A stretch of DNA of 63,087 nt, counting the filler, from Reclinomonas americana ATCC 50394 (Eukaryota): assembly GCA_048213135.1 (NCBI GenBank). It is 10 parts of 10 records of this genome, joined end to end, with 100 filler letters (N's around TTAATTAATTAA, not from the genome) between each part and the next. Parts side by side here need not be neighbours in the genome. Positions count along the whole stretch, not along the records: positions 1 to 7,801 come from AFZH01021864.1; 9 more parts are not named here. One strand, given 5' to 3'. Position 1 is the first letter of the stretch. Each line of letters starts with the position of its first letter. Below the pieces are notes generated by a model. It was given only the letters and a program-made list of their open reading frames with translations. It ran no database searches and was not told the origin of the DNA. This document shows, one piece after another, positions 1-63,087 of this stretch. Both the position numbers and the translations under genes were made by a program.

Positions 1-637
1 TTTTTCTTTTGCCACCACGTTTTTGACGGACGAGGAGCAGCACGGTGGAGATCACGCCAACGACATCATCTGCAACGCCGAGGATCTCGCCCACCTCACT
101 CGATTCAACAGCACCACCCTCTTTCCAAACTACTTTTGTGACTCTCCGCCGGCCATGGCAGTGATGTCCTTTTTCATGGTCCTGCTCTCTGTCTTTACGA
201 TCATCGTGTTGCTGTGCGCATGCAGCTGCTCTTGCGTGTGCAATGAGGTTTGTAATCACAAGCAAATTATGTGCGCTTCATATATGTGCTTCGAATTCGA
301 TTTTGCAGCGCTGCGTACGTGTCTCACGTGTCTATCCGTTGCACGCAGGAGCTCAAGGATTTCTGGGTCATCAATATCCCCCCGCCGCCGGATCCGGAGC
401 CGCCGGCGCCGGCTGCTGCAGCTGGCGCCGGCCTCGGCGCGGTCAACGCTGCGCACGCACCCCACGCACACCCTAGCGCTGATCATGACAAGTTCGAATC
501 TGTGCGAATGATCGTCGCGGTGATTTCCCTGTTCCTAATTGGGCTCGCAATGCTCGTCATGCGAGCAGTCAGCTACGCGACCAGCGATAATAGCGTTGCG
601 GACTGGCTTTTTTTCTGCCTCTGGATTTTTCAGGATA

Positions 638-1497
638 CAGTCCTCTTCAAAAGTTTCTGTACAACGGACACTTTTCTCTCAGTTCTTCGTGAAGAAAACG
701 ACTGCCACGTTTTTTTGTGCGGGAATCGGACTTTCAGGACCTGCCGAACATGCTCGCGAGCTCCGATTCCCGCGAAAATCGATGAAAAATTTGTGATTCA
801 CATTTTTCGTCGCGACATGTCGCGCGGGCGAGACTGCTTTGCCCCAGAATGTGTGCACACAATCGCGCGATTCCTCGAGTGCCACAAGTAGTCTGTGGTG
901 TCTCGCGAGTTTCCCTCCAGCCGCGAGACAGCGAACCACTCAGAAAGAGTCGATTTTTTCATCTGACGAATTGGTCTTGTTTATTTGTTCACTTCACCGG
1001 TCTTTTGGTGACGAACCGCTGCAACGCGAAGGTCAGGATCATCACCAAGCTGCACCTGGTGGTAGTGCAATGCGAACTGAGCGACTACGCGGAGGTGGCT
1101 TTCGCTGGCAACCACTGCACGTCGACGCTTCCAGCCACCGGGCCAAAATTATCTCGGAGCACGTGGAGACCGTTCAGAGGGACGTTCTCGACTGGCCGCA
1201 AAAGGGCTGCGACCCCAACCCGAATGAGAACCTCTGGGCACTCGTACGAAGTCGGGTGAATAGCCGGTGCCCGAATAATGCAGTCGCAACTGAAATGGCA
1301 ATTTCACCAGAAACGGAAAAAGTTCGGCAATTGGACTTGCTTTCGTTGGTGGACTTAATGCCATCATGGATCGCCGCCGTTTTGGCCAGCGGTGGGGCAC
1401 GGACCAACTACTAAGCCTGGAAAGAAAGGAGTCTTTCGGATACATGGTTCCGGCGAATGAACGATTTCTTGGTGTCAGAAACTTTTGAAGAGGACTG
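638..1497 (+). mobile_element. Tc1/mariner-superfamily DNA transposon, non-autonomous and internally degraded, 860 bp
   Basis: Perfect 22-bp TIRs CAGTCCTCTTCAAAAGTTTCTG (638-659) and its reverse complement (1476-1497), TA target duplication at 636-637 and 1498-1499, transposase remnant inside. Confidence 0.93.
839..1414 (+). pseudogene. Tc1-like DDE transposase remnant
   Basis: IFSSDE (first catalytic D region), DWPQKGCDPNPNENLW (cf. WPxxSPDLNPIENLW) and C-terminal MPSWIAAVLASGGARTNY (cf. MPxRxxAVIxAxGGxTKY). Too short and broken for a full transposase. Confidence 0.85.
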
Positions 1498-2849
1498 TAT
1501 TTGCACAGGGATTTTATTCATGCATGTGACGTACAAGTCGCGAGGTTATGTGGTTGGCCACAAGACTCCTCGGGTGCTCTTCGGCTTGATCATGTGGTGG
1601 ATGGCAGTGCAGGCGCTGACTCACATGTTTGCCGACTATATATTCCTATGGAAGTGGCTTCGTCCAAGTGCTTCGACAGGTGAGTGTGTGTTTGGAATAC
1701 TCGATTTCTATTGTGGCGCTGCGATCTGATATCTCCTCCGTGTCGGTACACAGACCCTGCATACGTTGGTGTTATTCGCCTCCTGCCAGCAGTGTCCGCC
1801 GTATTCTACGTAACTTGTTTCTGTGGAGCTATGGCAGCGTTGCACCCGCGCCATCGGCACGACGACGATGTCCCTAACAGACCAACAGCAGTACCGGATA
1901 GCCATAAAAACACCAAAGATCGCGACAAGGCCTGGCTGCTGGCGCTTGTGTGGTACGCGGTCCCGACTATTGTGATCCCGTTGACGGTGGGCTTCGTACA
2001 TGGCTTGGCATCTGTACTTGGCGGCCCGATTGCACGTTTTGTTGAACATGTCGTGGGGCTCGTTGTTGCTTTTCGACTGGCGAGGGTGACTGGAGCCATC
2101 AATCGTAAATCAGCAGCAGTACGCGACTGCTGCGCGTGCACGTGTTGTGGATATGTTTTGGAGGATGTCAACTACCGCGGAGAGTCAAATGGATTCTTCT
2201 TCCTCACTAGCGCGGTGACCATGTGCAGCTACTTGTTCGACATCTCATACGGATTCCTTGCAATGTCAGCCCCCAACTCTGCTCTCTACGGGGTGGCTGC
2301 GGTATTTGGATTGGTTAGCACGCCCGTGTTCTTTGTGGCGGTTCAGCGCGGAGATGCAGCGATCAACAGGTGCGTGCATACTGTGTGAGGCAGTCTGCTT
2401 CTATATTCTTTGCAGCATCTAATGATTTGTATACATCGATATCTACAGCATCTGCCGAGACAAAGGTTGGTTTCTGTGTTGGAGCATATGCACCTGCTTG
2501 CTTCACTCCATCTGGCTTGGCGTGTGGATCGACGCAATCAGCAACGACAGGACGATTGCTGAGGTCCACAATGTGCAACCGGCGCTGGGCCTGGCAATGG
2601 CTGCGCTGGTGCTGAAGTTTGTCGTCCTCGTCATCGAACAGACCTGTGTGATGACAGTTGCAGCTTTCGTTGACGGGCCACATCCTGTGGCTGCGGTGCC
2701 GGCGCCGGCGCCTCTGGCCACGGTGTGATTCTGGTTGAAGAGCAAACAGAGGCTACTGAGATCGGCGGCGATTGGTAAAGAAACACTTCATTCGCCACAT
2801 GATGCATGCATGACAACCCCGTCAGTCCCTTTGCCACTGGCAGTGACCT

Positions 2850-5800
2850 TCAAATACCCACCGCATCCGTAAAATCCGGCAACACGGTCCCGATAATGCG
2901 CTCCACAAGTCCTTGCGTTTGCCGACGAATTATCCGAATCGAACTACCCGACGCCAGTGCAACGTACTGAGTACCACACGCCATGTGACCCGCGACCATC
3001 GTGGAGATCTCCTCACGATCCAGCAGACTCGCCTGTTCGTCAAGAGGCACTCTTTGTCCACTCGCCAGAGACCACACGAGCGCAGCTCCCCTCCAGCCCA
3101 CGCTCACAACATATCGACCATCGGGAGTGGTAGACACCGCCCTCAACCACGTCATATGTCCCTCGAATCGTTGCACTTCTTCACCACTCGCCAGTGACAG
3201 TAAGCACACTGTTTTGTCAGCACTGCCACTGACAATGTGTTGACCGTCGGGAGTGAGCGCGACAGATGTCACCATGCCATTATGCACCCATATTTCGTGC
3301 ACTGCCTCGCCACACGCTAGCGACCAAACTCGCACAGTTTTATCCGTGCTCCCACTCACAACATGCTGGCCATCGGGAGTGACTGCAACAGCCCACACTC
3401 GCTTGGCGTGACCTTCAAGCCGTCGCAATTCTTCTCCGGTTGCCCTATTCCACACTCGAACTGTCTTGTCCTCACTTCCACTCACAACAAGTCGACTGTC
3501 AAATGAAACGGCAACACACAACACTCCTTGAGTGTGTCCCGCCAGTCGCCACATGTTTTGTCCACTCGGCAACGACCACACACACACCGTTGAGTCATCG
3601 CTCCCACTCACAACATATTTCGCGTCGGGCGTGATGACCACAGATTGGACTCTCGCAGTGTGTCCACGCAGTCGCTCCTCCGTGACACCATTCGCAACGT
3701 CGAACAAAAGAACCAAACCGCTAATGCTTCCACTCACGATGAATCGGCCGTCAGGGGTCAAGGAGAATGACGACGGCAACCCAGTGTGGCCCTCCGCCCT
3801 CCGCAATTCTTCTCCACTCATCGCCGACCACATTCTCACAGTACCATCAGTACTGGCACTCACAATCTGCTTGCAATCGGGGGTTAACGCAATAGAATGC
3901 ACCGCTCCATTGTGTCCCTCCATCCGTCGGACTTGATCCTCGCCCACAACAGACCACAAGCGCATCACGTTGTCACTTGCGCCACTTACAATTTGCTGAC
4001 CGTCAGGAGTGACAGCAACCGCCAATACCAGACCCGCGTGCCCTTCCAATCGTCGCATTTCCTCCCCACTCTCAAGTGACCACACTCGGATGGTCTTGTC
4101 ACCGCTACCACTCACGACATGCTTATTATCAGGAGTGATTGCGACAGAGTGGACAGTATCAGTGTGTCCCTCCAATCGTCGCACTTCTTTTCCACTCGCC
4201 AACGACCACACGCGGATTGTATTATCCGCACCCCCACTGACAACATGCAGACCATCGGGGGTGATGGCGACTGACCGAACTTGTTTGGTGTGCTCCGTCA
4301 GCTGGTGCATTACTTCTCCACTCGCCACAGACCACACTCTCACAGTGTAGTCATCACTTCCGCTAATGATATGCTGACCGTCGGGAGTGACGGCAACAGA
4401 TCGCACCGCAAAGGTGTGTCCCTCCAACCGCTGCACTTCGTCTCCACTTTCCAGCGACCACACACGAATTGTCTTGTCTCCGCTGCCACTCACAATGTGT
4501 TGATTATCGGAAGTAACGGCGACACATCGGATGTCATCCGTGTGTCCTTCAAATCGCCGCACCTCCTTGCCACTTGCCAGTGACCACATCCGCACGGTGA
4601 AATCTCTGCTTCCGCTTATAACCTGCTGACCATCGGGACTGACTGCAACAGACTGGACGAATCCAGTGTGTCCCTCCAATCGTGCCACTTCCTCCCCAGT
4701 CGCCAGTGACCACACACGCACTGTCCCGTCGTTACTTCCACTCAGAAGATGCTTTCCATCGGGAAAGACGGTGACACATGTTACAGATCTCGTGTGCCCC
4801 ACCACTGGCTTACTCGGCCATTTCACACCCGTCACTTCTGCCCCCGTGAAATCCGCCTCCCTCGCAAACGCCATGCACACATTCACTCTTCGCAGATCTG
4901 CTCCCCTCCAAACTGTCCTGTGCATCACCGCATCCCTCAAATCCGCACCCCTCACTCGCACTCCCGACAGATCTCGCCCACTGAACGACACTTGAGCCAC
5001 ACACAACACCGTCGCTGCATTCGCCGCTGCCGTCACCAACCGCTCGTCATCCACTTCCCGTGACAACTCAATCACCTCCCACAGTCTCGCTTGCAATGCA
5101 GGAGATCGTCGCACCACCTCGGCCATCTGCTCCACCAATGATGGCCGGTTATTCAGCAGCCGCACTGCCAATACATGCTGTCGCACATCTTCTATCGCCA
5201 ACCTCCTCTCCTCATCCCACGTCTCCCATGCAAACACATACTGCGCCGCACAGTGCTCCAGTAATGACCGGTGCATAAACCCCCACTCGTCCGTCCCATA
5301 CCGTCGCACGATTGGACAGCACACTCGCACATGCTGGTTTCTGTGTCCAAGAAATACGTCGAATGGGTTGTTTTGCTGTCGATGGTCAACATATGGGCTA
5401 CCAAACTCATCTACTTCCTCGTCATTATCTGACAGAGTCTCCTTCACAGACACACGCAACACATTCCTCTCATACATCAAGCGAGCCAGTCCCTCACAGA
5501 AGGAAAGACACTTTCTTTCTGTTGGAACATTTTCTGCACCAAGACTGGTTTGCCTCTCAAGCTCCCTCGCAATCCACTGTCGAATGAATCGGTCAAACAC
5601 ATCATGCCGAGTCGGTCGCTGCACGCCACTCGCCACCAACTGCGGCAACACACGAGCCACCACCGTCAGCATGAACGGATTCGTCACCAGTTCATCCAGT
5701 CCATGCACAGTCTTCAGTGCACGAATGTACTCCTCGGCAGTCGACCACCCTTCACTACCCTCATCATCACCGTCACCAGGCACTAGCACCAGTCGCTCAA

Positions 5801-7605
5801 AGTACTCCTCAATCTGCTCCTCGCTGAACGGTGCAATGTGTCGCTCCATCAGCTGCTGCATGCGCAATTGTCTATGTGCATCCACCGGTGCAAAATAGCG
5901 CCGATACTGTGTCACTCCACCCAACACCGTCAGAGCGTAATCGATCCGGCAAGTGATAATCACCTTCAAGTCTCGACACACGTCCAACTGGTTCTTGGCA
6001 AACAGATTCACACCACGGAACAGCTCGTCGTATCCGTCAAGCAGCAACAGCAGCGGCTCCTCCTTCAACCGTCGCACGTCCGACTCACTGAATTCCAACT
6101 CGGGCGACAGTCTCTCTAAAGCCTCCTCCAACAGTCGGTCGCGTGGTGCGCGCAGCGCACCAAGAGGCACGCGCACAGGCACTCGTCGACTTTCTCCCGT
6201 CTGCCATTGGCGCCACGCTCGCTCCGCCACCTTTGACATGGTGGTGGTCTTGCCGGCTCCACTATTACCAAATAGCACCAACACACGGTGAGTGATGTTG
6301 GTGTCGGCGAGGAAGGCATCCACCTCCGTCAACAGATCCGTCATCTTCTCCCTGGACGAGACGTCCCGCTCTTGTGAGCAAAGCAGTGGCACAAATATCT
6401 GCAAGTCCTTGTGCACACTTTCGTCGTTGCAGTAGTACTCGAGCTCTCGCCCACACAAAGCCTTGACGACTGTGATTCGCAAGAGAGTCAGTCGTAACTA
6501 GAACATCTCGAATATCAACAATTCTCTGTGTGGAAATTCGTGGAGTTGCTAACCTGGATACAAACTAAGTCGAAACTCGTTGAGTTCCTTGTCCACAAGA
6601 TTGTGTCGATGCAAGGCATCTTGGACTTGTCCCTCTTGTTGTGTATCTAGAAGATAGAGCCTGACGTGTTCATGCCAGGCCGGCAGCGATAAATGTCCGT
6701 GCTCGTTGATTGCGCCCTCGAGGGCCCGCACATACGGAGAAACATCAGCATCTGGTTATCACGAAAGGAGATCACGTGAGAAATCAGCACATTGCTGGCG
6801 CTGTATGAAGTCGCGACTCACCACCCTCGAATGCTTCCAAGCCGTGACAACACGCAAAGCCAGCAAAAACATTGTTCGCCAGACTACTCTCGTCTATGGG
6901 ACTGACACTCTGCGGGCGAGACCTACACTCAGACACACACAGAATGAGAAATGCAGAATCAAAGCGACTTGTCTCAAGTCAAGCAAGCGCACTCGGCAAT
7001 CTTCCGGCAGCAATTCATCAAAAAGATCACTACCGTGCGCCTCGATGCCTTCCGCCGGAGTTCCGGCATGCAGTATCCGACGAGCTTCAGCGATTTTACA
7101 CCACTCAGCTGCGCAAGTTTTGTCAATCGCAAGTCCGCTCGCAAACAAAGATATCAGAGACGTCAGACAACTCACCAGCTCTTTCATGGAGACACTGTCG
7201 CTGTTGACATCGCATGGGAGGAGCAGCAGGTCTCCGCCACTCGTCAATCCGTGACCAGAGAAGAACAGCAGAACGCACTCGCACGTCCCGTTAATCTCGC
7301 CTCGCACAAATTCGTCAAACACAGAACACATTTTCCTTCCCTTCACATCTTCGCGTCGACAGACGTGGAATCCACATGCCTCAAGTACAGGCGCTAGCAA
7401 AGCTACACGAGCGAATTCGAAGAGAACAAAAGAAAGGAGCAAGATAGAGTGAAAGTGAGCGGATTGTCGTCATGCATGATTGCGGCGACGAGCGCTCAAT
7501 ACATACATACACGCACCCACATCACGCGGCGGATTATTCAACTGCCCAAACACCTCCCCTGCATCGCAAGAGTTGCCGATGAGCAGCGCCACACGCTTGT
7601 ATTTC
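2850..7605 (-). CDS. Caspase/paracaspase-like (peptidase C14) - NACHT - pentapeptide repeat - 14x WD40 protein (NLR-like), 5'-partial
   Basis: Exons 7605-7517, 7402-7176, 7108-6993, 6922-6822, 6751-6554, 6469-2850 join in frame via GT-AG introns. Motifs: KRVALLIGNS..LNNPPRDV..GFHV, LLFFSGHG (His), VVIFLMNCCR (Cys), p10-like FAGFACCHGLEAFEG..SPYVRAL; Walker A GNSGAGKT, Walker B LLLLLDGYDE, IITCR, NPFML; pentapeptide GRDLSGVRVRGADLRDA; 14 GH..WS repeats. Confidence 0.88.
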
Positions 7606-7648
7606 CTGCAGCAGTGAGAGTGATACTTGATCATGAGATCGGGCAACT

Positions 7649-7650
<2 letters not shown>

Positions 7651-7679
<29 letters not shown>

Positions 7680-7689
7680 CATACACACA

Positions 7690-7749
<60 letters not shown>

Positions 7750-7770
7750 ACCGCGCACACACACACACAC
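7651..7770. repeat. (CT)n/(CA)n microsatellite at contig end
   Basis: Directly visible dinucleotide run just before the first spacer. Confidence 0.95.
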
Positions 7771-7801
7771 TACAACAAACAAAACGAAGAAGAAACGAAC
7801 G

Positions 7802-7901
7802 NNNNNNNNNNNNNNNNNNNNNNNNNNNNNNNNNNNNNNNNNNNNTTAATTAATTAANNNNNNNNNNNNNNNNNNNNNNNNNNNNNNNNNNNNNNNNNNN
7901 N
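7802..7901. other. Artificial 100-bp contig spacer (N44-TTAATTAATTAA-N44); others at 10008-10107, 14814-14913, 21356-21455, 44908-45007, 52271-52370, 56275-56374, 58522-58621, 60970-61069
   Basis: The same structure occurs nine times; TTAATTAATTAA puts stops in all six frames. Confidence 0.98.
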
Positions 7902-7923
7902 CATTGCACGCTCCCACTTCACC

Positions 7924-9084
7924 GTGCGAGCTGCGGTCAACTCTGCTGCTGTGTCCTCCTTGCCACCTTCAGTGTGCGACTGTACCCTGGATGAGTATCT
8001 GTGCACGGTTGCTGCAATCATCAACTCACAATTCATGCTCATGGCACCGCCGCCGGATGGTGGTGGCGGAGTCGAGGAGAAAAATTGGCTGGCCTCACCA
8101 CCACCTGCAGCTGATGACACGCTGCCACTGCCGCCAGGTCGTATTATCGCCTGCAACGGCATCGTCTTGACGAGGGCACGTGCTTATCTTGTGGGAGTCG
8201 AGAATGATGTGTGCAAGAGTGGTGACGGCGTCACGGCACCGACACTCCCGCCTTTTACTCGGAATGAGGATGACAGACAGGTTATGCGCCTTCGGCATTG
8301 CTATGACCAATTGTTTAGGATGTGGACATCGTATCGTATGCAGTTGGGGTCAGCGTCTCACATGCAGCCTCGTTCCGCATCGGAGACCACTGCTGCAGCA
8401 CCAGCACATGCATCATCGACTGATGTCGTTTACGTTGGCGCTGGAAGAACAGTGGCAGCTGGTGGTGGTGCACCACGACGCGATGCACATGATGTGATCC
8501 GCGAGTCGTTTGGGAGACTTCTGGATGAGTGCTCCGTGTTCATCGGCGAGAAGACGTCAACTCGTCTGGACGGCACTGGCACCGACACTCAACTGCAATC
8601 AGCTGCAGGCGGGTCCACTGCAGACTGCGGTTCCACCGCCACTGTGCGCACGCAGTTGCGCTCTCGTGCTGCTAAGCTCACCGACACTGATCAACGACTT
8701 GCGCTGCGAGTACTTGTGCCAGAGGCTGGTTGGCTCACATGCTCATCAGTGTTGGTTGGCTCTGCACTGAAACTTGCGGCACTCTTCTCGGCGGCGAGTC
8801 ATGAGATGTCGACACTGTTTACTGCCAAGGAAGAGTCCAGTGCACTGCTGGATGCACTGCTGACGTCGTCAGGCGTCAGCTCCGACATTGATCATCGCCA
8901 CCGTGTCTTCAACTGCGGCGGTGCAGAATGCACCAGGTGCATGTTGATGAGGACGAAGATTGGCGCGTTCACGGCCGAAAAAACGGCGTTGAAGGCGTTA
9001 TCAGATCACGTCAGAATCCTTGATGCCATAGCATGTTGCGTCGTGTATCACTATGTGGAAAAGAGAAGGGCAGACTGTGAATAG
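7924..9084 (+). CDS. Hypothetical protein (~386 aa open frame, possibly 5'-partial)
   Basis: Long uninterrupted ORF from the contig start with natural protein-like composition; no family recognised. Confidence 0.5.
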   Translation: MRAAVNSAAVSSLPPSVCDCTLDEYLCTVAAIINSQFMLMAPPPDGGGGVEEKNWLASPPPAADDTLPLPPGRIIACNGIVLTRARAYLVGVENDVCKSGDGVTAPTLPPFTRNEDDRQVMRLRHCYDQLFRMWTSYRMQLGSASHMQPRSASETTAAAPAHASSTDVVYVGAGRTVAAGGGAPRRDAHDVIRESFGRLLDECSVFIGEKTSTRLDGTGTDTQLQSAAGGSTADCGSTATVRTQLRSRAAKLTDTDQRLALRVLVPEAGWLTCSSVLVGSALKLAALFSAASHEMSTLFTAKEESSALLDALLTSSGVSSDIDHRHRVFNCGGAECTRCMLMRTKIGAFTAEKTALKALSDHVRILDAIACCVVYHYVEKRRADCE

Positions 9085-9587
9085 CGCAATTATGGCACAA
9101 CAGAGTCAGTCGACACATGCATTCTGCTGATCTGAGACCGATCTCTCACCCAAGTGCAATGCATGTTGCAATTGCAGGCGCTGTGCAGTCAGAACGCAGT
9201 ACCGCACTGTTGTTCGGTAGGCAAAACGCACTTTGTGTGCAGGACGTTAGCGCGCAGGCCGCAAGGCACAGACACTTGCTGGCGCCAGCACACGGTGCTG
9301 TCAGCAACCAGCACGTACACCCTCTGGATTTGCGATATCCAAGACTCATGACAGAAGGTAAGTGTGTGATTATGAGTAGTAGAAAAGGGTCTCCTATCAT
9401 GGTTGTTTGTCAGTGTGAGCAATTTCAACTGTCGCCTCGCACGCTGCGCATACGCACTTCATGAATTCAGCGTGCACTATTTTTCTCTGTATGTGTGTTA
9501 TGGTTCACTTGTTTACCTCTCAGTGTGATGTCGTCCCATATATGCATAGGTCTCTCGTCGCTCTCTTTTTTCTGGTGTCCCTCTTCT

Positions 9588-9904
9588 TGCAGTGCTCGGC
9601 GACAGTACTCTGGCCAGTTCACTGATCCATACACGAAGAGTAATGAGCATCTTGACGTCAGTGCACTGCAGCTGCTAGCAAGTGATCGTCACCAACAAAT
9701 CTCGTGTATGTAACATGTGCATCCACTTGAACAGCTTTAGTTGTAAGTGGAAAGAGCACGAGACCTGTTGGCGATCACCGATATGATGATGCTCCTTGCT
9801 AATAATAATAGAAACTTCACTGATCCATACACAACAATGAGCATACCAGTGATCGCGTATGTATGGATCAGAGCAAGCTTCTATGGCACGAGACTTGTCA
9901 TCAT
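9588..9904. ncRNA. Cluster of three imperfect hairpins sharing sequence blocks (candidate small-RNA precursor)
   Basis: Arms 9682-9706/9757-9778; 9820-9831/9860-9871 (perfect 12 bp, extendable); 9616-9625/9658-9667. The 17-mer TTCACTGATCCATACAC is repeated at 9618 and 9816. Confidence 0.35.
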
Positions 9905-10540
9905 TGCTGTGTGGGTTATGTGCTCCTTGCTTGGCTAGCATCTCTCTCTTCTCTCTCCCTCTCTCTTGATCGCCCTTCGCACCGCCTCTGTTGGCTGACT
10001 CATTCTTNNNNNNNNNNNNNNNNNNNNNNNNNNNNNNNNNNNNNNNNNNNNTTAATTAATTAANNNNNNNNNNNNNNNNNNNNNNNNNNNNNNNNNNNNN
10101 NNNNNNNGCGAGTGACCGCGACATGTCCGCTTTTATTGTTTGTTCACTGTGTGTGCTCTCACACACACGCACGTGCATTGGCGTTCATGCTCAATGTGCC
10201 GTGATTTTGCGGCTATTTTTGAGCTCTCGCACGCCTGCTCATGTGCTGCTCTTTCGTGCGTGGGACTGTGTCGCAGTCGCTCTTGTCTCTCGCCTTCTCA
10301 TTGTTCCTTGTGTCAGTGAGCTTTCTTTCGTGGAGTTATTTGACACGCACACGCCATGTGTGTGTGCGTTGAGCGTGTATATATGTGTGCGAATCAGTGT
10401 GACACGGAATCTGTGATGCTCACTCTCGAGTAGTCTTTGGCCGCAAAACGCAGTCTCTCTCCTCCTCCGCTCTCTTCTCCTCTCCCTCCCTCCCTCTCCC
10501 TCATATGCGCCTCACCACCTGCGCGCACACGCACACACAG

Positions 10541-12918
<2,378 letters not shown>

Positions 12919-13430
12919 CATTCGAGAGCGCGTGGACACCAATGCTGCTCCGTCTTGACGTGGACGTGGTGCCCATTTGCGTGCGAGCATGTGTATGTTT
13001 ACCAAAAGAAAGGAGTGAGTGCGAGAGAGAAAAAATGAAACACAACTGCGGAGGAGATGAAATGGTAATAATGTGAGCGACAACACCTCTTACACTTTAA
13101 CAATCGACTGATGGATACCACAAGCACACCACACGGGGGAGGCCGACAGGGAGAGTAGGCTACACCGAAACCGGAGAGAGAAGGAGAAAAGCAAGACAAA
13201 AAAAAGAATAGCACTACCCGCACCATCAGCACCACCACCACGGTGACCACCACCTTATGAGAAGCAAAACACATATACACGCCGGTAGGAAAAACACAAC
13301 ACGGTCCAGATATAGAAGGGAAAAAACAAGGAAAGATTTGTGTGAACTACAAGAAACGAAAAGGACACTGGTTGCTGATGTATGAAGCACCGACGGATTC
13401 GCAGCGACGACTGCCCCTCAAGACCACGCC

Positions 13431-14766
13431 TTACTGGAACTTAACAGTGGCCTTGAGACGCAGCTCAGCCAAACCAACCAAATCATGCTCGCACATGGAC
13501 AGGTCCACGGAGCGCAACAGAGGGCACGCCAACAAGCCGGAGACATCATGCAAATTGGGGCATCCCTGCAGCATCAGCATTGTCAGCAAGTGGCCAGCAA
13601 CAAATGATTGCACGCGAGCAGACGACCGCACCTTCAAAACGACTTTTCTCAGCGTCTTGCACTTGCCAAATGGTTGGCAGTTCTCGATGAACGAGTTGGA
13701 CGACACCACGACACCCTCCAACACCGGACAGCGACCGACCGGCTCGAACGATTCGATCTTGCCGCAGTCGCTCAGGTTCAGTCTGCCACACGCATACATG
13801 ATGAGTGAGATGTTCTCCTATCCTTCTGTCATCATGCTACACACCTTGTTAGCTTTGGCAGAGCCACCACAGCGGCAATGCTCACCAAATTGGAGCACTT
13901 GGAGACATTGATGCTCTCGAGCCGCACGCATCCACTCAAAAAGTCGAGATCGACAATACTCTCAATGCTCGACATGTTGATGCTGACCAATCGTGGCAAT
14001 TCGCGGAGCACCACAAAACTCTCGATTTGTCTGCACCCTCCAATGTTCAACTGCAAAAATGGGCGGGAGGCACACATGTGAGTGAGTTCAGTCACGTAGT
14101 CAGTCGGACTCCCCCCACTCGTCTCCCGTACCCGCTTGATGGCCGTGCACTGGCCGAGAGGCTCAATGGACCTGATCTGAGTGCAGCCGGACAAGTTGAC
14201 TTTCTGCAGTGGGCACGCGGCCAATGCAGAAATGTCGTGCAAGTAGCGGCACATTTTAAGGTTGAGGCGGAACAGATGCTTGCAGTTGCGCACAAAGTCA
14301 ATGCTGTCAATGTTGCGCGTGCGCTTGAGATTTAGTCGCTGCAGATTGGTGCACTCGGCCAGACTGCGCACGGTCGGCAGATGGGGGCAATTGGCTGCAC
14401 AGAGGACAGACACACACATGCTGTTAGTTCACAAGCGACCTCCCGTCCCGTCCCTCTCTCCTTCTCGACGACTCACCCAGAATCAAATGTCGCAACAGGG
14501 TGCACTTCTCCAACGGCGCCACCGACGTCAGTTGCACGCACGAGCGCAGGTCCAATCCGCGCAAGTTGACGCACGCCGCCAGCGGCGAGATATCCGGCAC
14601 ATTCACACACCAGCTCATGTTTAGCGATTTGAGGTTGGTGCAGCTCGCCAGTGGCGACACGTCGGTGATGTGCGGGCACTCGCTCAGCACGAGATACTTG
14701 AGGTTGACGCAGCCGGCCAGTCCCTGAATGTTGTCCAGCATCGCACACCCTCGCATATCGATTTCC
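13431..14766 (-). CDS. Leucine-rich repeat protein (Cys-containing LxxLxLxxC repeats), spliced, 5'-partial
   Basis: Repeats such as LAGCVNLKYLVLSECPHITDVSPL and LAACVNLRGLDLRSCVQL. A possible first exon MGSSSSKAQRSAKK (ATG 15576, minus strand) lies across the gap. Confidence 0.85.
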
Positions 14767-15775
14767 TGCGCGGTGGGATGAGCGTACAGCAGAGAGAGAG
14801 AGAGAGAGAGAGANNNNNNNNNNNNNNNNNNNNNNNNNNNNNNNNNNNNNNNNNNNNTTAATTAATTAANNNNNNNNNNNNNNNNNNNNNNNNNNNNNNN
14901 NNNNNNNNNNNNNACGGCTATGAAAGAAACAAAGACCCAGACATGATTGGCAGTGATGCAACTGAAATTCACCCACCACCCTCGTCTGTGCCCAACAAGC
15001 AAAGACACGAAGAGGAAGACACAGGCAGACACGAGGATGCCAGAGAAACACGACAATCCCTCGCGAAATGCGTCCGAGACCACATCATCAGAGAGACAGG
15101 ACGCACGCGCAATGGAACACAATCTCTCCTTCTCACGACACGAACACCCCTCTCGACAGGCTCACATACGCAGACACACAGAAAGAGAAAGAGAGAGAGA
15201 GAGAGGGAGAGAAAGGGTTTTCTGTATGTTGGTGCCCACGAATGTCACTTGAGACAAAAATCCATCCCAACAACTCACACACGCTCACGCTGCTGGCGTC
15301 ATGTACAACAGCATGAACGTGGCGCTTCACCGCACAAACCACCCATGTACAAGAGCGAGAGATATATCGCACACACAATACCCTCTACCGCCGACAATCA
15401 TTGCTTTGTGTGTGTGTGTGTGTTGTGTGCGTGTGTGAACGGCTTGGTGACCATCTCGCGCCCCGCGCCTGTCTCTTCGCACCACCCTTCACTTTTTCTC
15501 TCCCTCTCCCACACGCAACTCGCTTGGCCAGAATCTTCTTTGCCGAGCGCTGAGCCTTTGACGAGGACGATCCCATTGCCTCACCAACAAAATCGCAAAT
15601 CGATAAACTGGGAATTTGTCGCAAATTGAAAGAGACAGCATAGTTCGAGTTTTCCTGAATTTGTGTTTTTAATGCACCACCACAAGCACGCACGAAGAGA
15701 GACGGAGGAGATTATCACGACGATCAAGGCACAACAGTGCGCCGGTCGACCGAGAAAACGCACCAACCATCAGGC

Positions 15776-17528
15776 TTATGCAGTCTTGCCCTTCTTCTTC
15801 TTCTGCAGCTTGCGCTCGTAGAACTCGAGCTCAGCTCCCTCGAGGATGTAGCCGTCGGCACGACCGCACTGGCCGGGGCGCGAGGAGATGGCAGCGTACA
15901 AGCGGCCGCTGACAAACTGCTCCTGCACCTTCGGGTCGATCACGCGGTTCGCCTGGCGATCAGCCACTCTGTGCACACACAATCGCCGAGCGAGTAAGTC
16001 ACACCGCACTCGCATGCGCACTTTCCCCACTCTCACAGTCGTCATGAGACGAGACACACAAAAAATCAGAAACTTAGTACGATAGTGACTTCATCGGGTG
16101 CAAGCACCCTGCACTGTTAAAAAAGTTCTCATCACGCATTGCAGAAGGGCACAACACACCGACACCCACGGACATGCACTTCCCATCTCTTCCTCCTTCA
16201 CCACCACCACCACCACCATCCCCACTAACCGCTTCTTGGCCTCAGCCGAGTTCTTGACAGTCCAGTCGGTCTCACCCTCCTTCTTCTTGCCGAGCACAAT
16301 TCCGTAGTGCTTCTCGTACCACTGGCGGAATGGTGTGGCGTCGATCTGCACAATGCAGCCCTTCACCAGGGTCTTGGTGCGGACGAGCTCATTGTCTGTG
16401 GCGTTGTACTTCACAGCGAGGATCCTGCTCTTGGAGGTGGTGCCTGCAACAACAACATGAGCATTTCCCTTGACGAGAGATTGCAACAACAGCAACGACG
16501 CACTCTCAGACGGCCAGGCAAAGTTGCCGACTTCGAGGCGCAGCGCGCGGTACTTGGTCGAACCGCCACGAGTGCGGACCTGCCAGGCGACAGATAACAA
16601 TAACATCGTGAGCTACGTCTGCCTGCCACCCAGAGCTGTAGATATCAAACAAACAAACAAACAAACAAACCGTGTGGATGCGCTTGTGGCCAATCTTGGT
16701 CATGGCAGCCGGGCGGCCCAGCTCGTACTTGCGCTTCTTCTGGTGAATCTGGAGAGCGGAACCACAGCACAGCAGTCAGTCAGTCATGCGCCATATCGAC
16801 ACCACCACCATCACCACCACTGCACCAACCTTGCGCTTTCCGCCGGTCAGTCGGCGCTTGTAGCGGGAGGCACGGCTGATGCCTGCATGAAGAAGAAGAA
16901 AAAAGAAAGGACGTGAGTGTCACCACCACCAAGCAGACATGACACGCACACCATCCACTCTGCCCTCCTCATCACAACGGGAACACGTCTTCTGCAGCTG
17001 CCTCTCTTGCTGTCCTCTCACTGCATGACGGCGTGCGAGTGTGTGGCGCAGTGTGCGAGTGGGGGAAAAGGGAGTGGGCATGTCACTCGCTCATCGTCGC
17101 CTCCACTCCCACGAGACGCGACTCACAAACAGCTGCTCGGTGCTCCTTCTCTCTTTCTCCCTCTCTCACTCACACACACCCACACACAAACACAGCAGTG
17201 CTCTCTTTCCACACCACAGAGAACACAAAATCCCTGCCAAAGTCACACATGGAAAGGAGAAAGGCCACTCGTTCTCCTGCCACACACATCCTGCATTGGG
17301 CGCACAGCACCAACGGATGCCGTCGCGCAAAAGCGGGGCACAGCAAGGGGGAGGCGGCGACAAACAAAGGCACATGCACATTCGTGACATGACCATGGAC
17401 ACCACGCACACGCACGCGCACATACACTCTCTCTCCCCCGTCCACCCCTCTACCCCACTGGGCTGCGATGACAGACACGGCGATGCGGCCGCAGGGACCA
17501 TTCTCTGCGGCGATTTCGACTTACCCAT
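15776..17528 (-). CDS. RPS8: 40S ribosomal protein S8 (eS8)
   Basis: ATG G|gtaagt at 17528; exons give [77 protein letters not shown]. Confidence 0.97.
16066..16135 (-). ncRNA. Intronic box C/D snoRNA in the last RPS8 intron
   Basis: C box GUGAUGA (16135-16129), D box CUGA (16069-16066), C'-like CGAUGA. The guide UCGUACUAAGUU is antisense to LSU rRNA AACUUAGUACGA at the sarcin-ricin helix; the element lies in an unusually long 261-nt intron. Confidence 0.8.
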
Positions 17529-17611
17529 TCTCTTGTGTGCAGTGGTGGGATGGATGTATGGGACAATCGTGCGTCATGCGTGGTGGACAAACAGCGATCA
17601 AAACAACGGCA

Positions 17612-18359
17612 ATGGCTGCACGCGCAGCGCCACCCGCCGGTCGTCAGGACCCCGCCAAACTGCTGGCCAGGTTACCCAAGCGCGAGTTTGTGCGCGTCAA
17701 AGTGCTCTCTGTGGGCGATGGGGCCGTGGGCAAGAGCTGTCTGATCAAGCGCTACTGTGAGGAAAGAGTTGCGGCACACACACTCACACGCTCGCGTCAC
17801 TCTCCTCGCGCTCCTCGCTCACCTCCACAATGTGATCAGTTTGTGGCCAAGTACGTGCCGACCATTGGCGTCGACTATGGCGTGAAGGCGTTGGATGTGG
17901 TCGGACAGGAGGTTCGCGTGAACTTTTGGGATCTGAGCGGCCGCCCCGAGTACTTTGAGGTGCGCAACGAGTTCTACAAGGACACACAAGCAGTTGCGTT
18001 ATCATGTGCGATCGCGCTGTATTGGGCGAGGAGCGTGGACGTTGAACGTCGTCGACGCACAGGTGATCTTTGTGTACGAGATCGGCAAGAGAGCCACGTT
18101 TGAGGCCCTGGACGGGTGGCTGGAGGAGGCGACCAAGTACGGTCTGGCCGACACAGCGGTGGTGGCCGTGGTGGCCAACAAGACCGATCTGCACAAGGGC
18201 GGAGGCTCGAAGCCACGCGCTGTCTCCGAGGACGAGGGTCGCACGTGGGCCACGCAGCACGGCTTCTCGTACTACGAGACGTCGGCGAATAGTGGCGAGG
18301 GAGTGACGGAGCTGTTTGAGGGACTGCTCGGCGTGCTCATGCGTGGACGTAACTCATGA
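17612..18359 (+). CDS. RJL: RJL-family small GTPase (DNAJC27/RBJ-type G domain, no J domain)
   Basis: GDGAVGKSCLIKRYCEERFVAKYVPTIGVDYG, NFWDLSG (no catalytic Gln), EVRNEFYKDTQ, NKTD, ETSA; two introns; no prenylation motif. Confidence 0.9.
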
Positions 18360-18392
18360 AAACAGTAAAAAAAGTCCTGCTCAACCAAAGAC

Positions 18393-20160
18393 ATGGATCG
18401 GAGTGTGGTGCTGCTCTTGTTTGCGGCTGTTGTGGCTCTCTGCACAGTGGCGCATGCGCATCCAGTTCGTCTTCTCTTTTGCTCTCTCTGTGGCCACTCT
18501 CGACACACTCACGCGGTTGTTTGCAGACACTGCGGGGGTCGTGGATGGACTCGCTCGACAGCGACCTGCACTTTTCTGCCTCGCGTCTCCACCGCCAGTG
18601 GGACGAGGAGATTGTGAGGTCGGGGCGGCGACTGCGCACTCCCTCGGTGAGCACCCCAAAGCAGGTGGTGCCGGCGGCCAATCTGCCTCCGCTGGTCGCC
18701 GACACCATTCAGCCCTCGAACAACTGCGTGGCCATTCATTACAGTCCGCTGATGGGACGTCTGTTTATGGGCTGGCGCAGTGCACCGTCGGTGCGTTTGC
18801 GCAAAGAGGGCAGGGTGAGGGATGCATCGTCATCATTATGAGAGTCTGATGAGTTTCTCCGCCAGCACTTTGCCTCCAGCAAGACCGACATGTGGATCAT
18901 TAGCTCGCCCAACAACGGTACCACGTGGGACCTGGAGCATCACATTCATCTCGGGTCTGACGTGCGCGAACCGGTGCGTGTTAATGTGACGCGGGGGAAC
19001 CTGTCGACGATGAATTCATTGTATTGCATTGGTGTGCAGTTCTTCTTGGAGCTCGCCGGGCGTTTCGTGTTCAGCTTCTTCGAGGCCGGCACCGATCCAC
19101 TCGGCTTCACCCCACACAAGCTGTACCGCATCTATCGGCACGGCCTCGGGCAGTGGGACAACCCGCCGCAGGAGTGGGGTCACCCGACAGAAATCGTGTG
19201 GCAGATTGGTGCGCGCGTCATCCTCCTCCTCCTCCTCGTGCTCCTTCACACACACTCGCTCATGTGCACGCGTATGTGATACAGGAACGCACACGTTTGC
19301 CAATGGCACCACCGCGGCCTTTGCGTCGTCGTACTCGGGCGACCATTACTCGCCGAAAGAGGCGCGCGTCAATGTGTTCCTCAACGTGTCGACCGATGCC
19401 GTCAACTGGGTGAGTTCATCCGTCGTCATCACCATCGTTGCGTCGTTGTGCCTCACACCTCCACCGCAGTACCCGTACAATGGCGACACGGGCATCATGT
19501 ACAACGGTGGCGTGTCGGAGGTCGGCCACGAGTTCGACTTGAACGACGGATGGTGGGGCGTGCTGCGCAACGAGGACGGAGATGAGTCGCGCTGGGGCTC
19601 GCGCATCGCCTACATGCCGGCCAACGGACCGAAGAAGTGGCAGCTGTTCCCGAGCGCCCTATCCGATCCGTGGATCTACGAGAGCCCGCGCATGTTCCGC
19701 CACGGCGACGACTTGTATCTGGTGGCACGGCGCGATATCGACGGGCCGTACGACTGGGTGCGTGGCAAGCCCGAGGCCGACCTCGGCTACGACGTGCAAA
19801 AGGGCCTCATTATGGGCAGCTACTCGCTGCGACCGCACACCACCTCGCTGTGGCGCATCAACCAGGACACCAAGTCGCTGATTCTCGTCACCGATCTGTG
19901 GGGCTGCGGCGACACTGCATTCCCGAGCATCGTACGTCTCGGACCGCACAAGTACATGAGTTGCGCGCACACGCCAAGTGGTTCTCTTGCTGCACTTGAG
20001 TTGTCTCATGATGATCACTCCATCCGGCTATGCAGTCGCAAATTATTCCTCGCCCTTCCCGTGCGACTGGAGCTGGCTGCACGGCCAGACGTCGGAGAAA
20101 GGCACGCAGATCTCCACGGTGATTGTGGACTTTGAGGACCCCGCCGCGCACTCCGCCTGA
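18393..20160 (+). CDS. Secreted BNR/Asp-box (sialidase-like beta-propeller) protein, spliced
   Basis: Signal peptide MDRSVVLLLFAAVVALCTVAHA, Asp-box-like SSPNNGTTW, DVREP, YESPRMF, GDTAFPSIV..ANYSS. Confidence 0.65.
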
Positions 20161-20235
20161 GAAGCATGAACTGTCGTCGGAGTTTCTATCTGCAAGCACG
20201 ATTTTGTTTTATTCCTTTGTGCAAGAGAGAGAGAG

Positions 20236-21355
20236 ATGGGAAGCAGCAGCAGTGCCGCCGGCTCTCCTTCCGCCTCCGCCGCTGTGCGCACCCTCACGCG
20301 ACCGACGTACAGCACCGCAGGCGCACTCTATCAGAACGTGGTGTGCGCTCGCTCATACATGCGCGAGACGCAATTCGAGCCCGTCGACACCGATCTCTCC
20401 GGCCGCGTGTACGTGGTCACCGGAGGCTCGCGAGGCATCGGGCGGTGCGTGGTCGAGTCCCTCGCCCGCCTCAACGCCACCGTGCACGTGCTGTCGCGCA
20501 GTCGCGACACCATGGAGGCCCTGGCCGCGCAGTTCCCCGACGGTCGCGTGGTGCCGCACGAGTGCGATGTGTCGGACGTGTCGAGCCTGCGCCGCTTTGC
20601 CGACGAGTTTGTGCGTGACGGACACGCGTGCGATGGATTGGTGAACAATGCCGGTGCGCTGGCGACCAAGCTGGAGGTGAATGCCGACGGGAGTGCCGAG
20701 GTGACAATCGCGGCTCACTTGGTCGGTCCGTACGCGCTGACGGCGATGCTGGCACCGGCGTTGGCGGCTCGGCGTGGACGAGTGGTGATGGTGTCCTCGG
20801 CGGGCCTCTACAACGGCAAGCTCTGCAACGACTACGTGATGCACTCGGCCGAGCAGGCGGCCGAGGGCTTCAGCGGTCTCATGGCGTACGTGCAGGCCAA
20901 GCGCGCCCAGCTGCACGTGGCGGAGCGCATGGCCGAGGAGCTGCGGCCGGCTGGCGTGCTGGTCGCGGCCATGCACCCGGGTTGGGTCAAGAGCGACGGG
21001 TTGCAGCCGTTGGCCGAGAGCAGTGGCTTTTACAAGCGGCTGATTGAGAGGTTCCGCTCGGTGGAGTCCGGCGCCGACACCATTCTGTGGATGCTGACCA
21101 CCGACACTCCCCTGACCGCCGGCGGCTTTTACTTTGAGCGGTGCGATGTCCTTACTCTTCCTGCCTGTTGTTGGGTGATGCTCATTCCGATCGCACGCAG
21201 AGCCGAGGTCCGCAAGCACGCCCCAATGGCGCGCACCAAGGCCAGCGAGGCCGAAGTCGACGAGCTGTGGCAATGGATACAGGAGAGCACGGGCGTGCCG
21301 TGCACGTGCCCCCCACCAAGCCGCCTTGTAAAAATAAGTGTGTGTGTGTGTGTGT
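20236..21355 (+). CDS. Short-chain dehydrogenase/reductase, DHRS12-like (3' end runs into gap)
   Basis: TGGSRGIG, NNAG, VSSAG, YVQAK, MHPGWV, GADTILW; in-frame 60-nt intron at 21141-21200. Confidence 0.9.
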
Positions 21356-21519
21356 NNNNNNNNNNNNNNNNNNNNNNNNNNNNNNNNNNNNNNNNNNNNT
21401 TAATTAATTAANNNNNNNNNNNNNNNNNNNNNNNNNNNNNNNNNNNNNNNNNNNNACCGATGAGTGAGAGAGAGAGACACACGAGCGCATGCAGCGGAGA
21501 AACAGAACACACTACAAAC

Positions 21520-21960
21520 CTCGTCATTCTCCGCCGCCGACGACGACGACGGTGCCTCCTGTGCACGCGCAGTGAGCAATCTGTTGACACAGATCCACAG
21601 GTTCTCTCCATGGCCACTCACCGTCTTGGTGCGCCTCTGCTCATGCTCCGCCAGCAGCTCTTGTGCCTTTTTATCATCACACTCATGTTATTCTCCGCAC
21701 TGCGCCGCCTCAACACAGACACCGACGCCCCCACTCACCCTCGCGGTCTTGCGCGCCTCCTCGCGCTCCTGCCGCCGCTGCATGCGCTCGCGACCCTGCT
21801 CCACACTCGCCGTCGGACCTATGCCCAGCGACCCAGCAATCAATCGTCTCGCCACCACACGCTGCTCATCGTCACCTGCACAAGAAACACACACGCACAC
21901 ACACTGCTGTCAGCCACACCAATGGAGACAAGAGGCGCACAACAACGCGCAACGTTGCAT
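21520..21960 (-). CDS. Hypothetical protein, 5' exons only (3'-partial)
   Basis: ATG CAA C|gttgcg at 21960; in-frame exons RDDEQRVVARRLIAGSLGI..EEARKTAR and AQELLAEHEQRRTKT with GTGAGT donors. Confidence 0.55.
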
Positions 21961-22048
21961 CGATTGTTTTTCGCGCGCGATTTCGTTGTTTGTCGCGCGC
22001 GAGTCGGTGGTGTCGTTTTCTGTAACTAAACACATTCATCAAAGCACG
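21961..22048. promoter_or_regulatory. 88-bp bidirectional promoter region with two TCGCGCGCGA palindromes
   Basis: Lies between divergent ATGs at 21960 and 22049; perfect palindromes at 21971-21980 and 21993-22002. Confidence 0.5.
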
Positions 22049-24091
22049 ATGCCGCGCGGCGGTCGTCAAGCCCGTCGCGAGTACTACGATGGTGGGGGTG
22101 TCGGAGATGGAGAGGTGTCGGCGGCCGCGGAAGGCTCGCGTGGTCCACGCGGCGGACGCCATCATCATCATTCTCGCAAGGCAGATGCGGGGATTCCCGA
22201 GTCGCGATCGCGCAAGAACAGTGGCAATGGTGCGCGCGATCGCCGCCGCTCTCAGCGTGCCTTCCAGCTGTCGTACACGGCCGGAGTGGTGCAACAGATC
22301 AGCGAGACTGAGTTGCGTCGCGAAAAACCAAATCTGGCTCCCTCTCTTTTGTGACCACTCTCTCTCTCTCGCTTTCGCTTCATGGCGATCCACACCGTGC
22401 TCTGATCGTTCCTGTGCTCCGCCTCTCTCACCCACTGTCGTCATCGCCATTATCATCATCGATTGTCGCGACTGATGCACCGTCTCCCTCCTCTTTCCGT
22501 CAACGATTCTTGTCGGTTTTGTGTCTTGCTGTTGCACTCTTTTCCATCTCCGAGAGCACATCTCGGTGCGTGAGCGAGCGGGTTCGTTTGGTGGTGTGGC
22601 GGAGTTGTGAACGCGCGCGCGCGCGCGATCGCCCGCCAAACCCCAACTCACACTCCATCATGCCCCGAAATGCACTTGCTCTGGGTTTGCCACGCTCGCC
22701 CAAGGGAGCAGCAGTTGGAGGCGATTTGGCGATCTCACTCCTTTGCTGCGCGCAGTTGGCTCGTCCCCAGCGAGTCGCTACCAGGAGTGCTCTACACCAT
22801 CTCGCTGGCGTCGCTCGCAGCGTCGGGTGTGGTCTCCGGCCACGCCCGATGCTCGTGCCCTGCCTACGAAGCGAGTTCGCGCCACCCGTGCAAGCACATT
22901 CAGGCACTGTGCAGCCTGGTACGTCTGTGCGAGGAGGCCGGTGGGAGTCTCTTTTTTTTACCTCACACTGATGCACACGCCAGTTGGTGGAACTGGAGGC
23001 GCCGATCATGGATGGTGTGCGACGGGGTCGTGCGGCGAGTCGCCGACAGCGGCTATACCGTGCCGAGGGGCCGCCCGTGAGCAGTGCGGTGTCTGGCTCG
23101 TCGTCGTCGTCTTCGAGTTCGTCGACGGCGTCGCGTCGTGCGGCGGCCGTGGTATCGCTGGCCGCGCAGATGCGAGCACTGGCTGTCGATGGTGAGTGAT
23201 CCGAGAGAGAGAGAGAGGGTGTATGACCGGTGCGTTGCGTTGCGTAAAAAAACTGACGCAAATGACGACACAGTGGACGAGGATCAGTGGGGCGACATGG
23301 ACTATGTGGAGAGTCTCATGCTCGACTACAATGACGACGACGACGAGCCGGCTGTGGACTATGTGGAGCAGCGGCGTCGTGAGTACCACCAGCAGTTGGT
23401 GGATCGGATGCCAGAGTGGTGCGTCGGGCACGTGTGCTCGTACGCCGTGTGCTCCACGTGGCTGATTCTTTTTGTGTTTCCGTGCACATACAGGTCTCCC
23501 GAGTTCAAGAGTGAGGACGAACCGTGCTCCATTTGCCACGAACCACTATCGTCGGCCTCGGCGGTGGTGCTGCCGTGCACGCACGTGTTGCACCGCGAGT
23601 GCATGAGCATGTTGCGTTGCCGTGTGAGGACCTATCTTCTTTTTATTTTGTTGATTGTTGACAATCGGAATAGGTGGCTGGCGACGCTGACGGCTCGCAC
23701 GTGCCCACTGTGCCGCACATTTGTGGGCTCACCAGTGCACTGCTACGATGACGCGCATCACGATCACGGCGGTGATGAAGCGGAGGAACTGCGCGATGTG
23801 TTGCGCGCGGTCGCCGAATTCGAGGCCGCCGAGGCTGTGCGGCATCGTGGGTCGGAGTCGTCGAGTGACGAGTACCCGATCACCATGCTGCCGCCGAGTC
23901 GCGCACGCAACCGTGAGCGCAAGCGCCAACGTCGCATGGAGCGCCGTGCATGGGGAGGCGGTGACAGCCAAGCGGCTGCCGGAGTGAGTGATGGTGACGA
24001 GGGTGGTCCCAGTGGTGTGTTGGCCGCGGAGCGCGATGCCGTCGAGTGGCTGTCGCCACCGACTGGTGCCCCTGTGCCGGCGTCGCCCTGA
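22049..24091 (+). CDS. SWIM zinc finger + RING-H2 protein (putative E3 ligase), spliced
   Basis: SWIM CSCPAYEASSRHPCKHI; RING CSICHEPL..LPCTHVLHRECMSM|WL..TCPLCR. Confidence 0.75.
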
Positions 24092-24359
24092 AAACACACA
24101 CACACACACTCTTTCTTCCTCCCTCCCCCTGTACAGTTTTTGTGCTGATTTTTCCCCCCTGTTCTCAGCAGCCCACTATTGTTGCTGCTGTCGCTGTACC
24201 TAGACCCTGTACATATGTGTGCATAGACTCCACCCCAACAAGAGCGAGAAAAACCTATCTAAACCCCACAAAAAACACCTTGTCTACCCCTGCTGTCTGT
24301 CGTAATTAAATAACAACAAACATATACTGTTTTATCTGCCCTCGTTTCTGATCGAGTGC

Positions 24360-25212
24360 TCATGCTGGTGGCCGGAGAATGCCCAGCTCCTGCAACATTT
24401 CGCTAAACTCGCTCACCGTCGGCTCCTCGCCGACCTCGTCGGTGAGACGCAACAGCGTGTGCACGAGATCGCCCTCGCGATAGAACAGCAAGCCCGGCAG
24501 CGTCGACAGCTCAAACCCGTCGGGGAAGGCCTCCTCCACCGGCACCTCGGCAAACTGGCACTCGCGATGCTGCGGCGCCATGGCATGAAACAGCCGCCTA
24601 AAGTACCGACACGCCGGCAACGCCTCCTCGTGCAAAAACAGCAACAGCGGCAGCTCCGACTGCTCCGGGTCCATGTAATCAAGCAGCGTGTCGCGCGAAC
24701 ACAGCGCCACCTTGCCACCTGACTCGTGTCGCCGCGCCTCCGCCTGCTCCCGCATGTGCGCCTCCAGCGCCGCATGCAACTCCTCCTCGGTCACGTGCAC
24801 CAGGCCCGAGTTGGCCTCCAGCAGACGCCGCCGCTCGCGCTCATAGTCGTTGAGGACGCCCTTGGGACCGGTCTGCTCAGTGCCGCGCACCTGCCGCTTG
24901 TGTCGCTGCGACGCGCTGGCTCGTTCCGGAAGCGGTCTCGTCTCCTGCGCAGCGATCAACACGCACGCTTTCTTCCCTCTCTCTCTGTTACACCCACACA
25001 CTCACCTGTCGACTCCGCGCCAACTCCTCATCATCGGCGTCGCGTCCACGCCGATCAACCTCGCGCTCCACTCGCTCATCCTCTCGCTCTCCGTCCGACT
25101 CCACATCCTCCTCGTCCGGCCGCTCGTCCCGCTCCTGCGCACGCAGCTCACTCGCACGCTGCTCTCGCAGCTCCGCCACCGCCTTGACTGTCAAGTCTTC
25201 ACCGTTGTACAT
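24360..25212 (-). CDS. Phosducin-like protein (PhLP1/phosducin type)
   Basis: TGPKGVLNDY motif followed by a thioredoxin-like domain (LPGLLFYREGDLV); one intron. Confidence 0.85.
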
Positions 25213-25331
25213 GATTGTGAAGGTCGGTGTGACAGATTGTGTGTGCAGGACACATCGCTTCGTTGTGCACTGTTAGCGTGTGCGTGTGGATTTGCAAGCC
25301 CTTGGCATCCTCTGCAACAGAACTAGCAACA

Positions 25332-26067
25332 ATGGTGCGTTGGGATGCGTGAGCGTGTGTGCGTTTGAGTGCACATGGCCATGCTCGACCTGACTCGCTC
25401 GCTCACTCCCTCGTGCCTCTCTCCCTCTCTCTCTCTGCGCATGCCCACAGGAGTCATCAGCGGTGAGTGTCGGCACGGTGGCGATCGCCCAGAGTTGTCT
25501 CCATTCGCTCTCTTTCTTTGTCTCACACACACTCTGACTTGATGATGGTGCAGGCGGGTGGTGCAGGTGGTATGCCCTCACAGGGTCAGATGGAGGAGGC
25601 AAAGCGGAAAGCCGATCAACAACAGTTTCGTGTGTGTGAAAGGGGGTGTTTCGTCACTTGTCGATCGTGACGTTGATTGTGTGCGTGTGCGTGTGTGCGC
25701 GTAGGGCCATGGAGGAGCAAAGGCAGGCGATCCTGACGGCCATTCTCACAGCCGAGGCCAAGGAAAGATGTTGCGCTCCGAGGTTGAGTGTGCTTGCCAG
25801 TGTGATTGTGTCGCTGATATCGCGTGGATTGCAGTGAATCGAATCGGCATGGTCAAGCCGGAGAAGGCGCGGCAGGTGGAGAACTCGCTGCTGATGATGG
25901 CGCAATCGGGGCAGATTGGTGGCTCGAAGATCTCGGAGGACAGGCTCATCAACATGCTGGAGCAATACAATGAGAAGAAGGAGAAGAAGACCAAAATCAC
26001 GGTGCGTCGCCGACGGACACTCGACTCCGACGACGAGGAGGATGACATCAATGACGACGACTGGTGA
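25332..26067 (+). CDS. PDCD5: Programmed cell death protein 5
   Basis: ATG|gtgcgt at 25332; EEQRQAIL..ILTAEAKERLNRIGMVKPEKARQVE..LLMMAQSGQ..KISE..LINMLE..KITVRRRR..DSDDE. Confidence 0.93.
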
Positions 26068-26334
26068 GGCGAGCTTGCGCGTGGGCGTACACCGGCACTT
26101 GAGAGGGGGACGGACGGAAGATTAAACAAATGCATCTTCCTTTGTACGCGTATACGCGAGCCACAGGCGTTTTCACCATATTACAAACGCGAGCAGCAAA
26201 GCCGAACCTGTGTGTGCACCTGCCAATACTCTCACGCGCACACGCCTCACCGCGTTCACCAACGCGGTCGTTTTTCTCCCGGTTCTGAGCTCGCTCCTCC
26301 TCCTCCGGAGTCGGTTGCCGTTTTGATTGCGCCA

Positions 26335-28829
26335 ATGTCGCGGCCGCAGACCAGGTCGACTGCCGCCGACACGTATGATCCGCGGCAGTGGGGCAGCAGC
26401 ACCACACGCAGTGGTTCAATGGCCTACGACAGTTTCGGTGCGTTTTCTGACGATGCGCCCGCACGACACCAATCACATCGCCGTTGTGTTTCACGAGTGA
26501 CATCGCACAGACGGAGCCTCGAGCGCTGACCCTCTTTCCGATTGGCAAAGCGGTGAGTCCCTCTCTCTTTCTCCATGTGGATTGCGCTTGACAAAAAGAT
26601 GCGGTGAAACGCAGTGGCCACCGAGGAGCAAGAGCGAGTGAAACGCGCAGGTGGCATGCTGTCGGAAAGGTCTGTGTGCTCGTGCACCCAGAGGTGTACC
26701 TCTCTCACTCTCTCACCCTCCCTCCCTCCCTCTCTCTCGCTTGCCTCCACAGTCGTGTGCAGCAGCTGCTGCGCGCGCATTCCCGCAGCGGATCGCGTGG
26801 TGCAAGTGAATCGGTGAATCTCAGTCAGTCTCTCATGCTCTTGTTTCTCCCTCCTCCTCCTCACCGCCGTGTGGAGCAGCCGGTACAGAGACCGTGGTCA
26901 CGCGGGAGTGGAGAAGGGCCTCGCGCTCTGTCGCCATTGCCGGGCACGCAGCGCAGCTTGTCGCCGCTGTCAACGTCGACAGTGCCCGAGTCTGCGAATA
27001 TCGGAGTCGGTGAGTGCTTCTCGTCACACTCAGCGCGAACACTCACGCCCCGCCTGCTCACCCGTGAATGCGCCACCTCTCTCGCGCGTCAGGCGTCGAC
27101 GATCCCTCTCTCTACTCGCGCAATCGGCGATCGCCATACGGTCGCGTACATCGTATCGGAGTGGATGAGCGTTTCGTCTCACCTGTCGCCCTCCCTCCCC
27201 TTCATTTTTTGCGCCCTCACATCGCGTGGCAGAGAATTTTCTGGCAGAGATGAACATGCGCAAGGCAGAGGTGGAGCGAGAGCGAGAGATGGAGCGGCAC
27301 TCGTTGCAGTCGACGCTGAACCGCACCGACTTGTTTCTCCGCTCGCTGAGTTCCGACACGGCAATCGGGGCTGGAGTGAAGCCGACCGCCACCACCACCG
27401 CCACCACTCTGTCGTCCTCGCAACACCAACAGAGGGGCATGTTGACGCAGCCCACACCCGACGTTGGATCACCGTTGCGACTGCCGACTCCGGGTGGAGA
27501 AGATGAGTCGCGACGACGACACCGCAGCCGCTCCCGCGACGGCCGTGAGTCGTCGGCGTCGGCAGCACCAGCCGAGGAGAAAGAACACCACCACCATCAT
27601 CATCATCATCGCCATCACCGCCATCATCGACATCAGCACGATGAGGAGGAGGGTGAGGAGGAGCGCCGTCATCGGCATCACCACCGACACCGTCATCACC
27701 GCGACGAGGAGGACTCGCTGACAGAGAGCGATAGCGACGGTGGCGTTGGTGGTGCTGCTGCCGCCGATGGTCGTCGGCATCGTCGGCACCGGCATCGCCA
27801 CAGTCGGCGTCACCATCACAGTCGTGATGGGTCACGCCACAGCGGTCATCTGACATCTGGCGATGATAACACGCTGCAGTTGCCACCGGCGTCGCCCGAT
27901 TTGCAGGCAGGCGATACGCAGTCGCATGGCGAGGTGGGTGGCAAATGGATGAAGCCGAGTTGAAACAGGGCACTCACCGAGAATGAGTGCGTCGTGCAGG
28001 GTGGTGTGCCGCGAACTCCAACGTTGCCACAGATTAGCAAATCGCGCGGCCGCGATGCGTCTGGAGCCGACGAACATGTGGATGATGCAGCACTGGAGAG
28101 CACAGAAAGTGTCGATGGCAGCAGTGCAGGTGCCGGTGATGTGGAGGAGATGGATAGCGCCGAAGTTGGTGCGACGACCCAGCAGTCACAAACGCAGCAG
28201 CAGCCGCAGCATCAGCAGTCGCACCAGCAGAGCAGGCAGCAGCGTCCGCCTCCCGAGGTCCTCGAACTGGCGCGTACGTTGGCCCGCAATGTGGAGATTG
28301 AGTACGAGCGGCAGCGATTCCTGGACGTGGTGACGAATCCCAACATTCGGTGCGGCTTCTGCAACTTTCAAAATCCCTTGTGCTTCAATTGCAACTCTCA
28401 CCCCGTACACGACGCAGTGCCGCACGTGAGAATCCAAGCCCCAACAAACGGTTCTGCCAAAAGCCGTCGGTGAATCCGGTTATTAATCTGGATGGTGAGC
28501 ACATGCTTGCTTCACATTCCCGTCACTGTTGCCACTGCGCGCTGACATCACGTCCTCCTACTATCGCAGCCGATCACATTCCACTGAACAATCGGCGTAT
28601 TATCGAGCAGTTGCGTCGGCGCCGACGATTCGGCTGTGTTCCGTGGGCGTGCGTACTTACCAAATCACTCGCTTGCAGGATCGGACCGTGGTGGGGCACG
28701 AAGGAGTCGCTGCAGTCCACCATGCCTCGTCGGGTTCAGCGACGACCCACGCCCAGCATTCCTTCGGTGCATCAGCTGCAGGACGACGATCTTTCTCTGT
28801 TCGGCTCGCAGTACGGTCATTCGCGCTAG
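26335..28829 (+). CDS. Hypothetical low-complexity protein with His/Arg-rich tract and a C-terminal CxxC..CxxC motif, spliced
   Basis: Multiple GT-AG-bounded exons; HHHHHHHRHHRHH tract; IRCGFCNFQNPLCFNC. Confidence 0.55.
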
Positions 28830-28970
28830 ATGTGTGTGAGACAGATATGGAGAAAGAGGGAGAGAGAAAGACGACCGTGGCGCATTGTAGTGTCCTTGTA
28901 CCATCCATCAGCACACGAAACAAAAGCGAAACAATTAGTCTTTACAGCGAATATTAGTTTTAAAGAGCTG

Positions 28971-31900
28971 TCAGTGGCCGTCGGGTTCGACCAGTGTGGA
29001 GAGCGGTGTGGCAAGGGAGCGGTTCGGTGTGGGGAGCGCATGTGCACTTGTCGACGGCATCGGCAGGCCGCTGCTGCTGCTGGCCTGCTCGTACCACGAC
29101 GACCGCTCCTGATCCGTGCGCTGACTCCTCTTCATTCGCACCTTGCGCATCCAACGACGCTGCACAACCGAGCAACACATCAGCCGATCACCACATCGCA
29201 GCACAAGAGAAGAGCAACACACCATCTTGCGGTACGTCTCGATCGTCACTCGGACCGCCATCACCAACACGATCAGAGAAATGCCGATGAGGAAGATAAT
29301 GACTCCTGTGCGTGCGAGGCCACGAGTTAATTGCAACGCATACACACATGAAAAAGACAAGCCTGTGAACGCAACTGGCGAGCAGCAAAGCTTGTTGCCA
29401 CGAGGTGCTCGATGTCGGCTCGGCAATGAGGGTGGTCAGCAACACCAGGAACAGCAACGACATCAGCTCCAGCACATTATCACGCCGCCGACTGTACGGC
29501 CGCACCATGACCGACAGTGTTAGGAATCCCAGCGACTGCAACCGTGGTGGCGTGAGTCCAACAGAACATGCGACATGCGATCACGGACGACGACGACTCG
29601 TACCAACAGCCAAATGACCAGATGCAACGAGCTGAGATCGTCACCGCGCGCGAGAACGACGAATACGGCCACCAGAACCACTCGGCGGAAGAGCTGAATC
29701 GGCTCGTAGAACCACAGAGTGCTGGACCCATAATCAACACGTATCAGCATTCCCCTTTCTGCATTACAGCACACAGGCGGCGGAGCGGTACTCACGGTCG
29801 ATAAATGGCCACGACGCCGCCAAAGCGCTTCCAGTTGCGCGACTGTGCGCGAGCCAGAGGGCTCGTGGTGACATCGGAATCCACTTGCGTCGACAGCGGT
29901 GGCTCGGGCGAGTGGAACAGAAGGAGCTCACGCAAGCCGTCGGCCTGTTGCACCTGGTCCTCCGGGTGCAAATTCTTCTTCACCACCGCCAGTGCGTCGC
30001 CGACGAACAGCTCACCACGCCGGTGTTGCAGCCAGAGAAGAATGAAGAGACCAAAGGGTAGGATGGACAGGAACACGGCGAAGGGGATGAAGAATATCTT
30101 CAGCCACGAGTGGTAGAAGCAGGTGTTGAGACCGGATGGTGAGCCTGCAAAGGGCAGAGCACAGTCAGCAACAGCAGCAGTGCGAACGCGGAGGGGCGCA
30201 ACGACTGACCGTCACAGCCGGTGCACTGCAGACTTGGGATGAGCACGTTGAAGGTGCCGAGGTTGCCGACGGGTTTGCAGTCGAAGAACACAAACGTGGA
30301 AAACAGCTGTTGCGTGCGCGCGTGAGACACGCATGGCACTATCACGACAGTGCTCGCTGGGTGGGCACGCAACAAGAGTCCAGTAGATGCCAATCATGAT
30401 CAGCACAGTGCTGCGCACGTAGTATCGTCGCAGTGCCCATCGCTTGAACGAGTGATAGAAGAACGGGTATCTCTGCACAGTTGCCATGAGTGAAGGACTG
30501 CACCAACCATGACGATCACAGCAAACACGACGAGAAGGCACACCTCCCGAATGCCGGTGCACTTGAACAGCTCCACCAGCAACTTGTGCGCAAAGTACAT
30601 GAGCCACAGTGTCGCCACATACAGCGCCGGCTTGATGATGTTGCCGACAATCTGGCCGGCGCCCGACACCGGGAACGGACACTCGTTGTCGATGGCGAAC
30701 AGCGTGAAATCGAAGAAGCGCAGCAGTGAACCCAGTTCGGTGGACGGGTAAAACGTCAGCGACGCCGTTTGCACAAAGAAGAGCAAGATACTGTGCGTCC
30801 ACAGCAGCGAGTGAGTGGAGGGGGAGGCAGGAGCACCTCGGCCTCCGCTCATGTACGCACCGCACTTCGGTGTTGACAGAACCCTGCGACAAAATGTGCA
30901 ACAGCAGTGTGTACAAGAAGATCTCCATGGCAAGTCCAAAGACAATGAGCGGCCGAACGCGTCCGTCACATTGGAGGCACTGGAGCAAGATGTGAGCGAC
31001 AAAAGCAAGAACCACACTCGAACAAAAACGAACAAACCTGGTGGTTCCACTCGTTGTAGCCCTCGTTGCAGACGCCGCACAGTACCGAAGAGGAGTTGCG
31101 ATTGAGACCGGGCGCACACAGATTGCCCGTCGGCATGAACTGCATCGAGGCGGCCGCGGTGGAGACGTCGCGCACCGTCACTTGCGTGGAGAGTACTGGT
31201 TGTGCCACAAACGTGCGGTTGTCGCCGCCGGAGGTGTCGGAGCAAAAGTTGTACGGGCACAACGACGCTTGCATGGAGCCGTCGGGCATAATCACTGGCC
31301 AGTACTGGCTGTCGACGCGAACTTGCGAGCCGCCGAGGCACACGAAATGGTCGGGACACACAGAACACCGGTCCAGCGCCTGCACCACGTCATACGTGTC
31401 AACTGAGCAGCTCGTACACCGCTGCGTGAGAGGATTGTAGCCCGTCCCGACACCACACTCTCCCATCGAGGCAAAGTACGTGAAGGAATCCGTGTCTAGC
31501 AACGGCGACGAGACCTCCACCGTAAAATTACCTGGCACACCAGCTGTAACCAGTGTGCCATTGGCAATACCGCGCACAGTGGTCAACAGTTGTGTAGAGT
31601 CCGTGCAGTTGGAGCAACTGAGCTCGATGGGGAAATCCCACTGTGTGCGAATCAAGTTGTCCATCGCATCCAACAGGCCGACGCTGAACTGAAGCGTGGA
31701 GCCGGGTGTAACGGTGATCCCTACACGGGCGAGCAAAACAACAAAGATGAACAACAAAACATGGATGGGTGCACTCAAGTGAGGAAACGACGCAACCTTG
31801 CGCAGGTGTGATGAGCTGGAGCGATAGCGGAGCCGTGGCCATGTTGGATCCGTAGGTGGCGGTGTTGTTGCGGAACTGAATAGACCACGAGCTCTCGTCT

Positions 31901-34900
31901 CCACCACCAATGATGACACGATCATTGCCGGCGTCGTTGACGCTCATCAATCCACATGTTTCCTGCAAAACCGCCAATTCATCGGGTGTGCCCTGCCAAT
32001 AGACAGCACCACCACCGCCGTACTGAGGCGGCGCACCCTGATTGTTTACATGAGTTGAGCACAACTGACGAGACGTACGAAGAGAGAGATGTTCGCGGGA
32101 AGAAAACGCACCATGCTGAATGCCAAGCTGTCGGCAATCTCCATCACGCATCCTTGACTCCAGTACACACCACACCCCGAGTTGACGGCAGACATCCAGA
32201 TGCCTCCACCCAGCGCAGCCGCACACGAGCTCAGCGTAACTCGGCCACTCATGGAGACGAGCCCCGTGGATGTCGTATACAGCGCACCGCCACTCTGCGC
32301 AGCGGTCGCATTGTAGATGCTGACGTCAATCAAGTCGAGAGTGACGGCATCTTGCATGTAGATGCACCCTGCTCGCACGCATTGCGAGTGAGCAAGGCAA
32401 CGCGCTGGCACCGCGGAGGAGAAAAGCCACAAATACCTGCGTCGACGCCGGCAGTGGCACCAGAGAACGCCGTGCGGGTCACCGTTGCTTGCGCAGAGAT
32501 GCTCATATCGATGCAGCCGCCGTTCTGTCCCGCTTGCACATCTGCGCACCACGACTGTCAGAGAGTGCACATCCAAACAGAAGGCCGATGCAGTGATCAC
32601 GCACTTGAGATGGTACTGTCCGACACAGTCGCCACACCAGCGCCAGTGAGGCTCGCCAGTCCGCCACCACTAGCCGCCTCAGCACTCTGCACCACCATAT
32701 GGCGCATGACGCCCGTGGCCAGGTCCATCACTCGCAGCACGCCACCCGAATCGCTGGCAACGCTGCTGTAGACGGTACTATATTCCATCACCATGGTGCC
32801 GAGAAGCTCCGAACTCGCCGCTGCAGCAGCACATGGACGTCGGCTAACATGAAGCGGAAGTGCTCACGAACAGCTGTGCACCACGCAACTGCCACCCCAC
32901 GCTGCCTGATTGCCGAGGAATTCGCTGTGCGACAAGGTGCACACAGCGAGATCCTCCACGGCGACGGCGCCACCAGACCACAGGCACTGGTTGTACCAGA
33001 AGTTGCACTTGCTGAATGTCACAGCGGCCGATCTGCACAACGAGAAAGGAGTCAACGGTGAGAAAACACAGCCAGCAATCATATCGTGAATGCACACACG
33101 CAGACAGACCCGGAGACGAATGCAGCACCGCCGCTCGAGCCGTGAGCTGTGTGTGATACAGCGGTGAGTCGTCACAGCGGGAAAGAGTACGCGGACAACA
33201 ACACTTGCCGTCATTTGAGGTGAAAAAGCTGGAAACGATGGTGCCGCCGCCGGCATGAATCAGAGACAGAGCGCCACCGAAATCGGCATGATTGCTGGTG
33301 AATGAGCAGCCGTCAATATACGTGTCGTATACCAACAGGTCGACAGCGCCTCCCGAAACCACCGCCCAGTTCTGCGTGAATGTGCTTCCCTGCATCGAGA
33401 GAGGAGACAGAAGAAACTAACTTTGAGCACAGTCGACATGCACAGGAGACTGCGTGTGCAACAGAGGAGCACGGCACGCACCGTAATCGACAACGTATTG
33501 CCAGTAGCACTCTGCGTGTACGATGAAATACAAGGTCAGCCTTATGCGGCAGCAAAATAATGAGATAGAAGAGTGGCAACGCACCACAGCGCCGCCCTGC
33601 TGCAATACCCTGTTACCGGAGAACTGCGAATCGCTAATGGTGCAATCAACCAGCGAGTACAAACAGCCGCCACGTGACACCGACGTATTATTGTAGCATT
33701 GACTGTCGGAGAATACGAGGTTCCTGCGGCAGAAAGTGTCAATCGAGGCAATGATACCACTGTGCGACTGCGCAACAGCAACAAACCCCTCAGCAACCAC
33801 AGCACCACCACTGGTGGCCGAGATGTTGTTAATGAACTCCGTGTCGGTGATGTGAGTATCGGTCGATACCGAAGCAAACACACCGCCACCGTACTGCCCA
33901 ACATTCAACTGGAACACGCTTCCACGGATGAAGAGACGCATGAGCTTTGCCAGCACTCCTCCGCCCAATGCTGCGTCTCCAGAGTCAGTTGTGCACCTTT
34001 CACTGATGTGGAAGGACGAGAGATATCATGGACGCAACTGGCGGCAAAGGTCGGCGGCGAGGTGTTGTACACGTAGTTGCTGAAGAAAGAGCAACCCTCG
34101 ATAATCGCTGTCGAGGCGTTTGTCGCAGTGTACGAGGTTGCGGTCTGCCGACAAAGTGTGTCAGATGCAGAAACATGCAGACACTTTTACCGCAGCTGAT
34201 GGAAAACTTACCGCGGTGAGTGCCAGTGCTCCACCTCCAAACGCAATGTCTTCGACACCTTCGGGGACGACAGGTACCGCGGGAGTACTCAGCGAATTGC
34301 GACTGAATAGACACGTGTCGATGGTGATTGAGGCGATGGGGAGGTCGGCTGTCGGCAACACGCCAACAATTGCACCGCCACCAGCGACACTGACACCAAG
34401 CGGCACGTAGCCACTGCCAATGGTGACAAAGTTGGTCACGAAGAGAGAGAGTCGCACATCGAGCTGCAACGCAGCGTCCGTAAGCGACCGCGATACCACT
34501 GTGCGGCACAGCATCGAGTTAGCGCCATAAAAACACACAGCCGAAACCCAGCGCACACCAACCATACAGGGCACCACCACCGGCCACCGAGTTCGGAGTG
34601 CTCTCCGTCATGTTGCCGCTGACACCGTTGGCACGAAGCACAGAGTCCGACATGATAAGCGAGTTGGAGACGGCACCCGACTGGACGTCTTCGGTGAGCG
34701 CAAACTGCAACGAGTTGCACGTGAATGTTAGGTAATCAATCAATCATACGAGGCAACAATCGACAGCAGCGAGGGATGCGCACCAATCCACCACCACCGA
34801 AAAATGCAGTGAGCGGGCAGCTCAGGGGCCCGTTGACCACATTGCTGATGAAATCGGTGCTGCGTACATCCTGCACACACACGAAAGCATCACTCGCGGT

Positions 34901-37900
34901 CATCAATCAGCCACACAAGCAAGCATCATCATCAATGGCACGCACAGTGGAAAGCGAGCCAGTCGAGTCGCCGCCAACCTTGGTGGGCGGCAGCGTGCCG
35001 TGCGAGTGTGAGTTGAGGAAGAACGCTGTCACGAATGACAAGCAGTGAGAGGACGGAGAAGTGAGTGCGCTTCTGTCGCAATGCGAACACACCGCCACCA
35101 CCACCGTAGCACGCTGAAGTTGCAAGCGTCGACGACGCACGCAGTAGAATGCTGTTGTACATGACCCCGGAGTCGAGCAACGAGAGCGCCACTTGCGACG
35201 ACTTGGAGGCAGACCATCTGATGCAAAAAAAGATATTGGTCACTCTGGTCCGTCACCAGTGTCTTCTTGTGACAAGAGGGTGACAACAACAACAACAACG
35301 CACCCACTCATGTAGAATGAGCCGCCACCAGACACATTGGTGTCAGTGGCAAACGCATTTGTTGTGTCGGCGCTGTTGTACTTGACTTGGACCAGAATCA
35401 GTTGTGCGTTCACCGAGACCTGCAGTCCGTTGCGGGCAGTGATGTAGACGGCGCCACCGCCGATCTCGTTGCGCGAAACCGGTCCAGTGGCCACATTGTT
35501 GACGACCGACAGGGTGTTGTTCAGCAGCTGCACGTCGGTCATGCGGATGCGCGCCGCGCTCGATCCCGAGACAGTGCTCTGCGAATAGGCCAGCACGTAC
35601 AAACCGGCGCCTGCATGCAACAATGTCAGCTAGGGAGAGAGCAGGGTGTGGAAGCACAGCGCAACCCTCACCTCCGTTCTGGTTGCGCGACCCCGCTCCA
35701 CTGACGACGTTGTCGTCGAAGTTGCCGCGATTCAGCGAGAATATGCCTCCAATGACGGTGACATTGAGTGCCGCCAAGTTGTTGCTACTGAGCGACACCA
35801 GCATGACGCTCCCTACGCGTGTGTGCATGAGGCTCTTGGTACGCTTGTGTAATTTAAAAGACAGAGAACTCACGCACCACCGCAATTATTCACGCCCGCC
35901 GAGCCGAGCACAATGGCAGAACGGCCGTCCACCACGTTGCCGTTGAATTGTGAATATCGCGACACCAGAGACACCTGCGTGGGATTCGAACTGATGGCAT
36001 GTGCGTACATGGCAGCACCTGGAAGACAACAACAAGGAAAGTGATTAGCTGTCAACATCGAAATGCCACACCACATGAGACGGAGAGAGCGTACCGCCGT
36101 TTGCATTCGCTGCAGAGGGGAAGCGATGAATAATTCAATCGATGAGGTGTACACGTAAAGTAAGAGCCGACGCAACATTCGACAGCAGTGACACCCGCGA
36201 CGTGGGCCGTGTTGTTGAAGAACAGCGCGTTCTTATCTTGCAGCTCCACCGAGGCAGACCCAGTACCGTAGCTGCGCAGTCATGCACGTGTGTCAGTTAG
36301 CCAACACAATGGCGTGAAGAGAAGCAAGAGTAATCTCGCCTGATCGACAAGGCATAGACAGCGCCACCGCCACAATAGTTGCCCGACTGTGCCACACTGG
36401 ACGAGGCCTCGACAGAGTTGGTGAGCATATTCGAGCCGGTCATAGTGATGGCATTGCTGGTCTGAATCGCCAGGGCCACGGCCAGGATACCACCGCCTGC
36501 ACAGATGGTTCAGCATAAAGACACGGAGGGGAAGAACAAGGGCAGGAGTAGCACACCTCCATTCAGATTGTTGCCCAGGGACACGTTGGAGCTGGCGTCC
36601 ACTGCGTTTTGTTGCAGTATGCCTGCCGCCAGGGTCGTTTGCAGCGTCGCGCTACCGGTTACTGAGACGGCGACCAGCAGGATGGCCCCTCCTCCTGCTC
36701 AAGGCGATGAGGATATTCTCAACGGCCACCCTGCCCTGCACTGCATCGTCTCTCACCGTTGAGATTGCCACTGGCCTGTGCGTTATTGTGTCGCACGTCT
36801 GCTCGATTCGAGTGCATCTCCACCGTCTGCAACGTCGCATTGACGATGGCCAGTGAGCTCGCCGAGAGTGCCAGCATGTACACGGCACCTGCGCCCAACA
36901 AATCAGTCAGCCACGACAGAGGGAGACATAGCGCGAGAGCAAGGAATGAGAACGCATACCGCCTACGTGATGCACGAGTGTTTGCAATAGACAGCAAGCA
37001 ACATGTGGTCAGTCGCGGGACAGCAAAACAAAAGGAAATTGGATCATCGCTCAACGCACCGCCTGCAATCGCAAAACACACGTGAGACACAGGAGTGCGA
37101 CGACGGAACACCAACTGATCGTACCATTCACGTTCGACAGCGCAGCATCAGAGAAATCGGCAACCACAGTGTTGTTGGCGAATGTGGTGTTGACCATTAT
37201 GAGCACAATTGACCCCGTGGATGAATGACTGTAGCTGGTGATCGATCTGGTTCGAGGTGCACAACGTGTGTCAGTTCGAGACTCTCACATCCAAGCACAC
37301 AGCGGCACATCGAGACGCAACAGGGCACCACCTGTCGCGAGTGCCGGATACACACAGTCAGCAGCAAACAAGCAAGTAAGTACATATAGATCATCGGCGA
37401 GCACGCTTACCGCCTGCACCAAAAGGGGGAAGCAAATCAGTCACACCCCACACATGCAAAAGCGATACAATGCGCATGCACACTGACCGTTGTAGTTGCT
37501 AGCATCCGAAGCAGTAGCATTGGAGTGCCGACTGGTGAACCGATTGTTGTCAAAAATGCACTGTGTAACGTTACTCTCCACCATGGCCGCCTGTGCGACA
37601 TTGTCGACAAGCATGAGAATCGCACCGCCGCTTGAGTTGTCCACGTCGCCACCACTCTGCGGACAGCGTGTGAGAAGGTAGGTGGCAATCAAAAGAGCTC
37701 AGGCGCACAAGCTGCGCTGCACCTGTGTCACACTATAATCCGCGTTCACCTACGAGCAGAACATCATAAACACGCGCGCATTTGATACATGAATACGAGG
37801 GGACAGCAACGAACCACGCCAGAGCTGAAGGTTGAGTTGGTGGCCGTCACGACGAGGCTCACCTGCGGAGGCACAGCGGTCGCACTCTGCGACTTGGAGT

Positions 37901-40900
37901 TCACGTACACGTGCGCACCACCTGATACGAGGAATCGACAGAGACAAGTCAACAAGGACGAACAGCAGTTGGAACACGAGAACAGGTCGAACCGCTGACG
38001 TTGCCGAGACCTCCTGTGGAATTGGTGACGTCGACGTGCCCGTTGATCATTGTCGTGTTGAAAATGCCGACCGTGGCCTTGGCGCAAGCTAGTCAGAAGA
38101 GACATGCGCGATGCTCAGGCCAGGAAACACACACCGTGGCAGGACTTGTGCTGATGGCGAGAATGTAGAGGCTAGCGCCGCCGTTCACATTGACGCCATT
38201 GATTGCCACAGCCGACGGCACATGCACATCGTGGTCCACAAACGTACAGTTGGAGACAGCAAAGCCGCCAACAGCTGGACCCACAGCAAACGACTGCGGA
38301 TCGACCGACACATACTGGTAGACACCGGCACCTGAGCGTAAGTAAAGAGAGAGAGAGAGAGAGTCAGTGAGTCGTGAGTTAAAGGCAGGAGTGAGTGACA
38401 TGTAAAAGGCACCTCCAATAGCGTTGACAGCCAGCGGCCCACCAGTGGCCACGCAACCCAGCGCCTCGATTCGATTTCGCGCAAACAACGATTGCGCCAC
38501 CTCCACCAACATGGAGGAGCCGCCAACGTTGGAGCCACGAACCACGGAGCCGAAAATGACGACGGCGCCTGCAAAAAAATAAACAAACAGTGAGCCTCAG
38601 TGCGCTGTGGCTACGACCAGCAAACTTGCTCTGCCTATAGATATAGATGTCACCTCCGCCAAACACACTCGACGCCACAATATCCGACAGCTCCACAGAG
38701 TTGTCGGTGACAATGTTGTACCGGAAATCAGCTTGCGTCTCCTGCAGACCAATGGCCGACGACTCAAAGTACACGGCGCTGCCACCGAACAACGCGATTC
38801 CGGTGCCAGTGTTCACTGCACCGGCACGGAGCCGATTGCGGAGGAACTGGCAGCCGGCTACCACCACCGAGGTAACGGATGGCGCCGATTCGGCGTGGGC
38901 CTGTATAGACTATCAGCAGCATTCAGCGCAACGGCCACTGTCTCTCCCCCGCTCCGTACCTGGTTGGTGGACGAAAACACTCGAAGGCCACCGCTGAGGC
39001 CACCATACTGCGTCGATGTCTGTCGGTAACCGGTGACCAGCGTGTCGGTGAGGGTCAGCTGGCCCACCAAGATGGTGTTCTCCACCGCACTTGCATTGTA
39101 CATGCCGTTCGAAAAGAGCGCGACAATGCCACCTGGCCACGCACACACTTGACAATCATCACAGAGTATGACAAAGCTAAATGCACGGCATACGCACCAT
39201 TGACATTGTACTGGGCGGTGGAGTCGCTGACATCCAGTGTAATGTTGCTACATTGCACGTTGGTGATGAGACTTGTCAGCTGCCGCAACGATCCGCACAC
39301 AACTGAGTGAGGTAGCGTCAATTGTACCACCACAAAACAATGCCCACTGCACCTGACTTGGGCCGAGAGCGGCATCGGCGGCAATGGCTAGTGCACCACC
39401 ACTGTTCACGTTGGTGCCATTAACACACATGGCGCCCGCCGCGGCCACTGTTGCATTAAAGAACGACGAGTCGGTCACATCGCTGACCAGATTGACAGCG
39501 TAGGCGCTGGTGCCGTGATGCAGGACGGGTTGGGCGGCCAGCACGTACACAAATCCACCACTGCGGTAGGAGGTGGTGAGCCATGAATGGGAAACAAGCG
39601 CCGTCACGTCCGTCTGTGTGTCCGTACCCATTAAAGTTGATAAAGCTGGCTGTCATGTTTTGCGCCGAGAGCAGTGCATTGGAGAACGAGCACTGTTTTA
39701 TCGCCAGCTCCACATTGTCGTTCGATGCGCTGCGACAAAGAGAACGCGTAAGCCACATCCACCCATACATAACAGCCAGAAATGTGTGGAAATGCTACGA
39801 AACATAAACACCGACCCGCCACCAGCAAAATTAGTCTCCGCATTGGCAAAGTCCAGGAGGGTAGTGGATCCCTCAAACGTGCTGTTCCCGAGACCAGCAA
39901 TGGAATTGCCGACACCGCCGTTTGACGAAGCGTACGTGAAGACGTCGGCACCTACGCGGATCCGAGTCAGAACGTTGGGCCTGTACCAGCAAAACAGGAG
40001 AGAGTGCATGTACCTCCGAGCACATTGCGCCCGATGGCGCCTGCAGAGCGCGCCGATACCCGCTGTCCTCGGAACGTGCAGCCGCGAATGACACTGGTCA
40101 CTTGCGAGACGCCGTTGTTGGTGTTGAACACTGACGAGTGCACAGCGCCGCCGAGCGAGTTCTCCAGCGCAGCGCTGCAGCGACGGCCACAGTCATGTGA
40201 CGCAATGTAGGCAACGTACATACGGTACACAGGAAATGCACGACGCAACAAGCTATTGTCGTGCACAGAAGCGCAGTTCACGACGGTCGAATTGAGTACC
40301 GTGGTCTGCACTACCACCGAGTCCGTGCACGCAAAGCATGCGCCGGATACAAACAGCGCCGCGCCACCCGCAATATTCTGCACACGGAATGAGTGGACCA
40401 CAGGCCGCCAAACCAAGAAGAACACGAATCCGACATACCGAAGCCACAGATCCTGCCCCCGACGCATTGATTGTATTTCCGATGAACGAACATCCTATCG
40501 AACTGCTCGGCAATGTGCGTTAGCGGACGCAAATGGTGGCCAAGAAATTGAAAGGCACACTCAACGTATGAGCAATGGTCGGCGGTGTGGTGCCGTATGC
40601 AATCGCATACTGGTGCAGAGTTCCGCCACCTGCGTCATACCAAACACATTAGTGTCTTACGCCGATGCAAGCAGAGTAGCAAACACTTTCTTTCGTACAC
40701 GACACTCACCGATAAAGTTCATGAGCAAGGCAGCGATATTGACGGCCGTCAGCGTGTTGTTCTCGCTGTGCACGGACTGCAGTTCCAGGGTGACTGCGAT
40801 GGAGTCTCCTTGTGCCATTACCATCAGTGCACCACCTGCATCGCGCACTCCATAATCATCAGCATCCACTCAAGCTGTCATTCAACACACACTCCCAGCA

Positions 40901-42683
40901 ACAGAACACGCTGCACCAATGGCATTGATAAGTGAGTTCATCAATGTCGCCTGCACACTGTTGTTGGAGACCACCGTGTCCTCCATCGTCAGCTGCACAA
41001 GCACCGGCTCCGTGCCTTTGACGGGATCCGAATACAACGCCTCTTCGACCACCAGTTGCAGCGCAGCTGCATCGACCGCGGATTGCGAATGAGAGCGTGC
41101 ACAGGAGTGAAGGAAGGACTACGTGGGAGCACACACCACCGCCGATGCCAGCAAGCTTCTCCGTCGCGATGTTGGTGTTGAACCAGAAGGAGTTGCGCAG
41201 GAGCTGGCAGTTGGTCACCGACGCCGTGACATTGGAGGCACTGTAGCGGGACACGAGCCAGACGGTGAGCGCGCCACCAACATACAAGTCAGCTGCCACC
41301 GCCGGCATCTGGTTCACGTTGACCACATTGTCGGTCACATTGACCGAATTCAGTTGTATCGACCACAAAAACGATGCAGCGGTCGGTACTGCGGCTAGCC
41401 GTGCACGACAATAAGTGTGAGTGAGCGTGAGGACAAAGCAAGTAGACTCCACAAACCGGCGGTAGTGAAATTGCTGCAGAGGATGAACATGGCGGCACCT
41501 CCGTAGATGGTGGCATCCGGCAGGACCGTCGCACTCGGCTGGAAGCCCGGCGAGCCCACCACGACAACGTTGCCTTGAAACACCGAGTTGGAGACGGAGA
41601 CTTGTTGCACGTGACCGGCTGCAGTGACGGCCAAGCCGGCTCCGCCAATCGTGGTCACGTTGGCAGCGAGAGGCGACGACGACAGCACATGCACAGTGTT
41701 GTTGACAAAGTGCGCGCCATCCACCGTCAGCACTTGCACCGTGTCGATCCACACACCGGCGCCGGCAATGACTGAGCCGACCAACTGCGACGAACTCGCC
41801 ACAGATGCCGGCTGCGACACGGTGTTGCGAGCAAACAGCGAGGAGCGCACATCGACCAGCGCTGCACCGCCACTGACAGCCACACCTGCGCCACGCACAG
41901 CCGTATTGTCGGCAAAGGTGCAGCTGTCCACGTGCAGTTCGGCGGCACTGCCTGTGAACTGCACGGCGACGGCGCCTGCTGCGGCTCCCTGGACCTGCAC
42001 ACGCTCCATACTGCACGACTGCGAGGCTTGCACCTGTATGGCAGGGACGGTCGCACTCGCCGCCGCCGTCAGCGACAACCCGGAGAGCACAACATTTGCC
42101 GCCCCCGACACCGACAGCGCCGATGCCGCACTTCCGCCCAAACTCAGCTCGGCTACACCTATGGAACAAGACAAGGTGACGTTGGCCACACTGGCAAAAC
42201 TCAGCGGCGCCGTCAGTGCAGGATACACGCCCGGCGACAGCACCAGCTACAAGTGCGCGAGTGTCAACACATAGAAAAAAACGAACACACAGTGGACACA
42301 CGCACCTCCACTGCCGACAGGGGACTCGTTGGTGTCGGCGAGCACAGCGTGGCAGCGCGGGTCAGTGAGCACGGATCAACTGCTGTGCACATGGCGGTCG
42401 AAGCCGACGACCCCGACGCAGATGCATAGGCCACACATGCTGGCGCCAGCATCGCCTCTCCACTCCGTATCCTCGTCCTGCTCCGCCTCCTCCCCTCCTC
42501 CTCCTCCAGCCGCGCAAGGTCACGCTGCGGCGGCGGCGCAGCAGACCGCCTCTCTGCCGCGGCCTCATTCATCATCATCGTCATCATCAGCATCATCAAT
42601 ACCATCATCGACACCAGCACCAGCAGCAACAGCGGTAATCTTCGCTGCCGCCGGCCGCCAGCAGCCGCAGCCGCCGCAGGCAT
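28971..42683 (-). CDS. Giant cell-surface protein: signal peptide, Pmp/pectin-lyase-like beta-helix repeats, Cys-rich region, C-terminal multi-pass TM domain; dozens of introns
   Basis: N-terminal hydrophobic segment; many GGA(I/L/V) and FxxN motifs; CGVGTGY..CTSC..CSVCPDHFVCLGG and LCGVCNEGY; TM exons (FSTFVFFDC, WFYEPIQLFRR, VRPYSRRRDNVLE); stop at 28971. Confidence 0.82.
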
Positions 42684-42983
42684 CGGTGCGTGGGGGTGAA
42701 ATGTGGGAGTGTGGGACAGTGGTGGAACTGGACAGAGGTCGGTCACTCACTCGCGCGTTCCCGCAATTCATTCACGCGCACAGAGACGCAAAGCATGCCT
42801 CGATGACGGTTTGCGTGCGAGTTGAACTCACTGGGTGTATGTGTGTGCATGTGCTAACTTGTGTTGTCTCCCTCCCTCTTGTGCCAGCTACGGCGTGGAA
42901 GTCGAGGTGTGTATCATTTGAGTGACGCGCGCGCCACCACAGAGTCACTTGCAGTGGCATCGACGATTACCACCGCTGTGGCT

Positions 42984-45900
42984 ATGCCGGTGGATGTGGA
43001 GGCGGTGGTGGCAACATCAGCAGCGGCACCGGTGTCGCTGTTGGCGCGCCGGGCGGTGACCACCAACAGCCATTCACTGTCGCCGAGGTGAGTGTGTGAC
43101 TGTGTGTGCGTGTGCGTCTGTGTGCGACTGTGCATTGATGAGTGCTGTGTGCGCAGTGCATCTTCGCGGTCTCGGTTGAGCACGCTGCGCAGCGTCACTC
43201 GTGATGTGATGATGGTGGACGAAGGCGATGATGATGATGAGCAGGTCGATATCGATTGTCGACCTCTCTCGTCTCCTCTGTGCCTTCCGTCCTCTGTCGT
43301 GTCGCGTGTGCCGCTGAGTGAGGCTGAGGTGGTGGACTTGCTGCAAGAGTCCGCTGCCCTGTCATCGCCACCGCCGCGACCACCAGCACCTCCAGTGCAG
43401 TCCATGTTTGTGGACGGCGTCGGCAACGACGGCTCTGTTGACGAGTCCGACCTGCTGCTCTGTCTGAGCGACTTGGCGACCGAGCATGTGAACATGTCGC
43501 CGCCGGTGGACGATGACCTTGGCACTCCTCCTCCGCCCCTTCCTCCTCCACCGCCACCGCCACCGCCGCCGCCACCAGCTGCGGTGTTGCCGCGTCAGTT
43601 GGGCGACTACTTGGGAGTGGATGCGCCGGAGATTGTGGAAAAGTACGCCGCCATGGGCATTGTGGAGTTGCATCCGTGGCAGCGCGAGGCGCTGAGCTCG
43701 CCCGGTGTGCTCGATCGCCATCGCAGCCTGGTGTACACGGCGCCAACCAGCGGTGGCAAGACTCTCGGTTGCGTGCTCGCCTGGCGCTGCGATCGGTGAC
43801 CACTCGCTCACGTACTCACACTGCACAGTGGCCGAGATCCTTCTCATCCGCCGCCTTCTGCTCACGGGGCACAAGGCGCTCGTCATCTTGCCGTTTGTCA
43901 GCATTGTGCGCGAAAAAGCAAAACAGCTGTCTCGAGTTACGTGGAACTCCTCTCGCTCCCTATGTTCACTCACTCACTCACTCATCCGCCGACAGATCCT
44001 GAAGCCCGACGGCTTCACTGTCTCGGCGCATTACAACGTGGTTGGCGGCTCACTCGGCGAGGATGAGCACGTGGCGGTGGCCACCATTGAAAAGGCTGCC
44101 GGCATGGTGAATCGCCTCATTGAGGAGGGTCGCGTGCGCGAGCTCGGAACGGTGGTGGTGGACGAGGCGCACATGATGGGCGATCCGTCACGCGGCTTTC
44201 AGATTGAGTGCACGCTGACCAAGCTCCGCCACGCCGTCGGCGCCCAGCTGCAGGTGGTGGCCATGAGTGCCACGCTACCCAACATGCCCGACATTGCGCA
44301 CTGGCTCGACGCCGTGCTGTATCAGACATCGTTTCGACCCACGCAACTTGACGAGTGCTTTGCCATGGAGGGACGAGGCGAAACCGACGATAAGCAGGAG
44401 TATTTGGTGTTGCACGATCGAGTTCCGTGTGGTTGTTTGTTGTTTTTTAATTTACTTGTTGACCAGCTCTGACTGGGTGGCAACACACACAGAGTGGCCA
44501 ACCGAGTCAGTACGTGAACCCAAGCGACGGACAACTGTGCACTCGCCGGTTGCCGATGTTGCCTGTCAGCCAAACCACAACTGTGTTCAGCAACAACATC
44601 CACCAGTTCCTCTTCCGTGCAGTTGCGCACCGGCCTACATCTCCCCTTTTCCTCCCCCTGCTGGCTTTTCTGCTTACCACGCAGCGCAGGGTTTCAACAC
44701 GATTCACGACAGTGTGCTTCGGGGCGAGGGCGTGCTGGTGTTTTGTGCGACCAAGAACAATTGCATCGAGTTTGCGCGCGGTTTTGCGCAGAGGGCCAAT
44801 GGAGTTGGTGCGTGGTGACGCGACATGAACACTGTGTGCCACGATGTTGACCCCCTCCCCTGTGTGTGTGTTGTTGAGTAGCTCGCGTCAAGGAGGGTGC
44901 TAAAGAANNNNNNNNNNNNNNNNNNNNNNNNNNNNNNNNNNNNNNNNNNNNTTAATTAATTAANNNNNNNNNNNNNNNNNNNNNNNNNNNNNNNNNNNNN
45001 NNNNNNNTGTGTGTGTGTTGTTGAGTAGCTCGCGTCAAGGAGGGTGCTAAAGAAACTCCACCCGATCTCCGAGGTGTGTATTTTTTTTCGTTGGGGAGGA
45101 TGCCCGTGGTGCTTCCTCGCTTATTTCGTTTACACACAGATGCCGCGGCGAGGTATCTACGGCCGGATCCCGCATGCCTGGCTCGCATCGAGAAGCTACA
45201 GCGCAAGCTGCGACTGGCCTCGGCAGGTGGTCCCGACTCGATGTTTCTGTTGGAGTGCATCGGTCGTCGGGCGGCCTGGCACCACGCCGGCCTCACCCTG
45301 GAGGAGCGTGCACTGGTGGAGCGCGCCTTTCTCAAGGGCACTATCCTGGTCATTTTTGCCACCACTACGCTGTCGGCCGGCGTCAACCTGCCTGGTGTGT
45401 GTGTGTACCACTGTGTGTTTCGTGAAGGAAATCTCCTACTGACGGCGGGACGCAGCGCGCAAGGTCGTGTTTCTCGGCATGAATAGCGGCATCCAACCGC
45501 TGTCTCGCGTGGTGTACCAGCAAGCTCGAGGGCGCGCCGGTCGCGGTCCGCTCTCTGGCGAGTCCATCCTCATTGTGCCGCGCCAGCAGCACCGAAACAA
45601 GCAGGACGCCATTATCGAGCTGATGACTGCAGGCCTCGACCCGCTCGCCAGTGCACTGGCGAATGCCGCCACCGGTACTGCTGCCGCCGCCGCCGCGGCG
45701 GCTGCTGCTGCCTCCAGTAGCAGACGAGAGCAGTCAACTGAAGCCGCGCCTCGGTTGCTGCTGGATGTCGTTGGCTGTGAACTGGTGCGCACCGTGGAGG
45801 CCGCATGCGAGCTGTTTGCCACCACCTTTCTGGCGTATGAGAGGTTCATAGTGCGCCAGGCGGCACGCGAAAATATGCTTGTTATAACGCTGCGCGTCGC

Positions 45901-48900
45901 ATGCAGGCGCGAACAGGGCGACCAGTACGTGAAGTCGCTGGTCGAGTGCTCGGTTGACACACTCCAGCGACGCGGCCTGCTCGACATGGACGCCGACGGG
46001 CGGTCGCTCAAAGTCACACCGCAGGGCTATGCGGTCTTTGCGAGTGGCATGGCACCCGCCGATGCAGAGGTCGTGTGTTCGCACTTGCGCGAGGCCATGA
46101 ACGGATTGGTGCTGTCCACCGAGTTGCACCTGGTGTACCTGGCCACTCCCGTGCCGATCCCGGCCGAGATCATCTCCTCGTGCTCGTGGAGCCGCTTGGA
46201 TTCGGCGCTGAAGCGCGTCAACCGCGACGAGCTGAATGTGGCCGAGCGGTGTGGTGTGCGCCTCGGCTACGTCTTCAGCAAGTCGTCGTCGGCCAACGAT
46301 GCGCCTGGGGTGCGTCGCGCAGTGCTGGCTGACCAGCTACGATCGATGGCCTGCTAACTACCACGCTTCGTGTCGCAGATTGTGTACCAGCGCTTCTGGG
46401 TCGCTCTCATTCTGCATGATATCATTCGAGAAAAGCCGCTGGCGAGCATCACCAAGGAGTTGCGTGCATACCGCTGGAGAGAGAAGTCGCGGACGTTGTG
46501 CTCACGCCGCACATCGTGTCGCACCAGCTACGGAATCGACGGTGGCGCACTGCAGAGCCTGCAAGTCCGAGCCGGCTCGTTTTGCAGCAGTGTGCAGGCG
46601 CTGTGCGAGCGCATCGGCAACGGCACCAACATCTTCGGCTACAAGTGTCTGGCCAGCACTCTTAGTACCTACAAGGACCGTATCAGTTTTGCCGCGCGTG
46701 CCGACATTCTCGCTCTGTGCAAGGTGCCATACGTGGGCCCTCATCGTGCACGGTCTGTCGTTCAAGTCTCGGTGCAGTAGCCACCCGCACTCTGCTGACG
46801 TTCATCACACCACAGCATTCTCATTGGCGACTTCAAGACGCCACAAGAGCTGGCAGTGGCGGACCCCGAAAGGGTGGCCGAGCTGCTGGTGCGTTTTGTC
46901 ATCCCCACGACGCGATGACGATAGGCCTGCACTCAAATGTGTGAAACCATTTGCAGGAGCGCGACGAAGGTGGCGACCGTGAGTTTTACCGCCGCATTGC
47001 CATGAAGATTGTCAGTGGTGCGGCGCGCGTGGCGGAGCAGGTGTTGACGGAGAAGCGCGACGAATGGAAGCGCGTCAAGGCGCAGCTGATCGGCGACAAG
47101 CGCAAGAAGCAGCAACAGCAGCAGCAGAAGAACAAGAAGAAGAGACCGGCCGCGAAGCGAGGAGTGGCTGTCGCACGTGCTGTGCGTGGCAAGGCTGCGA
47201 CGGCGTCTGGCGGCAAGCGTGGTGCAAGGAGCGACAAGTCACCCCGCCCGTCCATGTCCGCCTCCTCGCGGGCCGCCAGCCAGCTACTGATGCGCAGTGT
47301 GGCCGCCTCTGCTTCTTCGCCATCGCGCAAGTCGCTCAAGAAGCTGCTGCTGACCCCGCCGTCGTCGCCACTCCCGCTTCGGACGGCGCCACCACCGCCG
47401 CCTCCACCACCGCCACCGCCACCGCCAGCAGCGTCGTCATCCATGTCAGTCGCCGACCGTGCACTGTTGCGGTGTTTCCCAACTTTCTTTGGTTCGCTCA
47501 TGCCTGACACACTTGTCGCTGCGCAGCCGGGAAACCGTCATCTCAGGCAAGCGGTCAGCCGCGGAGCAATCCCTTGCCGTTGTCGACGACGATGCTCTCG
47601 GTGTGGAGGACGACGATGATGATGACGACGCGGAAATGCTGCGCCTGCTGCACGACTTGTCGTCGATTCGTCCAGGTGACAGTGACCATGACGACGGACC
47701 GCCTCGTAAGCGTCCGTGCATTGCTGTTGACGAGATGCAATCTGTTTCTATTACGACGACAACCACTACCACCACCACCACACCCACGACACCGCCACGG
47801 TCAGCTGCTGCTGCTGCTGACCCAGCGCCCACTTTTGTCGTGCCCTCGAGTGCGTACGTGTACGTGATACATGAGTTCCATGGCTGTCGATTGACTCTTG
47901 TGTTTGCAGCACTCACGGGAACCAGTCCATCATCTCGTGTGCCGCTGCATGGTGGTCGGTCGATGAAAGCGATTCTTGCAGCCATGGACATGGTGGATGA
48001 TGACGACGGCAGCGGCTCCGATGGAGTGGCCACAGGTCGTGGTCCGAGCGACAACCACTCCGCCGTGCAGATGCTGCAGGAGTTGCGTGGACAAGGTACA
48101 CAAACCCGTTTCCGTGCCCATGGGCAGGCCGCAGCGCCGGCTCGTCGGACCGGTGGCGCACAAAAGGTACAGTTGTCTGTGCATGCATTGCTGCGTGACT
48201 AAAGTTGGTGCTCACCATCTGTGGTGTGTAGAAACTGACCACGGTGCCGGTGAAACTCGCCACCTCGTCGTCGTCGTCGCCATCCAAGTCGCCGGCGGGT
48301 GACGGGCCGGCGGTATCGTTGCGTTGTGTGTGCGGGAGGGAATATGTGCCGCGCAGTGTGGTGCCGACCTTTTTCACTCTTTTACAGGGTGTTCATGGTG
48401 GACTCGGTGGAGAAGTTGGCTCGCTTTGTTGCGCGGTGGTCGTCACAATCGTCGTTTGCCATTCTGATGGATGTGGAGGTGCCACGACGTGCACAAGCCA
48501 CTGCCACGGTCTGTAATCGACAGAGTAGATTATTCTACACACCTCCGCCACGAGGCTCACTGGTGTCGTACAGGCTGATCGAGTCGCGCGCATTCACGTC
48601 TGTTGGGAGGACTCGGCCGTGTACACTTGCCCGCTGTTGGCCGACAGTGACCGCGATAGTGCCGTAGACGCTGCTGCGGTGTGGGCCGCCATGGCCACGG
48701 TCCTTGAGAAGCCCGACACGACCAAGGTGATGGCCAGCTGCAGCACCCACATGCATCACTTGCTGGAGAAGGGAGTCGCTGGTGAGCGAGCGCAAAAAAA
48801 ATGCGTCTGTTGAGTTCACCAAGCTGACCGAAAAAATGCAGTGGTGGGTTCGTATCACGATCCTCTGGTGGCCGCATGGCTGGTGGCACCGGAGATCACC

Positions 48901-51127
48901 GCCAAGAGTGTGGATGCGCTGTTTCTTCGATTGCATGCTCACTTTGACGACCAGTTCATGCCCTCCTTCTCCGTCGCCGGTGGCTTCCACCTCGGGGCGC
49001 GACATGTTGCGTGCATGCTTGTGCGCAGTCACTTACTTTTGTCAGCGCGCGCAATGCTAATTGCCGCCGGCATCTGTGTAGTGTCTGTACTCGTGGCGAC
49101 TGATGCAAGTGTTGCGTGGGCGGCTGGAGGAGACGCAGCAGTTGCGCCTGTTCTGCGAGGTGGAGATGCCCGTGTGCACTGTCCTCGCACGCATGCAACT
49201 GGTGGGCGTCGGTTTCGACGCTCAGGTGAGGCTTCGCGCCTGTTGCGCAATCCGTGGTCAGGAGTTCGCTCTGCACTAACACGCGATGGTTTTTTGTGAC
49301 CAGTATTGCACATCGTCGGCGGAGATGTTGCGGCAGTCGATTCGTCGTCTCGAAGCCGAGGCGCACGCCCTGGTCGGGTACACCTTCAACTTCCGCACCC
49401 CCAAGGATGTGAAACTGGCACTGCACCGCTCCGGTTGTGCCATCTCGCTCGATGCGAAGCGTGGCACCGACGCCAAGACCCTGCGTGCGCTCGCCGCCTC
49501 CGGTTCACGCATGGCCACGTTGGTGCTGCAGCTGCGCACGCAAGCCTACTTGTTGCGCAAGGTGGACGACCTGCCGAGGTGAGAGGGTGTGCGTGTGCAC
49601 GTGTTTCGGTACGCTTGTAACCAACCTGTGTGGGGCGGGGGAGTGTAGAAAAGTGCGTGCCACCACTGGTCGTCTGCATCCGCGGTTCCTGTCGGCCAGC
49701 TGCATCACGGGGCGAGTGCAGAGTGAGGCACCGAGCTTGCGTTCGATTGCCAATCCCGTCACGTTCGATGCCATGGTGGCGGACAGGTGCGAATGGTGGC
49801 GCAGTGTGCGAGGAGTTGGCTGCTGGTTTCTGACTGCTCGTTGCAGTGCACAACCAGTGTCGCGAACAATTGCGCTGCGGTGTGCGTTTGCGGCCACCGC
49901 AGACCACACGCTGGTGGCGATCGATTATGCACAAGTCGAGTTGCGCCTGCTGGCACAGCTGTCGCGTGACCCGTACTTGCTGGCGATTTTTGCAGCCGAA
50001 CGGTACCAGCTCACGTAATGGAATAATGTTTTCTTCACCGTAGACTCACTGTGGCAATGGCAGATCCACCGTGCCTGTGGCTGGCATGGGCTTTGTCGGC
50101 GAGGACGTGTACTGCCGTATTGCGCGTCGTGTGTTCCGTGTGGCAGACGCGGCCGCTGTGCCGACGCCCGTGCGCGCTCGTACTCGTCGAGTGGTGTCGG
50201 CCATTCTGCAAGGTGAGCGAGAAGAGAACAAGGTCGCCATGCACATGCAGTTATTCATTCTTCTTGTGTGAGTACAGGGCAATCTGAGTTTTCGCTGCGG
50301 TCGCGCCTGCCGGGCTCCGACGCCGAGATTCAGGAGACATTCCGCGGCTTCTATCGCTCCTTCCCGCAAGTCGCCGCCTTTCTGACCGAGCAGCAGCAGT
50401 TCTGCCGCACGCACGGCTACGTGCAGACGCTGTTTGGTGTGTCCTCCCTTCGTGGAACGTGTTGGTGGTGCCTGCTTTTTTTCACACCACCACACTCGTC
50501 GTCTGTGCACAGGACGTCGGCGACCGCTGCCCGAGATTGAGAGCAGCGACTGGAAAGAGCGCATGGCGGCCGAGCGGCAGGTCACGTGCACGATTGTGCA
50601 GGGCTCGACGGCCGACCTGCTCAAGCTGGCCCTGTTGCGCGTTCAGCAAGCAGTGAGCGTCCTGGGCAGTGTCGACAGCGACGACGAGAGCGCAAGGCTG
50701 TGGCCGCACGAAGATGCCACCGACGACCGCCGCGCTGTGGCCGGTGTGTGTTGGCACGATGACGACGACGACCCTTGTGCATGTACATGTACGTTGACTA
50801 ATCTCCTGTGCACAGCGGCCACGGTGAGACTCGGACGGTCGCCGGTGCACCTGGTGGCGCAGGTGCACGACGAGCTGCTTCTCGACGTGCACAACTCGTG
50901 TCTCGAACCGGTGATGGTACGCGCTGTGTTGCTCATGTTTCTCGCGCCCTCCCACATCGCGCTGACCATGCACCGCGCAGCGACTGCTTCGCGCGCAAAT
51001 GGAACTGGTGCTGACGCAAGACACGGGCGACATTCAGTGGCAATGCGAGGTACCGGTTCGCCTGGCCGTCGGCAAGTCGTGGGGCGAGCTGCAGAGCACC
51101 AGCCAAGCAGGCGGTGCCATGGGGTGA
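42984..51127 (+). CDS. POLQ: DNA polymerase theta (SF2 helicase + family A polymerase), spliced, spans the 44908-45007 spacer
   Basis: [66 protein letters not shown]; PolA motifs [36 protein letters not shown]. Confidence 0.93.
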
Positions 51128-51373
51128 CGTGTCCTCCCACCTCGTCATCATGATGATGATGATTGATGCTCACCTGCGTGCGCGACAGTGGCGACGACGT
51201 ACCGGACCCCCTGGAGGTCGACGACGAACAAGGCGACGATGACGACGATTAGTCTGCGTGCCAGACACACACACAAACGCTGCATTACGGTTTTTCGAGG
51301 CGGAGGAGAAAAAAAGCCAGGAGCAGGGGCGGGTCGCCATTCGCGATCGCCACCTCCCACGACCTGTGCGGCA

Positions 51374-52270
51374 TCAGTGGCCCTTCTTCTTCTTGAGGCC
51401 TTTTGTGCTGGTGCTGGCACGCTTCTCCCACTTGCTCTTCTTGAGCTTCACCGGCCGGTTGGCAATGTACTTGCCTGCAGAGACGCAATGATGAGTGTGT
51501 GTGTTCAAGTGCAGGAAAGGGAGCGGGAAAAGGCACCAAACCATTCATCTCTGTCAGCGCCGCCAAAAAGTCCTTGGGATCGAGGAACGACACAAAGCCG
51601 TAGCCACGAGTCTTTCCTGAGCGCTTGTCGCGCACCACACGCGCCTTGACAAAGCTCTTGTAGCGCGCAAAGGCCTCGGTCAGGTTGGCATCGGTGCACT
51701 CGTTGCCGAGATCGCCAACAAAGATGCGGAAGTCGTTGTCGGGCCAGTCGGCCAGCGAGTCGTCCTCCCACACCTGCCCGGCCACGCGCCGAATGTACCG
51801 CTTCTTGCCGTCCTCGTCCACACCATCATCGTCATCGTCGTCTCCTCTCGACGCTGCCGACGATTGCGATGGCGGTGGTGGCGGTGGCGGTGGCGGTGGT
51901 GGAGGCGGCGGAGGTGGTGGCGGAGGAGGCACAGGGAAGCCATACATTGCCGCCTGGTTCATGAGGAATGCCGGCATGCCTGGTGGCGGCGCCGGTCGCG
52001 GCGGAGGCGGTGGGGGTACGGCTATCGACAGCAAATCGAGTCAGAATGCATGCATGCATATATGCAGCGAAGAAGAAGAGAGGAGCGCAACGATAGTGCA
52101 CTGGCATCATGTTCACTCGTTGCGCGGCCATTTGCGCAGCTGCCACGGCCGCTTGCACTTGTCCCAGCGGCGGAGGTGCCGCTGGTGCCGCCGCTGGTGC
52201 TGCTGCTGCTGCAGGCTGCTATTCTGTGATAAGAAAACATGCACACAGCGCGGGAACACACAGCAGACAC
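51374..52270 (-). CDS. RBM42: RNA-binding protein 42 (RRM), 5'-partial
   Basis: AGQVWEDDSLADWPDNDFRIFVGDLGNE..KARVVRDKRSGKTRGYGFVSF..EMN|GKYIANRPVKLKKSKW. Confidence 0.93.
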
Positions 52271-52370
52271 NNNNNNNNNNNNNNNNNNNNNNNNNNNNNN
52301 NNNNNNNNNNNNNNTTAATTAATTAANNNNNNNNNNNNNNNNNNNNNNNNNNNNNNNNNNNNNNNNNNNN

Positions 52371-54978
52371 GCCACCATCGCGAGCGTCACCAGTGGCACA
52401 GCGGTCAGCAGCGTCGCCGGCCAGAACCACGGCCACCAATGGTGCCTCGAGCACGTACTATTCCAGTGCTAACATGACTACAAGGTATGGTGGAGTGACA
52501 GACACCTCGCTGTCGTCTGCGCATGCGCTCACGCTGGTGGATAGACCACAATCGTCGACGAGGACACGACCGGTGGCGGCGGTACAGGGTCGTGCGCCGT
52601 CACCGCTGTCGAGTGCGAGAGGTGGAGCGAGTCCGCGGGTGCCGCTGTCGTCGTCGCAGCAGCAGCAGCCGCCTGTCGTGGTTCCTGTGTCGTCGGGAGA
52701 CCGGCCGCTGTCGCGGTCGAATTCGCGTCTGCGGCATCAGTTGGGCAGCTCGGGGCTGCCGACCATGACGGATTCGTATGGTGTGAGGGGTGGTGGTGGT
52801 GGTGGTGAGCGAGTCGCGTCGGCTGGTCTGCGAGCGGCACCCGTCAGCAGCAGCAGTGTCAGCAGCAGTGTTAATAGCAGTCTGGGAAGCAGCATCGGCA
52901 GTGGTGGAATCGCGTCGTCACAGCGAGGCGCCATTAGTAGCAGCAGCGTGACGTCGTCGATGGACTCGCTAATGTCGACTCGAATCGCCGGCTCGCAGTC
53001 GTCGTCCACGCGATCATCGTCCAGCTCTCTCCTGTCGGGAACTGTCGGCTTGCCGTCGCCACCACAACCACCTCCTGCGCCATCACCAGCCGTGGTGAGT
53101 TCGGCAGAATGTCTCTTTGTGTGTGTGTACGTCCGCTGCCCTCACGCGAATGACGTGCCCGCAGTATGCACACCATCGTGGCGATCTGGTTACCGACTCG
53201 TCTCCGTCCTCTTCGTCCTCGTCGTCGTCAATGGCGCTGGCGCGCGACAGCAGCGACGTGTTGGCTGTTGGCGGATCAAGCAGCGCATCGCGACGGCTCT
53301 TCCCCGTGGCGACGAATGGGGTGGCCACCGACCGTGATTATGTGCCGGAGAGGTACGGGACCACGGCGGCAAAGACACTGGCCGGGGCCACCACGGTGGC
53401 CGCCTCGTCGGCACAGAACAGTCGGGTTTCATCGGCGTCTGCCACTGCGGCGGCCGGTGGTGCTTCGCGGTCGGTGTCGACGGGGGGCGCCAGTGGGAGT
53501 ACGGTGCGCGGTTCGCTCGCCGGACTGCGCAATCTCGGCAACACGGTGCGGAAAATTGTGCCACGCAGTCTGCATCGCGGTCGCTCATCCTCTCGTGCTG
53601 TAGTGCTTCATGAATGCCACACTGCAATGCCTGATGAATCTGCGAGACCTGTGCGACTGCTTCACCCGCGGCTGTCATCGCCAAGAAATCAATCGGCGCA
53701 ACAGGATGAAGGGCCAGTTTGTCAGTGGTACGTGATACTACTACATTCAAGGATCACTGGTCGGGAGTCGCTGACTCTGTTCTCGCAGCCTTTGCGGATC
53801 TGGCGGTGGAGATGATTGGCGCGGCGGGATCGGTGGTGTCACCGACTGCATTCAAGCAGGGGGTGGCGAGGTGGGCGTCGCAGTTCGAGGGCTATGCTCA
53901 GCACGATGCACACGAGTTCCTCCGCTTCGTGCTCGACGGTCTCCACGAAGACCTCAATCGGATTGTGGAGAAGCCGCCATACCAGGAGCTGAAGGACATT
54001 GCGGGTGAGGACGAGATGGCCAAGTCGGATCGCTACTGGGAGTACTACCGCGCACGCAACGACTCGTTCATCTACGACGTGTTCGGTGGGCAGCTGAAGA
54101 GCTGCGTCACCTGTTCGGTGTGCAACACGCGGTCGACAGCCTTTGATACGTTTCTGGACATTTCCTTGCCAATACCAGCAGTACGTCCTCCGCCTCCTCT
54201 CCCCCTTCTCCATCCCCTCTTGCAGCTCCCTCACTGTCGTTGTGAAACACAGGCGTTCCGCAACTCTCGTTCGTCCTACTACGGCAGCAGTGCGGGTCGT
54301 TCGTCTCTGTGGTCCGGCTCGTCGTCGGCCAGCGGAAGTGGCGCATCGGCCAGCGCCGGCTCGCAGCAGTGCACACTGGAGGACTGCCTCAACGAATTTG
54401 TACAGGAGGAGGTTCTCAGCGGCAACGAAAAATACCACTGGTGCGTGCGCGTTCGTGCGACTTCCCCGCTCTCCACACCCCGCTCCGCTGACATGCCCAC
54501 AGTGCCAAGTGCAAGAAACTCCAATCGTGCTCCAAGAAAATGTCCGTGTTCAGATGGCCTCGCGTGTTGGTGGTGCAACTGAATCGCTTCGTGTACACCT
54601 CGGTGATTCGGCAAAAGCTCGACACCTCGGTGCGGTTGCCGACCGAGGCCATTGACCTGTCGCCCTACGAGGACCCCGACGCCTCGGTATTGCGGCAGAC
54701 GCCCATTTACGAACTGTGTGGTGCGTTTGGAGAGGGAAGGGAGGCGGGAAGAGAATCGCAGCAGCAGCTTCTTCTTACACACACGTATGCTTGTACTACG
54801 CGCCGCAGGTGTCGTAAATCACGGTGGCAGCATGACGGGCGGGCATTATACGTCAAACGCCAAATCACCGGCCGACGGCAAATGGTACACCTTTAATGAT
54901 TCGCATGTGAGCCCCAGCTCGGCATCCTCAATCAGCGGATCGGCGGCCTACGTCTTGTTCTTTGAGCGGAAAAAGTGA
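52371..54978 (+). CDS. Ubiquitin-specific protease (USP2/USP21-like) with Ser-rich N-terminus, spliced
   Basis: Cys box GLRNLGNT|CFMNATLQCL, QHDAHEFL, FLDISLPIP, His box NHGGSMTGGHYT, FNDS, AYVLFF. Confidence 0.92.
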
Positions 54979-55452
54979 ATGAACTTCGACGAAGGACAAC
55001 CACCATCCGTCCGATAGCGCTGCTCATCAAACAACCGATTGGCACCACTCTTTACACGCGAGAAAGGAGGCGTCGTCGACGAGGCGAACTGCGTCGATCA
55101 GCGAATCAAGCGAGCACGCGTGACCAAGAGAGAGACACGCAGAGAGAAAGAGAGAGAGATCGCGTGGCCATGCCTGCCATGCCCGTCGTCGCGACACGGT
55201 TTGCCTTCACTCACACGCACACTCACGCATGTACATGAGGGCACACACGCACGCACGTACATTCTCTCTCCGTTTCGCTCGCTTGCTTTCGTCACGCGCG
55301 CGTACGTGCTGGACTTGTTTTATCGATATCCTGTGTGTGTTGGCTGCGGTGGTCGCTCAAGCACACATCGCGCGCGCGTGTGTGTGTACGTGTCGCACTC
55401 TTGCAGGAGAGTGTGTGTATAAGAGAGTGAGAGAGAGACGCGTGATGGTTTC

Positions 55453-56180
55453 ATGTTTTCGCGCGAGCTGCTGCCTTGCCCGCTGGCGCTGATTTCGTTT
55501 GTTCGTCGCAGGCTGTTGTCGGCACCGGCAGGCTCTTCACCAGCACCGCGTTGTGATGGAAGAAGTCGTCGTCGACATGGTGTAAGAGCACGGCCGTGGA
55601 GTGGTGTGTTGGTGGCCTTGTTGGTGGTGGCCGCGGTGAGTGTGTGCAGCGCGGTGATTGGCGTTCACGGCGTGGCGTCGCCGTTCCCGTGTAGGCGAGC
55701 GGAGATGGACATTGTGGTGCTGGCGGATGGCTCTGGCAGCATGCGCGATGGAGTTGGCTTTGCCAACATGCAACAGTTCATCATTGTGCGTATATCTCAC
55801 TCCTCTCTCGCTCTCTCTCTCTCTTTCTTCGTGCACACGCTGATGGCGGCGTTTCTGCGACTGTGCTGTGCGACAGAATCTGGCGGGGCAGCTCAACTTT
55901 CAGAAGCAGAGACTGTCGGTCATTCAATGTTGCGTGCGAGTGATTTGAGAGCGCGAATCTGGCTAGTCGTGTGTTCATGGTCTTGCGCAGTCAGCGGCGG
56001 AGGTGGCACCGATACGCAGACCGCCATCGATCTCTCTGTGGGGACATCACTGGCATCTGTGACGACAGCTGTCAATGCCATGACGCCGCTGGGACGCGCT
56101 TCGTTGCGTTGTGTGTGCACGCTTACAATCTATCCCCCCGCACGCAATTCATCTCTGTCGCCTGCGCAGGTACACTGACG
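55453..56180 (+). CDS. Secreted/membrane von Willebrand factor A domain protein, 3'-partial (start uncertain)
   Basis: Hydrophobic signal-like segment then MDIVVLADGSGSM (MIDAS DxSxS). Confidence 0.7.
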
Positions 56181-56386
56181 TTGCACTGCAAGCGGCACAA
56201 GTTGCGTCCTGCGGTGGTGTTGGGCGGAGGTGGTGGTGGTGGTGGTGGTGTGTCGATGTCTCGCTGACACGTCGNNNNNNNNNNNNNNNNNNNNNNNNNN
56301 NNNNNNNNNNNNNNNNNNTTAATTAATTAANNNNNNNNNNNNNNNNNNNNNNNNNNNNNNNNNNNNNNNNNNNNTCTCTCCTCCTC

Positions 56387-56440
<54 letters not shown>

Positions 56441-56779
56441 CTCCCTCTTTCATGCGTGTATGCACTTTCAGCTGCTGCTGCTATTGCTCTCTGCTTTCGT
56501 TCTTTTCTCTCGTATTCTCTGTCTATCTTCTTTCTTCAACTCTTCACTCGCGTGGATGCTTTTCCATCTGTTCCTCCAGCGTGTTCTTATCTCTCCCTCT
56601 CTCTCTGTGCACTCTTATTCATGCGTGTATGCACTTGCATATCTCCCATATTCTCCATTCTCCATTCTTCCCTCCCTTCTCCCCCCTTTCCCCTTTCTTT
56701 CCCTTCTCCCCCCTTTCCCCTTTCTTTCCCTCCCTTCTCCCCATTCCCTCACTCCCTTTCCCTTCTACTCCCTCTGCAG

Positions 56780-58521
56780 CCCGCTCCCCTGTCAACGGCG
56801 AACCCATTCGCGACGCCGGCGGCATTGAGAACCTCGTGCACCTGCTCAGCAGCGACTCCCCGCAAGTACAGGAGCACGCTGCGGGTGCACTGCGCGCACT
56901 CGCCCACGGCAACCGTCGCAACAAGGACGCCGTGTGCTCCGCCGCACTGCCGGCACTGTGCCACCTGCTGAGCACCTCGGACAACGATGCTGTGCTGACA
57001 CAAGTGGCCGGCGCATTGCGCAATCTGGCCTCGGATCCGTCTCACGACGAGGTTTTTTGGCTTGCGTTTTCCTCCCCTCTCATTTATTTCCCTGCTGACT
57101 CGGAATCAAACACACAGCAAATCACCTCATCTGGCGCCCTTCCGCACCTGTGCAACCTGCTGCGCAGTGAGAACCCTCGTCTCCTGCAGCAAGTGGCCGG
57201 CTGCATTCGCAACTTGGTGCAAGGCAACGCCGCCAACAAGGACGCCGTGCGCGAATTCGGCGCAGTCCCGCTGCTGGTCAATCTGCTGTCGTCGCCGCAC
57301 CTCAAGGTGCAGGAGCGCGCATGCGGCAGCCTGAAGAACCTCGGTTTGTCGCTCGCCCAAGCTTGTCGGCATTTTTTTCCGTCGCTCAGCTGACGCTTTC
57401 TCTCACGCAGCCGCCAACAACGCACTCAACAAGAACGCCATTCATTCGGCCGGCGCTTTGCCGGTATTGTGCAGCCTGCTGTCGGCGCAAACACCAACGG
57501 CTCTGCTGGAGAGTGTGCTCGGCACGCTGGGTGTGATTGTGCGCAAGCACTTGCCCTCGCAGCGCGATGCCTGCCGGGCGCAGATTGCGCCTCGTCTCGT
57601 GGCCGTGCTCACGTGGGCTCGCGGGGAGCTGTTGGAGAAGGTGAGCTGGCCGCCTGTTTTTATCACCCATTCTCTTGCCTCTTCGCTCTACCATCGCCCT
57701 CCACTTGTTTCTCCTTCAGTAGGCAGCCTCGTACCTCCATCATTCATTGTTTTCATTTCCCTCCCTTCTAATCTCACTTGCTTCTCCTCTCACCACCCAT
57801 TTCTCCCACTGCCCTTCTCCTTCCCCCTTTCTCCCCTCGCCTTCCCCCTTTCCCTTCTCTTCCCTTCTCTTCCCCTTTTCCTCAATCCCCCCTCCACAGG
57901 CCTCCTGGACACTGTTGACGCTGGTGGCCGACAGCGACGCCTGCCACTCCTCGGTGATTGGCGCCGGTGGCATTGAGACGCTGGTCGGCATGCTGGACAC
58001 CGCCGCCGATTCACCGACCCTGCGCAATGCCGCGTACACCCTCTTTATCCTGTCACGCACCACCCCTGCCCCCGCCCTCGACGCACGCTCCCTCGACTCG
58101 CTCCACCGCGTGTGGAAGCAGTACACGGAGGCGGCGGAGCGAGACGATCCGGTGTCGCGCTGCTGGATGGAGAATTGGGTGCCGAAGCGACTGGCCTCGT
58201 TCCTCGCCATGACGGCGCTGGAGGCTCCCCGTGGCGCCACCAATTTGGAGGCACTGCAGGCGGCCTTGGCCATTGTGCGCGAAGCACTGCGCCGAGTGGT
58301 GGCCGACGACAGTTGTGTTTTTTCTTTTCAGCTCCCATCTTTTTCACTCCGTTACTGACCCCTTCTCTGCAGAATCGTGCATGTCGCCGTCGGCTGGCTC
58401 TGCCGCCGCCGCCGCCGCTGCAGCTTCCGCGTGCTCCGCCGACTCGGCCACCGCCACCTCCACGACGACAACCACAACGACTTCTACCACGGCGACCACG
58501 GTGTCGTCGGCAGCCGCCGCC
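56780..58521 (+). CDS. Armadillo-repeat protein, partial at both ends
   Basis: Repeats GGIENLVHLL..VQEHAAGALRALA, NKDAVREFGAVPLLVNLL..ACGSLKNL. Confidence 0.88.
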
Positions 58522-58621
58522 NNNNNNNNNNNNNNNNNNNNNNNNNNNNNNNNNNNNNNNNNNNNTTAATTAATTAANNNNNNNNNNNNNNNNNNNNNNN
58601 NNNNNNNNNNNNNNNNNNNNN

Positions 58622-58985
58622 AGAGGTCGGCAATTTGAAGACCAAGTTGCGAGCCTGGGATCCCGACGAGTGCCTGCGAGAGACGGTCGACGCCAGTTGG
58701 CGGTGCCCGTTGACACACGAAATCATGGTCGACCCGGTCATCACCGCCGGTGGCTTCACGTACGAGCGCGCGGCGATTGAGACGTGGTTTGCACGAGGCC
58801 ACATGACGGACCCGATGACCAACGATCGTCTCCACAGCACCGCCCTCATTCCCAATCGTGCGCTGCGGTCCACGATTGAGCAGTGGCGTGAGGCGCGAGC
58901 GGCAGAGCGACTGGCCCAGGAGGAACGCAGGTTCGCCGAGCCACCACTGGCGCCGCGTGCCATGTTGGCCGACGAGCAGCCGTGA
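58622..58985 (+). CDS. U-box domain at a protein C-terminus (5'-partial; possibly the end of the ARM gene)
   Basis: WRCPLTHEIMVDPVITAGGFTYERAAIETWF..TDPMTN..LIPNRALRSTIEQW. Confidence 0.9.
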
Positions 58986-59146
58986 TTGAATGTGTAGTCT
59001 GTTGTGTGTATGCGCCTGTGTGTGTATCCTGTCGCCGACACCGCCCTCCACATCCTTCTCTTGTATACAAGCAGCATGCAGAGAGAAGAGTCGTGCGTCA
59101 GTGAAACCGAGTGTGGTATTCTTTTTCATCTGTTAATTCTTATTAT

Positions 59147-60519
59147 TCATTGCTGCTCACCGCCGTCATCTACTATCAACAATTGGAATTCATCACCGCC
59201 GCCACTACCATTAGCATTGCCACGATGCTCTCCAGCGGCAGCCGTTCGAATTCGCGCTGCCTTCTCCTCGTCCTCCGCCTCTGCCTCTTCCACCATGTCA
59301 ACCCACGTGTGCTCCCCCTCCTGCATTCGCTCCTGCTCCGCCCTCCACCGCGCCTGCCGCGCGACGCGAGTTGCGGCCTTCCACGGTTCGCGATGTCGCT
59401 GCGAAAAGTACCCAAACAGCGCATCACGCATCCCGTCTTGCAACCTCCACTGCACAGGCACACTCTCCGACCGCACGACGGCGCCCAACGGATTATGCAG
59501 CGACGTCAGCCCCGCCACCAGGTCCTCGCCTATCACAGGCGCGCCAGCATTGCTGGCATGCATCGCCGGATCACCAATCTGGTTCACCACCGCCTCGACC
59601 ACTTCCGTGGACACCCCGCTTTCGGTGGCATTGGCGAGGGCCGCCAAGGCCAGGAGGAGGCGTCTCTCCAGTGGCTGCCACGTCGACAAGACCTCCTCAA
59701 TGGCCGCCGGTGGCAACACGCGTGGGCCCAACAGGATTTGTGCCGCCACACTGTGTGCAGAAAGAAGTGAGCGCGCGGCAAGTCAGACGGTTTCTTTTTT
59801 TGCAAACTCAACTTGAGTGCCGTGTTCCACTGCACCGGAAGCCGCACAGAGAAGTACGCCTCGATACTGGCCTCCGGCAACAGCCGCGCGTAGTCATTGT
59901 CTTGCAGCACGACCGCGCCGAGTGAGTCTTGCATGTAGCGCAAACGGGCGAGAACGCGCTCCTGCGACAGTTCGCCACCGTGCAGCGAGAGGGAGAGGGT
60001 GTGACTGCACAGAATCGATGTTGAGAGAACTGACGCAGCGCAGCACGAACGGGGCGACGCGCACCTGAATGGATCGGCAGTGTACGGAATCATGCGGCAA
60101 ATGTGCTGAATCGATACGGGTGCTCGAACAGTCTGCGGCGGACAACAATGCTGCGTCGGAGAGAGAAATGGAGATGTGGAACGCATGTCATGTACGAAAC
60201 CTCGCAGAGCGCCGCAATGACCAAGGCCAGTCGACGAGCCAAGCTGTCCCAGCTCAACAGAATCGCCTCCACGACGGACGGATTCACGCCAGCTGCAGGC
60301 AGGAGGGATGAGTGGGCAGCGGGCAAGCCACCCTCCACTGCTACTTCTGCTGTCGTACAAATCACGCTCACAACCTCCATGCTGTTGATGAGCGCAACGA
60401 CCTTCAACCATACACGCTCTTTCTCTCACATTCAAGAAACACATTACATTGCCTCCTCCGCCACTGTCAACGCAAGCCCGCAGAGCGTGTAACACACATT
60501 GTTCAGATAACGAGGCCAT
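59147..60519 (-). CDS. Hypothetical protein with a tandemly duplicated ~100-aa domain, spliced
   Basis: VEAILLSWDSLARRLALVIAAL..SLGAVV..YFSVRLPVQW versus IEEVLSTWQPLERRLLLALAAL..PLGAVV..YFSQRHREPW. Confidence 0.6.
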
Positions 60520-61069
60520 CGGCTACAACGGCCTTTCTTTCTTTTCGCGGCTACCACACACGCTCCTTCTCAAACTCAGAGACTCATTGTCTCTCTTTCT
60601 CCTCACTATCCACGTCTTTCTATTAACGACATTGAGGATCGAGGTCTCCCACAACGATCCGCTACAACGATCTTCTCATTCCTCGCCACTTCCATACACG
60701 TGCTATTTCTCTCAAATTCCGAAGCCTTCACTGCCAGCACCTTCCTCACACACTCTCGAACAACTGTTCAATACACACTATGTAGGAACTCACTGCCCCA
60801 ATGGAAAGATCCATGACCGTCTCTTTCTTCGTCCCTGCTTCCAATGTCCTCTGGAGAACTGCTGACTGATGCACTTACCATCTCTCCCCACAATCACTCA
60901 CGCCAACTATGCGTCACCCTCCTCCCTTTCCTCTTCTCCCCCCTTCCCCCCTTCCCCCCTCTTCCCCCTNNNNNNNNNNNNNNNNNNNNNNNNNNNNNNN
61001 NNNNNNNNNNNNNTTAATTAATTAANNNNNNNNNNNNNNNNNNNNNNNNNNNNNNNNNNNNNNNNNNNN

Positions 61070-61470
61070 GTCGGTTTGAGGGCCACACAAACTGCGTGGT
61101 CGCGCTCGCTGTCAGTGCCGACAACGAGCACGTTGTCAGCGGCAGCATGGATCACAGTGTGCGCGTGTGGTCGTTGTCGCACGGTGCTCCGCTGCAACTC
61201 TTGCAAGGGCACACTCACACCGTGTGCGCAGTGGCGGTTGCTCCCGACGGTCAGCATGTGGTGACTGCGAGCTACGATCAGACGGTGCGCGTGTGGTCCA
61301 CGCCGTGCGGCCTCGCGCGGTGGGAGCTCCGCAGTGCGCGGACGGCCGTGCAAGCTGTGCAGGAGATGCAAGAAGAAGAGGAAGAAGAAGACTCGCGGTG
61401 TCTACCAGAGTTGGTGCTGCGCTGCTTCCTGGTGGAAGAAGCCGAGGTCGTGCTGCATCAACGGAAGTGA
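61070..61470 (+). CDS. WD40-repeat protein with conserved C-terminal tail, 5'-partial
   Basis: Two GH..WS repeats then STPCGLARWELRS..DSRCLPELVLRCFLVE. Confidence 0.85.
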
Positions 61471-61524
61471 ACTTCGTCGATGTCTGTTGTCCTTTGCCCA
61501 CAATCACGCACTCTCTTGAGAGAG

Positions 61525-62613
61525 ATGGCCTCCACTCCCCTCTTCATCGGTCGGACCCTGCGCGACCACAAGCATGGCGTGTGTTGCCTTGCCATCACCC
61601 CCGATGACCGACACATTGTGTTGGGTGGCATCGACGGCATTGTGCGCGTGTGGTGCATCTCCACAGACCGACTGGTGTGGCACCTGGAGGGACACGTGGA
61701 CATGGTGCGGGCTATTGCAGTCACTCCCGACAGTCGGTATGCGCTGAGCGGAGGGTTTGACTCGACCGTGAGAGTGTGGTCACTGATGGAAGGCAAAGAG
61801 GTGCGACAACTCAAGGGCCACCGCAGCTCTGTGTCGTCAGTGGCCGTCACTCCCGACGGCCAACACGCTGTCAGTGCAGGGTCGGATCAGACAGTGCGAG
61901 TGTGGTCGTTGGAGAGTGGCGAGGAAGTGCGGCAAGTGGACACGGGTCGTCGTGATGAGAAGGTGTGGTCGATTGCTATCACTCCCGACGGGCTGCACGC
62001 GGTGTGTGGCACCGACGCCAGTGCGGTGCGTGTGCACGTGCTGGCGAGTGGCCAGAAGGTTCGACGATGGCGCGCGCACTTGGGTGATGTGTTCTCTGTG
62101 GCCGTGACGCCCGACGGCAAGCACATTGTCAGCGGACATGCCGATCGAGGAGCCATGTGCGTGTGGTCGCTGGAGACCGGCAAGCAAATACGACAACTGG
62201 ATGCACACGCTCCTGGCGTCTACTGTGTCGCCGTCACAGCGGATGGGCATCACGTGGTGAGCGGCGGCGGGGACGACGTGGTGCGAGTGTGGTCGCTGGC
62301 GAGTGGCGCCGAGGTGGCGGAACTGCAAGGCCACACTGACCTGGTGTGCTCCACTGCCGTCACCCGCGACGGCCAGCACATTGTGAGTTGCAGCGAAGAT
62401 GTCACAGTGCGCGTGTGGTCCACGCCGTGCGGCCTCGCGCGGTGGGAGCTCCGCAGTACGCGGGCGGCCATGCTGGCCGTCCGGGAGATGCAGCAACAAC
62501 AACAAGAAGGAGAAGAAGAAGACTCGCGGTGTCTGCCAGAGTTGGTGCTGCGTTGCTTCCTGGTGGAGGATGCCGAGGTCATACTGCATCGATGTGCAGA
62601 GTGGTGTTTGTGA
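61525..62613 (+). CDS. Intronless 7x WD40 protein, tandem paralogue of the upstream gene
   Basis: Seven WD40 repeats (TPDGQH..TVRVWSL) and a nearly identical C-terminal tail. Confidence 0.88.
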   Translation: MASTPLFIGRTLRDHKHGVCCLAITPDDRHIVLGGIDGIVRVWCISTDRLVWHLEGHVDMVRAIAVTPDSRYALSGGFDSTVRVWSLMEGKEVRQLKGHRSSVSSVAVTPDGQHAVSAGSDQTVRVWSLESGEEVRQVDTGRRDEKVWSIAITPDGLHAVCGTDASAVRVHVLASGQKVRRWRAHLGDVFSVAVTPDGKHIVSGHADRGAMCVWSLETGKQIRQLDAHAPGVYCVAVTADGHHVVSGGGDDVVRVWSLASGAEVAELQGHTDLVCSTAVTRDGQHIVSCSEDVTVRVWSTPCGLARWELRSTRAAMLAVREMQQQQQEGEEEDSRCLPELVLRCFLVEDAEVILHRCAEWCL

Positions 62614-62972
62614 ATTGTCGCAGTAAAGGGCTTGCAAATCGCAGTTCGCGACGGTGATTGTGTTGCTGGACTTGGTCATCAAGATAAGCTGCGTGTTGGC
62701 GATTGAATCATTGTTGTTTTAAGCTTGGAATGGTCGCGAACGTCGACATAATACCGACGAAAAAGGGAGGGGACGTGACAAGGACACCATTTGCGTTCAA
62801 AGATGTCTGCACGCGCAGAGGAGTTGCGTTTCCTCTGTAAGAGAGAGAGGAATGTCAAGTGCATCTCTCTCACAGTCTCTCTCTCTTTCTCTCTTTGTTT
62901 GCATGTGCAGCTTTGTGCGAATGATGTGGGATCATCGGTTACAGATGGGCATTCGCGCGCGACAGGTAACTC

Positions 62973-62976
<4 letters not shown>

Positions 62977-63043
<67 letters not shown>
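62977..63043. repeat. (GA)n microsatellite
   Basis: Directly visible. Confidence 0.95.
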
Positions 63044-63044
<1 letters not shown>

Positions 63045-63087
63045 GAGAGTACGACGACGACGACGACGTCGACGTAGGTACCGACGA

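Follow-up and report, generated by a model that had tools for sequence, protein, structure and literature searches.

The minus strand of the Reclinomonas americana window, as we call the whole 63,087-nt stretch of DNA analysed here, appears to encode at positions 7634-2850 a receptor-like protein that combines a caspase-type protease with an NLR-like sensor in a single chain. The best explanation, held with moderate confidence, is one spliced nuclear jakobid gene whose product comprises a C14 domain, a NACHT module, a pentapeptide β-helix and two WD40 propellers and would be activated in the manner of STAND proteins. The locus is probably one real gene and a eukaryotic member of an already known design. 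The architecture, with the exons spliced as drawn, is predicted from sequence with good confidence, and the oligomerisation, the proximity-driven switching-on of the protease and the role in immunity or cell death, suggested by analogy, have about an even chance of being right.

When rebuilt by script, the gene model consists of six exons with GT..AG joins and a single 1456-aa frame, in agreement with the sequence-only reading that five small upstream exons splice in frame onto an ORF for NACHT and WD40. The six exons amount to 4371 nt with zero frameshifts and zero internal stops, the phases agree across all joins, and the frame closes at TGA 2852-2850; the introns are 123, 67, 70, 70 and 84 nt long, every one GT..AG. 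All features lie on the minus strand. Exon 1 (7517..7634) starts with ATG 7634-7632, preceded 36 nt upstream by an in-frame stop, and contains the first caspase strand with the sequence KRVALLIGNS..LNNP. Exon 2 (7176..7402) carries the catalytic His in the motif FFSGHG (His codon 7253-7251) and exon 3 (6993..7108) the catalytic Cys in IFLMNCCRK (Cys146 codon 7009-7007), while a putative p10-like half begins in exon 4 (6822..6922) and is continued by its remainder in exon 5 (6554..6751; SPYVRAL..). The caspase motifs named earlier are all present. Exon 6 (2850..6469) encodes a linker, the NACHT module, the pentapeptide repeats and 14 WD40 repeats. In codon-usage scoring the proposed frame is favoured in four of the five small exons, the exception being exon 3.

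The assignment of the N-terminal domain is anchored in exon 2, which alone matches Pfam PF00656 (Peptidase_C14) with an E-value of 1.3e-7 and 32 bits (cut-off 21.4), over positions 32-101 of the 233 in the profile. The lack of a C14 match had been named beforehand as a finding that would speak against a caspase; the match was obtained. PF12770 (CHAT) is not matched by this exon. Further matches of exon 2 are to the NCBIfam family caspase_w_EACC1 (E 0.004), to Peptidase_C14 clusters in the ESM Atlas (29 of 30 matches), and, in a tblastn search of plasmids, to genes of a 'caspase family protein' (34 of 40 among the matches listed); in the plasmid collection the caspase domain is closest to bacterial 'caspase family proteins', with 29-38% identity. 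In the PDB sequence search the sole match of exon 2 is the MALT1 paracaspase, a weak one at E 0.12, and exons 1, 3 and 5 gave no match there. PADLOC returned no match for any small exon, a word-indexed search of longer proteins found none for exon 2, and a genome-contig scan with exon 2 matched 349 pattern stretches with 0 confirmed.

The remaining small exons were assessed with a home-made profile drawn from seven bacterial caspase proteins, all of which match PF00656 over its full length. Spliced residues 13-226 align to profile positions 26-232 in one colinear piece with 72.9 bits and the five exons in order, while among five shuffled controls of the same residues two scored -2.4 and -3.3 bits and the other three stayed under the report threshold. 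The share of exon 2 in this score is circular because the profile members were chosen by their likeness to exon 2; with exon 2 masked, 14.2 bits remain and come from exons 1, 4 and 5, correctly ordered. Exon 1 alone scores 9.2 bits at profile positions 25-49 and, with E 0.039, ranks second among all 1190 ORFs in the six frames of the window. Exons 3, 4 and 5 are each not significant alone (-1.4, -2.7 and 1.9 bits), and they are supported, at the level of sequence, by position, order and added score: the total falls from 72.9 to 68.1 bits when exon 3 is omitted and to 62.8 bits when exon 4 is omitted. Exon 3 aligns to the catalytic block of the bacterial caspase profile, and His87 of FFSGHG and Cys146 of MNCCRK align to its GH and C-R catalytic positions. 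The candidate p10-like half formed by exons 4-5, weak as its two pieces are when taken singly, covers profile positions 176-232, of which exon 5 accounts for 196-232, and adds about 10 bits. Taken together, the domain is predicted to be a bacterial-type (orthocaspase-like) Peptidase_C14 with an intact His-Cys dyad.

The same profile also bears on the splice sites. The sites proposed for introns 3 and 4 are the top-scoring ones, those of exon 3 being the best among 11 frame-keeping alternatives and those of exon 4 the best among four. Its start of exon 2 at 7393 is better replaced by an acceptor 9 nt upstream, at 7402, which adds three residues and raises the score from 72.9 to 81.5 bits; depending on this choice the product is about 1456-1459 aa long.

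Downstream of the linker, the pre-NACHT element and the NACHT/NOD module extend over 4998..6400, with the Pfam NACHT match at 5793-6287 (PF05729, E 1.2e-10, 41.9 bits with the cut-off at 26.7), a Walker A motif GNSGAGKT (Lys codon 6251-6249) and a Walker B motif LLLLDGYDE (first Asp codon 6038-6036). An AlphaFold2 model of the pre-NACHT/NACHT module has a pLDDT of 84.8 and a pTM of 0.83, and its top Foldseek matches are NLRC4, NOD2 and NLRP3 (probability 1.00, E 1e-13 to 1e-10, TM normalised to the query about 0.5), which in the model points to an NLR-like fold for the NACHT part. Between the NACHT and WD40 parts lies a pentapeptide-repeat β-helix (4824..4991; PF00805, E 4.6e-6, 26.5 bits with the cut-off at 20.2), which follows the family motif AAANA and is modelled by AlphaFold2 with regular single-residue strands at a spacing of five residues. 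The C-terminal part consists of 14 WD40 repeats (3003..4811; PF00400, E 7e-141, 14 stretches), a number that would be enough for two seven-bladed propellers, and 12 cleanly delimited units of 42 aa each have a mean pairwise identity of 48%. Hyper-similar WD40 repeats at the DNA level were considered and rejected, as Tandem Repeats Finder gave one array only, of 126 nt, 1.9 copies and 74% identity. The profile searches suggested earlier for Peptidase_C14, NACHT, pentapeptide and WD40 thus all gave matches above the Pfam cut-offs or significant ones, and the proposed domain content is borne out.

The least certain part of the model is the proposed 84-nt intron 5 (6470..6553), at which the caspase part joins the NACHT part. 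The join 6554/6469 is one of 24 GT-AG pairs between exon 5 and exon 6 that keep the frame, and the consistent phases cited for it earlier, while correct as computed, are a weak argument here. Its donor, GTTAGC, differs from those of the remaining introns (GTGAGT twice, GTGCGT and GTGCGC) and contains an in-frame TAG (6551-6549) directly after exon 5; an unspliced message would end there, and a caspase-only protein of about 250 aa is thus a possible product. The weak donor with its stop, the non-unique junction and the occurrence of a caspase in none of 167 relatives, which leaves the fusion unconfirmed by any relative, would all suit two adjacent genes, in which a protease of about 250 aa ending at TAG 6551-6549 and a bare NACHT-pentapeptide-WD40 protein starting at ATG 6344-6342 act in trans as the remnant of a bacterial operon-like pair. 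Such an arrangement is nevertheless decidedly unlikely. The long NACHT ORF has no ATG for 51 codons past its upstream stop, the first Met being ATG 6344-6342, yet in 57 of 164 relatives the alignment extends to ORF residue 35 or less, that is, at least 17 residues upstream of this Met, and the 20 residues upstream of it have pLDDT values of 91 and 85 in the AlphaFold2 model. Since residues upstream of the first Met are conserved in the family and confidently folded, the long ORF needs an upstream exon. As a point against the fusion, a frame that stays open for 51 codons ahead of an ATG has by itself roughly a 9% chance by our arithmetic. In its favour, the distance from the stop to the ATG is only about 200 nt, and the 84-nt gap holds a single ATG with a stop codon immediately after it. 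The fused domain order is, moreover, known in bacteria, as described in the available text of PMC3501461. The caspase exons are therefore likely joined to the NACHT exon, with an exact junction that is not unique.

The relatives of the NACHT part place the protein in a patchily distributed family. A search with this part yields 343 representatives at E<=1e-30, and the top relatives align over query residues 5-558 with 28-37% identity; to the NLRs of Mortierellomycota and Mycoavidus, the identity over the whole pre-NACHT, NACHT and pentapeptide module of about 540 aa is 27-37%. The AAANA motif is present in 105 of 166 relatives. A caspase was found in none of the 167 nearest, and the N-terminal domain among 14 examined is ARM_5 in 11 and Metallophos in one, and two EukProt proteins are listed with TIR and SAM. 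Bacterial loci were sought with a motif pattern, by which 76 of 101 loci were confirmed, and the bacterial copies lie in MAGs labelled Mycoavidus, Tatlockia, Coxiellaceae, Chlamydiae and Myxococcales; a search for PF00656 in 10 genomes with pattern loci found no caspase adjoining the NACHT loci. The NACHT part had no match by tblastn against plasmids, and a metagenome scan matched 178 stretches with 0 confirmed. A 301-genome sample of one phylum gave no match, which is uninformative because the centre locus was a chance motif match, and an E. coli record used as a control for the locus scan gave no loci. An Atlas search with the neighbouring ORF 7903-9084 gave no usable match.

The nearest named sequence is an EST peptide of Reclinomonas americana itself, 84% identical, which agrees with the earlier reading of the host as a protist and indicates that a relative is transcribed, since the EST exists. 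Bacterial contamination was considered and rejected on account of this EST relative and of the five GT..AG insertions, which are cleanly skipped by the profile alignment. That the locus is a pseudogene in decay, or a chimera created when a highly fragmented draft was assembled, is very improbable: the window is made of small contigs chained by 100-nt linkers, the 7.8-kb contig of the gene ends 167 nt upstream of the ATG within a (TG)n tract, and in the related EST peptide the frame is faulty close to the P-loop and at the end, but the six exons are free of frameshifts and stops, the catalytic and ATPase motifs are intact, and transcription of a relative likewise speaks for a living gene.

For one intact fused gene, a mechanism may be proposed because of the analogy with other STAND/NLR proteins. 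The WD40 part would keep the NACHT module closed until a ligand binds, upon which nucleotide exchange would allow the NACHT modules to oligomerise; the oligomer would gather the N-terminal caspase domains, whose proximity would switch them on, and the active protease would cleave a substrate, most likely in an immune or cell-death response. It is rather unlikely that the fused protein is instead a regulatory scaffold or a processing protease with a task in normal cell biology, for example in the life cycle, the stress response or protein turnover. The window has no tie to infection, gasdermin families had no match among its 126 ORFs in a scan that split genes would escape, on a contig of 7.8 kb, and no other executioner gene was found among the same ORFs, nor did a substrate come to light in the window; prokaryotic orthocaspases with extra domains also have no settled function according to the available parts of PMC5756287 and PMC3501461. 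Against such a role, all well-studied protease-STAND/NLR designs serve defence or cell death, as far as the accessible text of 10.1101/2021.06.03.446900 and 10.1101/2021.06.07.447441 goes, and the N-terminal slot that varies among relatives, together with WD40 units that are unusually alike, would be typical of receptor families. The most far-reaching version of the immune reading, which we regard as unlikely, is a working one-chain sensor-plus-caspase switch for death or immunity in a free-living, deep-branching unicellular eukaryote, in which the WD40 propellers recognise a virus or a bacterial product and the protein's own protease kills or arrests the cell, possibly through cleavage of a pore-forming protein whose gene lies elsewhere in the genome; such a switch would be the first of its kind among protists.

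Provided that the fusion is real and active, regulated proteolytic signalling by an NLR-like receptor would extend to Discoba, far from animals, plants and fungi, and the protein would offer a simple adaptor-free system in which to study the switching-on of a caspase-type protease by a STAND ATPase. In the portion available of a review (PMC5756287), extra domains in non-metazoan caspase homologues that lack p10 are ascribed to the prokaryotic ones (orthocaspases) only, a picture with which the Reclinomonas gene would conflict, though a p10-like half is apparently present. The gene would also be a further case of the patchy spread of NACHT-pentapeptide-WD40 proteins among eukaryotes and intracellular bacteria, probably by gene transfer, and putative descent from a bacterial caspase-NACHT-pentapeptide-WD40 gene with introns gained later is most likely. 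The gain therefore concerns distribution and evolution and brings no new principle, the design itself being known already. Should the switch reading hold, the protein could represent a surviving link between the caspase-STAND fusions of bacteria and the animal apoptosome and inflammasome, in which the parts are split and joined through adaptors.

Comparison with known systems shows why the novelty claimed in the sequence-only reading was overstated, even as its domain architecture is upheld by the profile searches. First, Metacaspase-NACHT-Pentapeptide-WD40 proteins were described in cyanobacteria in 2012, with Metacaspase-NACHT-WD40 as the wider bacterial architecture (Asplund-Samuelsson et al. 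2012, PMC3501461), and compared by the description in the available text, the four domains, their order and the N-terminal C14 protease are alike. In contrast to the cyanobacterial proteins, the Reclinomonas copy is eukaryotic, with five spliceosomal-type introns in the caspase part, and its nearest NACHT relatives are devoid of a caspase. Next, NACHT-pentapeptide-WD40 NLRs are reported, in the text available, from Mortierellomycota and their endosymbiont Mycoavidus (Ciach et al. 2024, PMC11291939); the homologous pre-NACHT, NACHT and pentapeptide module, the AAANA motif and the following WD40 part are common to both, whereas their N-terminus is ARM_5, Metallophos or TIR/SAM and the caspase count is 0 of 167. 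Similarly, fungal NLRs whose effector is a CHAT or S8 protease (HET-Q2-like; 10.1101/2021.06.03.446900) and gasdermin-associated C14/CHAT proteases of bacteria that are fused to NACHT or repeats (10.1101/2021.06.03.446900, 10.1101/2021.06.07.447441), as far as these are described in the accessible parts of the two reports, couple a sensor of NOD and repeats to a caspase-clan or subtilisin effector in one chain, and direct cleavage of a death executioner without an adaptor has been proposed for them. Those proteases adjoin gasdermin genes, of which none was found among the 126 ORFs of the window, on a contig of 7.8 kb, and the caspase-like domains of fungi are CHAT, whereas the Reclinomonas domain matches PF00656. 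A single-chain caspase-NLR of a protist was not described in the literature searched.

The protein is not a relative of Apaf-1, and membership in the Apaf-1/CED-4 family was rejected, as the NTPase is NACHT and not NB-ARC, the N-terminus is a caspase domain and no CARD was found; when the N-part of exon 6 was scanned with Pfam at E<=1, NACHT and generic P-loop families were listed, with no NB-ARC and no CARD. The predicted fold of its NACHT is closest to NLRC4, NOD2 and NLRP3. Apaf-1 carries two WD40 propellers. The analogy with the Apaf-1 apoptosome and the animal inflammasome NLRs would lie in a STAND ATPase, a C-terminal repeat sensor and caspase activation by induced proximity, while the Reclinomonas protein would differ from them in holding an orthocaspase-kind protease in cis, in dispensing with a CARD or PYD adaptor and in using NACHT in place of NB-ARC.

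The long minus-strand NACHT-WD40 ORF described in the sequence-only reading is present at 2850-6497 (-), where it runs for 1215 codons from stop to stop. When the five upstream exons of that reading were cut from the window and joined to the ORF by script, a gene model was obtained that consists, all on the minus strand, of exon 1 (7634-7517), exon 2 (7393-7176, with an alternative start at 7402 from acceptor scoring), exon 3 (7108-6993), exon 4 (6922-6822), exon 5 (6751-6554) and exon 6 (6469-2850). The five introns, of 123, 67, 70, 70 and 84 nt, all run from GT to AG. Their phases are compatible, and the small exons can be joined in frame to the NACHT ORF as had been proposed, giving a single frame of 1456 residues closed by a TGA stop at 2852-2850; an in-frame stop lies 36 nt upstream of the first ATG (7634). 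Since the lengths of introns 2-4 are not divisible by three and introns 1 and 5 contain in-frame stops, read-through cannot yield the same protein. Codon usage supports the proposed frame in four of the five small exons, exon 3 being the exception, and the G+C content is 0.51-0.54 in exons versus 0.42-0.50 in introns.

The exact boundaries were evaluated by scoring all frame-keeping GT-AG options near introns 1-4 against a caspase profile made from bacterial proteins. The proposed sites are the best of 11 alternatives for intron 3 and of four for intron 4, while for intron 2 they rank second of nine, behind a rival whose donor, GTCTCC, is poor. At intron 1 (15 alternatives) the proposed boundary is outscored, as an acceptor 9 nt upstream reaches 81.5 versus 72.9 bits and removes an alignment gap; the resulting exon 2 start at 7402 adds three residues and gives a 1459-residue product.

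In library scans run exon by exon, exon 2 alone (72 aa) matches Pfam Peptidase_C14 with E 1.3e-7 and 32 bits (cut-off 21.4 bits) over profile positions 32-101 of 233. It also gives weak matches to a bacterial caspase model in NCBIfam (E 0.004) and to the MALT1 paracaspase among PDB sequences (E 0.12), and Peptidase_C14 clusters make up 29 of its 30 ESM Atlas matches. A tblastn search of plasmids with exon 2 returned 153 records with a best E of just 3e-3, and 34 of the 40 matches listed lie on genes annotated as 'caspase family protein'. Exons 1, 3, 4 and 5 have no match in Pfam, NCBIfam or PADLOC, nor do exons 1, 3 and 5 in the PDB sequence search.

The caspase profile was built from the first 340 residues of seven full-length plasmid genes (eight loci fetched), all of which have a full-length PF00656 match with E 2e-32 to 2e-45. 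Residues 13-226 of the spliced product form a single colinear alignment with profile positions 26-232, in which all five small exons take their place in order; the caspase part by itself scores 72.9 bits, and the catalytic positions are matched by His87 (FFSGHG) and Cys146 (MNCCRK). The score falls to 68.1 bits without exon 3, to 62.8 bits without exon 4 and to 56.0 bits, broken into pieces, when the exon order is scrambled; two of five residue shuffles gave -2.4 and -3.3 bits, and the other three fell below the reporting threshold. Exon 2 alone scores 42.3 bits, a share that involves circularity, as similarity to exon 2 was the basis for choosing the profile members, and masking exon 2 leaves 14.2 bits in two matches in the right order. 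Taken singly, exon 1 scores 9.2 bits and ranks second of 1190 window ORFs (E 0.039), while exons 3, 4 and 5 remain below significance at -1.4, -2.7 and 1.9 bits. The support for the complete caspase fold claimed earlier is therefore uneven: the predicted fold is well supported in exons 1-2, and in exons 3-5 it is suggested by position, order, motifs and added score.

The predicted splice between 6554 and 6469 is in frame and follows the GT-AG rule, but it is one among 24 frame-compatible GT-AG pairs between exons 5 and 6, and its donor, GTTAGC, differs from the other four. An unspliced message would terminate right behind exon 5, and this junction is the least secure point of the model. Several observations nevertheless favour a fusion. 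First, the first 51 codons of the long ORF lack an ATG, and the family is conserved upstream of the first Met: for 57 of 164 relatives the local alignment starts no later than ORF residue 35, and a conserved element aligned to IFVPLL in this protein lies within that reach. Next, the 20 residues directly upstream of the Met are modelled confidently by AlphaFold2 as a helix and a strand (pLDDT 91 and 85). Finally, no start codon that could serve lies in the 84-nt gap, where the single ATG is followed immediately by a stop codon, and the same domain order occurs in bacteria. The caspase exons and the NACHT exon are thus probably parts of one gene.

The domain content of exon 6 is clear. Its first 560 residues match NACHT (E 1.2e-10, 41.9 bits, cut-off 26.7) and Pentapeptide (E 4.6e-6, 26.5 bits, cut-off 20.2), and the remainder holds 14 WD40 repeats (E 7e-141), with 12 cleanly delimited units of 42 aa each at a mean identity of 48%; together with Peptidase_C14 in exon 2, all four families named in the sequence-only reading are therefore recovered by HMM. 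The ATPase motifs GNSGAGKT, with the Walker A lysine Lys324, and LLLLDGYDE are intact. AlphaFold2 models the same 560 residues with a pLDDT of 84.8 and a pTM of 0.83, and Foldseek places the predicted NOD module close to NLRC4, NOD2 and NLRP3 (E 1e-13 to 1e-10, probability 1.00).

The sequence closest to the NACHT part is an EST-derived EukProt peptide of 178 aa, labelled Reclinomonas americana, with 84% identity over 147 residues. This places the host among the jakobids and indicates that a close relative of the gene is transcribed. The peptide has frame errors at both ends, which point to either read errors or a damaged paralogue; its residues 1-22 look like a frame-shifted version of the stretch preceding the P-loop in the window protein, and its last residues are off-frame. 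In an exhaustive profile search, 4226 representatives passed E<=0.001 and 343 passed E<=1e-30, the best after the EST peptide being 28-37% identical. Among the best 20, nine are named, namely the EST peptide and eight Mortierellomycotina fungi, and 11 are records from metagenomes or without an organism name. TIR and SAM appear in the precomputed Pfam lists of two EukProt relatives, and a Pfam scan of 14 relatives found an N-terminal ARM_5 in 11 and Metallophos in one. No caspase was detected in any of 167 NACHT relatives by phmmer, dyad motif search or the caspase profile (best profile E 0.68). The varied N-terminal domains suggest that this position looks like a swappable effector slot, which among the relatives seen is filled by a caspase only in the Reclinomonas lineage.

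A motif-pattern scan of prokaryotic genomes for the NACHT-pentapeptide module returned 100 loci, and tblastn confirmed 76 of 101 examined loci as true homologues, with no caspase match within the 2-kb flanks of the loci. The confirmed loci are mostly from MAGs labelled Mycoavidus, with many copies, and otherwise from MAGs labelled Tatlockia, Coxiellaceae, other Gammaproteobacteria, Chlamydiae and Myxococcales. The Legionellales-like, Chlamydiae and Myxococcales carriers are for the most part bacteria with a life inside eukaryotic cells. This agrees with a study in which NACHT-pentapeptide-WD40 receptors are common to Mortierellomycota and Mycoavidus (PMC11291939).

The window consists of small contigs joined by linkers of 100 nt, nine in all and identical, each made up of 44 N, 12 bases with stops in all six frames, and 44 N. 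They lie at 7802-7901, 10008-10107, 14814-14913, 21356-21455, 44908-45007, 52271-52370, 56275-56374, 58522-58621 and 60970-61069. The gene's contig (1-7801) breaks off, 167 nt upstream of its ATG, in a (TG)n tract. This tract is part of an extended (TG)n/(GA)n microsatellite at 7650-7780 (-) that lies directly upstream of the start codon, up to the contig end, and probably accounts for the assembly break at 7801. The contig order seems genuine, as domains of a POLQ-like gene lie on both sides of the linker 44908-45007 (DEAD 43696-44469; Helicase_C 45025-45483, POLQ helical 45443-46354 and DNA_pol_A 49413-51150). Other window ORFs match ribosomal protein S8e, UCH, RRM, Ras/Roc, phosducin, kinase and other ordinary eukaryotic families. 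Protein kinase, LRR and Ras/Roc fragments on neighbouring contigs, at 10417-10926 (+), 13835-14428 (-) and 17393-18100 (+), may belong to ROCO-kind signalling genes, probably separate ones since their strands differ. Several long ORFs at 30000-43000 (-), with weak beta-helix or Chlam_PMP repeat matches (33420-34025, 41398-42246), may form one large gene, rich in repeats and of a surface or adhesin-like kind, and ORF 797-1414 (+), which has no Pfam match at E<=1e-4, contains a stretch that may resemble the C-terminal part of Tc1/mariner-type transposases. On the last contig, ORF 61471-62613 (+) of 380 codons has at least six WD40 repeats and could represent the tail of a further receptor. A search of the whole window brought up no additional copy of NACHT or of the caspase, and a scan of 126 window ORFs, which split genes would escape, showed neither gasdermin nor any other death-effector family.

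In STAND/NLR proteins a repeat sensor holds the ATPase closed until ligand binding, whereupon oligomerisation gathers the N-terminal effectors, and proximity is a known activation route for caspase-clan proteases. By analogy, the WD40 repeats would keep the NACHT ATPase closed until a ligand binds, the ensuing oligomerisation would bring the N-terminal caspase domains together, and their proximity would switch the protease on; such a chain of events is plausible, with about an even chance of being correct.

Membership of the Apaf-1 family was considered and rejected, since neither NB-ARC nor CARD appeared in the Pfam scan of the first 560 residues of exon 6. Proteases of related build have been described: in bacteria, some of the C14 and CHAT proteases associated with gasdermins carry a fused NACHT or repeat part (10.1101/2021.06.07.447441), and some fungal gasdermin-linked proteases are NLRs, with S8/NACHT/WD40 as a named example and a CHAT-domain NLR-like protein depicted as a model (10.1101/2021.06.03.446900). 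Among caspase homologues without a p10 domain, additional domains occur in prokaryotic ones only, according to a review (PMC5756287). Overall, the observation made in the sequence-only reading is confirmed with two refinements and its interpretation is supported in part. In full-text literature searches, which covered listings and selected passages, no protist with a C14-NACHT fusion came up. Metacaspase-NACHT-Pentapeptide-WD40, in exactly the domain order predicted for the Reclinomonas gene, is described in PMC3501461 as a cyanobacterial variant of the widespread bacterial Metacaspase-NACHT-WD40 architecture. The interest of the gene lies in its host lineage and in questions of gene transfer and not in a new principle. 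Most likely it is a genuine eukaryotic gene with introns that belongs to an already known bacterial type of one-chain protease-NLR.
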